In this document: positions 1-64,000 of the stretch, one piece after another | How the letters are laid out: each line of letters begins with the position of its first letter | How positions within the stretch are numbered: the first letter of the stretch is position 1 | Sequence record: PZ379075.1 | Source: a phage | Direction: 5' to 3' (one strand) | Length of the DNA stretch: 64,000 nucleotides | Notes under the pieces: generated by a model | Databases searched by the model: none | What the model was told of the DNA's origin: nothing | What the model saw: the letters and a program-made list of their open reading frames with translations, nothing else | Translations under genes and position numbers: made by a program

Positions 1-75
1 TTCCTAAAAAGGGGGAGTCCTCATTTAAAAAAGGGTTATTGGCAATGCCTTTACACCTCCTTCCACGTTCCAGCG

Positions 76-525
76 TTTCCCCGTGCCTACTCCCCGTTAT
101 TCTTTCCCCGTGTATACCATCCTATTCATTAGCTACCCGTTTATTTAGTTCCCCTTTACTGAGTGAGAGAAAGGCTAGCACTGTATAAACTAGTACAGGC
201 ACTACCATAAGAGGCTAATAATACCCATAAGTAATAGCCCACATCCCCCATAGTTTGAATGTAAATAGTTTCAATAGTAATGATTATGAGTGCAATAATG
301 ATATATGTATTAATTAAGTGGATGATTGTAATTCTTTTAATAATTGCTTTTATTCTTTTCTTTTTTCAGCGTGCCTTTGTGAGCGTAGCGAACGTCTTTG
401 ATGTTTGAGTTATACAATTATTTAAGTGGTATATTACTACCGCACTATCTGCCTATGTTTCCCCGTGGTCTGTTCTGCGGTTGTTGTATCCCCGTTTGTC
501 CTGATCTGTTGGTCTGTTACCCGTA
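76..525. repeat. Cluster of short direct repeats: TTTCCCCGTG at 76, 103, 458; TCCCCGTT at 91, 489
   Basis: Read directly in sequence; lies in ORF-free leader upstream of first promoter; possible terminal-repeat/packaging or origin-associated motif. Confidence 0.4.
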
Positions 526-635
526 GTGTTATAAAGTAACAATAAGAAGTAAGCTGATTCTCTGAGTATGGAAAGTTTAGTAAATTAAATCCCTTTAGTT
601 TTCAGTGAGTTATAGGAAAGTTAGAAAATAAATGG

Positions 636-663
636 TTGACAGCCTTTTCCTTTATTATATAGT
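636..663 (+). promoter_or_regulatory. sigma70-like early promoter (TTGACA - 16 nt - TATAGT)
   Basis: Consensus -35 TTGACA at 636-641 and -10 TATAGT at 658-663, about 45 nt upstream of first ORF. Confidence 0.55.
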
Positions 664-707
664 TGCGATTGTAGTTTGTAGTTTTCATCAACCATAAGGA
701 ATATCAA

Positions 708-1580
708 ATGTCTAAAGTAGCGATTAACCACTTGAACAAAGCAAACGAAAGCCTTTCCTCTTTAGGCTTAACCGTTGGTAGTCCTGATGCGTGGATGGAA
801 AACGAAAGTGCACGTAAAGGATTCAAAAACTCTGTAATGCTGGCTTGCTTGATCATTAACTCTACTGCGAACGCTTTACAGTGTGAAGATGAAAGCACGT
901 TCAAAGAGAACGGTTTTACCGATATGCAGGACGCTATTAATTGCTACATTCAAGCAAATTTAGATAGCTGGAATCAGAAGGATTGGCCTGAGTCATGCCG
1001 CGATGTGAAAGCTGAATTATCCCGCTTGTCTGTCATGGTTGAAGCATGGAATAAGAAAAACAAGAAACAGCCAATCAAGCCTACCGTTGCAAGTAAGATT
1101 ATGAAGTCTGTTAATCTGGCAAGTTATGCACTGGTTGCAGCGATCGGTGTTAGTGCACTGGTCACATCTCTTTCTGATAAAGCTATCGCTAGTTCTACTC
1201 CTGCAACTGATGCCGCTAGTGTCTTCTCTAGTTCCATCAATAAGGGTTGGATGATTTGCAACGGTGCGGATAGTGATGGAAGTACTATTGTATTAAAAAT
1301 GAAGTTTAGCAACGTAACTAATGATGGCGTTCTCTTTCAGTCTAAGACACTAGACAATCAGCCTAACAATGATCTAGTTCTCAAGCGCACCGATAGTGAC
1401 TCGGATATGGTTACATTTGGCACTGTACAACGTTACGAAGACGTTAAAGCTGTAACCAATCTAGTGAGTTATGGCCCGATCAATGAGTCGATGATTGCTA
1501 CCACTGTTTACAATAACGCTAATAACGCTGTTTATACCGTTCACGTTAGTTTAGCCAACTGTATTAAGGCTAGTAAGTAA
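708..1580 (+). CDS. hypothetical early protein (290 aa) with one internal hydrophobic segment
   Basis: Long ORF after strong promoter; start ATG preceded by AAGGAA; no recognised motif. Confidence 0.6.
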   Translation: MSKVAINHLNKANESLSSLGLTVGSPDAWMENESARKGFKNSVMLACLIINSTANALQCEDESTFKENGFTDMQDAINCYIQANLDSWNQKDWPESCRDVKAELSRLSVMVEAWNKKNKKQPIKPTVASKIMKSVNLASYALVAAIGVSALVTSLSDKAIASSTPATDAASVFSSSINKGWMICNGADSDGSTIVLKMKFSNVTNDGVLFQSKTLDNQPNNDLVLKRTDSDSDMVTFGTVQRYEDVKAVTNLVSYGPINESMIATTVYNNANNAVYTVHVSLANCIKASK

Positions 1581-1605
1581 ATAACCTATTTTCAGGAGTG
1601 TAAAA

Positions 1606-1872
1606 ATGGCTATCAAAGAAGTTAAGTTATCAAACGGCTTTTCTTGTTTTGTTGGTGGGCAATCTATCGAGTTTAATACACTTGATGGTCAGATAATCTT
1701 GCCTGTTATCACTTTTTGCAGGATGGAATATCAGCCTCTTAAAGATTGGCTAGCCTTTGCTGATTTCGAAATTACCCGCGATGATTTCAGATCAATCTAT
1801 ATTGACGGTGATTTGTCGCTGGCTAACCTGCTTAATCATGGTCTGATTGGGGATGATACCAATGGGAAATGA
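1606..1872 (+). CDS. hypothetical protein (88 aa)
   Basis: ORF with AGGAG RBS upstream; overlaps next ORF by start/stop coupling. Confidence 0.5.
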   Translation: MAIKEVKLSNGFSCFVGGQSIEFNTLDGQIILPVITFCRMEYQPLKDWLAFADFEITRDDFRSIYIDGDLSLANLLNHGLIGDDTNGK

Positions 1873-2122
1873 AACTATTGCGTTAATTGATACGCATAAT
1901 TACGGTGGCGTTACATTGTCCTTTGATGAATCAGTCGACGCTGGTTATTTGTCTTTTCTTTCTAAAGGTGAGATACAAAACATACGCTTTCCTATTGTCT
2001 GTTTAGTGCAAGATTATCTAACTGTTGGGAAGTATTTAGCCCAACGCGGGATTCTCCTGTCGCTGGAAGAAGTGGAACAGATTAGCGTAGCATTTTTTGG
2101 CGAGAATAGCAACGATGAATAG
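1847..2122 (+). CDS. hypothetical protein (91 aa)
   Basis: ORF translationally coupled to preceding gene. Confidence 0.45.
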   Translation: MGMIPMGNETIALIDTHNYGGVTLSFDESVDAGYLSFLSKGEIQNIRFPIVCLVQDYLTVGKYLAQRGILLSLEEVEQISVAFFGENSNDE

Positions 2123-2217
2123 TGATTATTTTTGGCGTTGCTTGTTTGGTGCGACCTTCCTGCTGTTCATTGCTGATATGCTGTATTCTTACATTCTCTA
2201 ACTAAAGGTTTATTATC

Positions 2218-2583
2218 ATGGGTGTTATCAAGTTTGTAGTGAAAGTATTTGTAGGCTTCTTTCTGGTTGTTCTCCTGTTAGGTGTCCTGCTGTCATCTAT
2301 GGGTAGCGTTAAGGCTGCAACATTCTCCCCTGATACGGTTGACGGTTTACAGTGTACCTATCTCGTAGAGAATTACGAAACTGGTAAACAGTCACCTAAA
2401 GTTATTATTTTGCATGTAAATGATTTTGATCATGTGCAATCAGATAACAAAGCTATTCTGCTGGTAAATGAAACTACCGGTAAACAAATCACGATAGATC
2501 ACTTGATGCGCTCATCGTTGACGCTCTTTGATGAGTCCATGAATGAAATTGAGTCCGGTAATGGTCAATGTGTAAATCCATAG
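2218..2583 (+). CDS. hypothetical membrane-anchored/secreted protein (121 aa)
   Basis: N-terminal hydrophobic stretch VGFFLVVLLLGVLLSSMGSVKA resembling signal anchor; ATG at 2218. Confidence 0.5.
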   Translation: MGVIKFVVKVFVGFFLVVLLLGVLLSSMGSVKAATFSPDTVDGLQCTYLVENYETGKQSPKVIILHVNDFDHVQSDNKAILLVNETTGKQITIDHLMRSSLTLFDESMNEIESGNGQCVNP

Positions 2584-2969
2584 GCTTAATCTTTCTCCTG
2601 TATTGTGCCGTAGTCATGCCTATGGTCATAATCTATCTGATGCTTTAAATCCTTCCTATAAGCCTCGCTATGAGGCTTTTTTCTTTTCTAAGGTGATTGT
2701 ATACCTTACTCCCTTTTAGCTCATTGTGATGCGTTATAGGCCGCTTGTTATCGCTTTACAAGCCTTTTCCTATGATGTATCACGTTCGCCCGCTCTTTTA
2801 CCTTCCTATAGTGAAAAAGTTTAAAATATTTTGTTTTACCCTATTGCATCCCTCACTGATTAATGTATACTTCATTTCATCGGGTACGATGTAAAACATA
2901 CAAGGCAAGGAAACTTGCCCCGCTCTTTAAAAATCAGGCTAGAAAGTGAAAATATTCTTAAAAAGAGTA

Positions 2970-2998
2970 TTGACACCGAAAACAGCCTGATATATAGT
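2970..2998 (+). promoter_or_regulatory. strong sigma70-like promoter (TTGACA - 17 nt - TATAGT)
   Basis: TTGACA at 2970-2975, spacer CCGAAAACAGCCTGATA, TATAGT at 2993-2998. Confidence 0.6.
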
Positions 2999-3602
2999 GA
3001 GCATAGTCAGCGATGACTTAAAAAATCCCGCTCTTTAAAAATATGATTTGTCTTACGGGTGGCGGCGACGTCATTACTATAAGGCGCTCAGTTAATCGGT
3101 AGAATTGATTCCTGATTCATACGTGACGCAGGCGGACAATAAGCAATATCAATAAGCCTTATTTGTTCGATACTTTCAAAAGATTAATGCTTGAAAGCGC
3201 ACTAGATTCCCTGAAAGACAAATCAGACTTATCATCTTGCCCTTTCGCATAGATTCACGCGAGATAAGGGAAAGGAATTAAAAGAAGATGATAAAAAGAG
3301 TTGCAAACGTGGTTAAAGTAGTCCATACTAACCACAAGTTAGCAAAACATCGCTAACTAGTTCCCAAATCAACGTATCGCGGGAAAGGTGGCACATAGTG
3401 CAGCGATTAGTTCAGGTGTAGGCGGCCTGTTAATGAATCAGTAAGCCTTCAATGTGACAGTGATTAGCAGACACTTTAAAAGGCTAAACGCTCTTTAACA
3501 ATATGAGTCATAAGTTAAGCCTCACCGCTTAATCTTCAATCAAATAAAGCTGATTGATATATCCTCCCAATAGCGGGAACGACGAAAAAGATTAAAAAGC
3601 GG

Positions 3603-3631
3603 TTGACAGCGAAAACAACATGATTCATAAT
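3603..3631 (+). promoter_or_regulatory. strong sigma70-like promoter (TTGACA - 17 nt - CATAAT), paralogue of promoter at 2970
   Basis: TTGACA at 3603-3608, spacer GCGAAAACAACATGATT nearly identical to promoter at 2970, -10 CATAAT at 3626-3631. Confidence 0.6.
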
Positions 3632-4552
3632 GAGCACTCACTAAGCAAATCATCGCTTCAGTGAAAAGCGTAACAACGGCTAACAGTTGCATAGTGTGAG
3701 AAAGCACACTGATAGATTTACCGCTCTTTAATAATTTAAACATTCTCCTATATCGGTTGAATATGCTTGATGATAATAACCATCGGAAAGCATACCAGAT
3801 AAAACGGCGTAAAACTCCCTAAATTATCAGGGTAAACAGTTTTACATTCCCTTACTGGAAACGTCACCATTGATAAACGGATTCATTGAGTACACGCAAA
3901 GACTTAAGCTAATCGCCCACGGTTAAGGGTAGCGGCGGTCATCGCTAACATGGTGCTACGGTGAAAGAAGTTAATCAGGGTAGGCAATCCCGACGAATTA
4001 ACGCTCAATTGAGAGCGGCGGTGAATGGTTAAAAAGTGGCAAATTGCTATTTAACAATAAGGTTTAGTGTGAACGTTTACGATGTGAACGGCTTGAGATT
4101 CATCTTATGATGAAAGTACATAGTCGGTTTATGTAGTAAACTTGCCGAAAGATATAAAACGTCGGAACATTAGACGGTCAATGACTCTTTCGCAATAGTA
4201 TCCCGTAGTGGGCGATGACTAGCGATTGAGAGTTGATATAAAAGGATAGGCGAGAGCGAAAGCAAAGTAAACGATATTGCCGACGGTTACAATAACGTAA
4301 CTAATTAGAGTCGGACGCACTGCCTTATTGTGATGATTGATCATCGCTATCAGGTCGGCTTCGTTTATAGCGACTAATTAAAGATACCAGATGAAACATC
4401 ACGGATAAGGGGGCGGCAAGGTTAACTCCTGATAAGACCGCCCCGCTTACCTATAACTACTTACAATGAGTGGTTATAGTTAAGTCAATAGTGACTTGAA
4501 TTGCTCATAGAGAGCGGGGCAATAGCGCCCTTACAATTGAAAGGTGAATATT

Positions 4553-5452
4553 ATGGCTAAAATCTTTACTCTGGTTAACGAATCTGGTTTTAATGCTCTG
4601 GCTAACAATATCCGTAGCAATAATGCAGCGATCAAACAAGATGTTTCTAACTTCCTGTTAGGTCATTTGCAGCACTTTCGTAGCAACGGTAAGAAGTTAG
4701 ATGTATTGCAGGCGGCGGTTGACTTCCTGTTAACCGAACGTTTCCGCGATATGGATGTTATTGCCACCGCGATCACTTTCTTAACTCCTATCAAGTTTAA
4801 CACTGATGCGTCAAATGGTCGTAAGAAGTGGATTAATCTGGAAGGTGAAGCGAAAGCTAAAGAAGATGCGAAAGAAGCGCAAATTAAAGCCAAAATGGAG
4901 CAAAACCGTGCCCGCTGGTCAAACGCTTTCGAAAACTTTGCATTAGGTCGTGCAATTGAAGTGGATAATCCTAACTTCTACAAAGGTTGCAATGACAACG
5001 TGGCGGCACACCTGCAAATTCCGGCGAAAAACAAGGAAGATTTTAATCAGGATATTTACGCTTTGGTTGAACGCTTGAATGCAATCCGTATTGAAGCCAA
5101 ATTACTGGCTGATGAGCGCAACGGCGCAACCAGCGATAACACTATCGCCCTGAGTGAAGAAGTTGGGAAGGTTAAAAAGTCCTTTGATTCACTCATCAAG
5201 AAAATCACGGCCTCGACGGTAGCGATCTCGGATGATTATCTGATGAACGCATCAAGCAAGGAATTAGAATCACTCGATTCATACGCTGATGAAATGGAAA
5301 AGACTGTTGCAGCTATGCAGGAGAAGTTAGAAAGTCTGCGCGGTCGTATCTCTTCAACGGTTGCTACCCGTACCGAACAAGCGGCGAAAGCAGAAGAGGA
5401 AGAAGTATTGCGTAAAGCGGCTGAAATTATGGCGGCACGTCAGGCGGCATAA
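4553..5452 (+). CDS. hypothetical protein with C-terminal coiled-coil character (about 300 aa)
   Basis: ORF 4544-5452; ATG at 4553 preceded by AAAGGTG; charged heptad-like C-terminus. Confidence 0.6.
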   Translation: MAKIFTLVNESGFNALANNIRSNNAAIKQDVSNFLLGHLQHFRSNGKKLDVLQAAVDFLLTERFRDMDVIATAITFLTPIKFNTDASNGRKKWINLEGEAKAKEDAKEAQIKAKMEQNRARWSNAFENFALGRAIEVDNPNFYKGCNDNVAAHLQIPAKNKEDFNQDIYALVERLNAIRIEAKLLADERNGATSDNTIALSEEVGKVKKSFDSLIKKITASTVAISDDYLMNASSKELESLDSYADEMEKTVAAMQEKLESLRGRISSTVATRTEQAAKAEEEEVLRKAAEIMAARQAA

Positions 5453-5476
5453 GTAAGACAATTTGAATAAACATAA

Positions 5477-5509
5477 GGCGCTATCTTAACGGGTAGCGCC
5501 TTTTCTTTT
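5477..5509 (+). terminator. rho-independent terminator
   Basis: GGCGCTA...TAGCGCC stem followed by TTTTCTTTT. Confidence 0.6.
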
Positions 5510-5554
5510 ATCAGTGCATTGATTCAGTGCATTAATCAAAGAATTTAATCAAAG

Positions 5555-5782
5555 GTGATGATCATGTTAATTACGCATACCACGATTTATAGGAATCTTG
5601 TCAACGGTCAACATTACCGCCTATCTAAAAAGTATGGCGTTGAATGTAAATGTGTTATTACCGGTGAATGGTATCCGTCACCAATGAAGATTGAAACGCT
5701 GGAACGTGAAGCGATCAGTTATATTATCACGCAAGAAACAACGTTAGGCCGTATCTTAAGAAAGCTGGGATTGAGAAAATGA
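5555..5782 (+). CDS. hypothetical small protein (75 aa)
   Basis: ORF from track; weak evidence; two overlapping ORFs follow at 5779-6010 whose real frame is unclear. Confidence 0.35.
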   Translation: MMIMLITHTTIYRNLVNGQHYRLSKKYGVECKCVITGEWYPSPMKIETLEREAISYIITQETTLGRILRKLGLRK

Positions 5783-5999
5783 TATTCAGTAGTAATTTTG
5801 GCAAGTGTCCTATTTGTGAGAAACATCGCAGCACGGGAAACCATCGCAAATGTAGTAAGATATTACAGCGCCAACGTGATAACAAACATTGGGATACTGT
5901 ACACACTAACCAGCGTAAAGAAGAAGTTAGGAAAATGGCTGTTAAAGCGTCATTTGCTCAATCAACCCGTATTGAACACATTCAAAGGTATCAAGCATC

Positions 6000-6209
6000 A
6001 TGATCACTAACATTTCAGAGTTTAAGAAAGCTCCCTCTCGTCTGTTAGGCCGTCGTGTAGTGTATCTTTATAGCAATAAAGGTAAATGTACAACCGGACG
6101 AATTACAACGGTGAGTAGTGCCAATAAGAAACTACTAAAATTATGTGTAACTATGGATGACGGTACAATCCTTCTACGTAGTTGGAAATCGTTTAGTTTA
6201 CTTGATTAA
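6000..6209 (+). CDS. hypothetical small protein (69 aa)
   Basis: ORF from track. Confidence 0.35.
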   Translation: MITNISEFKKAPSRLLGRRVVYLYSNKGKCTTGRITTVSSANKKLLKLCVTMDDGTILLRSWKSFSLLD

Positions 6210-6278
6210 GTTATTTGTTCAAGCCTATCGACTTGATGGGCTTGCCCGATATAACTTATCACTGGAAGGAATAAGATT

Positions 6279-6722
6279 GTGGCTAAATCTAAAATCAGCA
6301 TGAAGGGCGGGCGTTGTTTTGCTATCTCTGAACTAGAGAAAGAGAAACCGAAGGCAACTAATCACGTTAGTAAGCGTAGTTTAAAACGCCGTGCTGCAAA
6401 GGCTGAGGCTGAATCCCATGTTCCTTCCAGTGTGGCAAAACGTGTAGGCCATCGTGTCCATCGTGCTGATGCGTTGTTGTTAGCTGATCATAAACGTTCT
6501 TTGTTACAGAGCGGGGGCGCTAAAACAGAAGAAGAGAAGAAGTTAGAAATCTTCTGTAATGGTCGCACCCGTGGTAAACAGAAGTTTAAGGGTAGCACGA
6601 AAGACCCTCAGGCATTCCCTAAGACAAGCCAGTGTGCACCTGATGTTTTCTACGCAGATAGTAAACACAAGTGGGGCGTTGAGAAATACATTGACCCCAT
6701 CAAAGAGGCAAGGGTTAAGTAG
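6279..6722 (+). CDS. hypothetical highly basic protein (147 aa), possibly nucleic-acid binding
   Basis: Lys/Arg-rich ORF; non-ATG (GTG) start in track, real start uncertain. Confidence 0.45.
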   Translation: MAKSKISMKGGRCFAISELEKEKPKATNHVSKRSLKRRAAKAEAESHVPSSVAKRVGHRVHRADALLLADHKRSLLQSGGAKTEEEKKLEIFCNGRTRGKQKFKGSTKDPQAFPKTSQCAPDVFYADSKHKWGVEKYIDPIKEARVK

Positions 6723-6802
6723 TAGGAATATAGCCCCCTCTTTTAGTACTATGACGCTCTTTCTGTAGCGTCGTGCCCTCTCCCCATTTGAAGCTTCCGC
6801 AT

Positions 6803-6856
6803 AGCCGCCTTTGGGCGGCTTTTTGCGTTACCGCCTCCTTAATTGGAGGCTTTTTT
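6803..6856 (+). terminator. two tandem rho-independent terminators
   Basis: GCCGCC-TTTG-GGCGGC + TTTTT, then GCCTCC-TTAATT-GGAGGC + TTTTTT. Confidence 0.65.
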
Positions 6857-6882
6857 GTATCTATTATATAGGAAACCATGAA

Positions 6883-7695
6883 ATGAAAGCATTTGCATTG
6901 TCAGCTATTCTAGTTTTATCTGCCATTAGTGCCCCATCCTTTGCTCATTCTGACAAATGCTCACACTCTAAACAGTGTGAAGTCCAGCAGGGGCCGAAAG
7001 GTGATAAAGGAGAACAGGGTATTCAAGGCGAACAAGGTCCGAAAGGTGACAAGGGTGATCGCGGAGAGCAGGGCTTAAAAGGTGATACTGGATCGGCTGG
7101 CATCAATGGTAAAGATGGCATCAATGGTAAAGATGGCATTGATGGTAAAGATGGCATTGATGGTAAAGATGGCATCAATGGTAAAGATGGCATCAATGGT
7201 AAAGATGGCATTGATGGTAAAGATGGCATTGATGGTAAAGATGGCGCTCAAGGTGAAAAAGGTGATTCTGGTGCAGATGGTAAGAAAGGCGAAACTGGCC
7301 TAACTGGTGCAGCAGGTTTGAATGGCGTTGACGGATTAAATGGCAAAAATGGTAAAGATGCAGATATGTCTGCCGTTAATGCTAACGCCAAATCTATCAA
7401 AGCTCTGGAACAATCCACCAACAAACGTTTTGCTTCTTTGCAAAAACAAGTAGACCGTAACCGTGATCATGCCTCTGCTGGTATTTCTGGCGTGGCTGCA
7501 ATGGCTAACATCCCGCAAGTAAGTCAAGGATCTGCTTTCTCTGTTGGTGCTGGGGTAGGTGCTTACGATGGTGAATCTGCTCTTGCTATTGGTGTTAGTG
7601 CTCGTTTCAATGAAAACGTAGTAACTAAAGCATCAGTGGCAATGACTTCAGAGAGTGACGCTGTTCTGGGCGCTGGTGTAAGTTACGAGTGGTAA
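6883..7695 (+). CDS. secreted collagen-like repeat protein with YadA-like (trimeric autotransporter) C-terminal membrane anchor
   Basis: Signal peptide MKAFALSAILVLSAISAPSFA; about 50 Gly-X-Y triplets; C-terminal segment ending GAGVSYEW matches YadA-anchor beta-barrel signature. Confidence 0.65.
   Translation: MKAFALSAILVLSAISAPSFAHSDKCSHSKQCEVQQGPKGDKGEQGIQGEQGPKGDKGDRGEQGLKGDTGSAGINGKDGINGKDGIDGKDGIDGKDGINGKDGINGKDGIDGKDGIDGKDGAQGEKGDSGADGKKGETGLTGAAGLNGVDGLNGKNGKDADMSAVNANAKSIKALEQSTNKRFASLQKQVDRNRDHASAGISGVAAMANIPQVSQGSAFSVGAGVGAYDGESALAIGVSARFNENVVTKASVAMTSESDAVLGAGVSYEW
7100..7243 (+). repeat. Tandem 18-bp repeat GGCAT(C/T)(A/G)ATGGTAAAGAT x8 (encodes GI(N/D)GKD collagen units)
   Basis: Direct reading; causes spurious antisense ORFs 7023-7229 and 7082-7303. 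Confidence 0.85.
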
Positions 7696-7702
7696 GATAG
7701 TG

Positions 7703-7729
7703 CCTCTCCCGAAAGGGAGGGGTGTTTCT
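7703..7729 (+). terminator. rho-independent terminator
   Basis: CCTCTCCC-GAAA-GGGAGGGG hairpin plus T-rich tail. Confidence 0.6.
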
Positions 7730-7805
7730 ATAAGCATCTTTTCGAGGGTGTTTATTGAAACAACAAAACAGGAGGTAGCAAGTTCTGATAACAACGGCAC
7801 AGCTA

Positions 7806-8195
7806 ATGTTGACATTGACTATTTATTATGAGGCAGGGAATCAGCCAACCGCATGTAAGGCTTTAGTTGCGGATACCGTGATAAATAGAATGGCCCAACG
7901 AAAACTGACCGCTGAACAGGTGATAAGACAAAAGAACCAGTTTGAGTGGATTCCGGTACTATTAAAACAGGAGAAACCTTATAAACGTTATGTAAAGCTG
8001 ATTCGTGATAAAAATCCGATGACTAAGCAAGCCATTGGAGAAAGCGAGCGACTTGCTAAACGTGCCCTTAAGAAGAATTATGTTCCGCTGTACAGTGGGA
8101 CTTACTTTCAGAGTAAGAGCGAAGGGGTGCCAAAATGGTATGCCAATCCTATGTATTGTGGTGATTTAGTGTTCGATAATAGCTCTAGGGAATAA
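7806..8195 (+). CDS. SleB/CwlJ-like cell-wall hydrolase domain protein
   Basis: Motif IYYEAGNQ...ALVADTVINR resembles the EARGE...VxNR signature of the SleB-type hydrolase family; frame is open from 7779. Confidence 0.45.
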   Translation: MLTLTIYYEAGNQPTACKALVADTVINRMAQRKLTAEQVIRQKNQFEWIPVLLKQEKPYKRYVKLIRDKNPMTKQAIGESERLAKRALKKNYVPLYSGTYFQSKSEGVPKWYANPMYCGDLVFDNSSRE

Positions 8196-8395
8196 TCACT
8201 AGTGCCAGATTTGACAAACTAAATTCCTTTATAAACCAACCACTTAGTAAATTTATTGAAAAAGATGGCAGTATTCTGGGACTATGGGTAATGCTCTGTA
8301 TATAGACCCTTTGAAAATTTCTTAGAAAATAAGTTTACTAAATATAACTTACTTAAATAATATTACTTTTAATCTCTGATAAAAGGGTAAATAAT

Positions 8396-8692
8396 ATGAC
8401 TTTAGAAGTATATAAATTCCTTTTTGTAAGCTGTTTAACTATCAGCGTTCTAGGATTTATTATTCTCAGAAACAAAGCAGCAAGCTGGGAGAGAATGTAT
8501 AAATCCCTAGTTCGAGTGGATGAGATGTATAATGAGAAAGTTAAAGTAACACTTAACGATCTTATTATGCAAGTAGAGGACAGAAACAAGCGTCTTCAGA
8601 ACCTCAACCACGAAGTGTTACGCCTTGCTCGTGCTAATGAAGACTTGCGAGTGGCTATTGCTAAACAGCAGGAGATTAACAATGAAGCATGA
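8396..8692 (+). CDS. hypothetical protein with N-terminal TM helix and coiled coil (98 aa)
   Basis: Hydrophobic N-terminus FLFVSCLTISVLGFIIL followed by charged helical region. Confidence 0.5.
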   Translation: MTLEVYKFLFVSCLTISVLGFIILRNKAASWERMYKSLVRVDEMYNEKVKVTLNDLIMQVEDRNKRLQNLNHEVLRLARANEDLRVAIAKQQEINNEA

Positions 8693-8939
8693 TATTAATA
8701 CAGCCCCTGTAGTCAAGCAACTGAAAGACCTGAAGGTGGGGAGTGTTTTTGAAACTGTTCCACCTAAAAATAAAATATATCTTACAGTAAAGCTAGATTC
8801 CTCAACCGTTTATTCAGCTAGTTGGAAGCCTGACGAAAGAGTAGTAGTAGATCTCACTTCGGATAGAATAACAATGTTGAGAAAAGATACTGTTGTTCAG
8901 GTAGTTGATAATGCTCGACTTACCAATAAGGTGGATTAA
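8682..8939 (+). CDS. small paralogous-family protein (member 1, GxVF motif family)
   Basis: About 85 aa; shares N-terminal MK...L..GxVF and mid-protein pattern with 10+ neighbours; start ATG 8682 overlaps upstream stop. Confidence 0.55.
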   Translation: MKHDINTAPVVKQLKDLKVGSVFETVPPKNKIYLTVKLDSSTVYSASWKPDERVVVDLTSDRITMLRKDTVVQVVDNARLTNKVD

Positions 8940-8941
8940 AG

Positions 8942-9178
8942 ATGAAAGTTAATATTAAATCCGATCGTACAATGCTTCGCTTAAATAACATGAAGCCGGG
9001 CGTTCTATTTGAGCGTAAAGACTCTCTTTATATTAGAACCGACACACTATACGCAGATAACTATGTGAACTGTGTTGATGTGGTAACTGGAAAGCTCATG
9101 CCTTTTAAACGGGATGAAGTCTGCCAAGTACGTAGTGATCTTCACATAACCAACATAGAGGCTAAAGATGAAGATTGA
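8942..9178 (+). CDS. small paralogous-family protein (member 2)
   Basis: Motif PGVLFERK; tandem, coupled starts. Confidence 0.55.
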   Translation: MKVNIKSDRTMLRLNNMKPGVLFERKDSLYIRTDTLYADNYVNCVDVVTGKLMPFKRDEVCQVRSDLHITNIEAKDED

Positions 9179-9419
9179 TCTTGAGATGAAAGCTAAAGAA
9201 TTGTGTGTGGGTGATTTGAAACTTGGTGATGTATTCCAAGTTAAGGCAACATGTATTGATTATTACATGATCGTTCAGTTATATACACCACATGTGTCAG
9301 AGACTGATCTTCGGAATGGTTGTGTAGTGCTCAGTTTAAGCACCAATCAAGTAATGAAGCTAGATTCAAACTTACCTGTTTCAGTTATCCATGATGCAGT
9401 AATTACCAATCGGAAGTGA
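9168..9419 (+). CDS. small paralogous-family protein (member 3)
   Basis: Motif LGDVFQVK. Confidence 0.55.
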   Translation: MKIDLEMKAKELCVGDLKLGDVFQVKATCIDYYMIVQLYTPHVSETDLRNGCVVLSLSTNQVMKLDSNLPVSVIHDAVITNRK

Positions 9420-9634
9420 ATATGAACATTGAAAAGAAGGTTGTTGACGAGGCTGTTCAGTTACGATCTCTTGAAACACATGATGTATTTGTGTGGGGAG
9501 GCAGTCTGTTTCAGAAATCTGCTTATGCTGTAGAGGGCGGGGTTCGTTGTTTTAATATCTTCAACAATGAGATGCAAATCCTTCCTAACTTCGCTCATGT
9601 TAATAAACTTATCCACCTTTCTATATATCAATAA
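9416..9634 (+). CDS. small paralogous-family protein (member 4)
   Basis: Motif THDVFVWGG; ATGA start/stop overlap. Confidence 0.5.
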   Translation: MNMNIEKKVVDEAVQLRSLETHDVFVWGGSLFQKSAYAVEGGVRCFNIFNNEMQILPNFAHVNKLIHLSIYQ

Positions 9635-9644
9635 GGGCAATTAG

Positions 9645-9863
9645 ATGGAAATTAAAGTAGTTGATTATCCTAAATATGCAAATGCAGAGGACGTTAAAGG
9701 TGGTGATGTTTTCTCTTATGATAAACGTTTCTGGCTGATGCTAGAAGATAAAACCCCTGATGGTTTGTGTAAGGCTGCTAACTTGAGCAGTGGTTCTGTT
9801 GAAGTCTTCGGTCTATCAACCACTGTTATGCCACGACCTGATCTGTGTTTATCCCAAAAGTAA
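9645..9863 (+). CDS. small paralogous-family protein (member 5)
   Basis: Motif GGDVFSYD. Confidence 0.55.
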   Translation: MEIKVVDYPKYANAEDVKGGDVFSYDKRFWLMLEDKTPDGLCKAANLSSGSVEVFGLSTTVMPRPDLCLSQK

Positions 9864-9871
9864 CACCGACT

Positions 9872-9976
9872 TATAGCCCTTGTGTTTATCAGAGGGCTAT
9901 GTGAGGGTGTTCCTCATTAACTTATTAATTCAGGCATATGCCACACCGCTAGGGAGAGCTTGCTCGAACATCCGGT
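9872..9976 (+). other. Conserved about 105-bp structured noncoding element, copy 1 (second copy 15307-15417)
   Basis: Shared blocks TATAGCC..hairpin..GGGCTATGTGAG ... GCTAGGGAGAG ... CTCGAACATCCG in both copies. Confidence 0.5.
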
Positions 9977-10374
9977 GTTAGACTAAAACCTGTTAATTTT
10001 CGAAAGACTTTCCGATATGTAGGGGTACGTATTGGTTTGGGATTCAGGAGACTTCCTAGGGGTAGGAAGTCTTCACCAGTTGGAATAAGAGATAGCTCTA
10101 GAACCTGAACTCTTAGGCAGAGAAGGTCGGCAATGAGTACGCGGTCAGAATTAGCCTCCTGACTAGGGCTATCCCTTATATCAACTGGCAATAATGCCTC
10201 CACTAACAAAGAGAGATAGGTATGAAAGTATCAACCAAACGTATGAACCGCCCTGAACGTATGGATGCAGTAGCTAATGGTGCTCTGAAACTGGAAGGCT
10301 TTTGGATTCATGCAATGTCAGCCATCCGTAACAAGCAAGGTAATTGGACGTATAACAGTTAACAAATAAAGAGA

Positions 10375-10404
10375 GGCTGCCTTCGGGCGGCCTTTGTTGT
10401 TTTA
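10375..10404 (+). terminator. rho-independent terminator
   Basis: GGCTGCC-TTCG-GGCGGCC hairpin plus TTTGTTGTTTT. Confidence 0.65.
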
Positions 10405-10447
10405 ATTAAGGGACAACTCTTACTTAAACTAACAAGAGGAAGCTAAA

Positions 10448-10624
10448 ATGTCTAAGCAAACAATCAAACATACGCAATCTGGTTACTCTTATGTCAACTC
10501 TCCTTGCTGCGGTGCTCGTATTAATCTGGTTAAGGAAGAGGTTCGTATCGTTCAGCGTGGCGCTACTGTTGTTCGTTCATGCTGTGTCTGTGGTAATGAT
10601 ATTTTTATCAAAGGTAAAGTATGA
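10448..10624 (+). CDS. small Cys4 zinc-ribbon protein (58 aa, below track cutoff)
   Basis: Translated by hand: MSKQTIKHTQSGYSYVNSPCCGARINLVKEEVRIVQRGATVVRSCCVCGNDIFIKGKV; stop overlaps next ATG. Confidence 0.4.
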   Translation: MSKQTIKHTQSGYSYVNSPCCGARINLVKEEVRIVQRGATVVRSCCVCGNDIFIKGKV

Positions 10625-10845
10625 TTATCGTTCGCTCTGAGCCTAAAGATAACACTTTTGGTAGCCTCCGTAATGGTGATGTGTTCTCTCTAGAGATAGA
10701 TGGGGATACAAAACCTCCTTTATATATGAAGGTTATGCACAGACATGCTATCTGTATAAATAATCCTGAAACAAGATTTACGTTTGACAGAAGTTGTCCT
10801 GTCAAATTTTATCAAGCTACCCTAAACGTTAGGAGAGTAGGATGA
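10621..10845 (+). CDS. small paralogous-family protein (member 6)
   Basis: Motif NGDVFSLE. Confidence 0.5.
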   Translation: MIIVRSEPKDNTFGSLRNGDVFSLEIDGDTKPPLYMKVMHRHAICINNPETRFTFDRSCPVKFYQATLNVRRVG

Positions 10846-11093
10846 AAAACTTCCAAGCTGCACCAATAACTAAAGTGATTGCAGTTAATGATGTGATGAT
10901 GGCTGTTCCTCTGAACACTCGTTATATTGCAATTGACAAGATGGGATATGTATGGGCTTGGAAGATCAAGCCTAGTTATAACGCACTGTTTGATGAGTTT
11001 GTTTGTACTGGTACTTACAGTCCTACATTCTTGGGTTTGTTTAGTGAGTTTGATGGTCAGTATAAAATCATCACACTCCCTGCTTGTGCTTGA
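10842..11093 (+). CDS. hypothetical small protein (83 aa)
   Basis: ORF coupled to preceding gene; family membership unclear. Confidence 0.4.
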   Translation: MKNFQAAPITKVIAVNDVMMAVPLNTRYIAIDKMGYVWAWKIKPSYNALFDEFVCTGTYSPTFLGLFSEFDGQYKIITLPACA

Positions 11094-11273
11094 GGTTATT
11101 ATGTTCAAGTGGTTTAAACGTTTCTTCCATCTCCATGATTGGGAGACAATAAAAGAAGTTCGTTTACACATATATAATGAGATTGGTCAAATAGAAGACA
11201 CAGGTACTCGTTATATACTTCGATGTAAAACATGTGGTCATATCACCAAGCGAGATATGATCTAAATAATTCT

Positions 11274-11349
11274 GCGCTCTTAGCTCAATGGATAGAGCAG
11301 TAGCCTTCTAAGCTATTGGTTACAGGTTCGAGTCCTGTAGGGCGCACCA
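11274..11349 (+). tRNA. tRNA-Arg (anticodon TCT)
   Basis: Hand-folded cloverleaf: acceptor GCGCTCT/AGGGCGC, D-stem GCTC/GAGC, anticodon loop CTTCTAA with TCT at 11307-11309, T-arm ACAGG-TTCGAGT-CCTGT, discriminator A, encoded CCA. Confidence 0.85.
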
Positions 11350-11489
11350 CATTTAGGGCTAGTATGGGTGCGGCACCAGAGTTAGTGTATCCCTGTTGAG
11401 GCAAGTGCTTTTATAACAGTGGGAATTACTTTCTTAGTGAGCTTCTGGTTCGATTCCAGATAGTCCACCAAATCTAATAGGAGGTAATT

Positions 11490-11789
11490 ATGAGTTGGGG
11501 TGGTGTAATATCCTTAATCTGTATCTTCCTTGTCTGCATAGCCCTTACAGGCTGCGTACAGAGCCGTCCTGATGGATGGTGTGCAGTAGCAGTGGAAGGT
11601 GTTTGTGTTTCTCGCTGGTATAAGGGTGAGAAGATTCCTTCTGGTGAAATTGATATGCGATGGAACGGAGCAACCTGTTCTAATGCTAACCCTTCTATCA
11701 ACGAAGAGAAGTCTACGCCAGACAATGTTGTGATTGATACAGCGTTGTGGTGTGGTGGCTCTGTAACAACAACCGGTAAGGAGTGGTGA
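11490..11789 (+). CDS. putative Cys-rich lipoprotein (99 aa)
   Basis: Signal peptide with lipobox LTGC (ICIFLVCIALTGCVQ); overlapping minus ORF 11474-11827 considered spurious. Confidence 0.5.
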   Translation: MSWGGVISLICIFLVCIALTGCVQSRPDGWCAVAVEGVCVSRWYKGEKIPSGEIDMRWNGATCSNANPSINEEKSTPDNVVIDTALWCGGSVTTTGKEW

Positions 11790-11790
11790 T

Positions 11791-11988
11791 ATGAATTACA
11801 CATCCACAAAGGTGTTAATTGATTCAATTAATAGCTCCTCAGAAGCTGTACAGGAGCGTTTAATACAAGATGTTAGCAATGACATTAAGTTCTTTGTTAA
11901 GAGCCGCCTGTTAGGTTCTAAGGCTTATTACAGAGCTAAAGCAGAGCTTACAAAGAGGGTGTTTCTTTTACATGGTTTGGTATATTAA
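11791..11988 (+). CDS. hypothetical small protein (65 aa)
   Basis: ORF from track. Confidence 0.35.
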   Translation: MNYTSTKVLIDSINSSSEAVQERLIQDVSNDIKFFVKSRLLGSKAYYRAKAELTKRVFLLHGLVY

Positions 11989-11997
11989 GGAACTTAT

Positions 11998-12219
11998 ATG
12001 AAACTAGACTCTAAGCAGTCACTTAAAACCGTTGAGCTGTCCACGCTGCCAAACGGAAGTATTTTTGGTCATGATAAACACTTCTGGATTAAAACAGACA
12101 TCATAGACGATGGATATATCACCTGTGTCAATCTTTGGAACGGTTCAGTGGATGGTTATCGCCCTAGCGCAAAGGTAGTCCCTCAGCCTGATGCTAAGGC
12201 TGTAGGTTTAGTTTACTAA
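11998..12219 (+). CDS. small paralogous-family protein (member 7)
   Basis: Motif NGSIFGHD. Confidence 0.5.
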   Translation: MKLDSKQSLKTVELSTLPNGSIFGHDKHFWIKTDIIDDGYITCVNLWNGSVDGYRPSAKVVPQPDAKAVGLVY

Positions 12220-12370
12220 GGAGTTCATATGAGCTGTTATGGTGGCGGTGAAGTGTGTGATGACGACGACATGGAATCCAATGGTACATGCCCTGACTGT
12301 GGGTGTGAGACATTTGATGGAGTGTCAGTATACCCTGCCTGTAGTTACTCACCAGTGATCTGTAAAACAT

Positions 12371-12628
12371 GTGGAGATCAACCTTGTGACCAGTCTTGTT
12401 AGTATGTTAATAGCCTATCTGATAGGATCAGTAGTATCAGGTGTTCTGATTAAGATTATAGATGTTAAAGGTAATCAGTGTTTCAGAGGTTGGGATGGTG
12501 AGCCAGACCTCGGAAAGATAGCAGCTATGGTTTTCTTGTGGCCTATTATTGCTGTACTATTTATAGCACTCGTATCATGGGCTGCTCTTTGGGATTTCAT
12601 CCTTCCTAACAAAAAGTATGAGGACTAA
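12371..12628 (+). CDS. small membrane protein with two predicted TM helices
   Basis: Hydrophobic segments LVSMLIAYLIGSVVSGVLI and AAMVFLWPIIAVLFIALVSWAAL; real start may be internal. Confidence 0.45.
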   Translation: MEINLVTSLVSMLIAYLIGSVVSGVLIKIIDVKGNQCFRGWDGEPDLGKIAAMVFLWPIIAVLFIALVSWAALWDFILPNKKYED

Positions 12629-12629
12629 T

Positions 12630-13293
12630 GACTGAAGAATTTTTAAAGTGGTTTGGTGATACCTTCAAAGAGTATCTATTCTCTCCAGAAGACTTTGAAG
12701 AACTGAAAACCTACACTTGGTTGGCTTGGAGAGATAGCCGACGAGAGATGAATAAGTAATATCGTGAAGGATTCTTACGAGAGTCCTTTGAGATAGGACT
12801 TCAGATCTCCTATCAAACTAACATTCATGTAACTAGCCCATAAGGGCGTTACCCTTTAATAACCCAGCCCACTAAGGGGGCGGGAGTTTAGTGCTGGATT
12901 AGCATAACGCTTATTCCTACAAAGGCAACCGATTGTTAGGTCTTACATGCAATATTAATTAATAGGATAAGGGAGGATTCGTCCCCTCCCCCTATTCATA
13001 AACTATTAGGAGAGTACATTAGCTGATTAGCTGTGGAAGGTAGGCCGATATCTACAGCGTGGCCCAGAGCTAGTGTACTCCCCAATAACTTTAGGGTAAA
13101 TGTGGAACAACCTTTTAATTACAGGTATAGCTTATGGGACTCAGTAATGCAGAGTCTACGGTAAAGCAGTCGCCCGTGGTCGAATGACCGTATGCCCATT
13201 GGATGCATTCCTTTGGTGATGGCTAGGGAGTCCGAGCGTAGGTTCGAATCCTACACCTGTAACCAAATTGAATAATAGCTAATTGGAGGATGT
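12630..13293 (+). other. ORF-poor structured region with a tRNA-like 3' module (T-arm GTAGG-TTCGAAT-CCTAC, acceptor, CCA ending at 13265)
   Basis: Canonical T-loop and CCA at 13238-13265 but no clean 76-90 nt cloverleaf found; several hairpins (e.g. GGGAGG...CCTCCC at about 12971-12995). Confidence 0.3.
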
Positions 13294-13605
13294 ATGAAAG
13301 CACGAAGAACTATATGGACTCCGATGCAGATTGAAAATCTTCGGAGACTAATCAAAGAGTACTCGGTTCAAGAAGTTGCTCAGATTATGAATGTAACGGA
13401 GAATGCAGTTAACGCAGCTTGTACTAAATTCGGAATATCAAGAGCTTCAATCCGAGTTAAATGGTCTGAAGAAGAAGACCAGTTCCTTATCCGTAATGCT
13501 GGGTTCATGTCTATTCAGAGAATGGCTGACATGCTCGGTAGAAGTTATGCTGCTGTACAGAACAGAGCATGTATGCACCTTAACATTAGCCTCAAACTTA
13601 AATAG
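13294..13605 (+). CDS. putative helix-turn-helix DNA-binding protein (103 aa)
   Basis: Two HTH-like segments (VQEVAQIMNVTENAVNAA and SIQRMADMLGRSYAAVQNRA). Confidence 0.45.
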   Translation: MKARRTIWTPMQIENLRRLIKEYSVQEVAQIMNVTENAVNAACTKFGISRASIRVKWSEEEDQFLIRNAGFMSIQRMADMLGRSYAAVQNRACMHLNISLKLK

Positions 13606-13613
13606 GAATCAAT

Positions 13614-13868
13614 ATGAAAGTTAACGAATTGAACAAAACTATCAAGACTGTGAAACTCCACACTCTGAAGAAGGGCGATACCTTCCGGCTGGAAGAGAAC
13701 GGTCCAATTCATATGGTCTGTACTGCGGCATCTACTAATTGGGTAGAAGTTGCACGAGATCGAGTCGTGTGTGTCAGACTGGAAGATGGACACTTAAGTG
13801 GCCCCGTTGAGGGCATCTCTGTTATTCCTGTTAAGGTTGAAGCTAACGTTATTAAGGATTCTAAATGA
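13614..13868 (+). CDS. small paralogous-family protein (member 8)
   Basis: Motif KGDTFRLE. Confidence 0.55.
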   Translation: MKVNELNKTIKTVKLHTLKKGDTFRLEENGPIHMVCTAASTNWVEVARDRVVCVRLEDGHLSGPVEGISVIPVKVEANVIKDSK

Positions 13869-14116
13869 AGATTACCCACAAGAAAGAAGAAGTGACCACG
13901 ATTGATCTCAACTCCCTCCCCAGCGGAGCAGTGTTTAAATTCCCTGAGAGTGCTACTCTCTATGTTAAAGGGTCTGTGTCTGAAAGTCCTAATGTAACCG
14001 TTAACTCTGATCGAACAATTACTCTTCGTCTATCCGATGGTAACGTAACAGCACCTTCTATCTGGTGCCGAGTTGTTCCTGTATCAGCAGAACTTTTGGT
14101 GGATAATACGCAATGA
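13865..14116 (+). CDS. small paralogous-family protein (member 9)
   Basis: Motif SGAVFKFP; ATGA overlap. Confidence 0.55.
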   Translation: MKITHKKEEVTTIDLNSLPSGAVFKFPESATLYVKGSVSESPNVTVNSDRTITLRLSDGNVTAPSIWCRVVPVSAELLVDNTQ

Positions 14117-14358
14117 AAATCATCCCAAAGAAAAAGGATAATACGGTACGATTGGAAACAATCATTCCCGGAAACCCTTTCGTGGTTCAGAACGGAAGTG
14201 CCTCTCCTCAGTATTACATGAGGGTTGAAAATGCTTCTGGTAACATCCGTATAGCCAGTGGTTGGGTTCCTGTGGTAAACCTTTCCACAGGTGTGTTATC
14301 TGTTAAAGGTCTTGATGATCAGGTAGAAATGATTCGTATGTCAGTGGTTCAGGAGTAG
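14113..14358 (+). CDS. small paralogous-family protein (member 10)
   Basis: Motif GNPFVVQN; ATGA overlap. Confidence 0.55.
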   Translation: MKIIPKKKDNTVRLETIIPGNPFVVQNGSASPQYYMRVENASGNIRIASGWVPVVNLSTGVLSVKGLDDQVEMIRMSVVQE

Positions 14359-14612
14359 TGCATATGAGCATTATTAACATTAAAGTTAAAGACAAAGAGG
14401 AAAAAATCCTCCGCGTCAGAGATCTAAATATGTCAGATGTGTTCACTCTCCAAGAGTGCCAAAATCAAAAGGTTTATATGATGACAGCTAAAAGCAGGGG
14501 TTGTCAACCTGCTGGAGCTGTTAACCTAGGCACTGGAGAACTACGTGTCATCTCTGGTGATATGGTTGTTGGTGAGAAGTTTATTAAGGCTGAAATCATC
14601 TTAACTTCGTAG
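14358..14612 (+). CDS. small paralogous-family protein (member 11)
   Basis: Motif MSDVFTLQ. Confidence 0.5.
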   Translation: MHMSIINIKVKDKEEKILRVRDLNMSDVFTLQECQNQKVYMMTAKSRGCQPAGAVNLGTGELRVISGDMVVGEKFIKAEIILTS

Positions 14613-14736
14613 GGAAAACAAATGAGACGTAAAGCATATTCTTATGACGATATGATTAACCAGAAAGGCTTCGGTCAACGACAGCCTGACGGTTCAATTA
14701 TCTGGTTCGTAAACGGACAGAAAAAGGTAGCTAAAT

Positions 14737-14790
14737 AAGCCCTCTTCTCTCCTCCTTTTAGTACTATGACGCCTCTCTGTGGGCGGCCCG
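14737..14790 (+). repeat. Repeated motif AGCCC..CTC..TTTTAGTACTATGACGC (second copy; first copy 6731-6775)
   Basis: 17-bp core TTTTAGTACTATGACGC identical at 6741-6757 and 14756-14772. Confidence 0.6.
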
Positions 14791-14793
14791 ATT

Positions 14794-14830
14794 TGCGTAG
14801 GGAATTCCCTCTACGCAGCCATAATTTTTT
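14794..14830 (+). terminator. hairpin with T-tract (terminator-like)
   Basis: TGCGTAG-GGAATTCCCT-CTACGCA followed by AATTTTTT. Confidence 0.5.
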
Positions 14831-14844
14831 AAGGAATTTCCCCT

Positions 14845-15078
14845 ATGTCTAAAGTAAGCGCAATCGATGCAATCCGTCAACCGTTTCAGTTCCAATCCAA
14901 ATCAACCCAAACCTTCAGCGAACCTAAGCAAATTCGCTTGGGTGGTACAGAGAAGACTGTGTTTGATCTGGCTAAAAACAAGAGCGTTACCGTAGTTGAT
15001 GGTGGCACTCTGGTTAACGTTTCTCATCGCATCCGCACTGGCAAAACTGCCAAAGATCGTGCTAAGAAAGGTGAGTGA
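14845..15078 (+). CDS. hypothetical protein (77 aa)
   Basis: ORF from track. Confidence 0.45.
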   Translation: MSKVSAIDAIRQPFQFQSKSTQTFSEPKQIRLGGTEKTVFDLAKNKSVTVVDGGTLVNVSHRIRTGKTAKDRAKKGE

Positions 15079-15293
15079 TGATAACACTTGTGTCTGTAGT
15101 TTACAGATTACACTATCGCCTAGATAAAGGAAAATCTTATAAATGCAAGAGTAAGACAGGGAATCTATGCTCTGTAGAGAACAACTCTGGTCAATGGGTG
15201 AATGTTCCTTGTTGCTGGTTCAGGAAAGATTTGACTAGCAAAGAGATTGACGAAATTCTTAGTGATGATTTTGTAAAATCAGGTGATTTTTAG
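15075..15293 (+). CDS. hypothetical protein (72 aa)
   Basis: ORF coupled to previous. Confidence 0.4.
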   Translation: MMITLVSVVYRLHYRLDKGKSYKCKSKTGNLCSVENNSGQWVNVPCCWFRKDLTSKEIDEILSDDFVKSGDF

Positions 15294-15306
15294 TTGTAGT
15301 AACGCC

Positions 15307-15417
15307 TATAGCCTTCTTCGGAGGGCTATGTGAGTTATTCTGACTCAACTAACCTAATCTTAATATATTTCCCGTATGGGGCCGATGCTAGGGAGAGGAA
15401 CATTCCTCGAACATCCG
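15307..15417 (+). other. Conserved structured noncoding element, copy 2
   Basis: Homologous to 9872-9976 (see above). Confidence 0.5.
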
Positions 15418-15683
15418 TCGGATAGATATTTTAAGAGCAGGTTATCCACAGATATTGGGTAATATCTTTTTGTATTTAAAGCTTGACTCTTTTCGGAGAG
15501 TCCTTTTTTAAATTCAACGAGAGGAAATATGTCTAAATTAGATTTAAAACTGCTAGCAGCAGCGGTAGTGATTTGTGCACTAGCACTGGTAACGCAGAGA
15601 ACATCTGGATTTATTCAGTGTTTCTTTTCTGGGCAATCCACTTATCAGTGGGTTATTGACGAGTGTAAACAACAGGAGTAAGT

Positions 15684-16046
15684 ATGAATACACGTCCCAT
15701 CAAGGGCAACGTTAATATTGAAACTCTGAACAAGGTTGCATCAAACCTCGGTGGTATGTCCAACGAAGAGCTTGAGCAAGAACTTGCTTGGATTGCAAAT
15801 GGTATCAAGGTTGCTAAAGGTAAGATTGCTCGTGAGCAAAGTAACATGAAAGCTCATAAGTATCTAATCCATCGTGCAAACGTGTTACCGGATCGGGTTG
15901 TACATCTTGCCCGTAAAAACTACGCAGAAGCAAAGAAAGCTCTGGAAGAAGCTGAGTTCCAGAAGCATCAATTTATGAACAACTATCGAAACTTCCGAGA
16001 TATTCTTTATATTCGTAAGTCGATTGAGTTGATTAAAAACCAATAG
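15684..16046 (+). CDS. hypothetical protein (120 aa), helical/charged
   Basis: ORF from track. Confidence 0.5.
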   Translation: MNTRPIKGNVNIETLNKVASNLGGMSNEELEQELAWIANGIKVAKGKIAREQSNMKAHKYLIHRANVLPDRVVHLARKNYAEAKKALEEAEFQKHQFMNNYRNFRDILYIRKSIELIKNQ

Positions 16047-16057
16047 AGGTTGGTATA

Positions 16058-17257
16058 ATGTTTCCAGTAACATTAGAAGATACTGAAGGTAATATTTTAA
16101 CAGTCAACCCTCCTTGTTATGGGTTCCTTCAGCTTCGCAACTATAACGGTGGCGTTGATGAAGACGATGAAGAGTATGATGACTACTTCGACCCTAACAT
16201 GTATGAGGCAACTCATGGATGGAATATGCACGTTCGAGTGTGGCATGAAGAAGCTAACGTTCGTAGTGCTGATGGGGAAGAGTTCCTGTTAAGCCGAGAG
16301 ATGGATATGTGTAAAATCAAGCATATCTGGAACTCTGGAACTCATATGAAGATGTTAGGTTTTAGACGTTGGCGTGATGAAAAGCATGTAGCTGAAGCTT
16401 TAAGTTGGTGTTCGTATGAAGATGAAGACACGCCCCCTAAGAACAACATCGAACGTTGGAACGACAAAAACCCTGAGCATCGAACCACACCTCGTGCTGT
16501 ACTGGAAGCTATGGAAGCATTTGTGGACAAAGATCGTCCCTCCTGTTTACGCTGGCACGATAAAGGTTTTATGGGGGTAGCAACTGAGAATATCCCTGCT
16601 GATCGTTGTCTGTTCTATTTGATGTTAGACCGAACCTTCTATTGTGAAGATGAAGAGAGTCAAGTTGAAACCTTCCTCCATAAATGGTTGGTTGAAGGCT
16701 GGACAATCCTTCAGGCTTATGTTTACTCACGAATGGTTAGCACTTACACTAACCTCTTGGGAGAAAAGAAAGCAACTCTGGTTGGTAACGATTGGGATGC
16801 TTGTATCTTCCCAGCGTCGCTATTTACAGTCGGCATGGCTGATAAATACGCTGAAGCATTTCAAGTGCCTTGGCGTCAACAGTCATATAGAGATGGATGC
16901 GGTCATTTCCGTGATGAAGACTTTAAGTGGATTCATTACGAGAATGATGAAACAGCAGAATTACGAGTTAACAACTCAATGTTCTTGCCAGTGATGCACC
17001 CCGATCTAGTAAAAGACGGGTCAGAGACACTTAAAGGTGATAATCTTTTGGTTAACTTTACCCGTCGCGTGTCTAAAAATGAGAAAACAGCTAACAGGTT
17101 AATCTACGGCATTCGTGCCGAGGCTAAAGACCTGTTCAACATCTACAACATCATTCAGCGATTTAGTAGTGGAACTCTGGACCAAAGTTCGGAGTATTCA
17201 GTGATTCCGTCCTCTGAGTGGGATGGTATTATGAGCGGATTATTTTTAGGAAAATAA
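16058..17257 (+). CDS. hypothetical acidic protein (399 aa), first gene of putative amidoligase cassette
   Basis: Long ORF; no motif recognised; linked to cassette only by position. Confidence 0.55.
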   Translation: MFPVTLEDTEGNILTVNPPCYGFLQLRNYNGGVDEDDEEYDDYFDPNMYEATHGWNMHVRVWHEEANVRSADGEEFLLSREMDMCKIKHIWNSGTHMKMLGFRRWRDEKHVAEALSWCSYEDEDTPPKNNIERWNDKNPEHRTTPRAVLEAMEAFVDKDRPSCLRWHDKGFMGVATENIPADRCLFYLMLDRTFYCEDEESQVETFLHKWLVEGWTILQAYVYSRMVSTYTNLLGEKKATLVGNDWDACIFPASLFTVGMADKYAEAFQVPWRQQSYRDGCGHFRDEDFKWIHYENDETAELRVNNSMFLPVMHPDLVKDGSETLKGDNLLVNFTRRVSKNEKTANRLIYGIRAEAKDLFNIYNIIQRFSSGTLDQSSEYSVIPSSEWDGIMSGLFLGK

Positions 17258-17267
17258 AAGGTTAGTT

Positions 17268-18239
17268 ATGTCAATCTCCACAACGATCGTACCTCTTAAT
17301 CTTCAACAGGATTTAGGGGAACAGAAGTTCTTAGGTCGTGGGTGCTTCGGTATCCACAACTACATGCAAGGTCAAGTCGTATATGATGTTAATGACGAAT
17401 GTGTAATGGAAGATGGGCGCCATAAACGCTTCAACCGTGACATTAACTTGCAATTGGAGATGTTGAATTACTGGACCCACTCTTTTCATGGTCATGTTCC
17501 ATCTGATATTGAAAAGAACTTGATTGAAACAGCAGACATTATGAATTCTATGTCTTGCTATCGTGATGTATTTACTATCACTTCAGCGAACAGTGTTGCT
17601 GTCAATCTTCGTGAGCATCCAGCAGATCAGATCTTCACAGGACTTATGCTCTTCCGTAGTATTCTGGAAGGGCAATATCGTGGAATGGATTTCCTAGCAG
17701 AAGGAATTGAAGACAGGGAAGAGTGGCTGAAGCGTAAACGCATCGGCATCGCTCTAGTGTTAGCTGGGTTGGGTCGTGACTTCTTCGGTGGGTGGTCTCA
17801 ACGAGGAAGAGCCAATGGGAGTAGCGAGAGCACCTCTATTGTTATTAACAACAATATGTCAGCAGCAGCTTTCCTTCCTTTGGTTGTAGACTCTGATGAA
17901 TATACGAAGCAAGTATGGGTTCAAAACCCCTTCGGTGTTGGCGACAATGAGAATGGTTATGTTCGTAACCACAACCAAGATGCCTTACGAAGATTTGCTC
18001 GTGCTAAAGATCAAGACCCAGACGAGTATGAAACAATGTCAGAGTGGTTAAGACTCTGGTCCAACTGTTATGGTCACAAACGTGAAGCAATAGACGACAA
18101 GTTGGGAAACATTACGGTACAAAACTTTACATCCCGACTGATTCAAAGAACTGGAGCAGATTCCGGTCTTACTCTTGAAGAAGTTGGTAACACAATCTCA
18201 TCTCTCTTTTCTGAACTAGTGGAGTATTACAATGACTAA
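17268..18239 (+). CDS. hypothetical protein (323 aa) in amidoligase cassette
   Basis: Long ORF; no motif recognised. Confidence 0.55.
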   Translation: MSISTTIVPLNLQQDLGEQKFLGRGCFGIHNYMQGQVVYDVNDECVMEDGRHKRFNRDINLQLEMLNYWTHSFHGHVPSDIEKNLIETADIMNSMSCYRDVFTITSANSVAVNLREHPADQIFTGLMLFRSILEGQYRGMDFLAEGIEDREEWLKRKRIGIALVLAGLGRDFFGGWSQRGRANGSSESTSIVINNNMSAAAFLPLVVDSDEYTKQVWVQNPFGVGDNENGYVRNHNQDALRRFARAKDQDPDEYETMSEWLRLWSNCYGHKREAIDDKLGNITVQNFTSRLIQRTGADSGLTLEEVGNTISSLFSELVEYYND

Positions 18240-27998: not shown

Positions 27999-29312
27999 AT
28001 GATTGTTATCCCGATTAACCAAATTGAAGATAAGGTTGCTCAACAACCTGATATCACTGTTGGTCGTCACTTCATTGAACAATTGATTAACAACAACTTG
28101 ATTCCAGATGGTATCTGTCCCATCATTACTGGTGGGGCTGTTCGTGATGCTGTCCTTAATAACATAGCTCCACATGACATTGATATCTTTATTGTCAGAG
28201 GACAAACACCAAGAACTCAAAACACTTTCATCCCAACTGATCGTTGGCAAGAGCTTGGACGGGAGATTGAAAGTAATGTGAAGGAATGGCTAGAGTCACA
28301 AGATATTGAATATGCATCACTTCTTGCTGAAGCTACAAACGAATCCTATGCTGGGGGTTCTCAATTAACATTCACTGATATTATTGAGTTTCAGTGGAAT
28401 GGGGTTCGTATCCAATTCATGTTTAATTATCCTACTTCTATTGAAGAGGTATTGGATAATTTTCCTATGATGTGCCGTGGTGCGATGACTCTTGACAACT
28501 TATTCATGACTTCTCACGGATATTTGGCTATGACTTCCCCTTGTCCAGTGGTTGTCTATAGTCGTGAAATCAGGTATGTTCACAAGAAGTGGCCTAACTC
28601 ACAAGTGTTGAGATTTTCCTCTCCAGCAGTTGCGCATCAATACATGGCCCAAACTCGATATCTTCCCACACCTCAGCCAGTTAGTCATCTAGTCAATGGA
28701 TTAGGTCAGGTTTCTCTTATTGAAGATACAACAAGTGCTCTATATTGTGTTAACCAAGACATGAGTCGATTCTTTGGAATCCCTTATGAAGAGATTCAGA
28801 TTATGTCTAGTCTTCACGGTTCTGGTCAGATTCATGCGTATTGGTCTGAGGGGTTGACAAATTTAACGACTAACACGGGTGGTGATCTGCTTGGTCGAGA
28901 AGAGGAACCTAACCGACACAATGCAATTGAAGGGGTGTTTGTAGCCCCTGCAATGCGTCGAGCACAAGAGTCACGAAGAGAAAGCCCTACTCGTAGAACA
29001 TCTTTTGAAGAAGCTCTTGGTATTACAAGTGATTCTATGGAGCGATGGATGGCTAGACCCTCTCGTGGTCGACCAAACGGCTTAACTGTTAGCGCACGTC
29101 AGTTCTCTGGTCAGGGTTTCGCTGTTGGTGATATCAACGCCCCTTCTCGTGTTATCTGGACTGATGAAGGTATGGAACAAGATTTGGGAGATAGTCTCGC
29201 TGATCGCTTTATTGCTAACAACCCTGAAGTATTAGAACCTCAAACCCGTACAGTTCGGTTTGCCGATGAAGCGGGTCGTGGAATCTCTTTTGACATGGAA
29301 ACAAATAACTAA
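27999..29312 (+). CDS. tRNA nucleotidyltransferase / poly(A) polymerase-family protein (CCA-adding-enzyme-like)
   Basis: Head-domain motif ITGGAVRDAVL...HDIDIFI; ATG 27999 used rather than track start 27942. Confidence 0.6.
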   Translation: MIVIPINQIEDKVAQQPDITVGRHFIEQLINNNLIPDGICPIITGGAVRDAVLNNIAPHDIDIFIVRGQTPRTQNTFIPTDRWQELGREIESNVKEWLESQDIEYASLLAEATNESYAGGSQLTFTDIIEFQWNGVRIQFMFNYPTSIEEVLDNFPMMCRGAMTLDNLFMTSHGYLAMTSPCPVVVYSREIRYVHKKWPNSQVLRFSSPAVAHQYMAQTRYLPTPQPVSHLVNGLGQVSLIEDTTSALYCVNQDMSRFFGIPYEEIQIMSSLHGSGQIHAYWSEGLTNLTTNTGGDLLGREEEPNRHNAIEGVFVAPAMRRAQESRRESPTRRTSFEEALGITSDSMERWMARPSRGRPNGLTVSARQFSGQGFAVGDINAPSRVIWTDEGMEQDLGDSLADRFIANNPEVLEPQTRTVRFADEAGRGISFDMETNN

Positions 29313-29321
29313 GGAATAAGA

Positions 29322-29855
29322 ATGAGTTTACTAGGAAGTATTGAACTGCATGATGTAATTGACAATGGCTATCTGGATGCGGAGCATAAGTATGTTAACG
29401 CTGCTAGTGTGGATATCCGTATTGGTGATACTATCCTTGTTGAAGAACAGGCTGATGGCATCGTTGATATTGATGCGAAAGAGAATCTTCAGTGGAAGGA
29501 AGTAAAGATTCCTGAAGAGGGTTTGGTTATCACTCCGGGTCAGTTCTTCTTGGCTCACTCTATGGAGGAGTTTAATCTTCCAGATAACATCTCAAGTCTG
29601 TTTGTTCTGCGTTCGTCTATGGCTCGTTGTGGTTTGAACCACCTTCACGCCGGTTGGGCAGATGCAGGATTTAATAGTAGTAAGCTGACATTTGAATTCC
29701 ATAACGTAACCAAGCACCACAGCTTACGAGTTCGTGCTGGTATGCGTGTTGGTCAGATGGTTATGTTTGAGCACTCTCATGCAGGGGAACATTCCTACGC
29801 AGTGAAGGGTCGTTATAATAACTCTGAAGGTGTGGTTGCATCTAAAGGTGTGTAA
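29322..29855 (+). CDS. dcd: dCTP deaminase
   Basis: RSSMARCGL...HAGWADAG...GMRVGQMVMF closely parallels bacterial Dcd motifs. Confidence 0.7.
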   Translation: MSLLGSIELHDVIDNGYLDAEHKYVNAASVDIRIGDTILVEEQADGIVDIDAKENLQWKEVKIPEEGLVITPGQFFLAHSMEEFNLPDNISSLFVLRSSMARCGLNHLHAGWADAGFNSSKLTFEFHNVTKHHSLRVRAGMRVGQMVMFEHSHAGEHSYAVKGRYNNSEGVVASKGV

Positions 29856-30053
29856 ATGAAAAAGTGGATTGTTCGTGTACATGATAACACGACTGGAGAG
29901 TTAGTAGCTGTAGATTTTGTTAAGACTCGAGAGCACGCACGTAGGGTCAAAAATCAATACAAGTCTACTTTTAGACTTAATAAGGTTACACTAGGAAAAG
30001 CTATCGTGAATAGTGAAGGTGCTTTTTGTGTCAACAGTAAGGTTTATTACTAA
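29856..30053 (+). CDS. small paralogous protein A (ends KVYY)
   Basis: One of three tandem about 66-aa paralogues with conserved C-terminal K-V-x-Y-Y. Confidence 0.5.
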   Translation: MKKWIVRVHDNTTGELVAVDFVKTREHARRVKNQYKSTFRLNKVTLGKAIVNSEGAFCVNSKVYY

Positions 30054-30262
30054 TGAGACCAATCACTATGAGAAAATTCTGGTTAGCGAAGATTAAGTGG
30101 GCATCAGGTGGTATGACTATGACTGCACTCCCTACTCGTCAACAAGCTCGAGATTTTAAAAAGACTATGCTTACTGGTGACGTGGTTAATAGTATCAGCA
30201 TCCATAAGGCCAAGGAGTATTCTTCTGGTCGTGTTTATATCAGCGGAAAGGTACATTACTAA
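30053..30262 (+). CDS. small paralogous protein B (ends KVHY)
   Basis: See above; coupled starts. Confidence 0.5.
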   Translation: MRPITMRKFWLAKIKWASGGMTMTALPTRQQARDFKKTMLTGDVVNSISIHKAKEYSSGRVYISGKVHY

Positions 30263-30471
30263 TGAAAAAGATGTGGGCTATTCATGTTGTTTGGGATCTT
30301 GAGCAACACATGAGAAAAGATAACATCAAATTGTTTGACACTCGCAAAGAGGCTCGTATTGCTAAGAAACAGTTGAAGACTCTGGGCACAATAGTAAAAA
30401 GCGCTGACATACATCGCTGGTATGAAGACCCTAACACTGGTTCTTTTATGTCTAAAGTAATTTACTACTGA
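30262..30471 (+). CDS. small paralogous protein C (ends KVIYY)
   Basis: See above. Confidence 0.5.
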   Translation: MKKMWAIHVVWDLEQHMRKDNIKLFDTRKEARIAKKQLKTLGTIVKSADIHRWYEDPNTGSFMSKVIYY

Positions 30472-30543
30472 TTGGTAGTAGATATGATAACTCTCAAATG
30501 TATATAGAGTACAATAAGAATTTGTATTTTACAGGAGAGAGTT

Positions 30544-30873
30544 ATGTTAGATTTGAGTAAAGTGGCCCCGCCCACTGAAGAGATTACAAAATCCAAGGTG
30601 ATGCAACAGTTTTATCATCGTGATATGCTTGGTCGCTTTATCAAGAATCGTGATGTTGTTGCTTGGTCTATTGGTAATCAGGGATATCTGTTGAAGGTTC
30701 TTCAGGTTACAGGTTCAACTGCTAAGCGAGTTAAGGTGTATGACCCTGAAATGGGGCGTTCTAAGTCAGTAGACCCACAGAACTGCATCGTAATTACCCA
30801 GCAGGTAATGGATAATATTGCACGTAACGTTGCTAACTCAGTTGAACTTGATGGAGAAAACCCAAATGCATAA
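30544..30873 (+). CDS. hypothetical protein (109 aa)
   Basis: ORF; preceded by AATGTATATAG motif and GGAGAG RBS. Confidence 0.5.
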   Translation: MLDLSKVAPPTEEITKSKVMQQFYHRDMLGRFIKNRDVVAWSIGNQGYLLKVLQVTGSTAKRVKVYDPEMGRSKSVDPQNCIVITQQVMDNIARNVANSVELDGENPNA

Positions 30874-31429
30874 GAATGTTTTTGATTTACCTGAGATTGG
30901 TCGTGACAGCTATAGCATGTTAGACCGGTCCGACCTATCAATCTCTCGCCTTGAAACAATGCAAGGCATGATTAGTGGAAACAGCCTAGAACACATCCTG
31001 AGCTGCTTACAAGCTAACATGGAACTCTTGCATATCAAAGCTAAAAACTACCACTGGAACGTCTCTGGTGCAGGATTTCAGGGTGTTCATGGTATGTTTG
31101 ATGAGCTGGAAGATTACGCACGACAGGTAGGAGATCGTATTGCTGAACGTATGCGTTACCACTGTGTTAAAGTGGATGCTACAGCAGCTAATTATCTTTC
31201 TCATGCTTGGTTCTCAGAGGGGAATGCTGATCTAGACATGGACGGTATGCTCTCTGATATGTGCATGACCTTGATGTGTATTATTGAGAAGATGGATGAG
31301 TTTGATGGTGATTTAGCCTCCTACCCTGTCGATCAGAGTATGCTTCAAGAAATTAATGAAGGTCTTGGCAAGTATTGCTACTTCGTCAAGAGCAACATGT
31401 CCCATTCAAGTGGTGACGTGTCTTACTAA
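30866..31429 (+). CDS. Dps-like ferritin-fold protein
   Basis: KAKNYHWNVSGAGFQGVHGMFDELEDYARQVGDRIAERM matches Dps signature; ATG 30866 overlaps upstream stop. Confidence 0.65.
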   Translation: MHKNVFDLPEIGRDSYSMLDRSDLSISRLETMQGMISGNSLEHILSCLQANMELLHIKAKNYHWNVSGAGFQGVHGMFDELEDYARQVGDRIAERMRYHCVKVDATAANYLSHAWFSEGNADLDMDGMLSDMCMTLMCIIEKMDEFDGDLASYPVDQSMLQEINEGLGKYCYFVKSNMSHSSGDVSY

Positions 31430-31489
31430 AACCTCCGCCCTGTCTCCTAACCCGAGGTGGGGCGAACTTATTTATAAGGATATAGATAT

Positions 31490-31669
31490 ATGTTATCAGC
31501 AATCGTATGGGGTATTTGGGCTATCTTTATCGGTGGTGGTATTTATTGGGCTTCTGGTAAGCTTATTGAAGAAACTCCTGATAAGAAAGGTGAGATTCAA
31601 ACAGCATCAACCATCATGGTTATCGTAGCTGTTGTTATCCCATTCCTGCTTCACCTCCTGACTGCATAA
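31490..31669 (+). CDS. small two-TM membrane protein (59 aa, below track cutoff)
   Basis: Hand translation MLSAIVWGIWAIFIGGG...IMVIVAVVIPFLLHLLTA; AAGGA RBS; track ORF 31356-31628 in other frame judged spurious. Confidence 0.5.
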   Translation: MLSAIVWGIWAIFIGGGIYWASGKLIEETPDKKGEIQTASTIMVIVAVVIPFLLHLLTA

Positions 31670-31677
31670 GGATTTAC

Positions 31678-31953
31678 ATGTCTAAAGTAATTAAGTTTTA
31701 TAGTGATCAGTGTGCTCCATGTAAAGCAATGGCTCCTACCTTTGAGAAGGTTGTTAAGGAGTTTGATGTAGAAGTGGAAGAGATTAACATCCTTGAAGGT
31801 GATGGTCGTGAACAAGCTGTTAAGTATGGTGTACGAAGCATCCCTGCTTTTGTTGTGCCTGACCGTAACAGTGGTGCACACTACAGCCTCTCCGGTATGC
31901 AGACTGAAGCAAACCTGAAAGCATTTTTGGACACAGCCCTGAGAAATAAGTAA
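31678..31953 (+). CDS. thioredoxin/glutaredoxin-like redox protein
   Basis: CxxC active site in FYSDQCAPCKAMAP with thioredoxin-like context. Confidence 0.65.
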   Translation: MSKVIKFYSDQCAPCKAMAPTFEKVVKEFDVEVEEINILEGDGREQAVKYGVRSIPAFVVPDRNSGAHYSLSGMQTEANLKAFLDTALRNK

Positions 31954-31968
31954 TAAGGATATTCACGG

Positions 31969-32625
31969 ATGAATGAACAACTACAAGCAACATTAATCGA
32001 AGCTATGGGAAGTGATCGTAGCGTAGTAAACGCAGCTCGAGTTTCCTTTGGCGTAACCCGTGAAGGTGATTTAAATGAACGTGATGAACGTCTCATCAAC
32101 TTCCTCGCAAGAGAGAAGCATGTTACCCCATTCCGACACCCGCAAGTCAGTTTCCGATGCAAAGCACCTATCGCAATTGCAAGACAGTTGGGCAAGCATC
32201 AGGTTGGATTCTCGTGGAACGAAATGTCCCGGCGGTATAAAGATGGAGCAGTTGAAGTCTTCATCCCTAAAGAGATTTTTGCGAGACCTTCGGACCTCCA
32301 TGCAGGTTCAGGGATTCAACTCATCGACGGAGAGCGAGCTGAAGCATTAATGTTAATTAACGATGCATATGAAGCTTCTCTAGCAGCATATGACAAGTTG
32401 ATTGAGTTTATTGCACCAGAGCAAGCTCGATTTGTTCTTCCTCAGGGGATGATCACTGAGTGGGTGTGGACCGGTTCTTTGTATGGCTGGTTTGAGTTGT
32501 GTCGTCAGCGACTCTCCTCTCACGCTCAATATGAAGTTCGAGTGTTTGCTAAATCTGTAGACGAAGAGATGTCTAAGATCTACCCAATCTCGTGGGCAGC
32601 TCTGAAGAAAACATTGGAGATTTAA
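31969..32625 (+). CDS. thyX: flavin-dependent thymidylate synthase ThyX
   Basis: ARVSFG, FRHPQVSFR and SWNEMSRRY resemble ThyX RHR and SxRY motifs. Confidence 0.65.
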   Translation: MNEQLQATLIEAMGSDRSVVNAARVSFGVTREGDLNERDERLINFLAREKHVTPFRHPQVSFRCKAPIAIARQLGKHQVGFSWNEMSRRYKDGAVEVFIPKEIFARPSDLHAGSGIQLIDGERAEALMLINDAYEASLAAYDKLIEFIAPEQARFVLPQGMITEWVWTGSLYGWFELCRQRLSSHAQYEVRVFAKSVDEEMSKIYPISWAALKKTLEI

Positions 32626-32771
32626 TATTGGAAGAAGATGACGACGTGTTCTGTACCAAGTGCGGAATGACAGTGGATGATGCATATGACCCAAGTGTAG
32701 AAATTTGTCCATGTTGCGGGGTATGTGAGTATTGCTGTTCTCATAATCCAGAGGATTAGCAGGAATTTCTG

Positions 32772-33005
32772 ATGAAAATCAAACATATTACAGATATTCA
32801 GGAGGCATTTAGGATGCTTCCTCGAAGAGAGAAGGATAAGATTAAAAAGCTTATTCAAGTTTATGGTCATACATCTAAAGATGATGTAGACTATATGCCT
32901 TCTACTTTCGTAGAGTGTGGGATTGCTCGCGGTTTCACATTCGACCATAAAGTATTTCAGCAATTCGTTGACCACTGGAGAAAAGATGGAAAAGAAAGTC
33001 TGTAG
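32772..33005 (+). CDS. hypothetical protein (77 aa)
   Basis: ORF from track. Confidence 0.4.
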   Translation: MKIKHITDIQEAFRMLPRREKDKIKKLIQVYGHTSKDDVDYMPSTFVECGIARGFTFDHKVFQQFVDHWRKDGKESL

Positions 33006-33167
33006 CTTCTGTAAGAAAGAGAAACCTATCGCCAACTTCAAACCTAACCCTGTAACCGGTCTGACCCATGTCATGTGCCACTCTTGCAGGATATATCTTG
33101 AAACAAAGCACACTATCAATAGGTTGCACTATTATCACCCAACAACATTCAAATTTAAGGTTGTGAA

Positions 33168-33491
33168 ATGATTGACAGTAATACATTTAGGACTTCAAAT
33201 GGAAGTGAAATAAGTCCCGCTGAAGTAATCAATCGGCATAGAAGGCAATTGATCATCCATTCCTATTTGTATTACTGGTTGGATGACCCTATCTGGTCTG
33301 ATGATAAATGGCAACAAGTTGCTAATGATCTAGTGGAGCTGCAAGCTCTGTATCCAGAACCTACTGGAGTCTTTGACAACGAGTTTAAAGATTGGGATGG
33401 TTCTACAGGTATGCATCTCCCACATAACGAAGCTGTTGCTTGTATGGCGACAGCTGTTTACAGACTTCATAAAGAGGTTAACGTCGCATGA
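33168..33491 (+). CDS. hypothetical protein (107 aa)
   Basis: ORF from track. Confidence 0.45.
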   Translation: MIDSNTFRTSNGSEISPAEVINRHRRQLIIHSYLYYWLDDPIWSDDKWQQVANDLVELQALYPEPTGVFDNEFKDWDGSTGMHLPHNEAVACMATAVYRLHKEVNVA

Positions 33492-33688
33492 GCGTAGTTT
33501 ATGTTCTAGAAAGATACGCTGAAGATCACAACAGTATTGTTGCCATATTTAAACATGCCCCGGATGTTGAGGACATTTTGAATGTGACTCACTTAACTGA
33601 TGTTGATAAAATCAAAGACCTCATCAGGAATGACAATGCCCACATAGGTGACTCTCTGTGGTCTCTTACTGAATGGACATTGTGGTGA
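33488..33688 (+). CDS. hypothetical small protein (66 aa)
   Basis: ORF coupled to neighbours. Confidence 0.4.
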   Translation: MSVVYVLERYAEDHNSIVAIFKHAPDVEDILNVTHLTDVDKIKDLIRNDNAHIGDSLWSLTEWTLW

Positions 33689-33870
33689 AGTGCTCTAAAT
33701 GTGAAGGAACAAACCTTCATTTAAGTAACAAGGTTATCAGAGAGCTTGCTAAAGGCTCTCCAACCAAAGGGAAGAACAAACGATTTACTAACGTCAGGGT
33801 TTATACAGCAATCTGTAAAGACTGCTTAACTACTGAGTGTCATTACGAAGAAATTGGAGAGCGTAAATGA
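33673..33870 (+). CDS. small zinc-ribbon protein (65 aa)
   Basis: CSKCEG ... CKDC cysteine pairs. Confidence 0.4.
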   Translation: MDIVVKCSKCEGTNLHLSNKVIRELAKGSPTKGKNKRFTNVRVYTAICKDCLTTECHYEEIGERK

Positions 33871-34604
33871 GTCGTCGTCAATCACGGAAAGAATCACGGA
33901 AAGACCTTCGTCGGGAAGCACTTGTTACTCGTAAAGGTAAGCGAGAGTATGAAGAGGTGGTTTTAGCAAAGCCTGTAGTCCCTCAGAACCAGTTTCAGTC
34001 TGAGCTACTCAATGCTATTAAGACTAAACAAGTTGTGTTCACAGACGCTCCTGCGGGCTGTGGTAAGACCTTTGTAATCACTTCCACAGTTATTGATGCA
34101 CTGAAGAGCGGTAAGATTCAGAAGATCATTCTGAGTCGCCCTTCGGTTGGCATGGGCAACTCTCTTGGGTTACTTCCGGGAGGAATGCGTGAGAAGTTTG
34201 AACCATACCTGATGCCTATCATTGATGTTATTACTCAGCGATATGGTAAGGGATTCTATGAATGCCAAATCGGAAATGGTAACATTGAGTTTGTACCTCT
34301 GGAATATCTCCGTGGTCGTTCTTTCAATGATGCTATTGTTATTGTTGATGAGTTCCAGAACACAACTAAGGATGAAGCCTTCTCCATCATGACTCGATTG
34401 GGAGAAACCTCTCAATTGTTCTGTATGGGTGATACAAACCAGCATGATATGCGTGGTCGCGAGAGTGGTCTAACTTGGGCTACTAACTTTATTGATGAAC
34501 ACGATCTGTATGAGTTTGCTGAGATTGTAGATGGTGAATCAGATGATATTGTTCGTTCTGGTTTCTGTAAGGCGATTGTTAAAGCAATGGAAAAGAAAGC
34601 TTAA
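33867..34604 (+). CDS. phoH: PhoH-like ATPase
   Basis: Walker A FTDAPAGCGKTF and overall PhoH-like layout. Confidence 0.7.
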   Translation: MSRRQSRKESRKDLRREALVTRKGKREYEEVVLAKPVVPQNQFQSELLNAIKTKQVVFTDAPAGCGKTFVITSTVIDALKSGKIQKIILSRPSVGMGNSLGLLPGGMREKFEPYLMPIIDVITQRYGKGFYECQIGNGNIEFVPLEYLRGRSFNDAIVIVDEFQNTTKDEAFSIMTRLGETSQLFCMGDTNQHDMRGRESGLTWATNFIDEHDLYEFAEIVDGESDDIVRSGFCKAIVKAMEKKA

Positions 34605-34660
34605 ACAGTAACTTATAATGTATACTCCTTAGTGTACACTGATATATTAAGGAGTTCTAA

Positions 34661-34975
34661 ATGGCAGATCATGTAGGAAAGAGAGATTATGCACAAGAAA
34701 GACGTACCGCAATTGCCCGTGGTGAAACAGGCGTTGGGAGCAAGAGCGGAGATGCTCAGCGCCACCGTGCACGTCGCATCGTTGAAAAGCGCGATGGAAA
34801 AGCTGCTGTCAGAGGTAAAGACGTTGGACACAAACGAGCTGTCAAGTCTGGAGGCTCTAATGCGTCAAGCAACTTACGTGTTGAATCAGTCAGCTCAAAC
34901 CGTTCAAACGGCGGCAAAAGTGGTGATCGAGCTGGAAAAGCAGCTGGAGCACGCAAAGGAGCTTTAAGCTCATAA
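34661..34975 (+). CDS. hypothetical basic low-complexity protein (104 aa); frame ambiguous with overlapping ORF 34689-34967
   Basis: Strong RBS AAGGAG before ATG 34661; region open in three frames. Confidence 0.4.
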   Translation: MADHVGKRDYAQERRTAIARGETGVGSKSGDAQRHRARRIVEKRDGKAAVRGKDVGHKRAVKSGGSNASSNLRVESVSSNRSNGGKSGDRAGKAAGARKGALSS

Positions 34976-34985
34976 AGAGGTTATA

Positions 34986-35279
34986 GTGTCAGCAGAAACA
35001 AAAAGATGTACAATTCACACTTATTGTAAATTCTGTAAAGCAGAGGGTGTAAAAAGAGTTGCAACTTTAATGACCAAGTATTCTCCAAGTAGAGGATACA
35101 GGGACCACTATAAGCACTACTCTTGTAGTGATCACTCCTATCTATTAGAAGATACAGACCCGAATAGAACAAGGAGAGAGCATAACATTGACCTGAGAGC
35201 TACTCTCAAGGAAATGAAAAATAACTCTCGAAACAACCATTACACTGAAGCTGACTATCAAACTTGGCTTCGTCTCTAG
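34986..35279 (+). CDS. Cys/His-rich putative zinc-binding protein (97 aa)
   Basis: Pattern C..H..C..C ... H..H..C..H. Confidence 0.4.
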   Translation: MSAETKRCTIHTYCKFCKAEGVKRVATLMTKYSPSRGYRDHYKHYSCSDHSYLLEDTDPNRTRREHNIDLRATLKEMKNNSRNNHYTEADYQTWLRL

Positions 35280-35348
35280 AACAAAGGCTGCCTAATCAGG
35301 TGGCCTTTTCTTTTATATAAACCAAATTAAACTTCTTAGGTAATAAAT

Positions 35349-35603
35349 ATGTCTATTGTAAAAATCGTAAATATCATTGATGTAACTCGTACCGGTAAAA
35401 CTATCAGTTGGAAATTCACCAATAAGCATAGAGGTTCAGAGAACATCATTCGTTCTATGATTCAACAAAACCCAAATACAGCTCGCACTAACGTACTCCT
35501 TCGAGGAGCTGATGGAAAATTTATCTCTTATAAGAATAAGAACGTAGAAAAATCTTTCCGTGTTGCAGTAGAAAATCTCATCCCATTCCCTAAAGGAGTT
35601 TAA
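35349..35603 (+). CDS. small paralogous protein (pair member 1, KGKFISY / PFPKG)
   Basis: Shares ART(N/H)V(L/M)LR...GKFISY...(L/F)(I/M)PFP(K/R)G with next gene. Confidence 0.5.
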   Translation: MSIVKIVNIIDVTRTGKTISWKFTNKHRGSENIIRSMIQQNPNTARTNVLLRGADGKFISYKNKNVEKSFRVAVENLIPFPKGV

Positions 35604-35604
35604 T

Positions 35605-35889
35605 ATGAATAAGTTAGCTATGGTTCAAATTCGGGACACATACCCTAACCGCCCGGAGCAGAAACCGCGTACTTGGTCTTATCTGTTAGCTGAAAGTAAG
35701 ACTATTGACAAATACGCTGTAGGGATTGATGCTATTCCAACTAGTATCACATTGCTCCCTCACAAAACAGCCAGAACCCATGTGATGTTACGTGATAGCA
35801 AAGGTAAGTTTATCTCTTATCGTGATTCACGAATCAATAATGAGATTAAATCTGCTATGGAATTTTTGATGCCATTCCCAAGAGGTTGA
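35605..35889 (+). CDS. small paralogous protein (pair member 2)
   Basis: See above. Confidence 0.5.
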   Translation: MNKLAMVQIRDTYPNRPEQKPRTWSYLLAESKTIDKYAVGIDAIPTSITLLPHKTARTHVMLRDSKGKFISYRDSRINNEIKSAMEFLMPFPRG

Positions 35890-36052
35890 GTGATGAAAGA
35901 ATACATTTACGTAGGACAGCGCTGGTTCGGCGATGAATGGGAAGGCGGATACAGCGTTGTGAAAGCTTTTAAGTCGGAAGAAGATGCCAAGTCATGGGTC
36001 TTAAAAGACGATGTTGGCGAGAGAACTTACATTGAAGTAGAGGTGGAGTAGG

Positions 36053-36475
36053 ATGCCATTACCAGCTAGATATCCAAACCGTTTCTTAGTTCTCAAGTGG
36101 GATGATATCGAAATGAATCTCACTGAACATGAACTGGATTTGTTCCATGAATTATTATCAGAAATTCGCTCTGGTATTCCTGAACGTCAGTATGTGGTTA
36201 TCAGTGATAAACACCCTCAAGAGTTTGAAGAGGCTTGGGGTATGAAGCTGGCTTATATTCAGAGAGCTATTCAAGAAAGAGAAGAAGTTGCCAATCAGAG
36301 GGTTGTGGCTCATTTAGTACGAGAGCAACCTCGTGAAGCTAGGGCTAACCATGCACCACCTCCACCCCCTCCTTGGACAGTTGTCAACGGGACGGTTAGG
36401 GCTTATAGTGATGAAGCTACCATGTTGAATGTAGTAGAAGATAACCAAGCCTTTACAGATTTACTTTACCAATAA
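36053..36475 (+). CDS. hypothetical protein (140 aa)
   Basis: ORF from track. Confidence 0.5.
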   Translation: MPLPARYPNRFLVLKWDDIEMNLTEHELDLFHELLSEIRSGIPERQYVVISDKHPQEFEEAWGMKLAYIQRAIQEREEVANQRVVAHLVREQPREARANHAPPPPPPWTVVNGTVRAYSDEATMLNVVEDNQAFTDLLYQ

Positions 36476-36491
36476 TTTAAAGGAGTATAAA

Positions 36492-38336
36492 GTGAGCAAC
36501 CCGGACGCTCTTCCATTTTTGACAGAGATGACTGTCGCTGATATAATCTCTAAGCAAGCAAAGCACGGAGTGAGTTTCAACCGAAGAAATGCTCGGTGGT
36601 ATGTTCACCTCCTTAAAGAGATTATTGTTAATATTGACAGAGAGTTGATTCCTCTCTTACCTAAGATGAGATTAGATGGCTCTACTTACATGAAGCCATT
36701 TAAGAAGTCTGGAGCTTTACAGAAGTGGCCTCAAGCCTATTGTGATAGGGTTGGGCTGAAAAGAGAAGATATTGGTGGAGCTTTCACCTGCGTCGAATAC
36801 GTAGACTTTGACCCATCGAAAGATGCACGAGTTAAAGAAGCTCTTATGGATGAGGGTTTTCTTCCTCCAGAGTTTAACGTATCTAAGAAGCCTTGGAATA
36901 CTTTCGAAATTAAGAAAGATATGCGAAAGTATGGAACATACCAAGCATGGTATACTGCTTGGATGCGAGGTAATGCTAAGCAAAAGCAGACAGCCGAGAT
37001 GGTTGACGCTGATATTAAGAAGTTCTTAGAAAAGCATTTCAGGTTTAAAACTAAGAACTATATGAAGGCTTACGTATTTGGTTTGGGATTAAACCCGAAT
37101 CGCCGTAATCCTGTAACGTTTGATGAGATTAAGAAAGCACTAGCCACATCAAACAAGTGGCCTACAGCTCCTACAAACCTCGAGGAGACTCTTGAAGAAG
37201 GGTTAGGGGGTGAGCTAGGGAGTGTCGGAAGTTTGCTTAAGAGACGCGTTGTAGCGGCTCACAGGCTAGGTCTTATCAGTGGACTCATAGCAAAGGAACG
37301 CGAAGATGGTAAACTTTCGGCAGAAGCTAACAGCTGCGCTACGCCGACTTTTCGATTCAAACATCGTATCGTGGTTAATATTCCCTCCCGTGGTCTGTTT
37401 GGTCACGAGTGTCGCAGTTTGTTTGAGTCTGACTATAACTCAGACAGTGATCACTCTCGTCCTTTCGTTATTACTAACGTTGTTCCTGATGGTTGTTATA
37501 TACGAAAAGGTACTAACGTAATTTACGAGAAAGGTAAGCCGGGGAAGAAAGATAAACCTATAGGTGCTTACAAATATTACATACCCGCTGGTAAAGAAGT
37601 ATTCTTAGGGTATGATGGTTCTGGACTTGAACTTCGTATGCTCGCTCACTACCTCATTAAAGAGTGTAGGGATATGCTTGCTGAGGCAATTGAAGAGAAC
37701 AACCCAGCTAAGAAAGCTCTGGCAGAACGTGGTTTAGCTTCTGCTATTATGTATCGTGATATTCTCCTTGAAGGTGATATCCACTCCCACAACCAGAAAC
37801 TTGCTGGTCTTCCTACTCGTGACAACGCTAAGACGTTTATCTACGCATTCAACTATGGTGCTGGTGATGCTAAGCTTGGTTCAATTGTAGGTGGTGGGGC
37901 TGACGAAGGTTCAGTGATGCGAGCACGTTTCTTAGCAGAGAACCCATGTATTGCAATCCTCATTGATCGTATGACAGAGAAAGCTGCTCAAGGATACTTG
38001 ATTGGAGTTGATGGTCGTAAGATTACAATGAGACGGGATGCCACTGGTAAGGTTATGGTTCATAAAGCCCTTAACACACTCCTGCAATGTGCTGGTGCTG
38101 TTGTTATGAAATATGCTATGATGTTCCTTAACAAGTGGATTGAGAAAGATAAGGTTCGTTGTGCTAAGGTAATTGATATGCACGATGAAGGTCAATTCTC
38201 AGTAAACCGTAATGATGTACAGAAACTCAAAGAGCACACCGAGCTTTGTGTTAAGAAAGCTGGCGAGTATCTGAATATGGAATGTCCTCTGGCATCTGAT
38301 TGTCAGATTGGACTTAACTGGATGCATACACACTAA
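36492..38336 (+). CDS. DNA polymerase, family A polymerase domain (exonuclease encoded separately at 27440-27997)
   Basis: Motif A DGSGLELRMLAHY, motif B RDNAKTFIYAFNYGAG, motif C MHDEGQF; GTG start after AAAGGAG. Confidence 0.8.
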   Translation: MSNPDALPFLTEMTVADIISKQAKHGVSFNRRNARWYVHLLKEIIVNIDRELIPLLPKMRLDGSTYMKPFKKSGALQKWPQAYCDRVGLKREDIGGAFTCVEYVDFDPSKDARVKEALMDEGFLPPEFNVSKKPWNTFEIKKDMRKYGTYQAWYTAWMRGNAKQKQTAEMVDADIKKFLEKHFRFKTKNYMKAYVFGLGLNPNRRNPVTFDEIKKALATSNKWPTAPTNLEETLEEGLGGELGSVGSLLKRRVVAAHRLGLISGLIAKEREDGKLSAEANSCATPTFRFKHRIVVNIPSRGLFGHECRSLFESDYNSDSDHSRPFVITNVVPDGCYIRKGTNVIYEKGKPGKKDKPIGAYKYYIPAGKEVFLGYDGSGLELRMLAHYLIKECRDMLAEAIEENNPAKKALAERGLASAIMYRDILLEGDIHSHNQKLAGLPTRDNAKTFIYAFNYGAGDAKLGSIVGGGADEGSVMRARFLAENPCIAILIDRMTEKAAQGYLIGVDGRKITMRRDATGKVMVHKALNTLLQCAGAVVMKYAMMFLNKWIEKDKVRCAKVIDMHDEGQFSVNRNDVQKLKEHTELCVKKAGEYLNMECPLASDCQIGLNWMHTH

Positions 38337-38400
38337 GGTGAGTGATGAAAGAAACCAATATCATCTACAGAACATTGAGATGTTTAGCTAAAGAGAGGGG

Positions 38401-38709
38401 ATGGAGGATTTCCTCCTCCAATATTATGAAATAGCTAAGACTGGAATTTATCCAAAATGGTTTAGTGAAGATCAAGGATTATGCTTCAACTTTCGCTGTT
38501 ATAAGAGGTATTACTATTTCACAAAGCATTTAGATATTGACGACATGAAGAATATGTTTAATCAAGAAAAGTTTTTTGACCCAACATACCCATTCGGATG
38601 TGATCAATATTTTAGAGATAGGGAAAACGGGGCACATCATAAGAATCCAAAACGACGTGCTTGGATTAAAGATACACTGAAAACTCTATATAATATTGAG
38701 GTTGAGTGA
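38401..38709 (+). CDS. hypothetical protein (102 aa)
   Basis: ORF from track. Confidence 0.4.
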   Translation: MEDFLLQYYEIAKTGIYPKWFSEDQGLCFNFRCYKRYYYFTKHLDIDDMKNMFNQEKFFDPTYPFGCDQYFRDRENGAHHKNPKRRAWIKDTLKTLYNIEVE

Positions 38710-38900
38710 TGAGTGTTCGTGGTTATTATGAATCTTGGGCCGTCTTCAGTGGTGGCTCCACTCTCGTAGCGTTAAATGGTCAACTGTGTATCTTTGAGAC
38801 AGAGAACTTAGCAATAACCAAAGCAGCAGAGCTAGTTCGAAAGTTTCCAAACAAGACATTCACAGTTAAAATGATAGAAGTACCTGCATTGGTAGAGTGA
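38706..38900 (+). CDS. hypothetical protein (64 aa)
   Basis: ORF from track. Confidence 0.35.
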   Translation: MMSVRGYYESWAVFSGGSTLVALNGQLCIFETENLAITKAAELVRKFPNKTFTVKMIEVPALVE

Positions 38901-39056
38901 ATAAATAAGACGAATGAACTATTCTTATTGATTGGTTCGTAACAAGGAGATTGAAGTGGAAGAGATGCCATCGGATTGGTGTTATCGTCAGAGCGCCATC
39001 TGTAATGAACAAGGTCGTCTTGATGAGGCTGAGTTCTATCTAGAGCTAGCCGAACT

Positions 39057-39251
39057 GTGGAAAGAACGAGAGGAGAAAGAGTGATGGAAGGTATTTACCG
39101 TAAACCGCCTCCAAAATATAACATCCTTTATACTGATGCAACAGGCGAGTTTAGAAGTGTGTTAGTTTACACGGATGAAGAACGAAACCAAATGGTTGCT
39201 GCTATTGAAGCCAATGGTGGTACAATCATGCGAATTTATAACATAACATAA
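39057..39251 (+). CDS. hypothetical protein (64 aa)
   Basis: ORF from track. Confidence 0.35.
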   Translation: MERTRGERVMEGIYRKPPPKYNILYTDATGEFRSVLVYTDEERNQMVAAIEANGGTIMRIYNIT

Positions 39252-39444
39252 GGAATATCAATGACTGCTTCTGAATTAAAAGAAACCCTATCCACTGAAG
39301 AAGGTAAAGCTTTCTTCTTATCTCAAGTACACTCTATGGGTAAAGATGCCCTTCGCCAAGCAGTCGTTGAGCTTACTGGTGTAGTGATTGACTTGAGTAT
39401 TGAAAACGAAACACTTGAAGCTAAAGTGAACAGTTAAATAAGAA

Positions 39445-39466
39445 GCTGCCTTCGGGCGGCTTTTCT
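39445..39466 (+). terminator. rho-independent terminator
   Basis: GCTGCC-TTCG-GGCGGC + TTTTCTT. Confidence 0.65.
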
Positions 39467-39876
39467 TGTCTAAAGGATTTGACATGAATATTGGTTTAGA
39501 TTACGATGACACTTACACCTCAGATAAAAAGCTGTGGCGCTCTGTGGTGGCATTAATGCAAGAAAAGGGCTACGATGTACGCTTTGTAACTTATCGCTTT
39601 GCAGAGCCTAATGGGTACGATAACCACGACATTAAGATTGATGCAGAGTGTTTGCAGATTCCTATTATCTTTTGTAATGGTGTGCAGAAGGATGAGGTCT
39701 GTCGACAGCTAGGTTTCTTCGTCGATATCTGGATTGACGACTTCCCTGTTGGAATCCCCAAAAAGGACCACCTAGACGGTATGCTGAAGGGCGTAAGACT
39801 TAATGACCTTAGGGCAGCACCTCCTGTAGAAATAGCCGCTCCTGTGTACTCTGAAGAGCCTTTGGTGATTCGATGA
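39466..39876 (+). CDS. HAD-superfamily phosphatase-like protein (possible deoxyribonucleotidase)
   Basis: HAD motif I GLDYDDTYT and motif IV IWIDDFP. Confidence 0.5.
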   Translation: MSKGFDMNIGLDYDDTYTSDKKLWRSVVALMQEKGYDVRFVTYRFAEPNGYDNHDIKIDAECLQIPIIFCNGVQKDEVCRQLGFFVDIWIDDFPVGIPKKDHLDGMLKGVRLNDLRAAPPVEIAAPVYSEEPLVIR

Positions 39877-40036
39877 AGAAATATAGTGTATGGATTAACG
39901 AGGAAGAAGAAGGTTTTGATGAAGCTGGAGGGTGGGTGAATATCCTAAACACCGACGACATAGAAGAGGCCGAGAAGTGCGCCCTAAACTACAACTCTGG
40001 GTATTATGAAAGAAATTGGGAATATGAGGAAGAAGT

Positions 40037-40258
40037 ATGATTTGGGTTCACACTTATAGAATTGGGAAGAAAGGGCTTACTACTATTCACACATCTGAAG
40101 ATAGTGCTAAAGCATCTCAGGCTGTACTGAAAGGAAAGATCACACCTTATGTAGTCGCTGAAGAAAAGAAGAATCCTCCAGTTCTGGAATACTTAGGAAC
40201 AGGTAAACCTTACACAGCACTGGATGTTATTAACAACAAACAAGGAGATGTGGCATAA
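40037..40258 (+). CDS. hypothetical protein (73 aa)
   Basis: ORF from track. Confidence 0.4.
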   Translation: MIWVHTYRIGKKGLTTIHTSEDSAKASQAVLKGKITPYVVAEEKKNPPVLEYLGTGKPYTALDVINNKQGDVA

Positions 40259-40260
40259 AA

Positions 40261-40476
40261 ATGGAATACATTGATAAATACTCAAGTGAAGATTCAACAA
40301 ACGCTGAAGTTTTATTTATACTAAAAACAGACTGTCTTGAACATGGTCAACTTATCAATTTCATTGAGTTAGCAAAACTTAAAGAAGAGATAGATCAACT
40401 GTATAGCGATGAGCAGTCTCGTTTGTTATCACTGTCCCTTCTCGGAGATCTTACCTGTGATGGATGTACTATCTAA
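40261..40476 (+). CDS. hypothetical protein (71 aa)
   Basis: ORF from track. Confidence 0.4.
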   Translation: MEYIDKYSSEDSTNAEVLFILKTDCLEHGQLINFIELAKLKEEIDQLYSDEQSRLLSLSLLGDLTCDGCTI

Positions 40477-40639
40477 CTCTGAGAAAAAGAAGATCTCAGT
40501 ATTTAAAGAACCTGTAGTTTATAAAGACTCTATCAGAGATCAATATAATGAGATGTTAAAGAAACAAGCTGATTCTAATCTTCGTTATCAGAGGATAATA
40601 GAACAAACTAACTTTAAAGGTTTACTTGAATGGTAACTT

Positions 40640-41052
40640 ATATCCTTTACTTTTTAGCTTTCTTAGGAATAATCTTTTTATCTATTATTCTTGAATTTGG
40701 TTTAAGTAGGTTAGTTAATTATTTAGGTAATAAGTAATTAATATTCTTTTAAATAGAGAATCAAAGTCCCTAGGAGTCCCTACAACCTAAATCAAGGATT
40801 CCTTAATTCTCTATTTTTATCTCGCAGGTGGCTCCTGCCCTTCGGTACTTGCAAGGGATTCTGTGAATTGCCCAATATACAAGCCTGCAATAACTTTATC
40901 AGCTATACAATATATACATTACTAGTGTGTTATATCTACTACCAAAGATACTTATATTATATAGTACTCTTATCGGTATAAGCGTAATGTATACTATACA
41001 TAACCGCTCAAAGAGAGCAACAATCTTTCAAATTAAATAAGGAAATTAAAAT
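40640..41052. promoter_or_regulatory. AT-rich 400-bp intergenic region with 11-bp inverted repeat (40751-40761 / 40806-40816) and TAATGTATACT motif (40988)
   Basis: Direct reading; candidate promoter cluster or replication origin upstream of SSB-like gene. Confidence 0.4.
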
Positions 41053-41799
41053 ATGTCTATGATTCCAACTATCGCAACTGCTTCCCGTAAATCCAACTAC
41101 GATGTAATCCCTGATGGTGAATACGAAGCACGTATCGTTCGTGTAGTAGGTTTGGGTGTTCACAATCGTGACCCTTGGATTGACCCGAAGACCAAAGCAG
41201 TAACTCCTAAGAATCCGGCTTTCCGTATGGATTTAGCTTTCGAGCTGATTGGTGTTGATGCTACTGGTAAAGATTCCGATGGTAAGGCATTAGAACCACG
41301 TCCAGCTTGCCAGTTCAAGAGCTATGATGTAAACCCACGAGCTAAGAACTCTGGTATTCTTGATCTTTGCAAAATGATTGACCCAAGTATTCAAGCACTG
41401 AAAGGTGATCTGTCTTGGTTCAAGGATGTTCTGTTAGGTCAGCCTGTTAACATTCTGGTTAACTCTTATACTAACAAATCTGGTGAAGTTAAAAACTCCA
41501 TCAAGACCATTTCTCCAATCCCAACCAAATATCGTGCAGCAGTTGGTGAAGCTCGTAGTCCTCTGGTATTCTTCGAACCGTATGCTGAAACCGATGAGAA
41601 CGTAGCATCCTATCAACTGATGTTCCCGTTCCAGCGCAACCTGCTTACTCAAGCTAATGACGCTAAGAACATGCCTCTGGCTGGTCGTGAAATTACTCGT
41701 GCTTCTGAAACAGAGCAGAAAGAAGCTACTCCTTCAATCCCTACGATTGATAAAGAGCCTGCTTCTACTTACGAAGACGACAACGATAGCCCATTCTAA
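41053..41799 (+). CDS. putative single-stranded DNA-binding protein (acidic C-terminal tail ending DDNDSPF)
   Basis: C-terminal acidic tail ending in Phe as in E. coli SSB and T7 gp2.5; strong terminator follows; N-terminal fold not verified. Confidence 0.45.
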   Translation: MSMIPTIATASRKSNYDVIPDGEYEARIVRVVGLGVHNRDPWIDPKTKAVTPKNPAFRMDLAFELIGVDATGKDSDGKALEPRPACQFKSYDVNPRAKNSGILDLCKMIDPSIQALKGDLSWFKDVLLGQPVNILVNSYTNKSGEVKNSIKTISPIPTKYRAAVGEARSPLVFFEPYAETDENVASYQLMFPFQRNLLTQANDAKNMPLAGREITRASETEQKEATPSIPTIDKEPASTYEDDNDSPF

Positions 41800-41820
41800 T
41801 AACTCTCCTTGTTATAGCTT

Positions 41821-41845
41821 AGCCACCTCCGGGTGGCTTTTTTCG
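41821..41845 (+). terminator. rho-independent terminator
   Basis: AGCCACC-TCCG-GGTGGCT + TTTTTT. Confidence 0.75.
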
Positions 41846-41856
41846 TTGGAGACAAC

Positions 41857-42207
41857 ATGCAAAACACATTAAGTGATAACTTAGGGTTTATCGTTTTCTC
41901 AGCTCTTGTATTCTTTGGTGGTATGAAGTTTAACGAATATCAAACAGACAGCAGTAATCTGGACAAAGAGAAGCACCAGCAAGAGTTAGAGATTGAAAGA
42001 AGTAGAGCAGCTGATGAAGTTGCTCAGAGAGTTCTTACCGGTTTATCTAACTGGAAGAAGAACACGGAAACCGTTTATAAAGAGATGCATTATGAGAAAA
42101 CTAAACCAGTTTTTTATAATGTCTGCGCTAGTGATGAGTATGTCAGCTTGTTCAACGAGCGACAACAGCAGGCAATCAATGCCCTTACCAACAAACCTAA
42201 AAGCTGA
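41857..42207 (+). CDS. putative i-spanin (Rz-like): N-terminal TM helix plus periplasmic coiled coil
   Basis: TM LGFIVFSALVFFGGM then charged helical region; ATG 41857 after GGAG. Confidence 0.45.
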   Translation: MQNTLSDNLGFIVFSALVFFGGMKFNEYQTDSSNLDKEKHQQELEIERSRAADEVAQRVLTGLSNWKKNTETVYKEMHYEKTKPVFYNVCASDEYVSLFNERQQQAINALTNKPKS

Positions 42208-42351
42208 ATGTAGGGTTGACCTGCCTCTTTTAGAAAGTGCTCAAGGAAAAGCATTAGCCACTACGTTGGAGTGGTATCAGGACCAGTACACAGAATGTGC
42301 TGCCAATCACAATGGATTGTTAGAAGCTCTGAAAGAGCGTGGAATAGAATA

Positions 42352-42352
<1 letters not shown>
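42092..42352 (+). CDS. putative o-spanin (Rz1-like lipoprotein) overlapping i-spanin in +1 frame
   Basis: MRKLNQFFIMSALVMSMSAC lipoprotein-type signal (non-canonical lipobox MSAC), short mature peptide with Cys and Pro. Confidence 0.4.
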
Positions 42353-43838
<1,486 letters not shown>

Positions 43839-43848
<10 letters not shown>

Positions 43849-44375
43849 ATAAGTTTAACCTTATGGAAGAAGAGATTGCTGATCTGTGTCACAAATTAAG
43901 AGATAAGACCAGAACGATTTCTATGTTACGTGCAGTTATTGATAGCTATCGTAAATCTGTTGAAGAAATCTCTTCGTGTTCTGCTGATACAGAAATTCGG
44001 TATGCAATGAAAAGGTTGATAGTAAAGCCGCCAGTAGGTGAAGAGTATCCAATTTATTCCTCTGTTCCTGTAGTCAGTTTTAAGCCTACAACTGAACAAA
44101 CCAGCAAAAGAAGTCCAGCTTTAGACACTATGGTTGGGGGTGCACACTATAACCCTGAATCTAAAATCATTCAGCCTGTTGAGTTTTACCATGCAAACCC
44201 TCAGTTGAACTTCCAACAAACCAATATGATCAAATACGCTTATCGACACAAAGATAAGAATAAGGTTCAGGATTTGTTGAAGGTTGTTCACTACGCCCTT
44301 CTTGAGTGTGGGTTTGAATACCCTGAAGAGTATGATAACTTCCGCAATGAAATCCGTAAGCTGTTAGGAGAATAA
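43839..44375 (+). CDS. hypothetical protein (178 aa)
   Basis: ORF from track. Confidence 0.5.
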
Positions 44376-44376
44376 T

Positions 44377-45195
44377 ATGGAAGACGTTAAGCTCCCTGAG
44401 GTAGCTATAGTGGATGCTGACGTTCTTCGATATGAAGTGGGTGCTCTTACTCAGGAGCATCCCTTTCTTGACACAGGACGTGTTCCAGTTGATTATAATT
44501 TCATGATTGAACGACTTCAGTACAAGATTGATACAATTATAGCTCGCTCAGGATGTAGTAAGGTTGTGTTCTACTTCAGCGAAGGTGGTAATTTCCGTTT
44601 CGATGTTGCTAAGCAGCAAGATTACAAAGCAAATAGACCTCCCGGAGAAAGACCTTTTCACTGGCAAAACGTTGGTGATTATATTAAAGGTAAGTATGAA
44701 TACATAGATGTATTTGGGAGAGAGGCTGATGATGCACTAGCTGAAAGGCAACGTAGAGATAAGAATACTATCATCTGTACTAGAGACAAGGATTTGTTGA
44801 TAACTCCCGGATGGCATTATCGTTGGGCTTGTGGAGAAAGACAGAAAGAGGTTCCTCCTCACTACGTATCTGATTTAGTTTCATGGCAAAATTTCTTCTA
44901 TCAGATGCTGGTTGGAGATGGTACAGATAATATCCCCGGATGTGGAGAACGTAAAGAAGTTATGTGGGGTGGTAAGCTCCAGCTTCGACGTCAAGGAATA
45001 GGGAAGAAAGCAGCAGCTAAACTATTGGCTGGTGTTACAGATAAGTGGACCATGTATCATATAGTACGAATGGAATATTATAAGAAGTTCGATACTGAAG
45101 ATGAAGAGAAGATGCTTGAGAATGCTCGGCTGCTCTTTGTTGGTCAGACTCCGGAAGACCTGTTCGACTGGACATGGTTAGATAAATCTTGGTAA
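44377..45195 (+). CDS. 5'-3' exonuclease / flap endonuclease (PIN-like)
   Basis: AIVDADVL N-terminal motif and YKANRPPGE...GREADDALAE resembling FEN-family signature. Confidence 0.6.
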   Translation: MEDVKLPEVAIVDADVLRYEVGALTQEHPFLDTGRVPVDYNFMIERLQYKIDTIIARSGCSKVVFYFSEGGNFRFDVAKQQDYKANRPPGERPFHWQNVGDYIKGKYEYIDVFGREADDALAERQRRDKNTIICTRDKDLLITPGWHYRWACGERQKEVPPHYVSDLVSWQNFFYQMLVGDGTDNIPGCGERKEVMWGGKLQLRRQGIGKKAAAKLLAGVTDKWTMYHIVRMEYYKKFDTEDEEKMLENARLLFVGQTPEDLFDWTWLDKSW

Positions 45196-45374
45196 TAAGG
45201 ATATTATAATGGGTAAATTTGATTATCGTTCATATGATGAAAACTCCTCCAACCGTGAATCTCGTAAAGACCAAAAGATTAAACATCAACTGTTTGATCA
45301 GAGAACTGGTCGTATTCCTCGTGAGGGTAAGGTGAGTCATCGTGTAAACAAACGAGTTTGGGAAGAAGCTGATT

Positions 45375-45776
45375 ATGGCGAAGTCTGAGAAGACTCGCTG
45401 TAGTGGAATGTGGACTGAAGCTCGTTACAACTCTTTCATCAAGTCAGGGATTCGTTCTCTGACTAGAAAGTGGAAGCCTATGTTCGATGCACTAGCAGAC
45501 GCCAAGACAGAGCAGAAGATTAATCCAAAGACAGGAAGACTGGCAATGCACTTTAAGTGTGCCATGTGTGGTTCTGACCACCCTGTAAAGGATATGGCTA
45601 TTGACCACATAGAGCCTATAGTTCCCTTAGATCATGAAGCAACTTGGGATGAAATCATCTCTCGTGCTCTGTGTGAGAAAGAAGGTTTTCAGGTTCTGTG
45701 TAAAGACCCTTGTCATAAGATTAAAACAAAAGAAGAGAATGATGCAAGAAAACAATTCAAAAAAGGAAATGAGTGA
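45375..45776 (+). CDS. HNH endonuclease
   Basis: CAMCG...DHIEPI...CKDPCHKIKT His-Me finger pattern. Confidence 0.65.
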   Translation: MAKSEKTRCSGMWTEARYNSFIKSGIRSLTRKWKPMFDALADAKTEQKINPKTGRLAMHFKCAMCGSDHPVKDMAIDHIEPIVPLDHEATWDEIISRALCEKEGFQVLCKDPCHKIKTKEENDARKQFKKGNE

Positions 45777-45996
45777 TGATCAAAAATCTACGCAACAAGT
45801 GCTTCGCTTTCGCTATCGCAATTGGAGAGGCGAGGTTGCTGACCGGTCCGTTATTCCACTCCGAACCTCCGTTGCTAGCTCCCGTTTTCATAACGGTGGC
45901 AAACCTTGTTGGATTATGACAGCAATTGATGTAGAGAAAGATGAGATTCGAGAGTTCAAACTCTCTGACATTATTCAGTATTACGATTTAATCTAG
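45772..45996 (+). CDS. hypothetical small protein (74 aa)
   Basis: In-frame ATG inside track ORF 45634-45996; overlaps HNH stop. Confidence 0.4.
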   Translation, partial: SDDQKSTQQVLRFRYRNWRGEVADRSVIPLRTSVASSRFHNGGKPCWIMTAIDVEKDEIREFKLSDIIQYYDLI

Positions 45997-46323
45997 GAAC
46001 TGACATGATCACACAATCAGATAAAAATAAACTCTTCGACTTAATCCACGACCTATTAGAAGCTCAGAGCTTTATCGACAATGCCGATACTTGGGAGATG
46101 GAAGCAGCTGGAAAAGCTTTTGATGAAAGTGAAGAGAAACTTACTAATTTTATAAACACAATCTAGGGGGGTTATATGAATGAAGAAGTTGTTATTCTTG
46201 GAAGTAAATCAGATTGGTTCTACGGAGGCATCTCAGGGTGCTTTGAAGATGAACGTCCAGACCTCTGAAGAAAATTGGGATGTATGACGAATTTGATGGT
46301 TTTTAAAACTTAGAAACAAACAA

Positions 46324-46355
46324 AGCCCCTTCCTTTCGGTTGGGGCTTTTCTTTT
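46324..46355. terminator. bidirectional terminator between convergent gene blocks
   Basis: AGCCCC...GGGGCT hairpin flanked by T-tract on plus strand and A-tract upstream. Confidence 0.6.
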
Positions 46356-46356
46356 A

Positions 46357-49300
46357 TCACTCCTTAGGTCGAACTCTTACACGGAGTCTCGATTGACGCT
46401 TACTGCGTTCAAGCTTCTCTGACAATGAGCCACGTTTAATCTTCGGCTTCCCTTCGTCATTAAACTTCTCCAAGAACTGCAAGTACTCAGTACGATTCGT
46501 TGTCTTGTAAGAAGGAATCTTAATATCAGGGTTCTCTTCAATTACACGTCTCATCTTCGCTACATCATCCCTACCAAGCAACTTACTCTTAGCCTGTTCA
46601 GCTGTAGAACCAAAGATCTTCTCCAGTGCTCTGGATTTGTTACCACCTGCGGAAGAAGCACCAAGTTTAGCAATGGCAGAGTAATCATCAGCACTAAACC
46701 AAGCTACCGGATTATCACCATACTTCTTCTTGTTTTCAGCAGCAGTCTGCAATGCACGTACAAAGCGACGGTTGTTACCAGCCTTATCTGCACCATGAAC
46801 CCTGTCTAAAACTTCAGCCACACTAGCCAACTCATCCAAGCTCTTCCCACTCAAGAAAGCTTTCTCTACTTTATCAGCAAAAACCTCTTCCTGTTGTTTA
46901 ATGCTTTCCAAGATATCAGAATTTGCTTGAGATCTTTCATCATCAGGCAGAGCAGAACGAATCTTCTCCATCTCCAACTCTTCCTCTTGCAGTTTCTTAA
47001 TATCAGAGTCAACCTTCTGAGCCTCCTCAATAGCCTTCCTAGTATCCGCATCCAAGTTATCAAGTTTACCTTCAGTATCTCCAGTAACCTTAACAATCTC
47101 TTTCTCGATAGGAGTCATTGATTCGTACTTCTTAGCGAACTTCTCAACATCAGCCTCAATACGAGAGCGAGCATTCTGATGTTCAGTTGGAGTCATAGGC
47201 TTCTCGAGAAGTGCATAACGGTTATCCATATAGGAACCAGCAAACGCTTCAGCATCCTCTCTAGATATGCCCTTATCTTCCATAGTACGCATCAGGCGGC
47301 GATGAATATCATCACGTTGACGTTGTACTGCCATAAGATCATTCTCACGCTCTTGGGCCGCTTTAAGCTCTTCACTGCGCTTAACTCTCTTGTCCACATC
47401 AAACTTGCGGTTCATCTCTTCCGCTTGCTCATACATCTTGTTCCACTTAGCCTGACGAGCATCTTCCTCTGCATCAGTTAAACGACGCTGACGATCAAGG
47501 TAGTCTGACTCGGCGTTATGGATACGTTCAATGTAACTACGGAACTTCTCTGGAGGAACTGGAGAGTTCTTATCGTGGTGAGCAGCCAACTGTTTCAGTG
47601 TACGAGATTCCTGAGCCTCACGAACAGGTTTAGGTAAACCTTCCATCATCTTCTCAATCTCACTCTTCTGAGCTGCAATAGCCTCTAGAGTTTTACGTTC
47701 ATTCTCAACAGCAGCTTTAGCATCCGAACGAGCCTGAGCCTTTTTCCTGAGTGTAGCAAGACGTTCTTCACGAGCCTGTAAATGCTTAGCAGCAGCTTCG
47801 TACTGAGAGTTCTTGTTAGCTTTGTTGAAGGCATTCACTTCTCTGTTATAGGTGTTAATAAACCCATCCCAAATATCCTTCATCTGACCAACTTCCAAAG
47901 CCTCTTCCCTACCAGCCTTCTCTGAAGATTTAAACTTTCCATCTACAAAGTCATTCATCAATTTACGCATAGCGTCTTTCTGAGCAGGACGTAAAGGTTC
48001 TGCATCAATCAAAGTATCAATCTCAGACTGAAGCTCTTTCTTCTGGTCAACCAGCTTAGGAGCATTCTTGTTATCGAAAGCTTTATTCTCTTCTAGAGCT
48101 TGTTGGTACAGTCTATCAAACTCATCTTCACGCTGCTTCTGATACAACCTTTCAGCACGACGTTTCAGACTATCCAAGTTAGTTACGTTCCCACCTAAAC
48201 CTTTCTCTTCAGCACGTAATGCCTTAGTAGCAATGTCTTCTGGCAGACCACGTTCTTTAACCCATTCAGCAAAGTTAGTTCGTACAGTGTTGTTCTTAGC
48301 AGTAGCAATACCTTGCTGAGAAGCCAGCTGGTTACGAGCCATTTCTTCATGACGTTCAGTGTTGATAGCATTATCTTCCTGACGAATACGACGCATCAGT
48401 TCCTTAGGATCACCTTTATAGGCCAAGAAGTTTTCAGCAGTAGCTTTAGCTTTAGCAGCCTTAGAGTACAGAGAACGAGCAAAACGTTCTGCACGATCTT
48501 TAGTAGCCTGACGAGCAGCACTAGACATAGCAGCTAAACGTTCTACACCACTTGCCGGTTTAACGTCCTGTACAGCTTCCTTAGGAGCTTTAGGAGCACG
48601 AGCAGGTAATGGCTCAGCTTTGACTGTTGGTTCCTCTACGGTTGGTTCTGGAGCCTGTGCGGCCTCTTCTTGAGCACGTTGCTGTTCCATTGCACGACGC
48701 TCCTCTAGAGGGTTACGAGCAGGGAGAGGTTCAGCCTGTGGAGTTTGTTCGACCGGAGCTTCTTGAGCAGCCAATGCCTCTTCTTCAGCGCGACGCTGTT
48801 CAGCCTGACGGATAGCGCGTCTTTGCGCAACTAAATCACGAGCTGTAAGAGGAGTTTCTTGAGGAGCAGAAGAAGGAAGATTTTCTTCCGTCACAGTACT
48901 AGAAGAAGGCTCCCGAACCGGTTCGGTTTCCACGTCATTTTGCGTCTTAAATTTAATGTCATCAACAACTGGTTCTTCTTCCATTTTAGCACGAGCTTCA
49001 TCAGCAGTAGATTTAGCACGAGCAACTTCCAAATCACCACGAGCAAGAGAGCGGATAGCTTCGCTGTTAGATTCTTGTTGCTTAACACGTTGAGAGCGAG
49101 CACGCTGAGAAGAGAAGCGATTCAGAGCATACTTAGCAGCACCAAGAGTGTTCATTACCAGACTAGGTGAAGAAGCCTCACGGAATCCATCATCAGTCAG
49201 GGAAGTCCAACCACGGTCTTGATTGCTCATGAACTTAGCTGTATTGTTCAGAGTGTAAGCATCTTGAATAGGATTAAAACCTTCAGGCATACCTTTCAGT

Positions 49301-50253
49301 TTCTTCAACCCACCAATAGCTTTCTTCATCTCTGGAGAAACATTATCAGCCATCTTCTGTAGTTCAGCAGCTTTCTCTACAAAGTTGTTAAAGTCTTCAC
49401 CATCACGAGCTTTGAATCGATTTGCTTCATTATAGAAAGTCTTGTAAGCATCAATGAAGTCACGGTCGGCTTGTGTACGATTCTTAATATCAATCGGACT
49501 ACCAGTAAAATCACCAGAAGCTCGGAGAGAGGTTAATTCACGGTCTAGATTATCTAGAACATCTGTAAGAGCTTTCGTGTTGTCTTTGGTGTAGTCAGCC
49601 ATTGCATCCTTCATAGCAACAGCCTGCTTCTGGTTGTGCTCGTTATCAGCGAATGCTTTACCACGAGTCTTAGCAGGAGAAGCTAAAGGGTTGAGGCCCG
49701 GAATGTTGGAATGTTCTTTCTGAACGGAAGCAGCTTTCTCAGCACGAGCTTGGTCAGTATTAAGAATACGCTGAGCGGCAGGAGAATCTACAGCAACAGC
49801 ATCTGTAATACGGAATCCATTCTCATCCAGAAGGTTCAGAGCAGAAGCAGCGTTAGCAGTTTCAGCTTTAGAGTAAGCTTCTTTCAATTCATCAATATTC
49901 TTAGCACTACGAATCAGTTCATCATCAGCAGCAATATCGGTCTTCGCATACTCTGGAGTGTTCTTGAAGACAGCAGAATCCGGACGGCTAATCAAACCAT
50001 GAACCCCACCAACTGCACCACCGAATGCAGCACCCATAGCACCTTCTTCGATAGCACCCTCTAATACATTAGCAAAGGTTGTATCATCTCCATGCTTGTT
50101 CTGAGCTTCAGCAGCACCTACAAGAGCACCACCTTTAGCACCAGCCACTGCGTTAGTAGCAACGTTCTGACCAATACGTCCAAGTGTGGACTCAGCTGTA
50201 CCAACAGCGCCCGGAAGGATTCTCTGAGCCGCATAGTTAGCACCACCAACCAA
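46357..50253 (-). CDS. large virion/internal protein (1298 aa), coiled-coil rich; may be fused with upstream ORF 50262-50822
   Basis: Very long ORF, E/K/A/R-rich heptad-like segments; position in structural block; starts at TTG in track. Confidence 0.6.
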   Translation of the reverse strand: MVGGANYAAQRILPGAVGTAESTLGRIGQNVATNAVAGAKGGALVGAAEAQNKHGDDTTFANVLEGAIEEGAMGAAFGGAVGGVHGLISRPDSAVFKNTPEYAKTDIAADDELIRSAKNIDELKEAYSKAETANAASALNLLDENGFRITDAVAVDSPAAQRILNTDQARAEKAASVQKEHSNIPGLNPLASPAKTRGKAFADNEHNQKQAVAMKDAMADYTKDNTKALTDVLDNLDRELTSLRASGDFTGSPIDIKNRTQADRDFIDAYKTFYNEANRFKARDGEDFNNFVEKAAELQKMADNVSPEMKKAIGGLKKLKGMPEGFNPIQDAYTLNNTAKFMSNQDRGWTSLTDDGFREASSPSLVMNTLGAAKYALNRFSSQRARSQRVKQQESNSEAIRSLARGDLEVARAKSTADEARAKMEEEPVVDDIKFKTQNDVETEPVREPSSSTVTEENLPSSAPQETPLTARDLVAQRRAIRQAEQRRAEEEALAAQEAPVEQTPQAEPLPARNPLEERRAMEQQRAQEEAAQAPEPTVEEPTVKAEPLPARAPKAPKEAVQDVKPASGVERLAAMSSAARQATKDRAERFARSLYSKAAKAKATAENFLAYKGDPKELMRRIRQEDNAINTERHEEMARNQLASQQGIATAKNNTVRTNFAEWVKERGLPEDIATKALRAEEKGLGGNVTNLDSLKRRAERLYQKQREDEFDRLYQQALEENKAFDNKNAPKLVDQKKELQSEIDTLIDAEPLRPAQKDAMRKLMNDFVDGKFKSSEKAGREEALEVGQMKDIWDGFINTYNREVNAFNKANKNSQYEAAAKHLQAREERLATLRKKAQARSDAKAAVENERKTLEAIAAQKSEIEKMMEGLPKPVREAQESRTLKQLAAHHDKNSPVPPEKFRSYIERIHNAESDYLDRQRRLTDAEEDARQAKWNKMYEQAEEMNRKFDVDKRVKRSEELKAAQERENDLMAVQRQRDDIHRRLMRTMEDKGISREDAEAFAGSYMDNRYALLEKPMTPTEHQNARSRIEADVEKFAKKYESMTPIEKEIVKVTGDTEGKLDNLDADTRKAIEEAQKVDSDIKKLQEEELEMEKIRSALPDDERSQANSDILESIKQQEEVFADKVEKAFLSGKSLDELASVAEVLDRVHGADKAGNNRRFVRALQTAAENKKKYGDNPVAWFSADDYSAIAKLGASSAGGNKSRALEKIFGSTAEQAKSKLLGRDDVAKMRRVIEENPDIKIPSYKTTNRTEYLQFLEKFNDEGKPKIKRGSLSEKLERSKRQSRLRVRVRPKE

Positions 50254-50261
50254 GGCTGCAT

Positions 50262-50822
50262 CTAGAATAGATTTATCTTCCCCTCTTCAGGGGTTTGGTC
50301 TGCATATGCACGACCTGTCTCACGACCTGCGATGATAGCAGCAGCAGCCAATGGGTTAGCAACAGTCATACCAATATCACCAGCAACGCCAGCATACTGA
50401 CCTACAGTTTTACCAATCCCATCCTCAATCTTATCCATACGTTCTTTCAGAAGATTCTGAGAGTTCTCTTGGATACGCTTACCATAACTAGTTTGTGCTC
50501 CAGCTAGATTCTCACCAATCTCAACTAAACCACCAATACCTTTAGCAGCACTAGCTGCAATATTTGCACCACCAGATTGAAGAGCATTTGACACACCTTG
50601 AGCAAACTCACCTATAGCACCACGTTCTTCTTGTTGTGGTTGTGCTACTGGCTGTTCCTCAGGAATAGAGCCACCTGCTGCCTTATATTGTTCTCTCATT
50701 TGAGCTTGTTGCTCCGGAGAGGCATTCAGATACGCAGGAGCTTTGGAAGCTTCTTCCCACGGTTTAATGTTAGCCATAACGTCTCCTTTTATAAATAAAA
50801 ATGTCCTACCCCCTATATACAT
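50262..50822 (-). CDS. Gly/Ala-rich virion protein (186 aa), probable N-terminal part of the 1298-aa protein
   Basis: Similar composition to start of downstream ORF; frames differ by one across a G4 run. Confidence 0.5.
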   Translation of the reverse strand: MYIGGRTFLFIKGDVMANIKPWEEASKAPAYLNASPEQQAQMREQYKAAGGSIPEEQPVAQPQQEERGAIGEFAQGVSNALQSGGANIAASAAKGIGGLVEIGENLAGAQTSYGKRIQENSQNLLKERMDKIEDGIGKTVGQYAGVAGDIGMTVANPLAAAAIIAGRETGRAYADQTPEEGKINLF

Positions 50823-50844
50823 TATAGAAGGCAGGACTTAGGTC

Positions 50845-52500
50845 TTATTGAGTGAACCAGCTCGTATCTTCAACAGCTGATAGAGCACCATTAAGCTTAG
50901 GATTGGTTGCTGCACCACCAACCGCTTCTTCTGCTTGTTCAGAGAAAACACCTAGAGGGTCATAGAAACCACCAGAAGGGATTGCACGGTTGACCAATGC
51001 AGTAGCTCTCTTCTTATCCATACCAGAACCAATGTAAGCTTCAATCGTAGCTCTCTTAGCATCAGCAACACCTTTCATTGCAGAGGTATGACCAACGTTA
51101 GCTTGCTTACGAGCATAAGCAAGAGCAGAATCAGTAGGACGCCATCCAGACTTCAGTGCAAACTTGTTGCCAACACGAACGAAGATTGACGGGTCTTCTG
51201 CAAAGTGCCCCAAGTCTTCTTCGGTAAGAGAACGAGTAGCACCGATTTCAGCCCTTGCGGAGTTCATGATAGCTTGCATGTAAGCAGAACGAGCTGTCTG
51301 ATAGTCTTTATCCTTAACAGCCTTATCAGCCAAATCCAAGTCTTTATTAGACTGGTTAAACAGGCCACCTTTCTCTGCCCACTGCTTAGCAACCGTACCT
51401 TCAGCTGTATTCTGAGCAAGACGAACTTCTTTCGGGTTAAAGTTAAAACTCTGAGCAGCTTGTTCAGCACGTTCAGCCTTGACTTGATCACGATACCCAA
51501 TCAACTCTTTCTGACGTTCAAAGTTCATATTAGCCCTTTCTTCAGCAGCACGACGAGTTTCCTCAGCACGCTCACGCATAGTCTGCTCTTGAATCTGTTG
51601 ACGTCTATCCCATTCAGCATTTTGTCGTTCTTCACGAGCAGCATACAGCGCTTCTTTCTGAGCAGGGTCTACAGCTCTCATCTTCAGTAGAGACGGGTCT
51701 CCGTTAGCAATAGCAGCTGCAATCGAGTCTTGAGAGAAGCCTTGTTCAATCAGAGCATCACGGTTAGCTTCCAGTTGCTTCTTAGTCTCATCTTGATTAG
51801 CCATTCCCTGACCAATCTGGAAAGCTTCAATAGGAGACTTACCTGACATAATGGAAAGACCTACACCCATCAAACCTGTGTAGAAACTGGAGTTTTGGTA
51901 GAATGGTTCTTTCTGTAGTTTGTTCCAAGCTTCCGAAGGGTCTTTAGCTTTCGCAACTTGCAAGATATCGTTGTTAACACGTTCCTGATCTTTAGCACGA
52001 GTAGCAGCAGCCATTCCATCACCAGTGTCTTGTCCTTGAGCAAGAGTATTAATCACACCCTGTGCCTGTTCCACCTGAGAAGGAGTAAACTCCATAGGAC
52101 CAGCTTCTAGTGGTTTAGGAGGAGGTGTTACCGGAAGAGGGCCACTAGGCATAAGCCCAGCATCCTGTAAACCTTGATCAGTGGATAGGTTAGGATTAGC
52201 TGATACAGGGGCCGGTGCTCCAATATCAATACCCTGAAGACTGGTAGGAGTTCCTTGATTCTGCTGTTCCATAAGACGTTGCTGGAATCCCGGATTAACC
52301 ATAGCATTCTGATCTTCCTCTGCCTGAGAGACAAGACCCGCAAGAGATGAAGGTACAGCAGGACGTTGATACATAGAAATATCTGCTGTCTGAGTAGGTC
52401 TAGCCATATAAGGAGAGGCCGAAGCCGCTCCCGGATTAACACCATAGAAAGTATTTCTCGGGTCACGACTTCTGACCTGAGCGTAAGTTGTCTGTTGCAT
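50845..52500 (-). CDS. virion structural/internal protein (551 aa)
   Basis: Long ORF in structural block; Pro/Gln-rich N-terminal half, charged coiled C-terminal half. Confidence 0.55.
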   Translation of the reverse strand: MQQTTYAQVRSRDPRNTFYGVNPGAASASPYMARPTQTADISMYQRPAVPSSLAGLVSQAEEDQNAMVNPGFQQRLMEQQNQGTPTSLQGIDIGAPAPVSANPNLSTDQGLQDAGLMPSGPLPVTPPPKPLEAGPMEFTPSQVEQAQGVINTLAQGQDTGDGMAAATRAKDQERVNNDILQVAKAKDPSEAWNKLQKEPFYQNSSFYTGLMGVGLSIMSGKSPIEAFQIGQGMANQDETKKQLEANRDALIEQGFSQDSIAAAIANGDPSLLKMRAVDPAQKEALYAAREERQNAEWDRRQQIQEQTMRERAEETRRAAEERANMNFERQKELIGYRDQVKAERAEQAAQSFNFNPKEVRLAQNTAEGTVAKQWAEKGGLFNQSNKDLDLADKAVKDKDYQTARSAYMQAIMNSARAEIGATRSLTEEDLGHFAEDPSIFVRVGNKFALKSGWRPTDSALAYARKQANVGHTSAMKGVADAKRATIEAYIGSGMDKKRATALVNRAIPSGGFYDPLGVFSEQAEEAVGGAATNPKLNGALSAVEDTSWFTQ

Positions 52501-52513
52501 ATTTATCTCCTAA

Positions 52514-53482
52514 TTAAGTACTAGCCAACCCACCGATTACACCCCCAGCTAATGCACCCCAAGGTCCAAAGGAAGAGCCACCTGCTGCACCACTCATAGC
52601 TCCACCAAGGAAACCACCTTTGCCACCAGATGTTTTAGTAGTTGTAGTTTGTCCGAGAGCACCGTTAAGTACACCTGCTGCACCGAGTTGGTTATTGATA
52701 TCTTGCCATCCCCAATTAGCTGCGTTCTGAGCATTCTGGTAGGCATTATCATATTCATTCTGTTGTTGCTGTTGTTGCTGCAACCCTGCATTCCATTGAT
52801 TCATTATTTGCTGTTGAGACAAATTAGCACCCTGCTGACCTAGGTTAGAAAGGTTAGAACCAATATTAGAAAGACCAGAGAGAGCAGCTGCCTGATTCTG
52901 TCTATTACCAGAGAGGATGCTTTCAGCTTGGCTGATAGCCGAGTTATATGCACTATTGGTAATATCTGTTGCTTGCCCTTGCATCTGATTCAGAGCATCA
53001 CCTTGGGCAAAAGATTTAGCCATACGAGCACCTGAACCCTGCTGACCAGCATACTGTTGAGCTAACTGAGGAAGAGCATTACGTGCCAAGTTCTGTTGAA
53101 CCTGTTCATTATTAGCTGTAATGGCTGCTTGCACAGCGTCATCATCATACAGTTGACCAGCGAGAGCACCAATCTGTTCTCCAGTAATCCCACCTTGTCC
53201 AGAGAGGCTCTGATAGCCTTTATAGGCATTATCCAGATACCCTAACCCTTGACCTGCTGCATCCATGTATTGCTGTGAGAGAGTGCCCAAAGCGCCAGAT
53301 TGTGCTAGGTTATTAAGTGCCTCTGTCTGATTGTTATTAAACCCTACATTGTCACGATAGACATAATCCCCTGAACTAGTATTACCAATCTGTTGGTTAA
53401 GCTGGTCAATATACTGTTGAATGTATTCAGGGCGAATCATTTGGGAAGTAGTTTTACTACCCCCGCCTCCGAAAAGTCCCAT
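52514..53482 (-). CDS. Gln/Asn/Gly-rich virion protein (322 aa), paralogue of next gene
   Basis: N-terminal MGLFGGGGSKTT and Q/N-rich repeats incl. QQQQQQQNEY; AAGGAG RBS. Confidence 0.55.
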   Translation of the reverse strand: MGLFGGGGSKTTSQMIRPEYIQQYIDQLNQQIGNTSSGDYVYRDNVGFNNNQTEALNNLAQSGALGTLSQQYMDAAGQGLGYLDNAYKGYQSLSGQGGITGEQIGALAGQLYDDDAVQAAITANNEQVQQNLARNALPQLAQQYAGQQGSGARMAKSFAQGDALNQMQGQATDITNSAYNSAISQAESILSGNRQNQAAALSGLSNIGSNLSNLGQQGANLSQQQIMNQWNAGLQQQQQQQNEYDNAYQNAQNAANWGWQDINNQLGAAGVLNGALGQTTTTKTSGGKGGFLGGAMSGAAGGSSFGPWGALAGGVIGGLAST

Positions 53483-53494
53483 ATCAAATCTCCT

Positions 53495-54547
53495 TTAGTT
53501 TGCTCCAAATGCCCCTAAGACACCACCTAAGATATTACTACCTGCTGTGGATAACCAGTTAGACTGACCTCTCTGTTGAGAAAGATTAGAACCACCAATC
53601 ATAGGACCAGCCATTCCAGATTGCCCACCTGAGTTGTTATAGGAACTCCAAGCATTCTGAGTCTGTTGATTAGGAGAGAAAGCACCCATACGACCTGCAA
53701 TACCTAATCCAGTGATACCAGCACCTAGGAGCTGTTGTCCAGTATTAACCCCCGGAGCAGCATTCTTAATCGTGTACCCAGCCATTGGGCTTACACTATT
53801 TAATACATTAAGTTGGTTGTTAAGCTGATTCCACCCATACTGTTGAGAGCCAATAGCGTTCTGCCAATTAATATCAGCTTGAGCTTGGGCTTGTTGCTGT
53901 TGTAGATTACCAGCCATGAGTTGATTCTGGATAGCTTGTTGAGTTGCCTGAACACCTTGAGCACCAAGATTGAGATTCTGTCCAGCCAATCCTGACTGAG
54001 CACCAAGTAAGCCCCTCTGGAAGTTTTGGTCTTGTTGAAGAGCACTGATTCCCATATTCTTGCCACTGATAGTACGAGCTAAGTTTGTATTAGCACTGTT
54101 CAGAGCAGCACCTTGAGCAGCAGCTCTACGGAGAGAGCCTGAATCAGAACCATTTCCGAGGGATACATTGGAAGCTGCCTTACTAGTCGCTTGAGCAAGA
54201 GCTGAGTTATTCAATCCTTTACTAAAGTTATTAACACCATCAGCAGTTAGACCACCACCATTGACAATATTCTGATACTGCTGTGCAAGAGAATTTAATT
54301 GGTCCAACCCTTGCTGTGTACGAGGCGTGTACATATCAGCCAATTGCTTCTGAGTAGTAGAAGCTGCTAAGTTGTTCAGAGCACCCTGTTGGTTGCCATT
54401 AAACCCAGCCAGTTGTTGGGAGATGAATCCCGGATCGTTGTTCTGCATATTCTGAGCATTAGCAACAATCTGCTTCAGCAGGGCATCAACCTGAGAGGAA
54501 GGGGCCACTGTGGTTTTGCTAGAAGCTGATTTTCCAAATAAAGACAT
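53495..54547 (-). CDS. Gln/Asn/Gly-rich virion protein (350 aa)
   Basis: N-terminal MSLFGKSASSKTT paralogous to 52514-53482. Confidence 0.55.
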   Translation of the reverse strand: MSLFGKSASSKTTVAPSSQVDALLKQIVANAQNMQNNDPGFISQQLAGFNGNQQGALNNLAASTTQKQLADMYTPRTQQGLDQLNSLAQQYQNIVNGGGLTADGVNNFSKGLNNSALAQATSKAASNVSLGNGSDSGSLRRAAAQGAALNSANTNLARTISGKNMGISALQQDQNFQRGLLGAQSGLAGQNLNLGAQGVQATQQAIQNQLMAGNLQQQQAQAQADINWQNAIGSQQYGWNQLNNQLNVLNSVSPMAGYTIKNAAPGVNTGQQLLGAGITGLGIAGRMGAFSPNQQTQNAWSSYNNSGGQSGMAGPMIGGSNLSQQRGQSNWLSTAGSNILGGVLGAFGAN

Positions 54548-54566
54548 AAGTCCTCCTTAAAGATTA

Positions 54567-55349
54567 TTACTTTACACCAATGCTAGCCAAACGTCTGAGC
54601 ACTGCTTGTGTTTGTGGACTGTACTGAGAACCTGCTGCATGTGGTGCACTTGCCCTCTGAACTGTTTGAGAAGTCGGAGGTTTACCAGCAAGCATAGCAG
54701 CTACACCTAATACTGCATTACCAAAGTTCTGTTGAGGCTTCTGATCTTCCCCTTCCTGCACTTCATCAGAGTAAAACTCTACTGGATTTCCTCCTAAAGC
54801 ACCTGTCTTAGAAGCAGTAATGTCTGCCTGAGTTGGAGCTTGTGCGGCTTTCTCTCTATCTAACAAGTCAGGACTAAACTGATTGACTGGTTGAACAGCT
54901 TGCAAAGCTCCAACAGGGTTAGCAATCTGAGAAGCTGCATCACCATAGAAAGGAAGAAAGTGTTTATTGTTCATGGAGTCAAGAGCTTGTGGAGTAAATC
55001 CCTTTTTACCAGCGAACATTTGCTTAGCACCACCGATACCTTCTGAGTAACCAACCATTGCTTTCTTAACATCACCATTAAAAGCCTTTAAGTTATCTCG
55101 AATATAACGAGCACCCATATCAATATTCTTTGCTGGGTCAAGTCTGTCTTCTAGTTTGTAGCCGTAGTCTTTAGCCAACCCTTTACTGATCTGCATTAAA
55201 CCTACAGGACCAGTTCCAGAAGCCACTGTAGGACGACCACTAGACTCCCTTTGGATTACAGCATGAATCAAAGCAGCAGGAATCCCATACTTCTTTGAAG
55301 CCTGTTGAACCATTGGGTCTAGTTCTTCAATACCCATCTTAATTGCCAT
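54567..55349 (-). CDS. virion-associated lytic transglycosylase (SLT domain)
   Basis: IPAALIHAVIQRESSGRPTVASGTGPVGLMQIS matches SLT catalytic-Glu motif. Confidence 0.7.
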   Translation of the reverse strand: MAIKMGIEELDPMVQQASKKYGIPAALIHAVIQRESSGRPTVASGTGPVGLMQISKGLAKDYGYKLEDRLDPAKNIDMGARYIRDNLKAFNGDVKKAMVGYSEGIGGAKQMFAGKKGFTPQALDSMNNKHFLPFYGDAASQIANPVGALQAVQPVNQFSPDLLDREKAAQAPTQADITASKTGALGGNPVEFYSDEVQEGEDQKPQQNFGNAVLGVAAMLAGKPPTSQTVQRASAPHAAGSQYSPQTQAVLRRLASIGVK

Positions 55350-55361
55350 AATATCTCCTTG

Positions 55362-56393
55362 TTATAGTCCAGCAAAAACCTTAGCTGCATTTATTACAGG
55401 AACTGATAAATTAACTACAGTATCAGCTCCTAGGTCGTAATTTTGATCCCACTGAAACAGATATCTTCCATAGCCAGTTCCTATGCTAGAGCCACTCATT
55501 GTGTGAGATCTCATTTGCTGATATCTCCACCCACTACCTCGACCTTTTATTGCACCTATTCCAGAAGTAAGAGGTATCATAGGATATGCCATACCAGTGT
55601 TGCCCCCTCCCGAACCAATAAAATTGTCTACAGTGAAAGGTGTTCTATTAGTAGAGAAGACACATTGAGTTGTCCCAGGAGAATATATGTTTAACCCACC
55701 ATTATGCTCAGGAACACCAGCTCCGTTACAGAACACAGCGACTCTAACAAAGACAGAACCACCTTCGTTAGTGTTACCATTGACATAAGGCCTATTCTGA
55801 TAGACTCGAATAACCCTATCATCAGATGTGTAAGATAAACCGATCCCTCCATCAGACCAATTAGCAAACACAACAGCATTGGTCATATTGAACCCACCAA
55901 TATTTGGTATCTGAAGGGAGTTGTTTATGGTCCCCTGCCAAGCCCAAATACATTGACCAACAACCCCACTATCAGAGATTGAGAAATAATCTGCTGTATT
56001 TGAGAAAGTGATTCCATAGTTTCTGTCAGCTCTAGGCCATATTTGGTATACGTTGAACCCACAGTCAAATAGTGGGTTACTACCGGGATTCTGGTTCAGA
56101 GTCACCCTAAAAGATGAGTTATTTTCTACATAGATGTTATTTACACAATAAACATCAGGGACTAAGTTAGGAGGGACTTCCCATTGCCAGCATAGAGAAC
56201 CAGTAGGAACAATAACTATCTGACCGCTACCATCCCATCCACTAATAGGGAAAGATCTCCCTGCTCCGTTAAAGTTAAAACTCCCTCTTATACTATTTTT
56301 GAACTGAGGGAAAGTGCTTCCACTGTCTATAAAAAGAGGGGCTGGTGTAGCTGGTCCCGGCCCTACTGGTTGTGTCCAAATTCCATATGCCAT
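55362..56393 (-). CDS. virion structural protein (343 aa)
   Basis: ORF in structural block; Gly/Asn-rich, beta-rich appearance. Confidence 0.5.
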   Translation of the reverse strand: MAYGIWTQPVGPGPATPAPLFIDSGSTFPQFKNSIRGSFNFNGAGRSFPISGWDGSGQIVIVPTGSLCWQWEVPPNLVPDVYCVNNIYVENNSSFRVTLNQNPGSNPLFDCGFNVYQIWPRADRNYGITFSNTADYFSISDSGVVGQCIWAWQGTINNSLQIPNIGGFNMTNAVVFANWSDGGIGLSYTSDDRVIRVYQNRPYVNGNTNEGGSVFVRVAVFCNGAGVPEHNGGLNIYSPGTTQCVFSTNRTPFTVDNFIGSGGGNTGMAYPMIPLTSGIGAIKGRGSGWRYQQMRSHTMSGSSIGTGYGRYLFQWDQNYDLGADTVVNLSVPVINAAKVFAGL

Positions 56394-56394
56394 A

Positions 56395-57429
56395 TCACCA
56401 ACTCCCTATCCTAATTCTCAGAGCACCACTTCCATCGTAGAAGTCTATCCTGTTTCCATTCATCCACAACTGTGCCCCACCTGTACCACCCATAACAAAA
56501 TCACCACCAACAGTAAGTCTCCAGTTAGAACCCCACATAGAACCAGCAGTAATCTTATCCGCTGATAAGTTCTGAATCTGAGCATTGGAGATAGATACGT
56601 TATCAATCTGTGCCCATTGGATTCTAGCGTTAGCAATCTGGGCTGTTGTGATGTTGACGTTCTTTATGTCAGCGAATTCCATCCTAGCTCTACCACCCTC
56701 AAACACAAAAGGTGTGTTACCAGAGTTGCCATCACCAACAATAAACTTGTTAGCTGTTACTTGGAATTGACTGTTTGTTCCGTTGTTAGTTAACTTGACC
56801 CCAGCATATCTTCCGTTTACTGTAGAGTTAACTCCCCATGTAGCTTCATACTCAGAAAGCTTCATATACTGAGAGAGGCTTCCGTTAATATTTTGAATCT
56901 CTGTCTGAACTAAAGCAATCTCTTGACCTTGGTCGTTGACAATACCTTCTACCGTTTGAATCTTAGTTGTGTTACCCTCAATACTTGTTTTAAAGCCAGA
57001 TACAGTGCTTTCTAATTTTACAGGAGGTTGAACAGAATTATCCCAAATATCTTCAGTGGAGAGATTCCCCATCTGTGTTTGGATATCGGCAATAGCTGTC
57101 TCTATCTCTGTAGTAATTCTATTCTCAAGCTCATCAAATTGTAAGTTCATCGCATGAAGAGCTTTGATACGAACATCAATCTCATCGTGAATCTCATCAA
57201 TAGCTTGGAACATTTGGTTAGTAGCTGTGCTGACTTTCTGTAGCTCGTCATATACGGCTACGTTATATGTTTCTGTGTCCTGTACATTATTGAGAAACCC
57301 AACGTTGTACGGGAGTGTGGTGTTATTACGACCAGTGTTCTTACGAAAACCACCTGCACCCATAAGTTCCTCCAAAACAATAAAAGGGGCACGAAGCCCC
57401 TTGTTGTTATCTCCGTCCGCCAACAGCAA
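56395..57429 (-). CDS. tail fibre-like protein (344 aa)
   Basis: Repeated NxxIxNAxIQ pentapeptide-like segments (NVNITTAQIANARIQWAQIDNVSISNAQIQNLSA). Confidence 0.45.
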   Translation of the reverse strand: MLLADGDNNKGLRAPFIVLEELMGAGGFRKNTGRNNTTLPYNVGFLNNVQDTETYNVAVYDELQKVSTATNQMFQAIDEIHDEIDVRIKALHAMNLQFDELENRITTEIETAIADIQTQMGNLSTEDIWDNSVQPPVKLESTVSGFKTSIEGNTTKIQTVEGIVNDQGQEIALVQTEIQNINGSLSQYMKLSEYEATWGVNSTVNGRYAGVKLTNNGTNSQFQVTANKFIVGDGNSGNTPFVFEGGRARMEFADIKNVNITTAQIANARIQWAQIDNVSISNAQIQNLSADKITAGSMWGSNWRLTVGGDFVMGGTGGAQLWMNGNRIDFYDGSGALRIRIGSW

Positions 57430-60424
57430 ACTCTATCGTTAACCCATTGATAGCAGCATTACTGTTAACATCATTATCTATAACATTATAGAAAAGGTAT
57501 GGATGGTTCAGTCTCACTGAGACATGCCTGTCAACACCAATCGTATAAGTCTTAGACGTGTGTGGGTGTCCATATTCATTTGAGAATTGACTACCTCCAG
57601 CTTCAAAGGTATAAGTACCTGAGCCAGTTGTCTGAGGACGGAATCTGTTAATATGCTTCTGATTCCACTCATTCGTCACATTATCAAAATCTATACCAGT
57701 CCTCTCCAATCTCATCTCCAGAGGTTTCTCTATAACAGTATCATTTAGCCTGTCATAGAAATAATCAAGAGCCCCTACATCCACTTGATAGAATCCCCTC
57801 AAGAACGAGCCTACTATCGTAACCCTCTGCCTAAAGTTTGTTGCATCCTTTCTCCAAACAAGTTCTTTGATAGATGGGTCATCCCAAGTGATCTCTTGGA
57901 AGTCAGACCAGATTGGACCTCTCTCTAAAACAGGAGGGTCAACCAGACCGATACACTGAGCATAAGGGATAGTACGGAAAGACCAAGTATCAAACTCATA
58001 ATTCCATACAGCAGCTTTAGTACAAGCGAAGCTTTCTTTCGGCTCTCCCGGACCTACATAGAGAACCCAAACTTCTTTCTTATCCTGATGCAAGTGTACT
58101 CGAGTTGCTAGAGGGTTAACCAGACACACCTCGTTAATCAGCATGTTCTTGACACGGTTAGATGCAATTGACTTCTTGGTTGCACCATTGTGTAAGATTA
58201 CATCGTTCTGAGTAACTACGAAGTGACTGCCTTCTACTTCAACCACACACTCAGGAGCAAGGATACCAGAGTCGTTAAAGAGCTTCTTGAACATTAGAGG
58301 TTGGTACGTGTTATTAGTCGGAGAACCAATATACGTTTCAAACTCTGTATAAACAAACAAGTAATCTTTAAGAGGTAGGATATCAATCAAGCTGCCGTTA
58401 GAGTCAGCTAAATCAATGTAACCAGCATATCCGTTCTCTAGAGCCTGAGTCTGCCCTACAATGTTAGAAGCCAAGTCCGAAGACACAACTCTATCATAGG
58501 CAAAGTCATCCCACAGTGTAGGAGCTTTGTTCTCGTTGGCAAAGTTAGACCAACGAAGACGAAGTGGATAGTTAGTGGTAACACCAGAAGCATTAGCCTC
58601 TCTCATATTCAGAGCAAAAAGACGGTTGTTAAAAGATCTCACTCTTTCACATTTCCAGTTAAACTTCTTGACTGAAGGGTTTCCATCATTATCAACAACT
58701 GTTTGCTCACCCCATCCCGGAAGGTCTACAAAGTATTCTGATTCGAATTCTTTTACCTGAGGAGTTTCATAGTGAGTTGTAGCAACTGCACAGTTAGAGA
58801 TAACAGCGTGATACCAAGGGTAGTCATCAAAAGCATCGTAATCCTTCTGAGTCATTTGGCTGACAGTACATGTTACAGTAATCTCCCCTTTACGAAGAGC
58901 AACCAGTTTGATAGATTTACCAGTAACTGAAGTTGTAGAAACATAACCAGTCTTATCAACAGACCACTGATAAGAATAATCACCTTCTGGGGAAGCTGTA
59001 GCTGTAATAACTATTTCCTCACCAACATCAAGAGAAGCGCTGACAACATCTAAGGTTACGGATGACAAAGGAGTTGCGAACAAAGAAGCTCTTGCAAAAC
59101 CCTCAATATCATTTACGTTAGAATAGTCGTAAAAGCTGTTACCTTCGTACATACCAGATGTGTCAATACCAGACATAGGCTCAGCAAAATAAACCGTCTC
59201 TTCACTTTCAGAAGGAGTTACTACTTCTTCCTCTTGTGATTCAATTGGTTCTGATGCAGGTGCAGCAAATGCCATAGCACTTGTTCTCATCGCCCTTCCA
59301 GCTAAATCTACTCGTACAGTACAGACAGCAACCCTATTACCTTCTTCAGTGGTAGCTGTAATCTCAGTAAACCCAGCGAGTAGAGCGTTGACCGTCCCTT
59401 GTGTACTGGTCCCTGATACTGTTGCAATATTTGGATTAGAAGAGGTCCAAGTAATGTTTTGATTAGGGGCGTTAGCGGGAGAAAGGGTAGCAGTTAAGAT
59501 GTATTGAGAACCTCTACTAACTATCACATCTGACTGACTTAAAGTGATACTGTCAATCTGAGGAATGGAAACAACCTCACAAGAAGCAGTCTTCGTTCCA
59601 TTATCAGCAGTGATTGTTACATTGCCCTCACCATTAGCAGTAATAACAGCAGTTAGGGAATTAGCGTTAGGGGTTACGGATACAATAGAAGCATTATTGC
59701 TGGACCAAGTTACAGGGGTTTTACCAGTAACAGCTGTAAGAGTGGTAGTCCCTCCTTTACGGATAGTAACAGCATCTTGACTCAAGAAGATGCCTGAATC
59801 GCCATCTATAATGTTAACAGCAATCTGAGCCACTACAGAATCATCAGCAGTAGATATGGTTACTACAAGATTACCCTCTCTCTCAAAAGATGTTAGAGTA
59901 GCAAGTTTAGAATCACTAGGGTCTACTGTAACACTCCCATAGGTTGAATTACTAACCTCCCAAACAAGATCGGTATTGTTAGCATCAGCAGGAAGAAGAG
60001 AAACTTCTAGATTCTTAGTCTGATTGAAGTTCATTGAGATAGTTGATTCTTTAGGAACGATTTGAGAAACGACTGGATAAATCTTAATTGAGGCAGAAGC
60101 CTTTTTAGTGACTGTAGCAACCTTACGGCTAATATCAGTCAAGCTTTCATCTGTCAGTTTATATAACTTCTTATCTGTACCTACAATAAGAAAGCTATTA
60201 CCTGCGCTATAATAATCGAAAGGCATAGAAACGAAAGACAGAGGGGTTAAATCCTTATCTTCATCTACATAAGAAAGAGGGGCATTGCCCCCCGTCTTAA
60301 ATACTCTCTGCTCAACAAATCGAGCATTTATAGCATTAGTGAAAGCATTAGGAGCTAAGTCTGTCGGAGCCTGATCAGCGATAACGCCTACAGCACCTAA
60401 CGACTTTATTGGATACAGCGCCAT
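57407..60424 (-). CDS. large virion protein with bacterial Ig-like (Big_2-type) domains (1005 aa)
   Basis: Several about 80-aa beta-rich repeats (e.g. TVSGTSTQGTVNALLAGFTEITATTEEGNRVAVCTVRV) typical of Ig-like domains. Confidence 0.5.
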   Translation of the reverse strand: MALYPIKSLGAVGVIADQAPTDLAPNAFTNAINARFVEQRVFKTGGNAPLSYVDEDKDLTPLSFVSMPFDYYSAGNSFLIVGTDKKLYKLTDESLTDISRKVATVTKKASASIKIYPVVSQIVPKESTISMNFNQTKNLEVSLLPADANNTDLVWEVSNSTYGSVTVDPSDSKLATLTSFEREGNLVVTISTADDSVVAQIAVNIIDGDSGIFLSQDAVTIRKGGTTTLTAVTGKTPVTWSSNNASIVSVTPNANSLTAVITANGEGNVTITADNGTKTASCEVVSIPQIDSITLSQSDVIVSRGSQYILTATLSPANAPNQNITWTSSNPNIATVSGTSTQGTVNALLAGFTEITATTEEGNRVAVCTVRVDLAGRAMRTSAMAFAAPASEPIESQEEEVVTPSESEETVYFAEPMSGIDTSGMYEGNSFYDYSNVNDIEGFARASLFATPLSSVTLDVVSASLDVGEEIVITATASPEGDYSYQWSVDKTGYVSTTSVTGKSIKLVALRKGEITVTCTVSQMTQKDYDAFDDYPWYHAVISNCAVATTHYETPQVKEFESEYFVDLPGWGEQTVVDNDGNPSVKKFNWKCERVRSFNNRLFALNMREANASGVTTNYPLRLRWSNFANENKAPTLWDDFAYDRVVSSDLASNIVGQTQALENGYAGYIDLADSNGSLIDILPLKDYLFVYTEFETYIGSPTNNTYQPLMFKKLFNDSGILAPECVVEVEGSHFVVTQNDVILHNGATKKSIASNRVKNMLINEVCLVNPLATRVHLHQDKKEVWVLYVGPGEPKESFACTKAAVWNYEFDTWSFRTIPYAQCIGLVDPPVLERGPIWSDFQEITWDDPSIKELVWRKDATNFRQRVTIVGSFLRGFYQVDVGALDYFYDRLNDTVIEKPLEMRLERTGIDFDNVTNEWNQKHINRFRPQTTGSGTYTFEAGGSQFSNEYGHPHTSKTYTIGVDRHVSVRLNHPYLFYNVIDNDVNSNAAINGLTIEFAVGGRR

Positions 60425-60433
60425 AATTCCTCC

Positions 60434-61237
60434 TTAGCTAATACGTCTCCAAATGTGAGCCGCTCTGAATGGTGGCAAAGTATTAATAGGTTGACGAGAG
60501 ATATCATCACGACCAAGACTTACACTACCAGAGATTGTATGAGTGTGAGTATCATTATCAGTTCTCTGACTATATCCACCACCCGGACTATACCAGTTTG
60601 GCGAGCTGTTATGACCACTAGCATCTCCACGACCAAATACCATATTGTGACTGTGAGTATTACTGGATAGAGAGAAGCTGGAGCCATTAACTGTCATCAA
60701 AGGTACGTTCTCAGTTCGAATAGTATTGAAGACACGACCACCAGTACCACCTGCTTGGAACTCAACTCTCTGAGCATTAGGAACAGAGCCATCGGGGTTT
60801 ACTACACCAGTACCCATAATGACACCAGTCACTTTAGCCCAAGAACCAAATCCTAAGGAGATAGAATCACCGGGGTTAATGTCTTCTTCAGTGATATAGT
60901 AAGAACCAATTCGATAGAGCTTATTCTCCATCCAGTTCTTCATGAACGCTTCCATCTGACCTTTAGTAACAACATCCTTGTCACCAGTCCCCGGAGTGAC
61001 GTTCTTAATCATTAGACCACCAACATCCATTGCATCGCCAGTAAACTTAAGCTTCTCTGACATAATCTTAAAGGTGTCAGAATCTATATCAACTGGCTCT
61101 GTAACATTGGGGAATGTGTTCTGTAGTGTTTGTTTAATGAGGCGGATTTGAGCCGCCCCTTCGTAGATGTAATCTCTATCTCTAGGATAGAGTGGGTTTA
61201 AATCGGTAATAACTACCGCATTAGTTTCGATAGCCAA
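60434..61237 (-). CDS. virion/tail protein (267 aa)
   Basis: ORF in structural block. Confidence 0.5.
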   Translation of the reverse strand: MAIETNAVVITDLNPLYPRDRDYIYEGAAQIRLIKQTLQNTFPNVTEPVDIDSDTFKIMSEKLKFTGDAMDVGGLMIKNVTPGTGDKDVVTKGQMEAFMKNWMENKLYRIGSYYITEEDINPGDSISLGFGSWAKVTGVIMGTGVVNPDGSVPNAQRVEFQAGGTGGRVFNTIRTENVPLMTVNGSSFSLSSNTHSHNMVFGRGDASGHNSSPNWYSPGGGYSQRTDNDTHTHTISGSVSLGRDDISRQPINTLPPFRAAHIWRRIS

Positions 61238-61249
61238 ACGGCACCTCCA

Positions 61250-61741
61250 TTAATATTTACCTTCGGTATAAAGATTAGCTTCTGCAACTCTTCTGTTATG
61301 AAGACCCTGACTTCTCTGCTTCTCTCCCTTGACCGTTATTTTATCCCAACGAAGAAATTCGGAATAAACATCCCCCTTAACATCTCCATTGATTACTTTC
61401 CTTAACTTAGATGTGCTCAAAGCACCACTGCCAACGTTGAAGTTGAAAGAAGTGAGTGCATCAAACTCATGAACTAGCAAAGGAACCTTTATGTTCTTCT
61501 GAGTAGCACGAACAGAGTCTTGTGTGTCTCTATCTAGCAGAGCTAGACAATCCTCTATAGAATACGTTAATCCTTGTCTAACCGGATAACCATTCATATC
61601 ACGCGTAGCCCCTACACATATAGTCCAGATACCTGCGGAATCTTTATAAGCCTTGGTTCTCATACCCTCATGCTTCATGATGAATTCCATTCCAGCTGGG
61701 CTTAAGTTTAGTTGTACAGGTGGCAATGCGGCGTTATCCAT
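61250..61741 (-). CDS. endolysin, T4-lysozyme-like (GH24) muramidase
   Basis: HEGMRTKAYKDSAGIWTICVGAT matches GH24 catalytic Glu-Asp-Thr region. Confidence 0.7.
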   Translation of the reverse strand: MDNAALPPVQLNLSPAGMEFIMKHEGMRTKAYKDSAGIWTICVGATRDMNGYPVRQGLTYSIEDCLALLDRDTQDSVRATQKNIKVPLLVHEFDALTSFNFNVGSGALSTSKLRKVINGDVKGDVYSEFLRWDKITVKGEKQRSQGLHNRRVAEANLYTEGKY

Positions 61742-61770
61742 TTCTAACCTCCTTTTGTGGTCCCTTTAAA

Positions 61771-61989
61771 TTAAGGTAGTATCTTTCTCAGAGCGTTAGA
61801 TTCAGCATCAGGACAAATAACAACTAGATTATTTTGAATGGTTCGCTGCTTACATTGAGAACTAAGTTTCTCTACTGGAGCAGGTGCTGTAACTAATGGA
61901 TGAACTGCGCTTACAGGGATTGCAGTAGATACCACGACTCCTGCACCTAAACAAACTAAACCATATACAGCTTGTTTCATCATTTTCAT
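61771..61989 (-). CDS. small secreted protein (72 aa) adjacent to endolysin
   Basis: N-terminal signal-like hydrophobic segment; Pro-rich mature part with Cys residues. Confidence 0.45.
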   Translation of the reverse strand: MKMMKQAVYGLVCLGAGVVVSTAIPVSAVHPLVTAPAPVEKLSSQCKQRTIQNNLVVICPDAESNALRKILP

Positions 61990-62056
61990 TTGAGTGTCTC
62001 CTATAAATTAACCTCTTGGGATATATTAGTTTCATTACCTATTCACTAGTTTAACT

Positions 62057-62080
62057 TCTAAAAGCCCCCGAAGGGGCAAT
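62057..62080 (-). terminator. rho-independent terminator (minus strand) after tail fibre gene
   Basis: On minus strand GCCCC-TTCG-GGGGC followed by TTTT. Confidence 0.65.
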
Positions 62081-62083
62081 CCT

Positions 62084-63103
62084 TTACTTAGCAGCCAGTT
62101 GAGCTTCTAACTCTTCTACACGCTTCAGCAAATTCTGAACAACCTGCATAGTGTCAAGTAGCATAGGAGTTGTGTCTAACTCTTTCTGCTCTTTCATAGA
62201 ATCGCCGTTTCCAGTTCCGGGATACTTACGAGTCTTGACATACAGAGGTTCTACCGTCTCTGCCTGCTGTGCAATGATACCACGACGAGATCGATTCTTC
62301 TCATCATCGTTGTAAACAAAGGATTTGAACTTCAGTCCTTTTATTACTTCAATAGCTCTTTCTGCATCAATATCAACAATGTTATGTTTCAGGTTTTCAT
62401 CCGAGACGCCACTCTTTGTAGGACCACCAGAACCGCCACCACTGTTACGAAGCTGTCTCAAAGTAACTGCATCGTAATCTCCAACTGCATCAGGAACAGT
62501 TACAGGTTGAGAGAAAGTCACCTTCTGAGTAAGCTGTTTGATATCAGAGTTAATCCCTGTACGAGTAACCCCAACAGTACGTCCCTTAGAATCTTTGACA
62601 TAAGAACCAATTGCAGCGAAAGGCAAATCCTCAATCTCTGGACGATACCGTTTAGAATAAACTGGATACTTAGTTTCTACTCCAGAGTCGTTCTGGTCTA
62701 CTACTTGAAGACGACCAGCAGAGTGAATCTCTACCCCCTGAACGGAAGAAGCATAGCTACCAATCTTGATTGAGTTATCAGGAGTAACCTTCATCATATC
62801 CACAGACTCTACACCATTAGCCCCAGCAGAACGGAAAGGGATGTTATTATCTACAAAAGGGTCTGCTTTGAATAAAGCACCCTCCATGATAGGCTGTATT
62901 GAATCTAAAACATAATCCTTAGATGCACCTTCTGTTTTAGTCTGATATGTAGCAGCCGCATCGGTTTTCTGTAAATACTTATCAGTCAGGTTCACAGCTC
63001 CTGCCTGACCATCTACTGTAGAAACACCAACAACTGCCGCATCTCTAGTCACAACTACGTGAGGCATCATTATGCCAGATTTGGGCATTAATTCTCTAGA
63101 CAT
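62084..63103 (-). CDS. tail fibre/tailspike with C-terminal intramolecular chaperone (peptidase S74-type) domain
   Basis: C-terminal SDENLKHNIVDID...GIIAQQAETVEP and terminal coiled coil match endosialidase-chaperone domain. Confidence 0.75.
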   Translation of the reverse strand: MSRELMPKSGIMMPHVVVTRDAAVVGVSTVDGQAGAVNLTDKYLQKTDAAATYQTKTEGASKDYVLDSIQPIMEGALFKADPFVDNNIPFRSAGANGVESVDMMKVTPDNSIKIGSYASSVQGVEIHSAGRLQVVDQNDSGVETKYPVYSKRYRPEIEDLPFAAIGSYVKDSKGRTVGVTRTGINSDIKQLTQKVTFSQPVTVPDAVGDYDAVTLRQLRNSGGGSGGPTKSGVSDENLKHNIVDIDAERAIEVIKGLKFKSFVYNDDEKNRSRRGIIAQQAETVEPLYVKTRKYPGTGNGDSMKEQKELDTTPMLLDTMQVVQNLLKRVEELEAQLAAK

Positions 63104-63143
63104 TTATTTCTCCTTAAAGCTCCCCGAAGGGAGCGTATATTAT

Positions 63144-63977
63144 TTACTTAACTGGCATCTCTACACGAACTGAGATAAAAGCATCACTTGGAATATCAAT
63201 AGGATCTCCATCAGAAAAACCTTCTATCTCATTTCTAGCAAAAACTGGAGAGGTCGGGTGAGTTCTGTGATAGGTTTTAACTAAAATAGAACCATCCTCT
63301 TTAACCTTATAATCTAACCAAATTCTAGGCTGCTTGTTGCGGTCTACAGGGATTTCAAACCCACCATCCACCCCACCCCAACTAGCGTCTACGTTTAAAC
63401 CAAGGCAACCAGTAATCAAATATTCACCAATACCTTGCCGAATGACACTAACCCCCTCAGACTCATCATTCGTTTCATATCGACCGTCAGAGTAAACTTT
63501 AACTATCGGAGATGCCGCTTTGATGAATCCATTTACATCAACAGTGGTATTTTTGTCTGTGAGACACTGAACATATTTTGTTGTCCCATCTGCAACTTTT
63601 ATCGCGTAAATTACACGACCATACCCTGAGGCCGCACCACCAACCCCTGCGTATGACACAGCGTGAGCAATCCAGAAGTTAGTATCCTCTGGCTGCATAT
63701 ACCAATAGCAGTTAAACATGTCTACAGTAAACATGCCATTCCCGGCGACGTGCTGGACTCGAGCACCAGTACCACCTGTACCTGTATTTGCTGGAGTGTT
63801 GCTCAATGCTCCAATATTTCTCAGAGCACCATCAGCATCTGTTGCCCCGGTTCCCCCTCTTCCAACTGACAAAGCTACATCACCAGCTAATCCAGATATG
63901 GTACGGTAACACCCCCATCCGTTATTATCGACAAACATGTAAGTTTCTTTATTCGGAGAAAAGATTTTAGTCTCCAC
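63144..63977 (-). CDS. virion structural protein (277 aa)
   Basis: ORF in structural block; hairpin GCTCCC-TTCG-GGGAGC lies just downstream of it. Confidence 0.5.
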   Translation of the reverse strand: METKIFSPNKETYMFVDNNGWGCYRTISGLAGDVALSVGRGGTGATDADGALRNIGALSNTPANTGTGGTGARVQHVAGNGMFTVDMFNCYWYMQPEDTNFWIAHAVSYAGVGGAASGYGRVIYAIKVADGTTKYVQCLTDKNTTVDVNGFIKAASPIVKVYSDGRYETNDESEGVSVIRQGIGEYLITGCLGLNVDASWGGVDGGFEIPVDRNKQPRIWLDYKVKEDGSILVKTYHRTHPTSPVFARNEIEGFSDGDPIDIPSDAFISVRVEMPVK

Positions 63978-64000
63978 AGAACTTTGTTCTACTCTGTCTA

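Follow-up and report, generated by a model that had tools for sequence, protein, structure and literature searches.

Results

The gap between genes 125 and 124 does not behave as coding sequence

The window, by which we mean the whole 64 kb stretch analysed here, belongs to a phiEco32-like phage and contains, between its homologues of phiEco32 genes 125 and 124, a long gap whose plus strand (2584-4543) encodes nothing of appreciable size. The largest open reading frames (ORFs) on this strand are 49, 38, 33 and 32 aa, and the ORF listing bears out the initial impression from the sequence-only reading that none reaches 60 aa; from 3017 to 4543 it contains no plus-strand ORF. About 2.5% of the genome is currently without annotation in these phages, and most of 98 records annotate nothing in the gap. 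Some GenBank records do place 'hypothetical protein' features inside it, and one could imagine small proteins encoded here, or a decaying pseudogene, with coding constraint behind the conservation. The evidence makes this extremely improbable: each plus-strand frame contains 51-59 stop codons, with a longest stop-free stretch of 54 codons, and the variable columns are distributed over the codon phases as 119/132/121, compared to 21/14/91 in the adjacent coding sequence, i.e. with no 3-nt periodicity or third-position bias. The sole ORF of at least 60 aa, a 67-aa ORF on the minus strand (3540-3743), is broken in relatives, where its start codon is lost or stops are gained, and a search for conserved coding small ORFs found none among the relatives compared. 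The 'hypothetical protein' features are probably spurious.

The signals that delimit the gap and the gene that follows it are:

2660-2688, plus strand: intrinsic terminator, AAGCCTCGCTATGAGGCTT followed by a T-run; SU10, SU7 and 4E8 carry a terminator annotation at the homologous site
2861-2869, plus strand: TAATGTATA, an exact sequence match to the promoter consensus of gp36, the phiEco32 phage sigma factor
2970-2998, plus strand: P1, predicted early sigma70 promoter TTGACA-17-TATAGT, an 11/12 match with an A/T-rich upstream tract
3603-3631, plus strand: P2, predicted early sigma70 promoter TTGACA-17-CATAAT, the twin of P1, an 11/12 match with an A/T-rich upstream tract
4553-5452, plus strand: homologue of phiEco32 gene 124 (299 aa, phrog_13018), the first gene after the RNA described below
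5475-5512, plus strand: intrinsic terminator-like site after gene 124, with a 12-bp stem and a T-rich tail; SU7 annotates a terminator there

P1 and P2 had been proposed as twin sigma70 promoters with almost the same spacer, and they indeed form a 34-nt direct repeat with 82% identity and CGAAAACA in common. Sigma70 promoters had already been predicted in the phiEco32/SU10 spacer (PMC4281155), and we infer transcription from P1 and P2 from these predictions and their sequence. Placing the starts about 7 nt past the -10 hexamer, the P1 and P2 transcripts would begin near 3005 and 3638, respectively. According to the literature, sigma70 promoters are switched off later by gp79. The gp36-type motif at 2861-2869 (consensus from PMC4281155 and PMC4331800) is a candidate middle/late promoter reading into the first of the boxA copies described below (boxA1), upstream of which it is confined to part of the lineage. 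The terminator at 2660-2688 closes the translated operon of early genes upstream (homologues of genes 128-125) and forms the 5' border of the noncoding unit, the 3' end of which is likely to be the terminator-like site at 5475-5512. No other plus-strand terminator-like site was found in the gap, the sole one (2660-2678) being upstream of the promoter/boxA units.

Four consensus boxA copies in a layout resembling rRNA operons

Exact searching for CGCTCTTTAA confirmed the four copies of this motif noticed previously (2921, 3029, 3489 and 3722), all on the plus strand within a span of 810 nt and with no others in the 64 kb. The 11-nt pattern GYTCTTTAANA, which is the functional boxA consensus of gamma-proteobacteria (PMC5725501), recovers the same four sites in the 64 kb (2922, 3030, 3490 and 3723, all on the plus strand), compared to a chance expectation of 0.61 ± 0.76 in shuffled sequences, none of which (0/100) reached four. 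Judged by its sequence, the four-copy motif is the boxA at which NusB/S10 act in E. coli rrn antitermination. The copies and the hairpins associated with them are:

2904-2919, plus strand: hairpin GGCAAG-GAAA-CTTGCC with a GNRA loop, adjoining the 5' side of boxA1 in a boxB-like position
2922-2932, plus strand: boxA1, GCTCTTTAAAA, a consensus match
3005-3018, plus strand: 5'-terminal hairpin AGTCA-GCGA-TGACT with a GNRA loop, between P1 and boxA2
3030-3040, plus strand: boxA2, GCTCTTTAAAA, at about +25 on the predicted P1 transcript
3490-3500, plus strand: boxA3, GCTCTTTAACA, a consensus match
3674-3711, plus strand: two leader hairpins (helices 1-2), the second of which (3692-3711, loop AGAAAG) is boxB-like and lies 11 nt before boxA4
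3723-3733, plus strand: boxA4, GCTCTTTAATA, at about +85 on the predicted P2 transcript

The resemblance to rrn boxA goes beyond the consensus. GCTCTTTAAAAATC at boxA1 is identical to the boxA of the K-12 rrnB 16S-23S spacer over 14/14 nt, and one copy in SU7, NC-B and Bas86 is identical to the K-12 rrnB leader boxA over 18/18 nt. With starts deduced from the promoter sequences, boxA2 and boxA4 would also have the early-in-transcript placement of rrn-type boxA. Neither boxA1, behind the gp36-type motif, nor boxA3 is served by a strong promoter of its own in the window; boxA3 has TTGACA-16-TAGAAT upstream of it in SU7, EK010, TH34 and NC-B. No GYTCTTTAANA match falls in the early operon that is transcribed from the promoter at 636 and translated, and an invariant, degenerate boxA-like sequence, GCUAUUUAACAAUA, occurs at 4044-4057, ahead of domain II of the RNA. 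The boxA identity of the motif, which is key to the mechanism discussed below, was missed by the sequence-only reading.

Downstream of both P1 and P2 comes a small hairpin with a purine loop and then a consensus boxA, and boxB-like hairpins lie 5' of boxA, as in rrn, at 2904-2919, 3005-3018 and 3692-3711. The first of these was also detected as an opposite-strand inverted repeat; the second is helix 1 of alignment A2 and has two pairs with double changes. The stem of the third covaries among relatives (AGUGUG/CACACU, AACGUG/CACGUU, GAGGUG/CACCUC and AGCGUG/CACGCU), with double changes in 3/7 pairs. On the 3' side, comparison with rrnB by eye revealed no clear boxC (UGUGUGGG-like) after the phage boxA copies; it is there that a domain-closing helix begins. 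The closing helix of domain X starts 3 nt past boxA2 and that of domain I 2 nt past boxA4, both with compensatory changes, such that the sequence after these two boxA copies forms the 5' strand of a long-range enclosing helix. K-12 rrnB has the same layout, with the 5' strand of the 16S leader-trailer helix directly 3' of boxA.

Two further helices were considered and set aside. An 8-bp helix after boxA1 (AUCAGGCU/AGCCUGAU) is compensated only in part and is confounded by overlapping promoter DNA. Pairing between the boxA4 flank (3716-3726) and the Shine-Dalgarno region of gene 124 (4539-4549) is invariant in the 20-phage alignment A1, so that covariation cannot test it, and it was dropped because it is not kept in distant relatives.

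The gap encodes a large structured RNA

The structured elements of the gap are as follows:

3044-3225, plus strand: domain X, about 180 nt, closed by UGAUUUGUCUU/AAGACAAAUCA, identified by covariation
3229-3294, plus strand: Y1, a hairpin domain of about 65 nt closed by UUAUCAUCUU/AAGAUGAUAA, of consistent structure and little variation
3300-3485, plus strand: Y2, an optional cassette predicted to be structured, present in a subset of relatives
3735-4033, plus strand: domain I of the large RNA, about 300 nt, helices 4-17; its closing helix is compensated in distant relatives
4034-4331, plus strand: a hairpin and domain II (about 280 nt), with a 10-bp closing helix ACAAUAAGGU/GCCUUAUUGU, helices 18-30
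4332-4531, plus strand: domain III (4332-4400) and five 3' hairpins (4410-4531), helices 31-39

Alignment A1 comprises 20 phages and about 850 nt from boxA4 to the next gene. Its 246 predicted pairs are 98.9% paired, compared to 35-47% when the pairs are slid along the alignment, and double (compensatory) changes occur in 81 pairs, compared to 9-12 in slid and 34.6 ± 3.5 in shuffled controls. Extending the alignment to 29 sequences by adding metagenomic relatives that are 48-64% identical left 94.5% paired and increased the pairs with double changes to 108, versus 36-53 in slid controls. It is the plus strand that folds, since G·U pairs far exceed A·C (537 vs 15). In domain X, the 57 pairs are 96.3% paired (34-42% in slid controls) and 13 show compensatory changes (1-6 when slid). 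Y2 is 96.9% paired with double changes in just 3 pairs, which hints only weakly at a structure. With compensatory changes above controls and strand-specific G·U pairing, the region has the general hallmarks of a structured noncoding RNA, and we conclude that it is a gene for a large, intricately folded plus-strand noncoding RNA under strong selection for structure. The product consists of X (about 180 nt), Y1 (about 65 nt) and a large RNA of about 800 nt made up of three domains and five 3' hairpins.

This outcome supports one part of the sequence-only reading, which had offered three possible roles for the region. Abundant early noncoding RNAs would fit the extensive strand-specific compensatory covariation; small peptides are at odds with the lack of codon periodicity and of conserved small ORFs, and a promoter/terminator decoy gains no support, as the only plus-strand terminator-like site precedes the units. 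The covariance-model search proposed at the same time yielded no family for the region in Rfam 15: at gathering thresholds the only match in the window was a tRNA-Arg at 11274, and the best E-value in a permissive scan (E ≤ 10) of 2500-4650 was 2.2, every match being far below its family's threshold.

Conservation and distribution

All of the 18 related phages that were compared keep the arrangement, their 3-5 promoter/boxA units invariably lying on the plus strand, and it is also kept in nine more distant metagenomic relatives. Relatives carry 1-5 boxA copies, none of them on the minus strand of the gap, and in every lineage the last boxA is 830-936 nt from the ATG of the next gene. The cassettes are more variable: domain X is missing in about half of the relatives and is present in the otherwise dissimilar PJNS034, and Y1 lies directly 3' of boxA2 in phages without X. 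A profile of the large RNA gave no nhmmer match in PJNS034 or TacPo2, indicating that these two share only cassette X and the boxA/promoter layout.

Among the sequences searched, the large RNA occurred only in Kuravirus-like phages of E. coli and in metagenomic relatives of these, and only in genomes or contigs that carry a gene 124 homologue. Comparison of 3000-4545 with E. coli chromosomes and plasmids (5,426 genomes) detected no similarity. A pattern scan of IMG/VR with AGATTTACCGCTCTTTAA returned mostly unrelated coding sequence and, as true Kuravirus contigs, only five. A scan of metagenomes and genomes with CCCNTAGTGGGCGATG produced 240 loci, of which only two (L052 and L070) are real; this pattern was ill-chosen, the other 238/240 being chance matches in GC-rich genomes.

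Relationship of the RNA to gene 124

One role that could be assigned to the structured RNA is that of a cis-acting 5' leader of the gene 124 mRNA, conferring stability against RNase E or controlling translation, with no role in trans and with boxA mainly making early transcription into downstream genes fast and Rho-resistant. The RNA always lies directly 5' of a gene 124 homologue, at a constrained distance and with no terminator in between; the predicted P1 transcript opens with a 5'-terminal hairpin, and the intrinsic terminator-like site after gene 124 makes the RNA and the gene look like one operon. On the other hand, the structure extends over about 800-1500 nt, comprises more than 240 conserved pairs and has many invariant loops, which far exceeds the needs of known leaders, and cassettes X and Y2 are gained and lost independently of gene 124. 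In PJNS034, X precedes a protein without significant BLASTP similarity to gp124, and the helix that would sequester the Shine-Dalgarno sequence (3716-3726/4539-4549), invariant as it is in A1, is absent from distant relatives. We regard a purely cis-acting leader as a serious possibility, although an unlikely one. Repression of translation of the suhB type, which involves a boxA within about 50 nt of the start codon (PMC5725501), can be ruled out by the 830-936 nt that separate the phage boxA from the next start codon.

Neither database matches nor the predicted fold of gp124 gave a clue to the function of the RNA. The protein has no Pfam match above the curated cut-off, and its AlphaFold model (pLDDT 70, mostly helical) has no PDB match by Foldseek. 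We considered, and rejected, the possibility that gp124 is homologous to the product of the first gene after the PJNS034 and TacPo2 gaps, since BLASTP found nothing significant and the proteins belong to different PHROGs. Among the neighbouring early proteins, no N-like match was found in Pfam, and matches in PHROGs were to families of unknown function only.

Discussion

Our analysis suggests that the gap is a noncoding transcription unit of modular build, organised like an rRNA operon of the host, an interpretation we consider likely to be correct. The phage appears to mimic the layout of these operons because its strong promoters are each followed by an exact boxA signal. If the unit works as rrn operons and CRISPR arrays protected by boxA do, boxA in the nascent transcript would recruit the host NusB-S10 complex which, together with NusA, NusG and SuhB, would turn RNA polymerase into a Rho-resistant, fast-elongating complex able to cross about 1.6 kb of untranslated RNA before entering gene 124. 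The 5' end of the transcript would be held near the RNA exit channel, which may aid the formation of the long-range helices that close the domains. BoxA is known to shield long untranslated RNAs from Rho (PMC7665894), and we infer that the phage copies bind NusB-S10 and confer Rho resistance in the same way. Other purposes should also be considered. Highly structured RNA is a poor substrate for Rho, and boxA might consequently serve elongation speed, RNA folding or read-through into early genes.

The parallels with the E. coli rrn operons (boxB-boxA-boxC; NusA/B/E/G, SuhB and S4, forming the rrnTAC) are numerous. Both have strong sigma70 promoters in tandem, preceded by A/T-rich tracts, then a hairpin and a consensus boxA early in the transcript, extra internal boxA copies before later domains, as in the rrn spacer, and a boxA immediately before the 5' strand of a long-range helix enclosing a large RNA that is structured and untranslated; the extended boxA identity with rrnB reaches 14 nt (boxA1 of the window and the spacer) and 18 nt (the copy in relatives and the leader). 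The phage unit differs in that it is carried by a virulent phage and its RNA is not rRNA, in that a clear boxC could not be discerned by eye after its boxA copies, in that its closing helices (10-14 bp) do not reach the length of the stems at which RNase III processes rRNA, and in that it ends in a protein gene; its dependence on Nus factors is proposed by analogy. CRISPR arrays protected by boxA (2020, PMC7665894) and other non-rRNA targets (Baniulyte et al., 2017; PMC5725501) similarly begin an unusually long untranslated transcript with a consensus boxA, but they are chromosomal, whereas the setting here is a phage with multiple copies, each paired with a structured domain.

Among phages, the closest precedents are the nut sites of lambdoid phages (boxA and boxB, with the N protein) and the put RNA of HK022, which are also cis-acting RNA signals carried by phages at the head of early transcripts, where they modify host RNA polymerase for processive antitermination. 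The boxA of lambda nut (CGCUCUUA) is related to the motif found here. However, the latter matches the full rrn-type consensus, of which lambda has a weaker variant, and its hairpin is upstream of boxA, in rrn order, rather than downstream as in nut. We rejected a lambda-type nut site on account of this hairpin being on the wrong side and of the neighbouring early proteins matching no annotated N-like family in Pfam or PHROGs. Unlike the lambdoid phages, moreover, the carrier is a podophage that is virulent and has a sigma factor of its own.

The combination of strong promoters and boxA could also be read as a sponge, in which transcripts bearing boxA titrate NusB, S10 and SuhB and starve host rRNA of antitermination, aiding host shut-off. 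Each genome has 4-5 consensus boxA copies behind near-consensus promoters, and the flanks of two copies are identical to those of host rrn boxA. Such a sponge would nevertheless have no need for about 1.5 kb of covarying structure or for a fixed boxA-to-helix geometry, a single infecting genome with few promoters would presumably not out-titrate the many rrn complexes, and sigma70 promoters are, according to the literature, shut off later by gp79. We consider this explanation very unlikely.

Equally improbable, in our view, is a replication origin at which the twin-promoter transcripts act as a structured primer or R-loop, as for ColE1 RNA II or the T7 primary origin, which lies behind tandem promoters. 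A long gene-free stretch with tandem strong promoters near the genome end would suit such an origin, and ColE1 RNA II is likewise a structured transcript of several hundred nucleotides. Nonetheless, the region has no iterons or DNA repeats besides boxA and the promoter pair and no local GC-skew switch, the arrangement of boxA and closing helix is not a feature of known origins, and the structure extends as far as the ribosome-binding site of gene 124. The early region of T7, another virulent coliphage, shares the tandem strong sigma70 promoters (A1/A2/A3, used by the host polymerase for early transcription) and the gene-free stretch near a genome end, but its processed leader is a few hundred nt long, contains RNase III sites and has neither rrn-type boxA repeats nor an 800-nt covarying RNA.

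We return to a unit resembling an rRNA operon and to what its RNA might do. Our best guess, and a speculative one, is that, instead of being just a spacer, it functions as a stable RNA made early in infection or as an RNA-protein particle, perhaps together with gp124. We would go further only tentatively, in proposing that the RNA of about 800 nt and its optional upstream cassettes may represent a new class of large phage RNA machine, made via a hijacked rrnTAC and acting early in trans. In trans it might, for example, form an RNA-protein particle with gp124, divert a host RNA-binding factor or a defence system as a decoy, or be catalytic. In being a multidomain covarying RNA of several hundred nt it resembles GOLLD, ROOL, OLE, raiA and HEARO, and many GOLLD and ROOL copies sit on phage genomes. 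In contrast to these, it is uniquely tied to boxA and strong early promoters, and it matches none of them in Rfam 15, even at E ≤ 10. Large structured RNAs of several hundred nt that show dozens of covarying pairs are seldom found, and new biology has come out of most of them.

The sigma70 promoters of the spacer were already predicted (PMC4281155); neither the boxA copies nor the structured RNA is described in the literature searched. It has been remarked that an antitermination strategy, as yet undefined, must exist in phiEco32-like phages (PMC8948821), and the boxA units offer an answer to this open point. The family that carries the RNA, which includes phiEco32, SU10, ES17 and BASEL phages Bas86-94, is well known and easily grown, with some members being candidates for therapy, and the RNA can therefore be deleted, tagged and imaged directly. 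If the more far-reaching reading, of a large RNA machine acting in trans, is true, this would be the first virulent phage in which N-independent antitermination of the rrn type builds a large structured RNA. The boxA units also suggest that the host Nus/SuhB machinery for rRNA antitermination and folding is exploited by a virulent phage with no recourse to an N-like protein, which would extend the biology of boxA past rRNA, suhB and CRISPR arrays.

The boxA elements of the gene 125/124 gap

Our analysis indicates that the noncoding gap between the homologues of phiEco32 genes 125 and 124 is, in this virulent phage, an rRNA-operon-like, boxA-led transcription unit encoding a large structured RNA. 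The window belongs to a phiEco32-like member of the Kuravirus group (Gordonclarkvirinae), a podophage that infects E. coli, and positions 2590-4540 are the counterpart of the ~1.9-kb phiEco32 gap, which lies a few kb in from the genome's right end. This stretch shares 99.9% identity with Shigella phage ShigP1 and 99.3% with Bas90, and is found in 98-99 phage records, almost none of which carry annotation there. The SU10 genome paper already places three sigma70 promoters in the 125/124 spacer, likewise in phiEco32 (PMC4281155), and the promoters are therefore not new; among the papers covered by a literature search, none linked phiEco32-like phages to boxA or noncoding RNA.

The twin strong, near-identical promoters of the sequence-only reading are borne out, since those at 2970-2998 (P1) and 3603-3631 score 11/12 each and lie in two copies of a 34-nt repeat that are 82% identical. 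The same holds for its four-copy motif, CGCTCTTTAA, found exactly four times in 64 kb (2921-3731, plus strand only); the motif itself went unrecognised in that reading. By its sequence it is boxA; in E. coli rRNA operons, RNA polymerase acquires NusB-S10 through this RNA element. Each of the four copies (boxA1 to boxA4, at 2922, 3030, 3490 and 3723) matches the functional 11-nt consensus of Baniulyte et al. (PMC5725501), GYTCTTTAANA; these are the only matches in the window, vs 0.61 expected, and none lies outside the gap. We fetched K-12 rrnB as a direct comparison: its leader has the boxB hairpin followed by TGCTCTTTAACAATTTATCAGACAATCTGTGTGGGCAC, and its 16S-23S spacer a hairpin followed by TGCTCTTTAAAAATCTGG. 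BoxA1 (GCTCTTTAAAAATC) is identical to the rrnB spacer boxA across 14 nt, and a copy in SU7, NC-B and Bas86 (GCTCTTTAACAATTTATC) to the leader boxA across 18 nt. Across 18 relatives from three genera there are 4-5 boxA copies per phage, on the plus strand without exception, and 3-5 units in which a strong TTGACA promoter is followed by a hairpin and boxA; in the window such a promoter precedes two of the four copies. The hairpin 5' of boxA4 has a constant AGAAAG loop on a stem that covaries through five sequence versions. The boxA elements of the gap are new examples of an established element type, and their absence from the upstream translated early operon (promoter at 636) is in keeping with a requirement for boxA on untranslated RNA.

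Two further features lie near boxA1. At 2861-2869 (plus strand), ~60 nt 5' of boxA1, lies TAATGTATA, a perfect match to the consensus promoter of gp36, the phage's sigma factor; among the relatives checked it is common only to ECBP2 and KBNP1711, and in phiEco32, SU10, Paul and EK010 its place is taken by a different cassette with a sigma70 promoter (TTGACA-16-TAATAT). Middle or late transcription of the RNA unit might thus also be possible in this lineage. The hairpin AUAUUCUU/AGAGUAU (2933-2993, plus strand) overlaps the A/T-rich tract 5' of the P1 -35 hexamer, and is compensated as ACAUUCU/AGAAUGU in 4E8 and AAUACUU/AAGUAUU in XT32 and 172-1, which suggests that read-through RNA from boxA1 may itself be under structural selection.

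A noncoding, structured RNA

The region behind the boxA copies is noncoding. It is as poor in ORFs as first described, the longest on the plus strand being 49 aa, with 51-59 stop codons per plus-strand frame. Its variable columns have no 3-nt periodicity (119/132/121 by phase, vs 21/14/91 over the initial 360 nt of gene 124), and a 67-aa minus-strand ORF, the only ORF of at least 60 aa in the gap, is disrupted in relatives. On these grounds we rejected the small peptides that had been offered beside noncoding RNA. A few GenBank records have a 'hypothetical protein' CDS inside the gap, e.g. MN05 (864-1034, minus strand); these are probably false gene calls, because a coding signal is absent.

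Other early annotations also deserve comment. Plus-strand proteins of 88 aa (1606-1872) and 121 aa (2218-2583) match PHROGs labelled 'polymerase' and 'terminase', names that recur in several GenBank records, are implausible given protein size and position, and have probably spread from mis-annotation. The gene at 6811-7695 (plus strand), also found in the distant metagenomic relative L036, has an unusual product for a phage early region: its 294 aa combine collagen triple-helix repeats with a YadA-like outer-membrane anchor domain at the C-terminus (Pfam E-values 9e-22 and 2.6e-19).

The region is also a structured RNA, so that the noncoding option of the sequence-only reading was the right one. 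The distance from boxA4 to the gene 124 ATG is 836-842 nt in close relatives, and RNAalifold folds an alignment of this segment (A1; 20 phages, mean column identity 87%) into 246 pairs. Of its cells, 98.9% are paired, vs 93.5% after shuffling and 35-47% with the 3' helix partners slid; 81 pairs are changed on both sides, vs 34.6 +/- 3.5 and 9-12, respectively. None of 500 shuffles attains any of five measures. G·U cells outnumber A·C cells by 537 to 15, and therefore it is the plus strand that folds.

Structured elements of the gap (all plus strand)
3044-3225, cassette X, closed ~180-nt domain (covariation)
3229-3294, cassette Y1, closed hairpin domain (predicted fold)
3735-4033, domain I (A1 fold)
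4034-4052, hairpin (A1 fold)
4054-4331, domain II, closing helix of 10 bp (A1 fold)
4332-4400, domain III (A1 fold)
4410-4531, five hairpins (A1 fold)

Between boxA2 and boxA3 the gap is modular, with cassettes present or absent depending on the relative. Cassette X has 57 pairs, with 96.3% paired (34-42% slid) and 13 double-change pairs (1-6 slid); for cassette Y2 a structure is tentative. The G-rich AGCGGCGG occurs twice in domain I, at conserved positions 3931-3938 and 4014-4021 (plus strand), and the related GGCGGCG in X (3063-3069). A boxA-like GCTATTTAACAATA with one mismatch (C4 to A), at 4044-4057 (plus strand), is unchanged in 29 of 29 aligned RNAs and directly precedes the 5' strand of the helix closing domain II; it may be left over from a module duplication or be a variant site for factor binding. 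Rfam 15 has no family matching the RNA of the gap, and a search of E. coli genomes found no DNA resembling it. Large, structured and without a known family, this RNA may represent a new class.

Likeness to the rrn leader and proposed mechanism

In the rrn leader the bases just past boxA (ATCAGACAATCTGTGTGGGCAC) pair with the 16S trailer (GTGCTCACACAGATTGTCTGAT), enclosing the 16S rRNA. The phage unit likewise has boxA and then the 5' strand of a domain-closing helix, which begins 3 nt past boxA2 for X and 2 nt past boxA4 for domain I, the latter helix being compensated in distant relatives; in phages without X, the Y1 closing helix lies directly 3' of boxA2. At the sequence level, the unit has sense-strand consensus boxA copies, covarying hairpins before them, large closed domains on the same strand and no translation signal.

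The element is established in rrn operons and CRISPR arrays, the basis for our inference in the phage (PMC7665894). By analogy, nascent boxA RNA would recruit NusB-S10, which with NusA, NusG and SuhB would make RNA polymerase Rho-resistant and fast, apparently independently of N. The modified polymerase would transcribe the whole ~1.6-kb untranslated stretch and continue to gene 124, 3' of which lies an intrinsic terminator (5475-5502). Tethering of boxA has been proposed to aid the closing helices of 16S rRNA, and boxA tethered to the polymerase may similarly assist long-range closing-helix formation here.

Gene 124 is present wherever the RNA was found. It is possible that the RNA is purely a cis-acting leader, but this seems too modest a task for the extent of conserved structure. 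The gene 124 product has no Pfam match above the curated cut-off, and its AlphaFold model (pLDDT 70) has no Foldseek match; these searches gave no clue to the role of the RNA. More speculatively, the boxA copies could act as a Nus-factor sponge, which would leave the RNA structure unexplained, or the region could be a replication primer or origin, for which we found no supporting DNA-level features.

Distribution in relatives

Homologues of gene 124 are confined to the phiEco32-like group; a search of ~5.8 billion proteins added metagenomic versions, some at 67-70% and others at 47-49% identity. All metagenomic contigs have a gene-free stretch 5' of gene 124 (1.4-3.4 kb where the contig is long enough) with 1-3 consensus boxA copies, on the plus strand only, the last of them 870-936 nt 5' of the ATG. 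In L036, L037, L039, L041 and L048 this region is ~3 kb or more, vs 2 kb in the window, and extra noncoding sequence therefore lies 5' of their boxA units. The A1 sequence profile finds the RNA in every contig (E 4e-113 to 9e-22). With nine metagenomic sequences added, 48-64% identical to the window (29 RNAs in total), 135 consensus pairs are retained, 94.5% paired vs 36-45% slid, and 108 pairs (495 cells) have double changes vs 36-53 pairs (72-111 cells) slid.

A separate 65-kb phage lineage, E. coli PJNS034 and Pantoea TacPo2, has comparable gene-free gaps of 1.6-1.8 kb between divergent gene clusters, with consensus promoters and boxA:

PJNS034, 2000-3821, gene-free gap
TacPo2, 1743-3366, gene-free gap

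The large RNA was found in neither phage, and PJNS034 has a copy of cassette X (75% identical). These gaps, with their boxA copies and the shared cassette, suggest that boxA-led noncoding early units form a wider class, whose RNA cassettes would be exchanged between phage families.

Follow-up and report, generated by a model that had tools for sequence, protein, structure and literature searches.

The region at positions 2590-4540 of the phage DNA analysed here (record PZ379075.1; the whole 64,000-nt stretch is called the window) is probably the early transcription-control and leader region of the Kuraviruses, built like the front of an rRNA operon and using boxA-Nus anti-termination. To judge by its sequence, a motif present there in four copies is boxA, the loading site for host Nus factors, and the pattern of covariation among relatives indicates that positions 3674-4531 are a large structured RNA. 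Neither the boxA identity of the motif nor the presence of this RNA appears to have been reported before.

The window comes from a Kuravirus (phiEco32-like podophage), its sequence having 100% identity to Shigella phage ShigP1 and 90-99% to Kuraviruses. Positions 2590-4540 correspond to the known "spacer" between the Kuravirus early genes, which is contained in approximately 99 database records, mostly unannotated there. Its conservation equals that of the flanking genes (for KBNP1711, 90.3% compared with 88% and 83%). A blastn search of 5,426 E. coli genomes with the leader gave zero matches, indicating that the leader is neither host nor prophage sequence. In the alignment of the relatives, indels are nearly absent from 3484-4552, and the 5' half of the region is modular, with parts that are dispensable. 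Upstream lies an early operon with a promoter at 636 and genes at 708-2583; 4E8, SU10 and SU7 have terminators annotated at the spot equivalent to the one that closes it. No plus-strand intrinsic terminator was found between 2688 and 5475, and the neighbouring proteins that we examined gave no functional clue. The features of the region are collected in Table 1.

Table 1. Features in and around the Kuravirus early leader region (window coordinates)
Feature	Positions	Strand	Remarks
Intrinsic terminator	2660..2688	+	8-bp stem and T run; closes the upstream early operon
Candidate promoter P1	2844..2871	+	Weak -35 TTGCAT, -10 TATACT; below promoter-scan threshold; predicted start ~2878
Hairpin GGCAAG-GAAA-CTTGCC	2904..2919	+	Two nt 5' of boxA copy 1; boxB-like position
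boxA copy 1, GCTCTTTAAAA	2922..2932	+	Consensus match
Promoter P2, TTGACA-17-TATAGT	2970..2998	+	A/T-rich stretch upstream; predicted start ~3005
5' hairpin AGTCA-GCGA-TGACT	3005..3018	+	At the P2 transcript start; conserved in the alignment
boxA copy 2, GCTCTTTAAAA	3030..3040	+	Consensus match
RNA domain D0	3044..3225	+	14-bp long-range closing helix, 3044-3059 with 3210-3225
Hairpin, then A-rich tract	3229..3294	+	Hairpin in 17/17 genomes
Variable insert	3301..3480	+	In a subset of relatives
boxA copy 3, GCTCTTTAACA	3490..3500	+	Consensus match
Promoter P3, TTGACA-17-CATAAT	3603..3631	+	A-rich tract upstream; predicted start ~3638
Two leader hairpins	3674..3711	+	Second is 3692-3698 with 3705-3711
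boxA copy 4, GCTCTTTAATA	3723..3733	+	Invariant in all relatives
RNA domain D1	3735..4033	+	Closing helix 3735-3748 with 4020-4033
Hairpin	4034..4052	+	Hides part of the degenerate boxA-like element
Degenerate boxA-like element, GCTATTTAACA	4046-4056	+	C to A at consensus position 4
RNA domain D2	4054..4331	+	16-bp closing helix, 4054-4071 with 4316-4331
3' hairpin row	4332..4531	+	None with a following T run
Ribosome-binding site AAAGGTG and first post-leader gene	4541..5452	+	ATG at 4553, 299 aa, PHROG 13018
Strong intrinsic terminator	5475..5510	+	Just after the 4553 gene; first plus-strand terminator past 2688

As previously noted from the letters alone, 2590-4540 has no plus-strand ORF of 60 aa or more, the longest being 49, 38, 33 and 32 aa. 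All three frames are crowded with stop codons, and the longest open stretch measures 42 codons. Variable sites are distributed over the three codon phases as 155/145/163, compared with 48/31/158 in the next gene, and these even counts mean that substitutions in the region have no 3-nt periodicity. No conserved small ORF emerged from the 10 that were tested: each is broken in at least half of the relatives, and the majority are intact in 1-5 of 16; a 67-aa ORF on the minus strand (3540-3743) is intact in only 2 of the 16. The sequence-only reading had proposed either noncoding RNAs or small peptides. The peptides found no support, in the absence both of a conserved small ORF and of 3-nt periodicity; the noncoding RNA was borne out as to the molecule, since three tests showed the region to be non-coding and its plus strand has structure with strong covariation.

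The four-copy motif described earlier, CGCTCTTTAA, was recovered at 2921, 3029, 3489 and 3722, always on the plus strand. All four copies match perfectly the sequence GYTCTTTAANA, the gamma-proteobacterial boxA consensus and NusB/NusE site of the rrn operons (PMC5725501). This consensus has four matches in the 64 kb, all of them in the region, against 0.61 expected, and none of 100 shuffles reached four. Three to five boxA copies are kept in each of the 16 relatives despite differing flanks, and in the whole genomes of phiEco32 and SU7 the GCTCTTTAA-type matches are confined to this spacer. Among 41 distinct boxA copies, a flanking C and a flanking N-A-A-T are also kept, and sequence farther away varies. 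Copy 3 with its flank (GCTCTTTAACAAT) has 13 nt in common with the rrnB boxA, and one copy in SU7 and in Bas86 has 19 nt in common with rrnB. The boxA cores are mainly unpaired, whether folded locally or taken from the consensus structure, and the few predicted pairs are without covariation support; this applies also to copy 4, which is largely unpaired in the consensus structure. The degenerate boxA-like element is probably not a working NusB/E site. We also looked for a GU-rich boxC 3' of the boxA copies and found no clear element, with none after copies 1, 3 and 4 and only a loose resemblance 3' of copy 2 (TGTCTTACGGGTGG compared with TGTGTGGG). An earlier suggestion that the region may act as a promoter/terminator decoy is not the simplest reading. 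The sequence-only reading had not recognised the motif as boxA, and boxA speaks for anti-termination, whereas a terminator decoy would do the reverse.

The two sigma-70 consensus promoters that had been proposed at 2970 and 3603, with almost the same spacer, also held up. P2 and P3 each match 11 of the 12 consensus positions, are 82% identical to one another across 34 nt, with CGAAAACA common to both, and keep their hexamer pairs in all 17 aligned genomes. The twin promoters have already been predicted for phage SU10 (S2 Table, PMC4281155), P2 being identical to SU10 promoter '73996' and P3 equal to promoter '73511'. In the first 8 kb, 12 promoter-like sites were found compared with 18.3 expected, so that the total is not above chance. 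The candidate P1 overlaps an exact TAATGTATA (2861-2869), the core of the promoters read by the phage sigma factor gp36, and relatives have different promoters at its location. At the start of the variable insert (3301-3329) lies a weakened promoter copy, TTGCAA-17-CATACT; its equivalent in phiEco32 and SU10 (SU10 promoter '73668') directly precedes boxA 3, which in the present phage lacks a good promoter of its own.

The resulting layout consists of tandem host sigma-70 promoters, each with a small hairpin and then a perfect boxA in the ~25-90 nt that follow, with copies 1 and 3 as exceptions. Measured from the predicted starts, copy 2 lies at +26, copy 4 at +86 and copy 1 at ~+44 of its weak candidate promoter. 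The weak sigma-70 promoter of copy 1, the missing promoter of copy 3 and the failure to find a clear boxC count against the model favoured here. Directly 5' of copies 1, 2 and 4 there is a hairpin, as in rrn, since the rrnB leader runs from a hairpin to TGCTCTTTAACAA and then to boxC. The sequence of the hairpins before boxA differs between genomes and their hairpin form is kept: at 2904..2919 the relatives have other hairpin sequences, and the boxB-like hairpin 3692-3698/3705-3711 that precedes boxA 4 shows compensatory changes in 3 pairs.

The strongest evidence for an RNA product came from 3674-4531, which is ~90% conserved, nearly devoid of indels and without codon periodicity. RNAalifold gave 245 pairs in this interval, 71-73 of them with compensatory changes, compared with 10.5 ± 3.3 compensated pairs in column shuffles (73 observed), and the folding energy was -249.8 kcal/mol as opposed to -109.8 ± 6.5 kcal/mol in the shuffles (z = -21). 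The minus strand folded more poorly (-177.3, versus -249.8 on the plus strand), and the plus-strand structure contains 427 G-U cells, with 472 broken cells on the minus strand versus 57. Both the minus-strand fold and the broken-cell counts indicate that the structure signal is specific for the plus strand. In the D1 sub-domain 3860-3988, 98.5% of the cells are paired, compared with 27-51% when partners were slid, and double changes occur in 17 pairs versus at most 5 in controls; none of 500 shuffles reached the observed values.

Individual domains show the same signature. D1 closes with a helix that begins 2 nt past boxA 4 and contains ~12 interior helices, mostly with compensatory changes; the inner helices of D2 are likewise rich in them, and in the 3' hairpin row the stems 4410-4416/4438-4444 and 4451-4460/4470-4479 have 5 covarying pairs each. 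The closing helix of D0, farther upstream, begins 4 nt past boxA 2. About half of the relatives have D0, and it recurs at 75% identity in the unrelated phage PJNS034, where its closing helix has two compensatory changes. In the hairpin of 3229..3294, ATCATCTT/AAGATGAT is replaced by ATCGTCTT/AAGACGAT in three relatives. A covariance-model search, as the sequence-only reading had suggested, returned no Rfam 15 family for the region, the models covered including GOLLD, ROOL, OLE, HEARO, 6S, RNase P and leaders: at the gathering threshold a tRNA was the sole match in the whole window, and with E up to 10 the best scores in 2590-4600 were 10-20 bits, versus thresholds of 34-66. Strong purifying selection on the folded RNA argues that it has a function of its own, and it could act either in trans, after being set free by processing, or in cis as a leader. 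Separately, ATTTACC (3716-3722) has a possible 7-bp pairing with the Shine-Dalgarno region (4543-4549), without double compensation. Two other candidate elements were rejected by eye: an RfaH ops element (GGCGGT... is present but is not conserved as ops) and CsrA-type GGA loops, the GGA triplets sitting in stems.

How might such a region work? The predicted transcripts would cross 0.9-1.7 kb of ribosome-free folded RNA (D0, D1, D2 and the hairpins) before entering the gene at 4553. By analogy with the rrn operons, we infer that NusB and NusE (S10) would bind boxA on the nascent RNA and, together with NusA, NusG and SuhB, would make the polymerase a Rho-resistant elongation complex of the rrn type; without Nus factors loaded at boxA, a long untranslated leader would be an obvious Rho target. 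As the 5' arms of the closing helices start 2-4 nt past boxA 2 and boxA 4, a boxA held by the polymerase may also help the domains to close, the argument for this folding aid being one of geometry. Complexes of the rrn type counter Rho and not intrinsic terminators, and thus the strong terminator at 5475 is left unexplained by the boxA model. A more far-reaching proposal, which we advance tentatively and with considerable doubt, is that the Kuraviruses make and fold a large, previously undescribed RNA (~0.9-1.5 kb) via copied rRNA-operon machinery (tandem promoters, boxA, Nus factors and perhaps RNase III cutting at the helices that close the domains), that the domains, once released, work in trans on host take-over or against host defences soon after infection begins, and that post-promoter boxA is a widespread and overlooked means by which virulent and uncultivated phages escape Rho.

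The use of host boxA and Nus factors for early read-through, as we infer it here, is also the strategy of the lambdoid nut sites, where extended boxA is common and which occur with it in many prophage contigs. The phage elements could be nut sites of the lambda type, in which boxA works only when a phage N-like protein binds the adjacent hairpins, although we consider this unlikely. Several hairpin loops are GNRA-like (GAAA, GCGA), another hairpin lies ~12 nt 3' of boxA 3, and the many uncharacterised small early proteins provide candidates for the protein. However, the hairpin 5' of boxA in copies 1, 2 and 4 follows the rrn order and reverses that of lambda, and no N-like protein or N homologue is known from this group; furthermore, hairpin sequences and loops vary between copies and genomes, making recognition by a single sequence-specific RNA-binding protein unlikely. 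Unlike the lambdoid phages, this is a lytic phage without an immunity region, and it has several copies, one per promoter.

Quite improbable as the main function, in our judgement, is a decoy in which the boxA copies soak up NusB/S10 and thereby cripple host rRNA synthesis or block lambdoid phages. There are reports that boxA RNA, when over-expressed, competes for NusB, and each genome carries 3-5 copies behind very strong promoters; yet a decoy has no need for placement after promoters or for closing helices adjoining boxA, and leaves the conserved 860-nt structure unaccounted for. Such a decoy is compatible with anti-termination as the principal explanation. We regard as very improbable a replication element, whose RNA would serve as precursor of a primer or activate an origin, on the model of ColE1 RNA II or of the T7 primary origin, which transcription activates. 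A large, conserved, strand-specific RNA structure 3' of strong promoters would suit it, and our literature search gave no replication origin for this phage group, but the repeat scan revealed no iterons, DnaA boxes or AT-rich unwinding element, the RNA runs directly into a translated gene, and the modular 5' half is partly dispensable. The chance that the 14-nt motif is instead an operator, bound as double-stranded DNA by a protein of phage or host that regulates the early promoters, is remote: it is repeated, invariant and close to promoters, but it is not palindromic, has a single orientation, lies 26-86 nt past the starts (a distance larger and less constant than a classical operator would allow) and fits the RNA site boxA at 11/11 consensus positions and beyond. 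Small proteins missed by annotation can be virtually dismissed, even with ten short ORFs annotated here in record CHD5UKE1, given broken ORFs in relatives, dense stops and no codon periodicity.

Anti-termination of the rrn type remains the preferred reading, and the rrn leader is among its nearest models. The E. coli rrn leader has UP elements and the order boxB-boxA-boxC, and its complex comprises NusA/B/E/G, SuhB and S4. The phage region resembles it in the tandem strong sigma-70 promoters with A/T-rich upstream tracts, in a hairpin and then boxA within the first 30-90 nt, this boxA being identical over up to 13-19 nt, and in a long untranslated and highly structured product. In rrn, boxA is followed by the 5' strand of the RNase III stem enclosing 16S (PMC6614801). 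In the phage, too, the segment right after boxA is the 5' strand of a helix that pairs over a long distance and has a domain inside it. boxA has been proposed as a folding aid for 16S rRNA. Unlike rrn, the phage-borne product is not rRNA and has no detectable rRNA similarity, there is no clear boxC, three to five cassettes stand in series, and the RNA enters protein-coding genes.

CRISPR-array leaders are one non-rRNA cellular boxA target. Another is the suhB 5' UTR, where GYTCTTTAANA in the 5' leader shields RNA with little or no translation from Rho (PMC5725501). The phage shares with these the perfect GYTCTTTAANA in a 5' leader; theirs are single copies in host genes, whereas the phage, a virulent one, has an array before a large structured RNA. 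In T7, the early promoters A1, A2 and A3 are clustered, and the early RNA is processed by RNase III. Like T7, the present podophage has several very strong host promoters near the genome end that drive early genes, and its long-range helices could, by analogy with T7 early RNA, be RNase III sites; neither a boxA array nor a structured leader on the kilobase scale is known to us from T7. The large RNAs GOLLD, ROOL, OLE, HEARO and raiA compare in size (several hundred nt to ~1 kb), in their many covarying helices and, for GOLLD and ROOL, in phage context. Unlike them, the Kuravirus RNA has no Rfam 15 match, is preceded by boxA and forms the 5' leader of an mRNA.

Rho shuts down transcription that is foreign or goes untranslated. 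For a phage without its own RNA polymerase and without a known N or Q, post-promoter boxA would be a concrete answer for long early units; the paper describing phage 7-11 had left the anti-termination strategy still to be defined. Large structured RNAs are rare and several had unusual functions, and the new one sits in a common coliphage group, reportedly highly resistant to the defence systems tested. Members of this group, the BASEL phages Bas86-Bas94 (of which Bas90 is 99% identical to the present phage in this region), grow on E. coli K-12, making genetics, structure probing and partner searches feasible. The promoter-hairpin-boxA cassettes may also serve to express long non-coding RNAs without Rho termination.

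The same design was found in PJNS034, in Pantoea phage TacPo2 and in one IMG/VR contig. Neither an nhmmer profile built from the 3' RNA nor a covariance model for 3860-3988 gave a match in the leaders of PJNS034, TacPo2, the IMG/VR phage and Salmonella phage 7-11, so that D1 and D2 were seen only within the Kuravirus/Suseptimavirus group (Gordonclarkvirinae). Phage 7-11 has a gene-free leader of its own, of ~1 kb and without boxA. In IMG/VR, a consensus promoter followed by boxA occurred at no fewer than 108 loci, compared with 18 for the reversed motif; because the reverse-complement 9-mer also gave 102, these raw counts are not a clean test, and the argument rests instead on the flanking consensus. 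Where a consensus promoter precedes GCTCTTTAA, in 84 distinct IMG/VR cases, the bases directly after the motif, which lay outside the search pattern and showed no preference in two controls, were A or C, then A (83%), A (77%) and T (69%).

The four motif copies at 2921, 3029, 3489 and 3722 lie where the sequence-only reading had placed them, and its observation as a whole, an ORF-poor region with twin promoters and a four-copy motif, is borne out. All four copies fit exactly GYTCTTTAANA, the published consensus of the gamma-proteobacterial boxA, the RNA site for NusB/NusE (PMC5725501). The 64-kb window contains four matches to this consensus, all on the + strand and all in the leader, the gene-free stretch 2590-4540 (0.61 expected; none of 100 shuffles reached four). 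Judged by its sequence, the four-copy motif is boxA. In the E. coli rrnB leader, fetched for comparison, a hairpin (boxB) is followed by TGCTCTTTAACAA (boxA) and then TGTGTGGG (boxC); likewise, a small hairpin lies directly 5' of phage boxA copies 1, 2 and 4, and the copy at the corresponding position in phages SU7 and Bas86 has 19 consecutive bases in common with rrnB. All 16 relatives carry three to five boxA copies in surroundings that differ, hairpins included, and among 41 distinct copies a flanking C and a following N-A-A-T are also conserved. Searched in full, the phiEco32 and SU7 genomes have GCTCTTTAA-type matches nowhere but in this spacer. At 4046 lies a fifth copy, degenerate (GCTATTTAACA); it is conserved and predicted to be base-paired.

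The twin promoters at 2970 and 3603 each have 11 of 12 consensus positions and are 82% identical over 34 nt. The SU10 paper placed three sigma-70 promoters in the spacer, "like phage phiEco32" (PMC4281155), and since its S2 Table lists both of our promoter sequences, this part of the finding had been published before as a prediction. Each boxA copy of phiEco32 and SU10 has its own promoter; in the window an insert lies between copy 3 and the promoter preceding it, which is weakened, and for copy 1 the sole sigma-70 promoter is a weak one, coinciding with an exact TAATGTATA, the core sequence of promoters that the phage's own sigma factor recognises. This core occurs five times in the window (0.72 expected). 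The copy before boxA 1, not kept in all relatives, overlaps the candidate -10, and the leader might therefore be transcribed in the middle phase as well.

Downstream, RNAalifold predicted 245 base pairs for 3630-4560 in 17 genomes, 71-73 of which keep pairing despite changes on both sides. The observed -249.8 kcal/mol and 73 double-change pairs compare with -109.8 ± 6.5 and 10.5 ± 3.3 in column shuffles (z about -21). Since the complementary strand folds far worse (-177.3) and the + strand structure, with its 427 G-U cells, breaks when moved there (472 broken cells versus 57), the folded molecule is the + strand transcript. In a formal pair count with a covariance model, whose alignment took in one weak extra match, sub-domain 3860-3988 has 98.5% paired cells, against 27-51% with slid partners, and 17 pairs with double changes, against at most 5; none of 500 shuffles reached the observed values. 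The ribosome-binding site and ATG 4553 come directly after the last hairpins. ATTTACC (3716-3722), which abuts boxA 4, can pair with GGTGAAT (4543-4549), the Shine-Dalgarno region of the first early gene, and could occlude this ribosome-binding site at long range; in TH34 and TH42 the region reads GGTAAAT, which retains the pairing, and no double compensation supports it.

Features of the leader and related signals in the window
Feature	Position	Strand	Basis or remark
Intrinsic terminator	2660-2688	+	ends upstream operon
Next + strand terminator	5475	+	past first gene downstream of leader
TAATGTATA, exact copies	2861, 34616, 40913, 40985, 50816		motif count
Domain D0 (180 nt)	3044-3225	+	follows boxA 2; fold and alignment
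Hairpin, universal in aligned genomes	3229-3294	+	alignment
Two leader hairpins	3674-3711	+	consensus structure
boxA 4	3723-3733	+	consensus structure
Domain D1 (closing helix 3735-3748/4020-4033)	3735-4033	+	consensus structure
Hairpin holding degenerate boxA	4034-4052	+	consensus structure
Domain D2 (closing helix 4054-4071/4316-4331)	4054-4331	+	consensus structure
Row of hairpins	up to 4531	+	consensus structure

Anatomically, the region is the front end of an rRNA operon set ahead of a virulent phage's early genes, with strong promoters in tandem, cassettes of hairpin plus boxA, and a long untranslated product predicted to be structured. From the role of boxA in E. coli (PMC5725501, PMC6614801), we infer that NusB/S10 would load at each boxA and that host polymerase so loaded would become Rho-resistant across the ribosome-free leader. 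The boxA sits 2-4 nt before long-range closing helices, and a tethered boxA may help folding, as proposed for 16S rRNA (PMC6614801). Alternatively, the boxA copies might depend on an N-like phage protein or act as Nus-factor decoys, the leader RNA might prime replication, or the motif might be a DNA operator. On this reading the leader would combine Nus/boxA anti-termination, a known kind of control, with a new RNA family; some temperate phages outside the lambdoid group are already known to be Nus-dependent. Full-text searches found no paper linking phiEco32 or Kuravirus to boxA, to anti-termination signals or to non-coding RNA, and beyond the published promoter predictions both the array of boxA copies and the large structured RNA of the leader appear undescribed.

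The remaining rival, that the region codes for small proteins, is contradicted by the small ORFs, none of the 10 tested on both strands being conserved, and by variable sites spread evenly over the phases (155/145/163; 48/31/158 in the next gene). The leader is thus non-coding yet strongly constrained: no + strand ORF in 2590-4540 reaches 60 aa, and 3484-4552 is about 90% identical and essentially indel-free in the alignment of 17 genomes. Conservation equal to that of the flanking genes argues that the leader RNA is more than a spacer. Of the products the sequence-only reading had proposed, small peptides fall away and a non-coding RNA stands, as a structured, covarying + strand transcript. 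The covariance-model search it had suggested was run against Rfam, where no family matched the leader; the sole Rfam and ARAGORN match in the window is a tRNA-Arg (anticodon TCT) at 11274-11349 (+).

By sequence search, Shigella phage ShigP1 matches the 2.3 kb around the leader at 100% identity, Escherichia phage SkaterBoy (Bas90) at 99%, and dozens of phiEco32-like podophages (genus Kuravirus and relatives, subfamily Gordonclarkvirinae) at 85-97%. A more sensitive search recovered the region in 99 phage records, most without annotation there. None of 5,426 E. coli genomes has a leader homologue, and neither profile nor covariance search found D1 and D2 outside Gordonclarkvirinae. The 5' half is modular: D0, whose closing helix begins 4 nt after boxA 2, is missing in about half of the relatives and recurs in the unrelated 65.7-kb phage PJNS034 (75% identity; two compensatory changes in the closing helix). 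SU7 (2150-2350), Bas86, TH34 and TH42 have an ORF of about 66 aa (SU7_114) in the variable 5' part; the window has none there.

PJNS034 (3850-4822) and Pantoea phage TacPo2 (2450-3170), of an unclassified 65-kb group, show a promoter, a boxA and then about 480 nt of gene-free leader; D0 and a promoter like that at 3603 are common to this group and the Kuraviruses, and the remainder of the leader differs. An IMG/VR contig (45.7 kb) has, at 1800-2700, two consensus promoters with a boxA about 10-15 nt after each, then a third, degenerate boxA; about 0.9 kb is gene-free, adjoining tRNA genes. Scanning IMG/VR for a perfect sigma-70 promoter with GCTCTTTAA 10-40 nt on gave at least 108 loci, against 18 for the reversed 9-mer and 102 for the reverse complement, so that the counts alone are not decisive. 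In 84 distinct matches among those listed, GCTCTTTAA continues with A/C, A (83%), A (77%) and T (69%), in agreement with true boxA; neither control has a preference. Also among the matches listed, a hairpin ends within 6 nt of boxA in about half of the 79 distinct ones analysed, and the next ORF lies a median of 200 nt away, versus 44 nt in a control set that is very small. The distantly related Salmonella phage 7-11 likewise has a gene-free stretch of about 1.05 kb at the genome end, ahead of its first early gene (6865-7917, - strand); this stretch lacks boxA and does not detectably resemble the Kuravirus RNA.

Among the early proteins, 2218-2583 (121 aa) and 1606-1872 (88 aa) are publicly labelled 'terminase' and 'polymerase'; these labels look unreliable, since they derive from PHROG family names alone, with no supporting Pfam domain. 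The early-region ORF 6811-7695 (+, 294 aa) combines an N-terminus that looks like a signal sequence with long G-x-y repeats of collagen type (GINGKDG...) and a C-terminus (...GAGVSYEW) resembling the membrane anchor of trimeric autotransporter adhesins; its Bas90 homologue is annotated 'tail protein'.

Follow-up and report, generated by a model that had tools for sequence, protein, structure and literature searches.

A conserved, boxA-led structured RNA ahead of the early operon of a phiEco32-like phage: a probable counterpart of the host rRNA-operon leader

In Escherichia coli, the rrn leader combines tandem promoters (P1/P2), UP elements and a boxB-boxA-boxC array with the rrnTAC complex (NusA/B/E/G, SuhB and S4). 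BoxA is the NusB/NusE loading site of these operons, and a loop at the rrn boxA has been proposed to help the 16S leader-trailer helix to form. Complexes of the rrn type read through intrinsic terminators poorly. The boxA of the nut sites of lambda and P22 likewise recruits NusB/NusE. In rrn operons the Nus factors are not strictly required against Rho, and they can promote termination at suhB (PMC5725501), so the outcome depends on context. For phage 7-11, a relative of the phage considered here, an undefined antitermination strategy has been postulated (PMC8948821).

Here we analyse phage PZ379075.1, a Kuravirus, that is, a phiEco32-like podophage infecting E. coli, of which a stretch of 64,000 nt (the window) was available. 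Positions 2590-4540 correspond to an already known, unannotated “spacer” separating genes 125 and 124. We consider it probable that this spacer is an early transcription unit that is left untranslated and built on the rrn pattern, in which boxA would load the host Nus complex and confer resistance to Rho. Host-type promoters that each have a boxA, together with a large folded RNA, are the grounds on which the phage seems to copy the design of host rRNA operons for its earliest transcripts. A boxA-led Kuravirus leader was not found described in the searchable literature, which did not include Savalia 2008 and Pavlova 2012 on phiEco32. Literature searches on virulent-phage early promoters with boxA, or on gene 0.3 with boxA, returned no relevant paper, and the spacer is not mentioned in the BASEL paper or the svsR paper.

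The spacer is bounded on its left by an intrinsic terminator-like hairpin with a T-run (2660..2686, + strand), which ends the upstream operon of homologues of genes 128-125; SU10, 4E8 and SU7 have a terminator annotated at this position, and the SU10 paper describes it there (PMC4281155). At its right end, a Shine-Dalgarno sequence, AAAGGTGA, and the ATG (4553) of the gene-124 homologue (4540..4555, + strand) mark the first early gene past the leader. PHROGs assignments for nine neighbouring genes were all function-less or unreliably named. Further downstream, inside the early operon, there are three intrinsic terminator-like hairpins (5475, 6803 and 6833), and the poor read-through of rrn-type complexes at such sites counts against the leader model.

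Two sigma70 promoters and their transcription starts were predicted from the sequence. P1 (TTGACA-17-TATAGT, 2970-2998) and P2 (TTGACA-17-CATAAT, 3603-3631) each score 11/12 and are two of the three top promoter matches in the first 8 kb. With their A/T-rich upstream tracts they span 2949..2998 and 3584..3631 on the + strand, and their predicted starts are ~3005 and ~3638. The first-pass annotation had called them near-identical, which holds: both read TTGACA(C/G)CGAAAACA, an almost common spacer, and they are paralogues with 82% identity over 34 nt. P2 is kept in 21/21 relatives, and sigma70 early promoters have been reported in the spacer of SU10 and phiEco32 (PMC4281155). Two weak candidates read by eye, at 2844 (3/6 + 5/6) and 3302 (4/6 + 4/6), fell under the scan threshold.

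The motif CGCTCTTTAA, noted earlier as a four-copy repeat, is indeed present in exact copies at 2921, 3029, 3489 and 3722, each of them on the + strand, and nowhere else in 64 kb; at up to one mismatch there are 12 matches versus 4.5 +/- 2.1 in shuffles, and 0/100 shuffles reach 12. Judged by its sequence, the repeated motif is boxA, the antitermination signal of rrn and lambda, which the first-pass annotation had not recognised. Each of the four is a perfect match, on the transcribed strand, to the BoxA consensus of gamma-proteobacteria, GYTCTTTAANA (PMC5725501), and they are its sole four matches in 64 kb, where shuffles give 0.61 and none of 100 reaches four. The copies, here numbered in order, are boxA1 (CGCTCTTTAAAAA, 2921..2933), boxA2 (CGCTCTTTAAAAA, 3029..3041), boxA3 (CGCTCTTTAACAA, 3489..3501) and boxA4 (CGCTCTTTAATAA, 3722..3734). 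Thirteen bases of boxA3, GCTCTTTAACAAT, are identical to the leader boxA of E. coli rrnB (MG1655, TGCTCTTTAACAATTTATCA), and in relatives the identity extends to as many as 19 bases. A degenerate boxA-like word, TGCTATTTAACAA, lies at 4045..4057 on the same strand; its GCTATTTAACA agrees at 10/11 consensus positions (C4 -> A), and among 16 aligned phages the word is nearly invariant, with one C/T change, at 4055, in the two most distant (TH34 and TH42).

Conservation of boxA extends across the group. A search by a 9-nt core, with positions +10 and +11 left unforced, recovered 87 copies in the spacers of 21 relatives; position +10 was A in 87/87 and position +11 in 86/87. The flanks of these copies vary and the upstream arms are mosaic, so that boxA is retained while its surroundings diverge, as under purifying selection. 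Genome-wide counts drew on the phiEco32, SU7, TH34 and PJNS034 genomes: copies of the GCTCTTTAA type are confined to the spacer in phiEco32, SU7 and PJNS034, and the reversed control pattern gave 0. The identity of the motif accounts for the place of its copies just downstream of promoters, and it shifts the reading from an unknown motif to the recruitment of host Nus factors.

Promoters and boxA are coupled. Across the 21 spacers and PJNS034, all promoters scoring at least 10/12 have a downstream boxA, at +10 to +150; in the relatives the distance from the predicted start is 19-150 nt. In the window, boxA2 is predicted at ~+26 from the P1 start and boxA4 at ~+86 from the P2 start, close to the +30 to +95 first proposed for some copies. 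No strong promoter lies between boxA1 and the terminator in this genome; phiEco32-type relatives carry TTGACA-16-TAATAT ~120 nt upstream of it. In this genome both boxA1 and boxA3 (2921 and 3489) are without a strong promoter directly upstream, and these two copies count against the leader model.

Hairpins stand 5' of boxA copies. One with a GNRA tetraloop, GGCAAG-GAAA-CTTGCC (2904..2919, + strand), lies directly 5' of boxA1, where rrn has boxB; it is found in relatives with the same left arm, and the hairpin scan lists it on the opposite strand. Another, AGTCA-GCGA-TGACT (3005..3018, + strand), forms the 5' end of the P1 transcript, and its stem covaries in relatives (ATTCA/TGAAT, GGTCA/TGACC) around an unchanged GCGA loop. 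Two leader hairpins occupy 3674..3710 (+ strand), the second of which (3693-3698 with 3705-3710) covaries as AGTGTG/CACACT, AACGTG/CACGTT, GAAGTG/CACTTC and GAGGTG/CACCTC. The sequences of these covarying hairpins are unlike rrn boxB and differ between copies and phages. No GU-rich boxC-like element was seen in the spacer; its absence and the unlikeness of the 5' hairpins to boxB count against an rrn-type model.

Each boxA is followed directly, on its 3' side, by the closing helix of a folded RNA module, namely M1, M2 and D1, and the degenerate form is placed in the same way before D2. M1 (3044..3225, + strand) folds into an RNA domain of ~180 nt, with TGATTTGTCTT/AAGACAAATCA as its closing helix. 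Among relatives it comes or goes as a clean 186-nt indel, some contigs skip 3040-3227, and it also occurs in PJNS034, an unrelated 65.7-kb coliphage, with compensatory changes in the closing and inner helices. M2 (3229..3480, + strand) is a hairpin series (e.g. 3229-3238 with 3285-3294); because only close relatives have it, its covariation is sparse (111 predicted pairs, 5 compensatory, 7 sequences). D1 (3735..4033, + strand), which boxA4 directly precedes, is closed by 3735-3748 with 4020-4033 and holds a long irregular helix (3863-3893 with 3953-3985). D2 (4054..4331, + strand) is closed by ACAATAAGGT/GCCTTATTGT, and the degenerate word overlaps the 5' strand of this helix; its inner helices are rich in compensatory changes, e.g. 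at 8/12 pairs in 4089-4126 and at 6/6 in 4141-4146 with 4249-4254. A 3' series of eight hairpins follows (4332..4531, + strand), including GGGGCGG...CCGCCCC (4410-4444), which has 5 compensatory pairs and an invariant 21-nt loop. A further pairing, of 4539-4549 with 3716-3726, just 5' of and into boxA4, is predicted, without covariation.

The distance from the last boxA to gene 124 is ~830 nt, and 826-835 nt in 20/21 phages. For this tail, RNAalifold gave -246.5 kcal/mol, compared with -93.1 +/- 6.7 in column-shuffled alignments (z = -22.9), and the consensus fold has canonical pairs in 98.9% of cells. Double compensatory changes were found at 79/240 pairs versus 9-12 in slid controls, while refolded shuffles averaged 9.3 (max 17). 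The modules form a conserved structured RNA, of ~800 nt past P2 and ~1.5 kb past P1.

This RNA does not belong to the families that were searched. At the gathering threshold, Rfam 15 yielded only the tRNA at 11274 in the window; with E up to 10, its 4227 families gave six chance-level matches, all below half of their thresholds, and ARAGORN found no tRNA or tmRNA within the region. Profiles of D1, D2, the 3' hairpins and M1 run with nhmmer against 120 other phage loci returned just the M1 of PJNS034, already known, and a scan of IMG/VR with the invariant D2 21-mer brought up only 5 known Kuravirus-type contigs, and hence no new diversity. D1 and D2 were seen only within Gordonclarkvirinae, and no E. 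coli homologue of 2900-4552 exists among 5,426 E. coli genomes.

Protein-coding potential is low. As stated earlier, no + strand ORF of at least 60 aa lies in 2590-4540; the longest has 49 aa (2745-2894), and in 3652-4552 there is none of at least 25 aa. The - strand has one 67-aa ORF (3540-3743), whose length in relatives ranges from 16 to 70 aa, and - strand ORFs are intact in just 5-16/21 relatives. Conserved small ORFs, named by the first-pass annotation as a finding that would overturn it, were looked for in the relatives and none was found. Its suggestion of an early noncoding RNA has gained from the comparison, as the region is conserved, is without a conserved ORF and has very strong base-pair covariation, and its alternative suggestion of small peptides is not supported, with no ORF conserved across the 21 relatives.

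Some indication of transcription comes from two wastewater RNA libraries, in which contigs covering 3029-4391 (depth 48) and 2929-4104 (depth 20) stand against ~4-9 for flanking genes; in a probable DNA library the depth is flat. The contrast is a weak hint of expression, biased because the contigs come from runs chosen for holding the stretch.

Under the leader model, the predicted strong sigma70 promoters with their A/T-rich upstream tracts would fire on the incoming phage DNA, and each transcript would bear a consensus boxA early, within about 20-150 nt (26 and 86 nt in the window). By analogy with host rRNA operons, boxA would bind NusB-NusE(S10) and, with NusA, NusG and SuhB, would render the host RNA polymerase fast and Rho-resistant. 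Such protection would be needed because the next 0.8-1.5 kb is untranslated and would otherwise be an ideal Rho target. The protected polymerase would then continue into gene 124 and along the extended early operon that follows. In addition, the boxA-Nus-polymerase loop would probably aid the formation of long-range helices during transcription, comparable to the 16S leader-trailer helix. The structured RNA itself may be a stable noncoding RNA released by processing, or else the 5' leader of gene 124, with a regulatory and protective role.

The first-pass annotation had also proposed a promoter/terminator decoy, which found no support in that form; a related idea, titration of NusB/NusE, survives as a minor rival. 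It holds that transcripts with 4-5 boxA each, produced in large amounts by very strong promoters, chiefly draw NusB-S10 off host rrn operons, crippling rRNA synthesis and ribosome assembly and shutting off the host, and that the structured RNA merely stabilises this sponge. Multicopy consensus boxA transcripts reportedly titrate NusB in E. coli (Friedman and colleagues are said to have found this in 1990), and several boxA per spacer, some without their own promoter, strong promoters with rrn-like upstream A-tracts and the abundance hinted at by the RNA libraries would all fit. We nevertheless regard titration as unlikely, since it leaves unexplained why boxA abuts the closing helix of a module and why 800 nt of structure are kept at constant length; moreover, a single boxA suffices for T7, and depletion of rRNA acts slowly relative to a short infection.

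A lambda-type reading, in which boxA and hairpin form nut sites for an N-like phage antiterminator through which polymerase would pass the early operon's intrinsic terminators completely, is quite improbable in our judgement. The GNRA-type loops (GAAA, GCGA) of the hairpins adjoining boxA, the intrinsic terminator-like hairpins inside the early operon and the fact that most early genes have no known function are in keeping with it. However, the order observed is hairpin then boxA, as in rrn, and not boxA then boxB, as in lambda; what lies 3' of boxA is the closing helix of a large domain, and boxA agrees with the complete rrn consensus, unlike the weakened version that lambda carries. The hairpins differ between copies and phages and so offer no common protein site, and these are the very first transcripts, which predate any phage protein. 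No N gene is known.

Transcription-activated origins exist in T7 and T4, and a long stretch that has no genes, lies close to a genome end and contains promoters and repeated words might likewise be a DNA-level element (an origin of replication, a site for packaging or an array of protein-binding sites) whose RNA is incidental. This seems very doubtful to us: the compensatory base-pair changes indicate selection on RNA, not DNA, all boxA copies are non-palindromic and on one strand, and no DnaA boxes, AT-rich dip, skew switch or other iterons were seen in the spacer. Automatic annotation has in some cases placed ORFs of 30-40 aa there (in EK5, CHD5UKE1 and other records), and the - strand has the 67-aa ORF; that the spacer encodes unannotated small proteins is nevertheless scarcely credible, given that no ORF is intact across relatives, that the conserved tail is free of + strand ORFs of at least 25 aa and that substitutions track base pairing instead.

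Returning to the leader model, a bolder version can be formulated, which we put forward tentatively, judging it possible but rather doubtful. The spacer would be a Kuravirus “pseudo-rRNA operon”, in which the phage begins by loading the host's rRNA antitermination and chaperone complex onto RNA polymerase, so as to make and fold a modular RNA of 0.8-1.5 kb; this RNA would be a new family whose mobile modules (such as M1) are passed between unrelated phages, and it would contribute in trans to takeover of the host or to counter-defence. More widely, virulent phages whose first transcripts depend on host polymerase (T7, T5-like phages, Kuravirus and Pseudomonas podophages) would follow a general but overlooked rule, having an rrn-type boxA close to a promoter at their leading end.

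The leader model offers a testable answer to how phiEco32-like phages keep the host polymerase going across kilobases of RNA that is not translated and then along an extended early operon: a host rRNA antitermination signal would be borrowed, and no phage protein would be required. This phage group is now in the BASEL collection, which opens it to E. coli K-12 genetics; one of its Kuraviruses there, Bas90, is 99.3% identical in this region. The locus adds a large, structured and newly defined phage RNA that covariation supports exceptionally well; should this RNA prove to function in its own right, it would stand as a rare example, among virulent coliphages, of a functional RNA of such size. 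A dependence on Nus factors would have consequences for host range and phage engineering, and for how strong, Rho-proof expression leaders are designed.

Compared with described systems, the RNA resembles GOLLD and ROOL in being phage-encoded, several hundred nt long and multi-domain, with strong covariation. It differs from them in having no covariance-model match and in its boxA-led position at the 5' end of an early operon, which to our knowledge is not a described feature of these and similar families. With the nut sites of lambda and P22 it shares a boxA core shortly after an early promoter and an adjoining hairpin, whereas here the hairpin is 5' of boxA, the boxA has the full rrn consensus and the phage is virulent.

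Like the present phage, T7 is a virulent podophage whose first transcripts are made by host polymerase, with tandem strong promoters at the leading genome end and a boxA before the first gene. Its perfect boxA, CGCTCTTTAACAATCTGG (nt 812-823), lies 63 nt past the A3 start (750) and before gene 0.3 (925), and in the order A1, A2, A3, boxA, RNase III site R0.3, gene 0.3 it also precedes a structured RNA element. T7, however, has one boxA and a leader of ~100 nt, while here there is a boxA per promoter and a conserved multi-domain RNA of 0.8-1.5 kb. A promoter-proximal boxA is also found in a T5-like phage and other phages, and its occurrence after early promoters in these phages and T7 suggests that Nus-factor dependence is general, and exploitable, in early phage transcription.

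Compared with E. coli rrn, the phage leader has 4-5 boxA instead of a single leader copy and another between 16S and 23S; it is without boxC, and its hairpins are unrelated to rrn boxB. Its product is not rRNA and has no E. coli homologue, and a protein-coding early operon lies behind it. The two share tandem strong sigma70 promoters with A/T-rich upstream tracts, followed within about the first 20-150 nt by a hairpin and then a consensus boxA with up to 19 identical bases, after which comes a long, untranslated and highly structured RNA; and in both, boxA adjoins the 5' strand of long-range closing helices, as at the 16S leader-trailer helix.

The window derives from a phiEco32-like podophage (Gordonclarkvirinae, Kuravirus), and its positions 2590-4540 share 99.9% identity with Shigella phage ShigP1 and 99.3% with BASEL phage Bas90. 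This stretch is matched by 98 phage records, the majority of them without any annotation there. Its phiEco32 counterpart is the 1.9-kb gap that separates genes 125 and 124; it lies ~3 kb from the right end of the genome, and early transcription leaves it leftwards. In the SU10 paper it was named the "spacer region", with three sigma70 promoters "like phiEco32", and one promoter ahead of the first operon and a terminator behind it were described (PMC4281155). Three strong plus-strand hairpins resembling intrinsic terminators lie within the early operon of the window (5475-5502, 6803-6820 and 6833-6850), past the counterparts of genes 124 and 120; where the first of them lies, SU7 has an annotated terminator with a promoter behind it. 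A gene with Gly-X-Y collagen-like repeats (6811-7695), is homologous to phiEco32 gp119 and annotated 'agglutinating adhesin'; metagenome contigs that are unrelated gather on it at high depth.

As the first-pass annotation had stated, the spacer holds no long plus-strand ORF and carries two similar sigma70 promoters, at 2970 and 3603. The longest plus-strand ORF has 49 aa; the promoters score 11/12 each and have the -35 hexamer, the promoter spacer and the initial transcribed bases in common (82% identity over 34 nt). The repeated motif was reproduced as well: CGCTCTTTAA occurs exactly at 2921, 3029, 3489 and 3722, always on the plus strand, with no fifth copy in the 64 kb. The accompanying idea of small peptides is not supported by a comparison of small ORFs, in which no reading frame was kept across 21 relatives. 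Minus-strand ORFs of the spacer are intact in just 5-16 of these 21, a 67-aa one varying in length from 16 to 70 aa, and the conserved tail, from the last motif copy to gene 124, has no plus-strand ORF of at least 25 aa. Judged from these comparisons, the spacer appears not to be coding. Spacers of the Suseptimavirus type contain a small annotated CDS of 66 aa between the first motif copy and the next promoter (SU7_114, 2579-2779 of the SU7 locus; same position in Bas86, NC-B and TH34), which the window lacks.

The four-copy motif reads as boxA, the Nus-factor antitermination signal. The gamma-proteobacterial consensus GYTCTTTAANA, derived from rrn and suhB (PMC5725501), has exactly four matches in the window, namely the four copies (boxA1-boxA4), versus 0.61 expected, and none of 100 shuffles reaches four. 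With the rrnB leader of E. coli MG1655 (TGCTCTTTAACAATTTATCA), copy 3 has 13 bases in common and copies in SU7, NC-B and Bas86 have 18-19. The 21 relatives, from three genera, contain 87 copies, counted with a 9-nt core as search criterion and the other positions unforced (3-5 per spacer; 4-5 in 20 of the 21 phages). Among the unforced positions, +10 is A in 87/87 and +11 is A in 86/87; in the flanks, -1 is C and +12 is T in 77 copies each, and the resulting pattern, C-GCTCTTTAA-N-AAT, is the rrn form. Sequences upstream of the copies are a mosaic, often unrelated among phages, and the word itself is always kept. Across the complete genomes of phiEco32, SU7 and the unrelated coliphage PJNS034, GCTCTTTAA-type matches are confined to the spacer; a reversed control pattern gave none in these three and one in TH34. 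In the 21 spacers, every promoter scoring at least 10/12 is followed by a boxA, which lies 19-150 nt past its predicted start, and so is one of two such promoters in PJNS034, at +10. Hairpins 5' of boxA copies follow the rrn order (boxB then boxA), with GNRA loops in two and stems that covary between phages.

Behind each boxA, a folded RNA module is predicted. In 20 of 21 phages, the last boxA and the start of gene 124 are 826-835 nt apart, and the sequence between them is 75-99% identical. RNAalifold, applied to a MAFFT alignment made from sequence only, predicted 240-243 pairs in this tail with 98.9% canonical cells, and 79 pairs changed on both sides with pairing kept; when the 3' partners were slid by 1-3 columns, these values were 34-46% and 9-12 compensatory pairs. 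The energy of the real alignment was -246.5 kcal/mol versus -93 +/- 6.7 for forty column-shuffled, refolded alignments (z = -22.9), whose compensatory pairs averaged 9.3, with a maximum of 17. The RNA structure of the tail is under selection. It comprises two domains closed by long-range helices, D1 (3735-4033) and D2 (4054-4331), and eight 3' hairpins that extend from D2 up to the gene-124 Shine-Dalgarno sequence. In phage LAMP, the sole length outlier (865 nt vs ~830), part of D2 (window ~4147-4200) is swapped for an unrelated, longer segment.

The closing helix of D1 starts one base past the end of boxA4, and that of D2 is overlapped at its 5' edge by a degenerate boxA-like word, TGCTATTTAACAA (4045-4057), which fits 10 of 11 consensus positions, differs by one C-to-A change where a critical position has been reported, and is nearly invariant (one C/T change, at 4055, in TH34 and TH42 only, the two most distant of the aligned relatives). 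This word recalls the second boxA of the 16S-23S spacer and may represent a boxA that is weak or has decayed. Positions 3716-3726, just 5' of and into boxA4, are predicted to pair with 4539-4549, the gene-124 Shine-Dalgarno region. Such a helix would enclose the entire 800-nt RNA in the manner of a leader-trailer helix and suggests translational control of gene 124; the pairing shows no covariation, and in TH34 and TH42 a perfect complement, GGTAAAT/ATTTACC, persists in a different register. An Rfam covariance-model search of the spacer gave no match, also with E values allowed up to 10, the sole Rfam or ARAGORN match in the window being a tRNA-Arg(TCT) at 11274-11349. The spacer RNA has no homologue in E. 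coli genomes, and D1 and D2 were detected in Gordonclarkvirinae only.

A further module, M1 (~180 nt, 3044-3225), has a closing helix that begins three bases after boxA2. Kuraviruses (the group of relatives with 91% coverage) show M1 as a clean presence/absence polymorphism of 186 nt (3040-3227), and two metatranscriptome contigs skip it with an exact junction. In relatives without it, boxA2 adjoins the helix that closes the hairpin which follows. PJNS034 (PP391266, 65.7 kb) has its own 1.8-kb gene-free gap (2000-3822 of the locus), placed between terminase genes and rightward genes, with sigma70 promoters of consensus type, perfect boxA copies at 3002 and 3210, and a boxA-like ACTCTTTAACAA at ~3546. 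Behind a boxA it also has a copy of M1, which is 75% identical and shows compensatory changes in the closing helix.

Two wastewater RNA libraries gave contigs over 3029-4391 and 2929-4104 at depths of 48 and 20, versus ~4-9 for flanking genes, and a probable DNA library was flat; this is no more than suggestive of expression, because the runs had been selected for containing a spacer stretch and contigs cannot reveal transcript ends.

The sequence comparisons establish consensus boxA copies on the transcribed strand behind strong predicted promoters. Following rrn and lambda biology, boxA would bind NusB-S10 and, with NusA, NusG and SuhB, yield a fast, Rho-resistant polymerase, which an untranslated RNA of kilobase scale would require. 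The Nus complex would also keep boxA at the polymerase, so that the adjoining 5' helix strand could pair with its 3' partner on emergence; the placement of boxA beside each closing helix fits such a chaperone role. As a consequence, polymerases would get through to gene 124 and on into the long operon of early genes. Genome entry is driven by transcription in T7, and boxA read-through may also matter for such entry here. The strongest rival, an RNA sponge for NusB/S10, leaves the conserved architecture unexplained. The other candidates are weaker than the sponge: nut sites that depend on N, an origin acting at the DNA level, and small peptides.

The spacer has its closest functional analogues in the host rrn leader and in the early leader of T7, where a perfect boxA (nt 812-823) lies 63 nt past the A3 start, between A3 and gene 0.3. 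An IMG/VR pattern scan for promoter-proximal boxA matched more than 119 contigs, 27 of them with 2-4 same-strand copies, and several 44-kb contigs have three promoter-proximal rrn-type units each. Two of the scan matches were identified: Proteus phage Stubb (T5-like) carries four promoter-boxA units in its terminal repeat, near A1/A2, and Pseudomonas phage Achelous three at its left end. The principle thus seems widespread among virulent phages, at leading genome ends; we found no paper on promoter-proximal boxA in virulent phages or in phiEco32, whose literature was covered in part. What sets this locus apart is one boxA per promoter, 4-5 copies in all, with every copy tied to a module of a new, large structured RNA.

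Follow-up and report, generated by a model that had tools for sequence, protein, structure and literature searches.

In the ribosomal RNA operons of Escherichia coli, tandem strong sigma70 promoters with A/T-rich DNA upstream drive a leader in which a hairpin precedes a single-stranded boxA (in rrnB, a hairpin and then TGCTCTTTAACAATTTA). Each leader holds one boxA, followed by a GT-rich boxC and by a long structured untranslated RNA whose long-range helices begin just past boxA. The Nus-boxA complex blocks Rho termination and assists rRNA folding (PMC4807359, PMC10250234). A single boxA is also found at host loci other than rrn, such as the suhB 5′ UTR, where the untranslated transcript would face Rho (PMC5725501). 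In phage lambda, the early nascent RNA of nutL and nutR likewise carries a boxA that recruits NusB/S10 for processive antitermination, with a weaker boxA (CGCTCTTA) placed before boxB and a requirement for N protein bound to boxB. The early region of the lytic coliphage T7 opens with the tandem consensus host promoters A1, A2 and A3 and has a leader of ~100 nt with one boxA, for which we know of no demonstrated role. BoxC is dispensable in both lambda and T7. A single boxA was reportedly also described ahead of CRISPR arrays, again host loci, in enterobacteria by Stringer et al. in 2020. A different kind of precedent is offered by the 'ornate' RNAs GOLLD, ROOL, HEARO and OLE, which span hundreds of nucleotides with many covarying helices and are in some cases phage-encoded.

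The locus studied here lies in a 64 kb stretch of phage DNA (hereafter, the window) from a Kuravirus, that is, a phiEco32-like podophage. Such phages serve as a model of how a phage takes control of host RNA polymerase (gp36 sigma, gp79), and therapy cocktails make use of them. The region separates phiEco32 genes 125 and 124 (72.8-74.7 kb of the 77.5 kb phiEco32 record) and lies 3-5 kb from the end of the genome at which early transcription starts. It heads the early operon and takes up ~2.5% of the genome, and most of the ~100 matched records of related phages annotate nothing in it. We lean towards reading it as the main early transcription control region of the phage, built like an rRNA operon leader or the T7 early leader with a Nus-loading boxA. 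Its signals are, in order:

2660..2686, plus strand: intrinsic terminator ending the upstream gene 128-125 operon (8-bp stem at 2660-2678, 3-nt loop, then a T run)
2844..2871, plus strand: P0, candidate extended -10 sigma70 promoter, TTGCAT-16-TG-TATACT (sequence and homology)
2904..2919, plus strand: hairpin GGCAAG-GAAA-CTTGCC in a boxB-like position directly 5′ of boxA-1 (local fold)
2921..2932, plus strand: boxA-1, CGCTCTTTAAAA (motif and consensus match; single-stranded in the local fold)
2970..2998, plus strand: P1, strong sigma70 promoter, TTGACA-17-TATAGT, 11/12, with an A/T-rich stretch upstream
3005..3018, plus strand: hairpin AGTCA-GCGA-TGACT at the predicted 5′ end of the P1 transcript (local fold)
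3029..3040, plus strand: boxA-2, CGCTCTTTAAAA, at ~+25 from P1
3303..3331, plus strand: Pm, middle promoter, degenerate here, TTGCAA-17-CATACT, 8/12 (homology; not listed by the scan)
3489..3500, plus strand: boxA-3, CGCTCTTTAACA (motif and consensus match)
3603..3631, plus strand: P2, strong sigma70 promoter, TTGACA-17-CATAAT, 11/12 (promoter scan; SU10 Table S2)
3638..3711, plus strand: three 5′ leader hairpins of the predicted P2 transcript (alignment and local fold)
3722..3733, plus strand: boxA-4, CGCTCTTTAATA, within 3714-3731, the RNA's longest invariant run
4541..4555, plus strand: Shine-Dalgarno AAGGTGA and ATG of gene 124 (product of 299 aa)

The original prediction held that no plus-strand ORF of 60 aa or more exists at 2590-4540, and this is correct: the longest has 49 aa (2745-2894) and the first real gene downstream begins at ATG 4553 (gene 124). 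On the minus strand there is one 67-aa ORF (3540-3743), whose position and length vary among relatives. Conserved small proteins overlooked by annotation, which would fit the presence of several short ORFs, the annotation of the 67-aa ORF in ShigP1 and an annotated 66-aa gene in the variable upstream part of SU7-type phages, are nevertheless an extremely improbable account. The conserved core holds no ORF constant in both place and length across 21 phages; its variable columns have no 3-nt periodicity (0.39/0.45/0.42), as opposed to the identities by codon position of 0.94/0.96/0.73 in gene 124, and the 67-aa ORF runs opposite to, and overlaps, P2 and boxA-4. The small-peptide option of the original prediction is thus not supported. 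A search of the region for tRNA or tmRNA returned none.

The sole plus-strand terminator of the region is the one that ends the upstream operon, and its stem differs on both sides among relatives (AAGCCTC/GAGGCTT versus AGCGCC/GGCGCT). A plus-strand terminator scan from 2678 to 5475 found no other, and hence none that separates the RNA discussed below from gene 124. The proposal that the region acts as a promoter/terminator decoy is not needed, since its anatomy is explained without it.

The four-copy motif reported in the original prediction, CGCTCTTTAA, is found exactly at 2921, 3029, 3489 and 3722, always on the plus strand; the rest of the 64 kb has no exact copy. Allowing up to one mismatch, the window holds 12 matches (4.5 expected), a number reached in 0 of 100 shuffles. 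All four copies fit GYTCTTTAANA, the boxA consensus derived for gamma-proteobacteria (PMC5725501); matches to it are four against 0.61 expected (0 of 100 shuffles), all on the plus strand and all within 2922-3733. Judged by its letters, the four-copy motif is boxA, the antitermination signal of ribosomal RNA operons. The 15-mer around boxA-3 (3488-3502, ACGCTCTTTAACAAT) is identical to T7 positions 811-825, between promoter A3 and gene 0.3, and matches the rrnB boxA from its G on, while boxA-4 reads GCTCTTTAACAATTTA in several relatives, 16 nt identical to the rrnB leader.

Both sigma70 promoters of the original prediction, at 2970 and 3603, are real as sequence elements, each with an 11/12 match, and CGAAAACA is present in both spacers, as had been stated. 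P1 has 15 nt in common with T7 promoter A1 (AAAAAGAGTATTGAC) and is identical to the predicted early promoter of SU10 at 73996 (SU10 Table S2, PMC4281155). P1 and P2 were in fact already listed as predicted sigma70 early promoters of SU10, with a third promoter in the same spacer, and sigma70 early promoters are also reported for phiEco32 in work referenced there (PMC4281155). The original prediction recognised neither the motif as a probable boxA nor the layout proposed below. P0 overlaps an exact copy of the gp36 (phage sigma factor) consensus, TAATGTATA at 2861-2869, and is absent from the promoter-scan list because its -35 hexamer is weak (3/6); a homologous site is kept in relatives, with TTGACA-16-TAATAT instead in phiEco32 and EK010. 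The homologues of Pm in relatives are 10-11/12 promoters (TTGACA-16-TAGAAT; TTGACA-17-CATACT/TATACT). P0 and Pm would both be weak in the source phage, and the case for them is one of homology. The first 8 kb hold no excess of promoter-like sites in general (12 against 18.3 expected), and only P1, P2 and a site at 636 reach 11/12 there; the last is followed by a gene start ~40 nt on and has no boxA.

Every boxA copy is in sense orientation, ~25-150 nt past a predicted promoter-like site; the copies at ~+25 (P1) and ~+85 (P2) come close to the transcript positions of +30 to +95 given in the original prediction. This alternation of promoter and boxA is kept in 20 relatives, with 3-5 boxA copies each, and distances to the gene 124 ATG are fixed among relatives for P2 (about -950 in 21 of 21 phages) and for two boxA copies, boxA-3 being constant at about -1063 in all relatives. 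The arrangement is best described as four putative promoter-to-boxA cassettes, two of them with promoters that are weak here, rather than as two promoters with scattered motifs.

Local folds leave boxA single-stranded in all four copies, 1-10 nt past a hairpin, as in rrnB. The succession of promoter-like site, small hairpin and boxA is that of the rrnB leader and of the T7 early leader. The segment of the hairpin at 2904..2919 folds at -15.2 kcal/mol (z -3.0), and relatives have hairpins of different sequence at the same site. The one at 3005..3018 is weak alone (z -1.8; 14 of 200 shuffles fold equally well), and the hairpins preceding boxA-2 and boxA-3 are individually no better than shuffles. 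The last P2 leader hairpin (3693-3710, loop AGAAAG), 11 nt before boxA-4, covaries, with three of its six pairs changed on both sides (helix 4). No lambda-type nut arrangement, with boxA followed by a boxB hairpin, was found; the hairpins stand upstream of boxA, as in rrn. Inspection of the sequence and alignments revealed no rrn-type boxC, that is, no TGTGTGGG-like element, behind any copy, which together with the four cassettes in place of one boxA sets the region apart from the rrn leader.

Two further elements related to boxA were considered. An invariant boxA-like sequence with C4 changed to A (GCTATTTAACAA, 4046..4057, plus strand) is predicted to be paired, in a hairpin and a long-range helix, and for that reason probably has a structural role and not that of a Nus site. 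AGAGCGG occurs twice in the region, and a 15-nt inverted repeat pairs 2915-2929 with 4508-4522. The resulting 'anti-boxA' idea was dropped since phiEco32 does not preserve the extended complementarity and both AGAGCGG copies lie in local hairpins, covarying with local partners.

In the mechanism that we propose, host sigma70 polymerase would start at the four tandem promoter-like sites past the terminator of the upstream operon. Each boxA emerging in the nascent RNA would be bound by host NusB-NusE(S10) which, with NusA, NusG and SuhB, would form an rrn-type complex that is Rho-resistant and aids RNA folding. The modified polymerase could then traverse the untranslated stretch, between 0.9 kb (from P2) and 1.7 kb (from P0) long, with the complex helping long-range helices to form, and continue into gene 124 and the early operon. 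We infer transcription from these promoters, the binding of NusB-NusE to the boxA copies and the Rho resistance of the polymerase, and the terms 'abundant' and 'early' would draw on promoter strength and on earlier publications about phiEco32 and SU10. With its low C content (18%) and tight folding, the RNA might serve Rho poorly as a substrate even if boxA were absent.

Strong promoters stand in front of four consensus boxA copies, more than one transcript would need, and in work by Friedman and colleagues (1990) boxA transcribed from a plasmid reportedly competed for a limiting host factor. Abundant early transcripts with 1-4 boxA copies apiece might accordingly soak up NusB/S10/SuhB, so that, in the course of takeover, host rRNA antitermination is lost and host ribosome synthesis collapses. 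We hold this to be quite unlikely: T7 and the Pseudomonas phage Achelous have 1-3 promoter-boxA cassettes directly before ordinary small genes, which in these other lytic phages indicates a role in cis, and a sink would leave the conserved 0.9 kb fold downstream of P2 unexplained.

That fold is the most extensive feature of the region, and an alignment of 21 phages divides it as follows:

3632..4552, plus strand: conserved structured RNA, beginning at the P2 start and reaching the start of gene 124
3741-4027, plus strand: domain I
4056-4329, plus strand: domain II
4330-4402, plus strand: domain III
4406-4531, plus strand: terminal hairpins

Its 276 predicted pairs are paired in 98.4% of alignment cells, and 76 of them show compensatory double changes, compared with 32.9 ± 2.9 in shuffles (0 of 500 reaching the observed number) and 4-13 in slid controls. 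The fold z-score is -5.84 for the RNA and -0.2 for gene 124. Its long-range helices begin shortly past boxA, as those of the rrn leader do. G-U pairs outnumber A-C by 494 to 38, which identifies the plus strand as the folded one. The segment 3632-4552 is a conserved multi-domain RNA with purifying selection on its base pairs, and the noncoding-RNA option of the original prediction is strongly supported by this plus-strand covariation and by the absent coding signal. A helix between 3711-3726 and 4539-4552, which would join the boxA-4 flank to the ribosome-binding site, was rejected, having no covariation and being broken in phage Bas88.

The pair counts also bear on a role at the DNA level, as a transcription-activated replication origin or as promoters that let host polymerase pull the genome in. 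In favour of such a role, the region is long and non-coding and has strong tandem promoters at 3-5 kb from the early-transcription end, which recalls T7, where promoters A1-A3 lie at the entering end and the primary origin lies behind twin promoters. Selection acts on plus-strand RNA pairing, however, the 494 G-U pairs being A-C mismatches on the other strand. No iterons were found in the region (apart from the boxA family, its repeats are just a few short sequences present twice), GC skew takes no turn here, and pulling in DNA needs promoters and not a conserved fold. This account is therefore very unlikely.

With ~900 nt and ~40 helices, the RNA far exceeds the needs of a spacer or a simple 5′ UTR, and its mean pairwise identity is about that of the neighbouring protein gene (0.872, against 0.876 for gene 124, with 0.73 at third codon positions). 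It has modular domains, an optional module at 3039-3230, invariant loops on covarying stems, among them a 21-nt loop in the hairpin at 4406-4449, and a repeat of ATACCAGATRAAAC at 3792 and 4384. These features would suit a folded RNA that is itself the product, a stand-alone functional RNA, possibly cut from the leader and active in trans or as a scaffold for a phage or host protein, for instance in host takeover or counter-defence, with promoters and boxA serving mainly high yield and correct folding. Such a role, which overlaps with that of an antiterminated leader and does not exclude it, is possible, if rather unlikely. Neither processing sites nor a 3′ end are visible and there is no terminator before gene 124; in 21 of 21 phages it adjoins gene 124 at a constant distance, also where gene 125 is absent, which fits a role in cis equally well. 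GGA is not enriched (7 versus 15.7 expected), so that the RNA is unlike a CsrA sponge, an idea that was discarded. Any RNA function beyond that of a leader is putative. A bolder version, which we regard as unlikely, is that the 0.9 kb fold represents a new class of large phage RNA, made in rRNA-like fashion by a Nus-modified RNA polymerase and chaperone complex and with a host-takeover function of its own (e.g., a ribonucleoprotein scaffold, or a mimic capturing ribosome-biogenesis or Nus factors); if so, this would be the first RNA of its kind from a group of lytic coliphages that is easy to work with.

Covariance-model searching, which the original prediction had proposed, gave no functional lead: nothing in the region reaches the gathering score of any of the 4227 models of Rfam 15 (including GOLLD, ROOL, HEARO and OLE), and at E up to 10 only chance-level matches of 15-20 bits appear. 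The sole match at gathering score in the whole 64 kb is a tRNA at 11274. Unlike the ornate RNAs, the phage RNA is a promoter-proximal leader, with boxA, fused to an mRNA. It is also unlike rRNA in sequence and continues into protein-coding genes, and its 0.9-1.7 kb of conserved structured RNA with four boxA copies differs from the short leader of T7.

Homology to E. coli genomes or prophages was not detectable in 5,426 genomes. The genome ends of the more distant phages 7-11 and GAP52 gave nothing significant by nhmmer and two covariance models (R1, R2), with no leader boxA in 7-11 and one in GAP52, and a search for distant relatives anchored on the gene 124 protein returned only known close relatives. 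Conserved 21- and 27-mers are present in 13 IMG/VR and metagenome contigs; those longer than 16 kb are all 68-78 kb. Promoter-to-boxA cassettes occur in other phage groups in a scan of viral contigs, where a contig was counted as meaningful only if it had several cassettes in a cluster because, by a rough estimate, a few tens of chance matches are expected. These cassettes suggest that rrn-style antitermination may be commoner in lytic phage early regions than usually stated.

Should the leader-type reading hold, early gene expression in this group would depend on host Nus factors, a new host dependency and a possible host-range determinant. For phage 7-11, an antitermination strategy still to be defined has been suggested as needed (PMC8948821), and the boxA route of the phiEco32 subgroup would offer a lead, even though the leader of 7-11 has no boxA of its own. 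A large, well-supported structured RNA would also become accessible in phages growing on E. coli K-12 (BASEL Bas86-94), in which genetics, probing and cryo-EM are straightforward.

Four wastewater runs with Logan contigs contain the region (two recorded as RNA, one RNA by guess and one probably DNA). Contig depth there is higher than at neighbour genes, but the runs were chosen by the region and contig depth cannot rank genes, so that neither transcription nor abundance can be deduced from it; nor can such contigs reveal transcript starts, ends, strand or level. Part of the variation among relatives lies further upstream in the leader:

3039..3230, plus strand: optional module of structured RNA; a 21-nt long-range helix (3039-3059 with 3210-3230) closes it

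This module is found in nine of the 21 phages compared, with 58 pairs, 98.8% paired, and three double-change pairs against none in slid controls. Two wastewater contigs jump over 3041-3226.

The 1,951-base region between 2590 and 4540, lying ahead of gene 124 (ATG 4553), has matches in 98 phage records, with identity ranging from 99.9% (Shigella phage ShigP1) down to about 77% for the poorest of the long matches. Each record is from a phiEco32-like podophage of E. coli or Shigella (Gordonclarkvirinae: Kuravirus and sister genera), and the counterpart in phiEco32 is the 1.94 kb gap from gene 125 to gene 124; most matching records carry no annotated feature here. The region is ORF-poor, as the original prediction had it, with a plus-strand maximum of 49 aa. 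The twin sigma70 promoters it described likewise stand, at 2970 and 3603, each with 11/12 consensus matches and with CGAAAACA common to both spacers, as does the four-copy motif: exact CGCTCTTTAA occurs at 2921, 3029, 3489 and 3722, on the plus strand only and without a fifth copy in 64 kb. Allowing at most one mismatch returned 12 matches against 4.5 expected, a count that none of 100 shuffles reached. A minus-strand ORF of 67 aa (3540-3743), a hypothetical protein in ShigP1, overlaps promoter P2 and motif copy boxA-4; its length varies among relatives and it is therefore probably a spurious call.

Aligned with its relatives, the region resolves into a stack of promoter-boxA cassettes, every one directed at gene 124, followed by a folded RNA:

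Features between the gene 128-125 operon and gene 124
2660-2678, plus: terminator at the end of the gene 128-125 operon
2844-2871, plus: promoter P0, extended -10 type with a weak -35; weak in this phage
2904-2919, plus: GNRA hairpin downstream of P0, before boxA-1
2921, plus: boxA-1, after P0 and the GNRA hairpin
2970-2998, plus: promoter P1, TTGACA-17-TATAGT, 11/12
3005-3018, plus: hairpin downstream of P1, before boxA-2
3029, plus: boxA-2, after P1 and its hairpin
3039-3230, plus: optional folded module between boxA-2 and Pm
3303-3331, plus: promoter Pm, degenerate or weak in this phage, 10-11/12 in relatives
3489, plus: boxA-3, downstream of Pm
3603-3631, plus: promoter P2, TTGACA-17-CATAAT, 11/12
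3638-3711, plus: leader hairpins (predicted fold), boxA-4 next
3722, plus: boxA-4, after P2 and three hairpins
3741-4027, plus: domain I, whose covarying closing helix begins 8 nt past boxA
4028-4055, plus: hairpin between domains I and II
4056-4329, plus: domain II (predicted fold)
4330-4402, plus: domain III (predicted fold)
4406-4531, plus: row of hairpins ending 10 nt short of the Shine-Dalgarno sequence

In 20 relatives, 3-5 boxA copies alternate with 2-4 good promoters. All 20 keep P2 (about -950) and two boxA elements (about -1063 and -830) at constant distances from the gene 124 ATG; the modules farther upstream come and go or are exchanged. No boxA accompanies the promoter at 636, whose gene begins about 40 nt beyond it; boxA is thus found where long untranslated RNA follows.

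Promoters of the P1/P2 type were already known before this analysis. For the related phage SU10, Supplementary Table S2 (PMC4281155) places promoters "between CDS120 and CDS121", and a pair of these is nearly identical to ours: P1 matches a listed promoter exactly and P2 differs by one base. The same paper credits phiEco32, too, with three sigma70 promoters in the corresponding spacer. P1 also shares, within 2956-2975, 15 identical bases, AAAAAGAGTATTGAC, with T7 promoter A1 (T7 455-469); they take in the A-tract upstream and the greater part of the -35 hexamer. At 2861-2869 the P0 -10 element is overlapped by an exact match to TAATGTATA, the consensus for promoters read by the phage sigma factor gp36; this phage, ShigP1, ECBP2 and KBNP1711 have it, and phiEco32, SU7 and 4E8 lack it there; further exact copies lie at 34616 and 40985 (plus) and at 40913 and 50816 (minus). 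In the phages bearing it, P0 might still be active once the phage protein gp79 has shut off sigma70 transcription. Just past the terminator, a conserved block at 2690-2720 (CTAAGGTGATTGTATACCTTACTCCCTTTTAGCTC) contains a small hairpin, and its minus strand reads TAAGGTATA, the gp36 consensus with one mismatch.

Judged by sequence, the repeated motif is boxA, a new assignment of an element of known kind. All four copies fit the 11-nt gamma-proteobacterial consensus GYTCTTTAANA (PMC5725501), 4 matches against 0.61 expected. The E. coli rrnB leader has a hairpin and then TGCTCTTTAACAATTTA; boxA-3 reads ACGCTCTTTAACAAT, which T7 also has (811-825) in the stretch from promoter A3 to gene 0.3, and copy 4 of several relatives reads GCTCTTTAACAATTTA, with 16 nt identical to rrnB. 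Local folds leave every boxA single-stranded, 1-10 nt past a hairpin, the same arrangement as in rrnB, and the hairpin before boxA-1 still forms where the sequence differs between phages. No boxC occurs downstream of the copies in this region. The searchable literature, which leaves out the two primary phiEco32 papers, does not mention boxA jointly with this phage group under any of its names. The boxA-1 region (2915-2929) and the sequence at 4508-4522, immediately ahead of the ribosome-binding site of gene 124, form a 15-nt inverted repeat (93%), and the RNA has two copies (at 4013 and 4511) of AGAGCGG, the complement of the 5′ portion of boxA; phiEco32 does not keep the longer match, and both AGAGCGG copies lie within local hairpins.

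The noncoding RNA that the original prediction offered as one option is well supported by the covarying plus-strand fold from P2 to gene 124; its small peptides are not, the 21-phage comparison showing neither a conserved ORF nor 3-nt periodicity of variable columns. On an alignment of 21 distinct phages that starts at the P2 -10 element and ends with the gene 124 ATG (3632-4555), RNAalifold returned 246 pairs, 67 with compensatory changes, and with ribosum scoring 276 pairs in 42 helices, standard pairs filling 98.4% of 5,784 cells. Changes on both sides affect 76 pairs versus 32.9 ± 2.9 in 500 shuffles (none reaching 76) and 4-13 after sliding partners by 1-3 columns. G-U pairs outnumber A-C pairs (494 versus 38) and are lost when the structure is mirrored onto the other strand, which indicates that the folded molecule is the plus strand, the one transcribed from the promoters. 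The single-sequence fold reaches -278 kcal/mol versus -224 ± 9 shuffled (z -5.8); for adjacent gene 124, z is -0.2. Mean pairwise identity is 0.872 for the RNA and 0.876 for gene 124, whose third codon positions reach only 0.73, which points to purifying selection on the RNA.

No Rfam family matches this RNA even at E up to 10, a comparison with 5,426 complete E. coli genomes turned up no similar sequence, and GGA motifs are not enriched in it; the region holds no tRNA, iterons or GC skew turn. As far as checked, this structured RNA of about 0.9 kb is undescribed. A 14-mer repeat, ATACCAGATAAAAC (3792-3805) and ATACCAGATGAAAC (4384-4397), lies in two different RNA domains, each copy being conserved among the phages, and could serve to bind a protein or to make a tertiary contact; ACCAGAT is present twice where 0.08 copies would be expected.

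The upstream module (3039-3230) is folded too (58 pairs, 98.8% paired) and is absent in one piece from some relatives and from two wastewater contigs. These contigs, from two RNA libraries of one sample, carry the locus minus exactly 186 nt (3041-3226), matching relatives without the module, which thus behaves as a movable RNA domain. The stretch is present as contigs in four wastewater runs, chosen with this very stretch (two recorded as RNA, two possibly DNA).

Established work (PMC4807359, PMC10250234, PMC5725501) describes boxA RNA as binding NusB-NusE(S10) and nucleating processive antitermination; with NusA, NusG and SuhB the polymerase resists Rho, and the same complex promotes co-transcriptional rRNA folding, long-range helices included. 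Beyond the anatomy of the region and the selection on RNA pairing, which the data show, we infer as the most likely mechanism that an rrn-type Nus/SuhB complex forms on phage transcripts carrying boxA. Host polymerase so modified would cross 0.9-1.7 kb of untranslated RNA, helping it to fold, and run on through gene 124 to the early operon; no terminator stands in its way ahead of 5475. Repeated cassettes would ensure modification of transcripts from every promoter. The position of boxA-4 just ahead of a covarying long-range helix is consistent with a chaperone role. The fold may be a leader only or have a task of its own: RNA size, invariant loops and protein-like conservation argue for a function, and the constant link with gene 124 speaks for a cis or joint role.

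Two invariant stretches of the RNA, a 21-mer and a 27-mer, are present in 13 IMG/VR and metagenome contigs, those above 16 kb all being 68-78 kb. Covariance models of two domains of the RNA gave no further match in the window and none in 7-11 or GAP52, which are distant relatives. From early sigma70 promoters to the first early gene, Salmonella phage 7-11 has about 1.15 kb of untranslated DNA and Cronobacter phage GAP52 about 0.74 kb, so a long early leader may predate this particular fold. The GAP52 leader has one consensus boxA (192-202, minus), and downstream of its last promoter comes GAGCA..AGCAAATCATCGCT, resembling the initial transcribed sequence of P2. T7 has one promoter-boxA cassette; the first 1.6 kb of Pseudomonas phage Achelous holds three (741-1567), a small gene after each. 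Early regions of unrelated phages (Achelous and two further sequences) hold clusters of 2-4 consensus boxA, most behind a TTGACA-type promoter; in the IMG/VR promoter-boxA scan, a few tens of single matches are expected by chance, as a rough estimate. These motif matches suggest that rrn-type boxA is common in early leaders of lytic phages.

Upstream of the region, early proteins of 88 aa (1606-1869) and 121 aa (2218-2580) are named 'polymerase' and 'terminase' in many records via PHROG names, labels that have no Pfam support and look unreliable for such small proteins. The sole Rfam or ARAGORN match in 64 kb is a tRNA-Arg (anticodon TCT) at 11274-11349.

Follow-up and report, generated by a model that had tools for sequence, protein, structure and literature searches.

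In the rrn leaders of Escherichia coli, strong sigma70 promoters (P1/P2) are followed by a hairpin (boxB) and by boxA, an element that recurs along a unit that yields a long untranslated RNA with extensive structure. boxA is the loading site of NusB/NusE (S10), both in the rrn leaders and in the nut sites of phage lambda, where it lies 3' of the early promoters, is followed by the boxB hairpin bound by N and serves to extend early transcription through terminators. The lambda-type boxA reads CGCTCTTA and, without lambda N, Nus/boxA complexes are known mainly for counteracting Rho, their passage through strong intrinsic terminators being less certain. In phage T7, promoters A1-A3 are followed by CGCTCTTTAACAA at 812-824 and then by gene 0.3. 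A different point of reference is provided by GOLLD, ROOL, OLE, HEARO and raiA, multi-domain RNAs of several hundred nucleotides supported by covariation, of which GOLLD and ROOL are often phage-borne. The functional boxA of the γ-Proteobacteria follows the consensus GYTCTTTAANA, and consensus copies are also used outside rrn operons, in leaders and other untranslated RNAs, such as those upstream of CRISPR arrays and in the suhB 5' UTR (PMC5725501). These are single sites in host genes, and the suhB copy promotes termination rather than preventing it.

Here we analyze a stretch of 64,000 nucleotides (hereafter the window; sequence record PZ379075.1) from a phiEco32-like coliphage, in which a gene-free gap of ~2 kb separates the homologues of phi32_125 and phi32_124. 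phiEco32 is a model of phage control over host transcription, and this, its largest non-coding region, has no function stated in the records and literature that we found. Our literature search, the reach of which did not extend to the primary phiEco32 articles, returned no paper linking phiEco32 and boxA, and searches on Kuravirus non-coding RNA, T7 boxA and T5 boxA yielded nothing relevant. The question of how the early region is transcribed has likewise been raised for the related phage 7-11 (PMC8948821).

Results

The features of the gap and its flanks are collected in Table 1. The longest + strand ORFs touching 2590-4540 encode 49, 38, 33 and 32 aa, in keeping with the lack of + strand ORFs of at least 60 aa pointed out in a preliminary description of this DNA, and the sole ORF of that size in the gap (- strand, 3540-3743, 67 aa) is intact in 3 of 20 relatives. 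Across 3480-4552 the variable alignment columns show no codon periodicity, being distributed as 174/155/163 over the three codon positions (p = 0.57), versus 83/54/249 (p = 4e-38) in gp124, which was used as a coding control. Two segments of the gap, V1 and V2, vary in presence among relatives and show nothing special in their folding; one wastewater contig joins 3040 to 3227, within V1.

Table 1. Sequence features in and around the gap (window coordinates).
Feature	Position	Strand	Remarks
Intrinsic terminator, stem 2660-2678 and T run	2660..2690	+	Closes upstream gp128-gp125 operon; sequence 78-88% conserved in relatives
Weak sigma70-like promoter, TTGCAT-16-TATACT	2844..2871	+	Overlaps exact phage-sigma (gp36) promoter consensus TAATGTATA at 2861-2869
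Module 1: hairpin GGCAAG-GAAA-CTTGCC (2904-2919), then boxA1 CGCTCTTTAAAAA (2921-2933)	2904..2933	+	Hairpin z = -3.3
Strong sigma70 promoter, TTGACA-17-TATAGT, 11/12	2970..2998	+	Predicted; conserved in relatives
Module 2: hairpin AGTCA-GCGA-TGACT (3005-3018), then boxA2 CGCTCTTTAAAAA (3029-3041, ~+25)	3005..3041	+	
Variable segment V1	3042..3232	+	Present/absent among relatives, 25-45% gaps; z = +0.5 and -0.8, not notably structured
Conserved element	3234-3300	+	91-97% identity
Degenerate promoter, TTGCAA-17-CATACT, 8/12	3301-3329	+	Directly 3' of conserved element 3234-3300
Variable segment V2	3330..3478	+	In ~40% of relatives
boxA3 CGCTCTTTAACAA	3489..3501	+	Invariantly ~1065 nt 5' of gp124 ATG
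Spacer between boxA3 and proximal promoter, conserved fold	3502..3602	+	94% of cells paired; 6/35 pairs compensatory vs 0-2 in slid controls
Proximal strong sigma70 promoter, TTGACA-17-CATAAT, 11/12	3603..3631	+	~950 nt 5' of gp124 ATG in 19/19 relatives
Three leader hairpins	3654..3710	+	Last: AGTGTG-AGAAAG-CACACT, 3693-3710
boxA4 CGCTCTTTAATAA	3722..3734	+	~+85
Structured RNA domain I, multi-branched, closed by CATTCTCC/GGTGAATG	3741..4027	+	z = -2.55
Hairpin with invariant boxA look-alike TGCTATTTAACAA (starts 4045)	4028..4055	+	
Structured RNA domain II, closed by invariant helix AATAAGGT/GCCTTATT	4056..4329	+	z = -5.14
Structured RNA domain III, long hairpin	4330..4402	+	Deeply conserved GATGATTGATCATCGCT...TTTATAGCG
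Five 3' hairpins: 4406-4449, 4451-4479, 4481-4498, 4503-4515, 4516-4531	4406..4531	+	None with a U run after it
phi32_124 homologue (gp124), ATG 4553, with Shine-Dalgarno AAGGTG (4541-4546)	4541..5452	+	299 aa
Strong intrinsic terminator 3' of gp124	5475..5512	+	

The motif CGCTCTTTAA occurs at 2921, 3029, 3489 and 3722, in all cases on the + strand, and these are the four copies that had previously been listed. Judged by its sequence, the repeated motif is boxA, the antitermination and Nus-factor loading signal of rrn leaders and lambda nut sites, which had gone unrecognised, and not a terminator. The four copies, together with 77 copies in 19 relatives, read YGCTCTTTAANAA and fit the functional consensus; positions 11-12 (AA) are invariant despite lying outside the search pattern, and the flanks vary. 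In Bas86, one copy has GCTCTTTAACAATTTATCA in common with the E. coli rrnB leader (NC_000913.3), an identity of 19/19 bases, and SU7 bears the same rrnB-like motif. The window contains GCTCTTTAA five times against 0.93±0.89 expected (five being reached in 0/100 shuffles), the fifth copy, AGCTCTTTAAC, lying within a coding gene on the - strand at 58275. Whole genomes of phiEco32, SU7 and TH34 hold exactly four copies of YGCTCTTTAANAA each, found only in the gap and on the early strand, and a reversed-pattern control produced 0 matches in these genomes.

In local folds boxA1 and boxA2 are unpaired, and boxA4 lies partly within the weak A-U helices 4 and 5 of the consensus fold described below, neither of which covaries. 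The invariant TGCTATTTAACAA was considered as a fifth boxA and left out of the count because it departs from C4 of the consensus (PMC5725501); distant relatives keep just its TTTAACAAT.TGG part, and this part makes up the helix that closes domain II. We found no GT-rich boxC resembling TGTGTGGG of rrnB 3' of the boxA copies, where a partly conserved A/T-rich stretch takes its place, and no conserved hairpin at the spacing of a lambda-type boxB. The neighbouring proteins belong to no known family, and a non-exhaustive search identified no N-like protein. In phage 7-11, a more distant relative, the early region carries no boxA.

The two promoters at 2970 and 3603, for which a nearly shared spacer had been claimed, indeed match the sigma70 consensus at 11 of 12 positions each and are 82% identical over 34 nt, CGAAAACA included. 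Promoter-like sites as a whole (12, versus 18.3±3.9 in shuffles) do not exceed chance, and the significance of this pair stems from their quality and their conservation in 19/19 relatives, not from the number of sites. Upstream of the 2970 promoter, AAAAAGAGTATTGAC (window 2960-2974) reproduces 15 nt of the sequence upstream of T7 A1. The exact match at 2861 to the gp36 promoter consensus (PMC8948821) may be incidental, since no more than 4 of 20 phages retain it; in the phiEco32 subgroup its place 5' of the first boxA is taken by TTGACA-16-TAATAT. The counterpart of the degenerate promoter at 3301-3329 is a consensus TTGACA promoter in SU10, SU7, EK010 and TH34.

Promoters and boxA copies form recurrent modules. 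Every boxA in the gap is on the early (+) strand and is preceded by a hairpin and, at least in some family members, by a predicted promoter matching 10-12 of 12 positions, from which it is separated, in the window or in relatives, by 25-125 nt. Transcript positions of +30 to +95 had been suggested for some copies, and this holds approximately: with transcription assumed to start ~7 nt past the -10 hexamer, the copies at 3029 and 3722 fall at ~+25 and ~+85. Hairpins of the rrn boxB type, 5' of boxA, are present at 2904-2919, 3005-3018 and 3693-3710, the last of them at the rrn boxB position and covarying (helix 3, with 3/6 pairs compensatory). The promoter, hairpin and boxA modules are kept in 19 relatives, 8 metagenome contigs and 4 distant phages, with boxA numbers ranging from 3 to 5 among relatives. 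The proximal order of boxA (-1065), promoter (-950), boxA (-832) and ATG is fixed in 19/19 relatives and in 7/8 metagenome contigs, the eighth being truncated. Phages with a gp124 only 48-70% identical have 2-3 boxA copies, most of them with a promoter upstream, and their proximal boxA lies 900-940 nt 5' of the ATG in a gene-free gap of 3-3.4 kb.

From the last module to the start codon of gp124, some 0.8-0.9 kb are conserved to the extent expected of a gene. The consensus fold of this stretch comprises 281 pairs, with 98.1% of cells paired and 80 compensatory pairs, versus 37.7±3.6 in shuffles (reached in 0/500) and 8-14 in slid controls, and its covariation score is 0.217 versus 0.04-0.06 in controls. 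Single-sequence folds of domains I and II agree with it (Table 1), and in distant relatives 60-81% of the pairs are retained, compared with 35-48% for slid controls, each relative showing 32-66 compensatory pairs. G-U pairs make up 9.5% of cells and A-C pairs 0.6%; the folded strand is therefore the + strand. Comparative analysis thus demonstrates the secondary structure and the non-coding nature of the predicted ~0.8-0.9 kb RNA (about 3638-4552). Of the earlier suggestion of early noncoding RNAs, the part concerning a non-coding, structured RNA is supported by this gene-like conservation, the lack of codon periodicity and the strand-specific covariation.

A covariance-model search, proposed as a check in the preliminary description, places the gap RNA in no Rfam family. 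At the gathering threshold the single match in the whole window is a tRNA-Arg at 11274, chance-level matches alone appear in 2400-4700 at E up to 5, and the four distant loci match no Rfam model, including those of GOLLD, ROOL, OLE, HEARO, 6S and riboswitches. BLAST of the region against 5,426 E. coli genomes detected no similarity, short complementarities being beyond what BLAST can detect. In wastewater library X3, a contig over 3029-4391 has a depth of 47.9 versus 4-18 in neighbouring contigs, and in library X1 a contig over 2929-4104 has a depth of 20 versus 4-9. These contigs derive from wastewater RNA-type libraries, and their depths were not counted as evidence of expression because genes cannot be ranked by the depth of contigs and co-occurring strains collapse onto a conserved stretch.

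The gene that follows offers few clues to its function. gp124 has no Pfam family, and PHROG is uninformative for it and its neighbours, most of which are of unknown function, with two bearing a generic label (polymerase, terminase). Its AlphaFold model (pLDDT 77.7) is mostly helical, with a long C-terminal helix, and a Foldseek comparison with the PDB gave no match at E ≤ 0.001. Further downstream, the + strand of 4553-23478 contains no 11/12 promoter, the best site being a 10/12 match at 8749, and terminator-like sites number 32 versus 12.9±4.1 expected, with those at 5475, 6803, 6833 and 10372 among several good ones. Since there is no near-consensus + strand sigma70 promoter before 23478, early transcription must read through the terminator at 5475.

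Discussion

The results presented here point to a gap that probably holds a set of rrn-like, Nus-modified early transcription units making a large structured leader or non-coding RNA. In each unit, a short leader hairpin and then a consensus boxA would follow a strong host sigma70 promoter and, by analogy with rrn operons, the nascent boxA would recruit NusB/NusE (S10) to the host RNA polymerase, together with NusA, NusG and SuhB. The polymerase modified in this way would be resistant to Rho on long untranslated RNA, would aid the folding of the RNA during synthesis, as has been proposed for rRNA, and would probably carry early transcription past the intrinsic terminators of the next ~20 kb, which lack strong sigma70 promoters. 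A special need of Rho protection is not evident from base composition, because G exceeds C in the structured part, as it does in the surrounding coding DNA, the reverse being true of 2400-3000 only. The product of the proximal unit would be a multi-domain structured RNA of ~0.8-0.9 kb, which, if not processed, is physically part of the gp124 mRNA as its 5' leader, and this RNA could act in cis as a leader or in trans as an early RNA. We advance only tentatively the notion that the RNA at ~3740-4530 represents a new class, being the first product of the phage, untranslated, dependent on Nus/boxA for its folding and endowed with a role of its own in host takeover. It might, for instance, bind a conserved host protein or RNA, and the boxA/Nus complex would then act as a co-transcriptional chaperone, as on rRNA.

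The proposed units resemble the E. coli rrn leader in their strong sigma70 promoters, in the hairpin preceding a boxA of the same sequence (identical to that of rrnB over up to 19/19 bases in some relatives), in the recurrence of boxA along the unit and in the long, highly structured untranslated RNA downstream. They differ from it in having no recognizable boxC, in an RNA unrelated to rRNA, with no Rfam match, and in the protein-coding genes that share the transcript, and Nus binding is here a prediction. T7, likewise a virulent coliphage, has strong sigma70 promoters in tandem close to a genome end and the consensus CGCTCTTTAACAA in an untranslated leader, but it has one boxA and a leader of ~175 nt, whereas the gap has 3-5 boxA and a covarying leader of ~0.9 kb. 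As in lambda nutL and nutR, a phage boxA lies 3' of early promoters, positioned to extend early transcription through terminators; however, the hairpin is 5' of boxA in the gap and 3' in lambda, no N-like protein was identified, and the boxA (GCTCTTTAA) belongs to the rrn rather than the lambda type. The gap RNA shares its size, domain organization, covariation support and phage-borne nature with GOLLD, ROOL, OLE, HEARO and raiA, but it always occupies the 5' leader of one particular gene and matches no Rfam covariance model; its host range is narrow, comprising coliphages of the Gordonclarkvirinae and a few relatives. With the CRISPR-array and suhB elements it has in common the use of a consensus boxA outside rrn, in RNA that is untranslated or a leader; it differs from them in that those are single sites in host genes and the suhB boxA promotes termination.

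Several other readings of the gap can be envisaged. The RNA may be a cis-acting leader alone, in a region whose sole purpose would be to antiterminate the ~20 kb early operon processively, in the manner of lambda. The 0.9 kb fold would then control no more than the stability or translation of the gp124 mRNA and have no function besides; we regard this as possible, if on balance doubtful. The RNA is always directly 5' of gp124 (in 19 relatives, 7 metagenome contigs and 4 distant phages), no terminator separates the two, terminators without strong promoters follow gp124, and helix 4 of the consensus fold pairs the boxA flank with the Shine-Dalgarno region. This helix, however, does not covary and is disrupted in TH34 and TH42, and a core of ~800 nt with ~280 pairs and deeply conserved unpaired motifs far exceeds the needs of known leaders.

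The decoy idea of the preliminary description takes concrete form in a Nus-factor sponge or promoter sink, in which abundant transcripts bearing 3-5 boxA, along with very strong promoters, would titrate NusB/S10/SuhB and RNA polymerase off the host rrn operons during host shut-off. Each genome does carry several consensus boxA behind consensus promoters, and the affinity of rrn-type boxA for NusB:NusE is high, at 8 nM (PMC2800207). Yet this reading, which is very improbable, leaves the conserved 0.8 kb fold and its fixed spacing to gp124 unexplained, and a boxA number of 3 to 5 gives no sign of selection for many.

Transcripts from tandem promoters might also prime or activate phage DNA replication. 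With strong promoters arranged in tandem in a long stretch of non-coding DNA, the gap resembles the T7 primary origin, and its structured RNA resembles the pre-primer ColE1 RNA II; no origin is annotated in the phiEco32-like phage records examined. Nonetheless, the gap contains neither iterons nor an AT-rich unwinding element departing from the genome average, GC skew does not shift at the site, boxA has no known role at origins and the promoters belong to the early class read by host sigma70; an origin or primer region is thus very improbable. That the gap encodes small proteins overlooked by ORF callers has a negligible probability, and the small peptides suggested earlier can be discarded: some records annotate hypothetical proteins here and short ORFs with weak ribosome-binding sites start at ATG 3288 (22 aa), GTG 3961 (23 aa) and GTG 4036 (24 aa), but no ORF with a ribosome-binding site is conserved across relatives, where frames are interrupted or of altered length, no 150-nt window of the gap shows 3-base substitution periodicity, and ATG 3288 overlaps a promoter module.

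Among these readings, that of rrn-like, Nus-modified early units turns the recognition of boxA into a testable mechanism by which host polymerase would proceed from a few early promoters across 0.9 kb of untranslated sequence and an early region studded with terminators. Bacteria and phages have few structured RNAs of comparable size, and this one resides in easily handled E. coli phages, including Bas86, Bas87 and Bas90-92 of the BASEL collection, in which it can be deleted, probed and imaged. For annotation, the finding bears on some 100 phage records in which the region is either left empty or annotated with spurious hypothetical proteins. More generally, the gap may provide a natural test of Nus factors as RNA-folding chaperones beyond rRNA and, if the RNA does constitute a new class with a role in host takeover, boxA clusters at the leading end would represent a general and overlooked trait of those virulent phages, T7-like, T5-like and phiEco32-like, that start on the host polymerase.

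Genomic setting

The 98 phage records matching the gene-free region at window positions 2590-4540 all belong to phiEco32-like podoviruses (Gordonclarkvirinae: Kuravirus, Suseptimavirus and Nieuwekanaalvirus), with identities of 99.9% in Shigella phage ShigP1 and 99.3% in Escherichia phage SkaterBoy_Bas90. Its phiEco32 counterpart is the 1.94 kb gap between phi32_125 and phi32_124, and most record annotations leave it blank, a few placing hypothetical proteins, promoters or terminators there. Early genes lie on the plus strand of the window, and no plus-strand ORF of at least 60 aa overlaps 2590-4540, as the preliminary description had stated. Several records and PHROGs name two neighboring small early proteins "terminase" (2218-2583, 121 aa) and "polymerase" (1606-1872, 88 aa); neither has Pfam support, and the names look like annotation errors propagated from record to record. 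The early region of this lytic phage also carries an adhesin-like gene (6811-7695, plus strand, 294 aa) whose product contains an extended run of collagen-like G-X-Y triplets (GKDGI units); its counterpart in the comparison record L035 matches Pfam Collagen and YadA_anchor. The sole Rfam or ARAGORN match in the window is a tRNA-Arg (anticodon TCT) at 11274-11349.

Promoter-hairpin-boxA modules

The four-copy motif of the preliminary description (CGCTCTTTAA at 2921, 3029, 3489 and 3722; boxA1 to boxA4) is recovered; its core has five occurrences in the window, compared with an expectation of 0.93, and the fifth copy lies inside a gene on the opposite strand. In the E. coli rrnB leader (NC_000913.3), cacTGCTCTTTAACAATTTATCAgac follows promoter P2 and a hairpin; the phage copies have the sequence YGCTCTTTAANAA and fit GYTCTTTAANA, the functional boxA consensus derived for gamma-proteobacteria by Baniulyte et al. 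(PMC5725501). Positions 11-12 (two A's) are invariant in 77 copies from 19 relatives, even though they fall outside the search pattern, and the flanks vary freely. The Bas86 copy has 19 consecutive bases in common with rrnB, and the same motif is present in SU7. Each of three complete genomes (phiEco32, SU7, TH34) contains the 13-mer exactly four times, with every copy on the early strand within this gap and none elsewhere. Judged by its sequence, the repeated motif is boxA, and this part of the region provides a further example of a known signal.

Each boxA follows a small hairpin (see the table for those of boxA1, boxA2 and boxA4). Upstream of each, in the window or in relatives, also lies a sigma70 promoter that has 10-12 of 12 hexamer positions matching consensus and is itself preceded by an A-rich stretch. 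The twin promoters noted previously (2970-2998 and 3603-3631) both score 11/12 and are 82% alike over 34 nt. The boxA3 promoter is degenerate in the window phage (TTGCAA-17-CATACT, 3301-3329) and a consensus promoter in SU10, SU7, EK010 and TH34; that of boxA1 is weak in the window phage and overlaps an exact consensus for the phage sigma factor (gp36 in phiEco32), retained in just 4 of 20 phages. Among the exact gp36 sites of the window, the two divergent ones at 40913/40985 probably lie where the middle gene cluster meets the late one.

Distal modules number one to three per phage, and segments 3042-3232 and 3330-3478 are present in some relatives and absent in others. In one contig from a wastewater RNA library, 3040 is linked directly to 3227, so that the 186 nt of segment V1 (3042-3232) are missing; isolate genomes show the same presence/absence polymorphism. 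The proximal series (boxA at -1065, promoter at -950, boxA at -832, then the gp124 ATG) is invariant in 19 of 19 relatives and likewise fixed in 7 untruncated metagenome contigs.

Features of the gene-free region and of related sites in the window
Feature	Position	Strand	Remark
Hairpin before boxA1	2904-2919	+	small hairpin
Hairpin before boxA2	3005-3018	+	small hairpin
Leader hairpins	3654-3710	+	consensus fold projected on window
Hairpin before boxA4	3693-3710	+	covaries (helix 3 of consensus fold)
boxA4	3722-3734	+	consensus fold projected on window
Domain I	3741-4027	+	consensus fold projected on window
Hairpin	4028-4055	+	consensus fold projected on window
Domain II	4056-4329	+	consensus fold projected on window
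Domain III	4330-4402	+	consensus fold projected on window
Five hairpins	up to 4531	+	consensus fold projected on window
Shine-Dalgarno sequence; gp124 ATG	4541; 4553	+	
Strong terminator after gp124	5475-5502	+	
Further terminators downstream	6803, 6833, 10372	+	
Exact gp36 promoter consensus TAATGTATA	2861 (+), 34616 (+), 40913 (-), 40985 (+), 50816 (-)		

A large structured RNA

From 3484 to the gp124 ATG, the region is about 90% identical across 19 relatives, with indels nearly absent. Its variable columns are spread evenly over the three phases (174/155/163, p = 0.57), as opposed to those of the adjacent gp124 gene (83/54/249, p = 4e-38), and its ORFs are broken up in relatives, in contrast to gp124, which remains intact in 20 of 20. 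A ribosome-binding site accompanies just one ATG ORF (3288), which overlaps a promoter module and differs in length between phages. The even phase distribution and the interrupted ORFs lead us to reject the earlier suggestion of small peptides; the conserved 3' half is, by these criteria, non-coding.

RNAalifold predicts 245-281 pairs for 19 sequences, with 98.1% of the cells of the consensus fold paired. Pairs changed on both sides number 80; shuffles give 37.7+-3.6 (none of 500 attains 80), and sliding the partners by 1-3 columns gives 8-14. The covariation score is 0.217 versus 0.04-0.06 in controls. G-U cells far outnumber A-C cells (504 vs 32), and hence the folding strand is the plus strand, that is, the early transcript. 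Folding the two large domains as single sequences (z = -2.55 and -5.14) agrees with the consensus, and the stretch between boxA3 and the proximal promoter likewise has a conserved fold. The 3' half is thus predicted to be a large structured RNA on the early strand. No terminator separates it from gp124; unless the RNA is processed, it forms in physical terms a leader of 0.9 kb. Lack of codon-phase bias and a conserved early-strand fold support, in sequence terms, the non-coding RNA proposed initially; the decoy also put forward there is a minor rival.

Depth of conservation

Four long Logan contigs carry gp124 homologues of 48-70% identity. Upstream of each homologue is a gene-free gap of 3-3.4 kb containing 2-3 boxA copies, the majority of them with a consensus-like promoter upstream, and the distance from the proximal boxA to the gp124 ATG is 900-940 nt. 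Even in a plain MAFFT alignment these distant RNAs keep 60-81% of pairs, versus 35-48% in slid controls, and each of them differs from the window on both sides of 32-66 pairs. Islands kept family-wide include CCCACG..GGG.AG, GCTCAATTG.GAGC, ATGTAGTAAAC, TCCC.TAGTGGGCGAT, GAGCGAA and GATGATT.ATCATCGCT...TTTATAGCG, as is typical where variable peripheral helices surround a functional RNA core. Motif scans recovered the RNA on 5 IMG/VR contigs and 8 metagenome contigs, only within this phage group, and it belongs to no Rfam family.

Bas92 (L009), LAMP (L007), L035, L036, L038 and L040, which are smaller-genome and distant relatives, have no annotated gp128-gp125 operon; in relatives without it the gene-free gap reaches 2.1-3.4 kb, probably including genome ends. 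In Bas92, as in all four distant contigs, divergently transcribed genes immediately precede the promoter-boxA-RNA block; the LAMP record ends just upstream of it.

Proposed mechanism and wider occurrence

Terminator-like sites are enriched between 4500 and 24000 (32 vs 12.9+-4.1 in shuffles), and no 11/12 sigma70 promoter occurs on the plus strand downstream of gp124 before 23478. Given the terminators that follow gp124 and this lack of promoters, expression of the downstream early genes seems to require terminator read-through, which boxA and Nus factors might provide, alone or together with a phage factor. Near-consensus sigma70 promoters are also absent from the plus strand between 4553 and 23478.

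The mechanism we propose builds on the established boxA/Nus-factor biology of rrn operons and lambda and on the introduction of Baniulyte et al. (PMC5725501). By analogy, boxA on the nascent RNA would load NusB/S10 and, together with NusA, NusG and SuhB, modify the polymerase, which might then shield the untranslated RNA from Rho and assist co-transcriptional folding of the long structured RNA. The modules do not resemble a lambda-type nut site, with no boxB downstream of boxA and no N protein found. Among cellular systems the rrn leader comes closest, sharing the hairpin-boxA order and a long structured product; its boxC was not found in the phage region. Among phage systems the nearest counterpart is the early control region of T7, in which CGCTCTTTAACAA at 812-824 follows promoters A1-A3. 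The 15 bases upstream of A1 (AAAAAGAGTATTGAC, T7 454-468), comprising an A-rich upstream element and the beginning of the -35 hexamer, are identical to window 2960-2974 at promoter 2970.

Four consensus boxA copies within about 1 kb are also found in Proteus phage PM135 (record 96324-99824), with a similar cluster in a PM135-like contig of about 104 kb (L059); in these T5-like Proteus phages the cluster is close to the pre-early A1/A2 genes. Four copies within about 1 kb occur as well in Vibrio phage Vc1, which is T7-like (record 25068-28568), in a stretch that also contains the SAM hydrolase gene. No boxA was found in the early region of phage 7-11. A consensus promoter followed 20-50 nt on by boxA occurs in more than 109 IMG/VR contigs. 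What is new here is that several boxA modules are combined with a covarying RNA of about 0.9 kb, and boxA itself may be general in the early regions of virulent phages.
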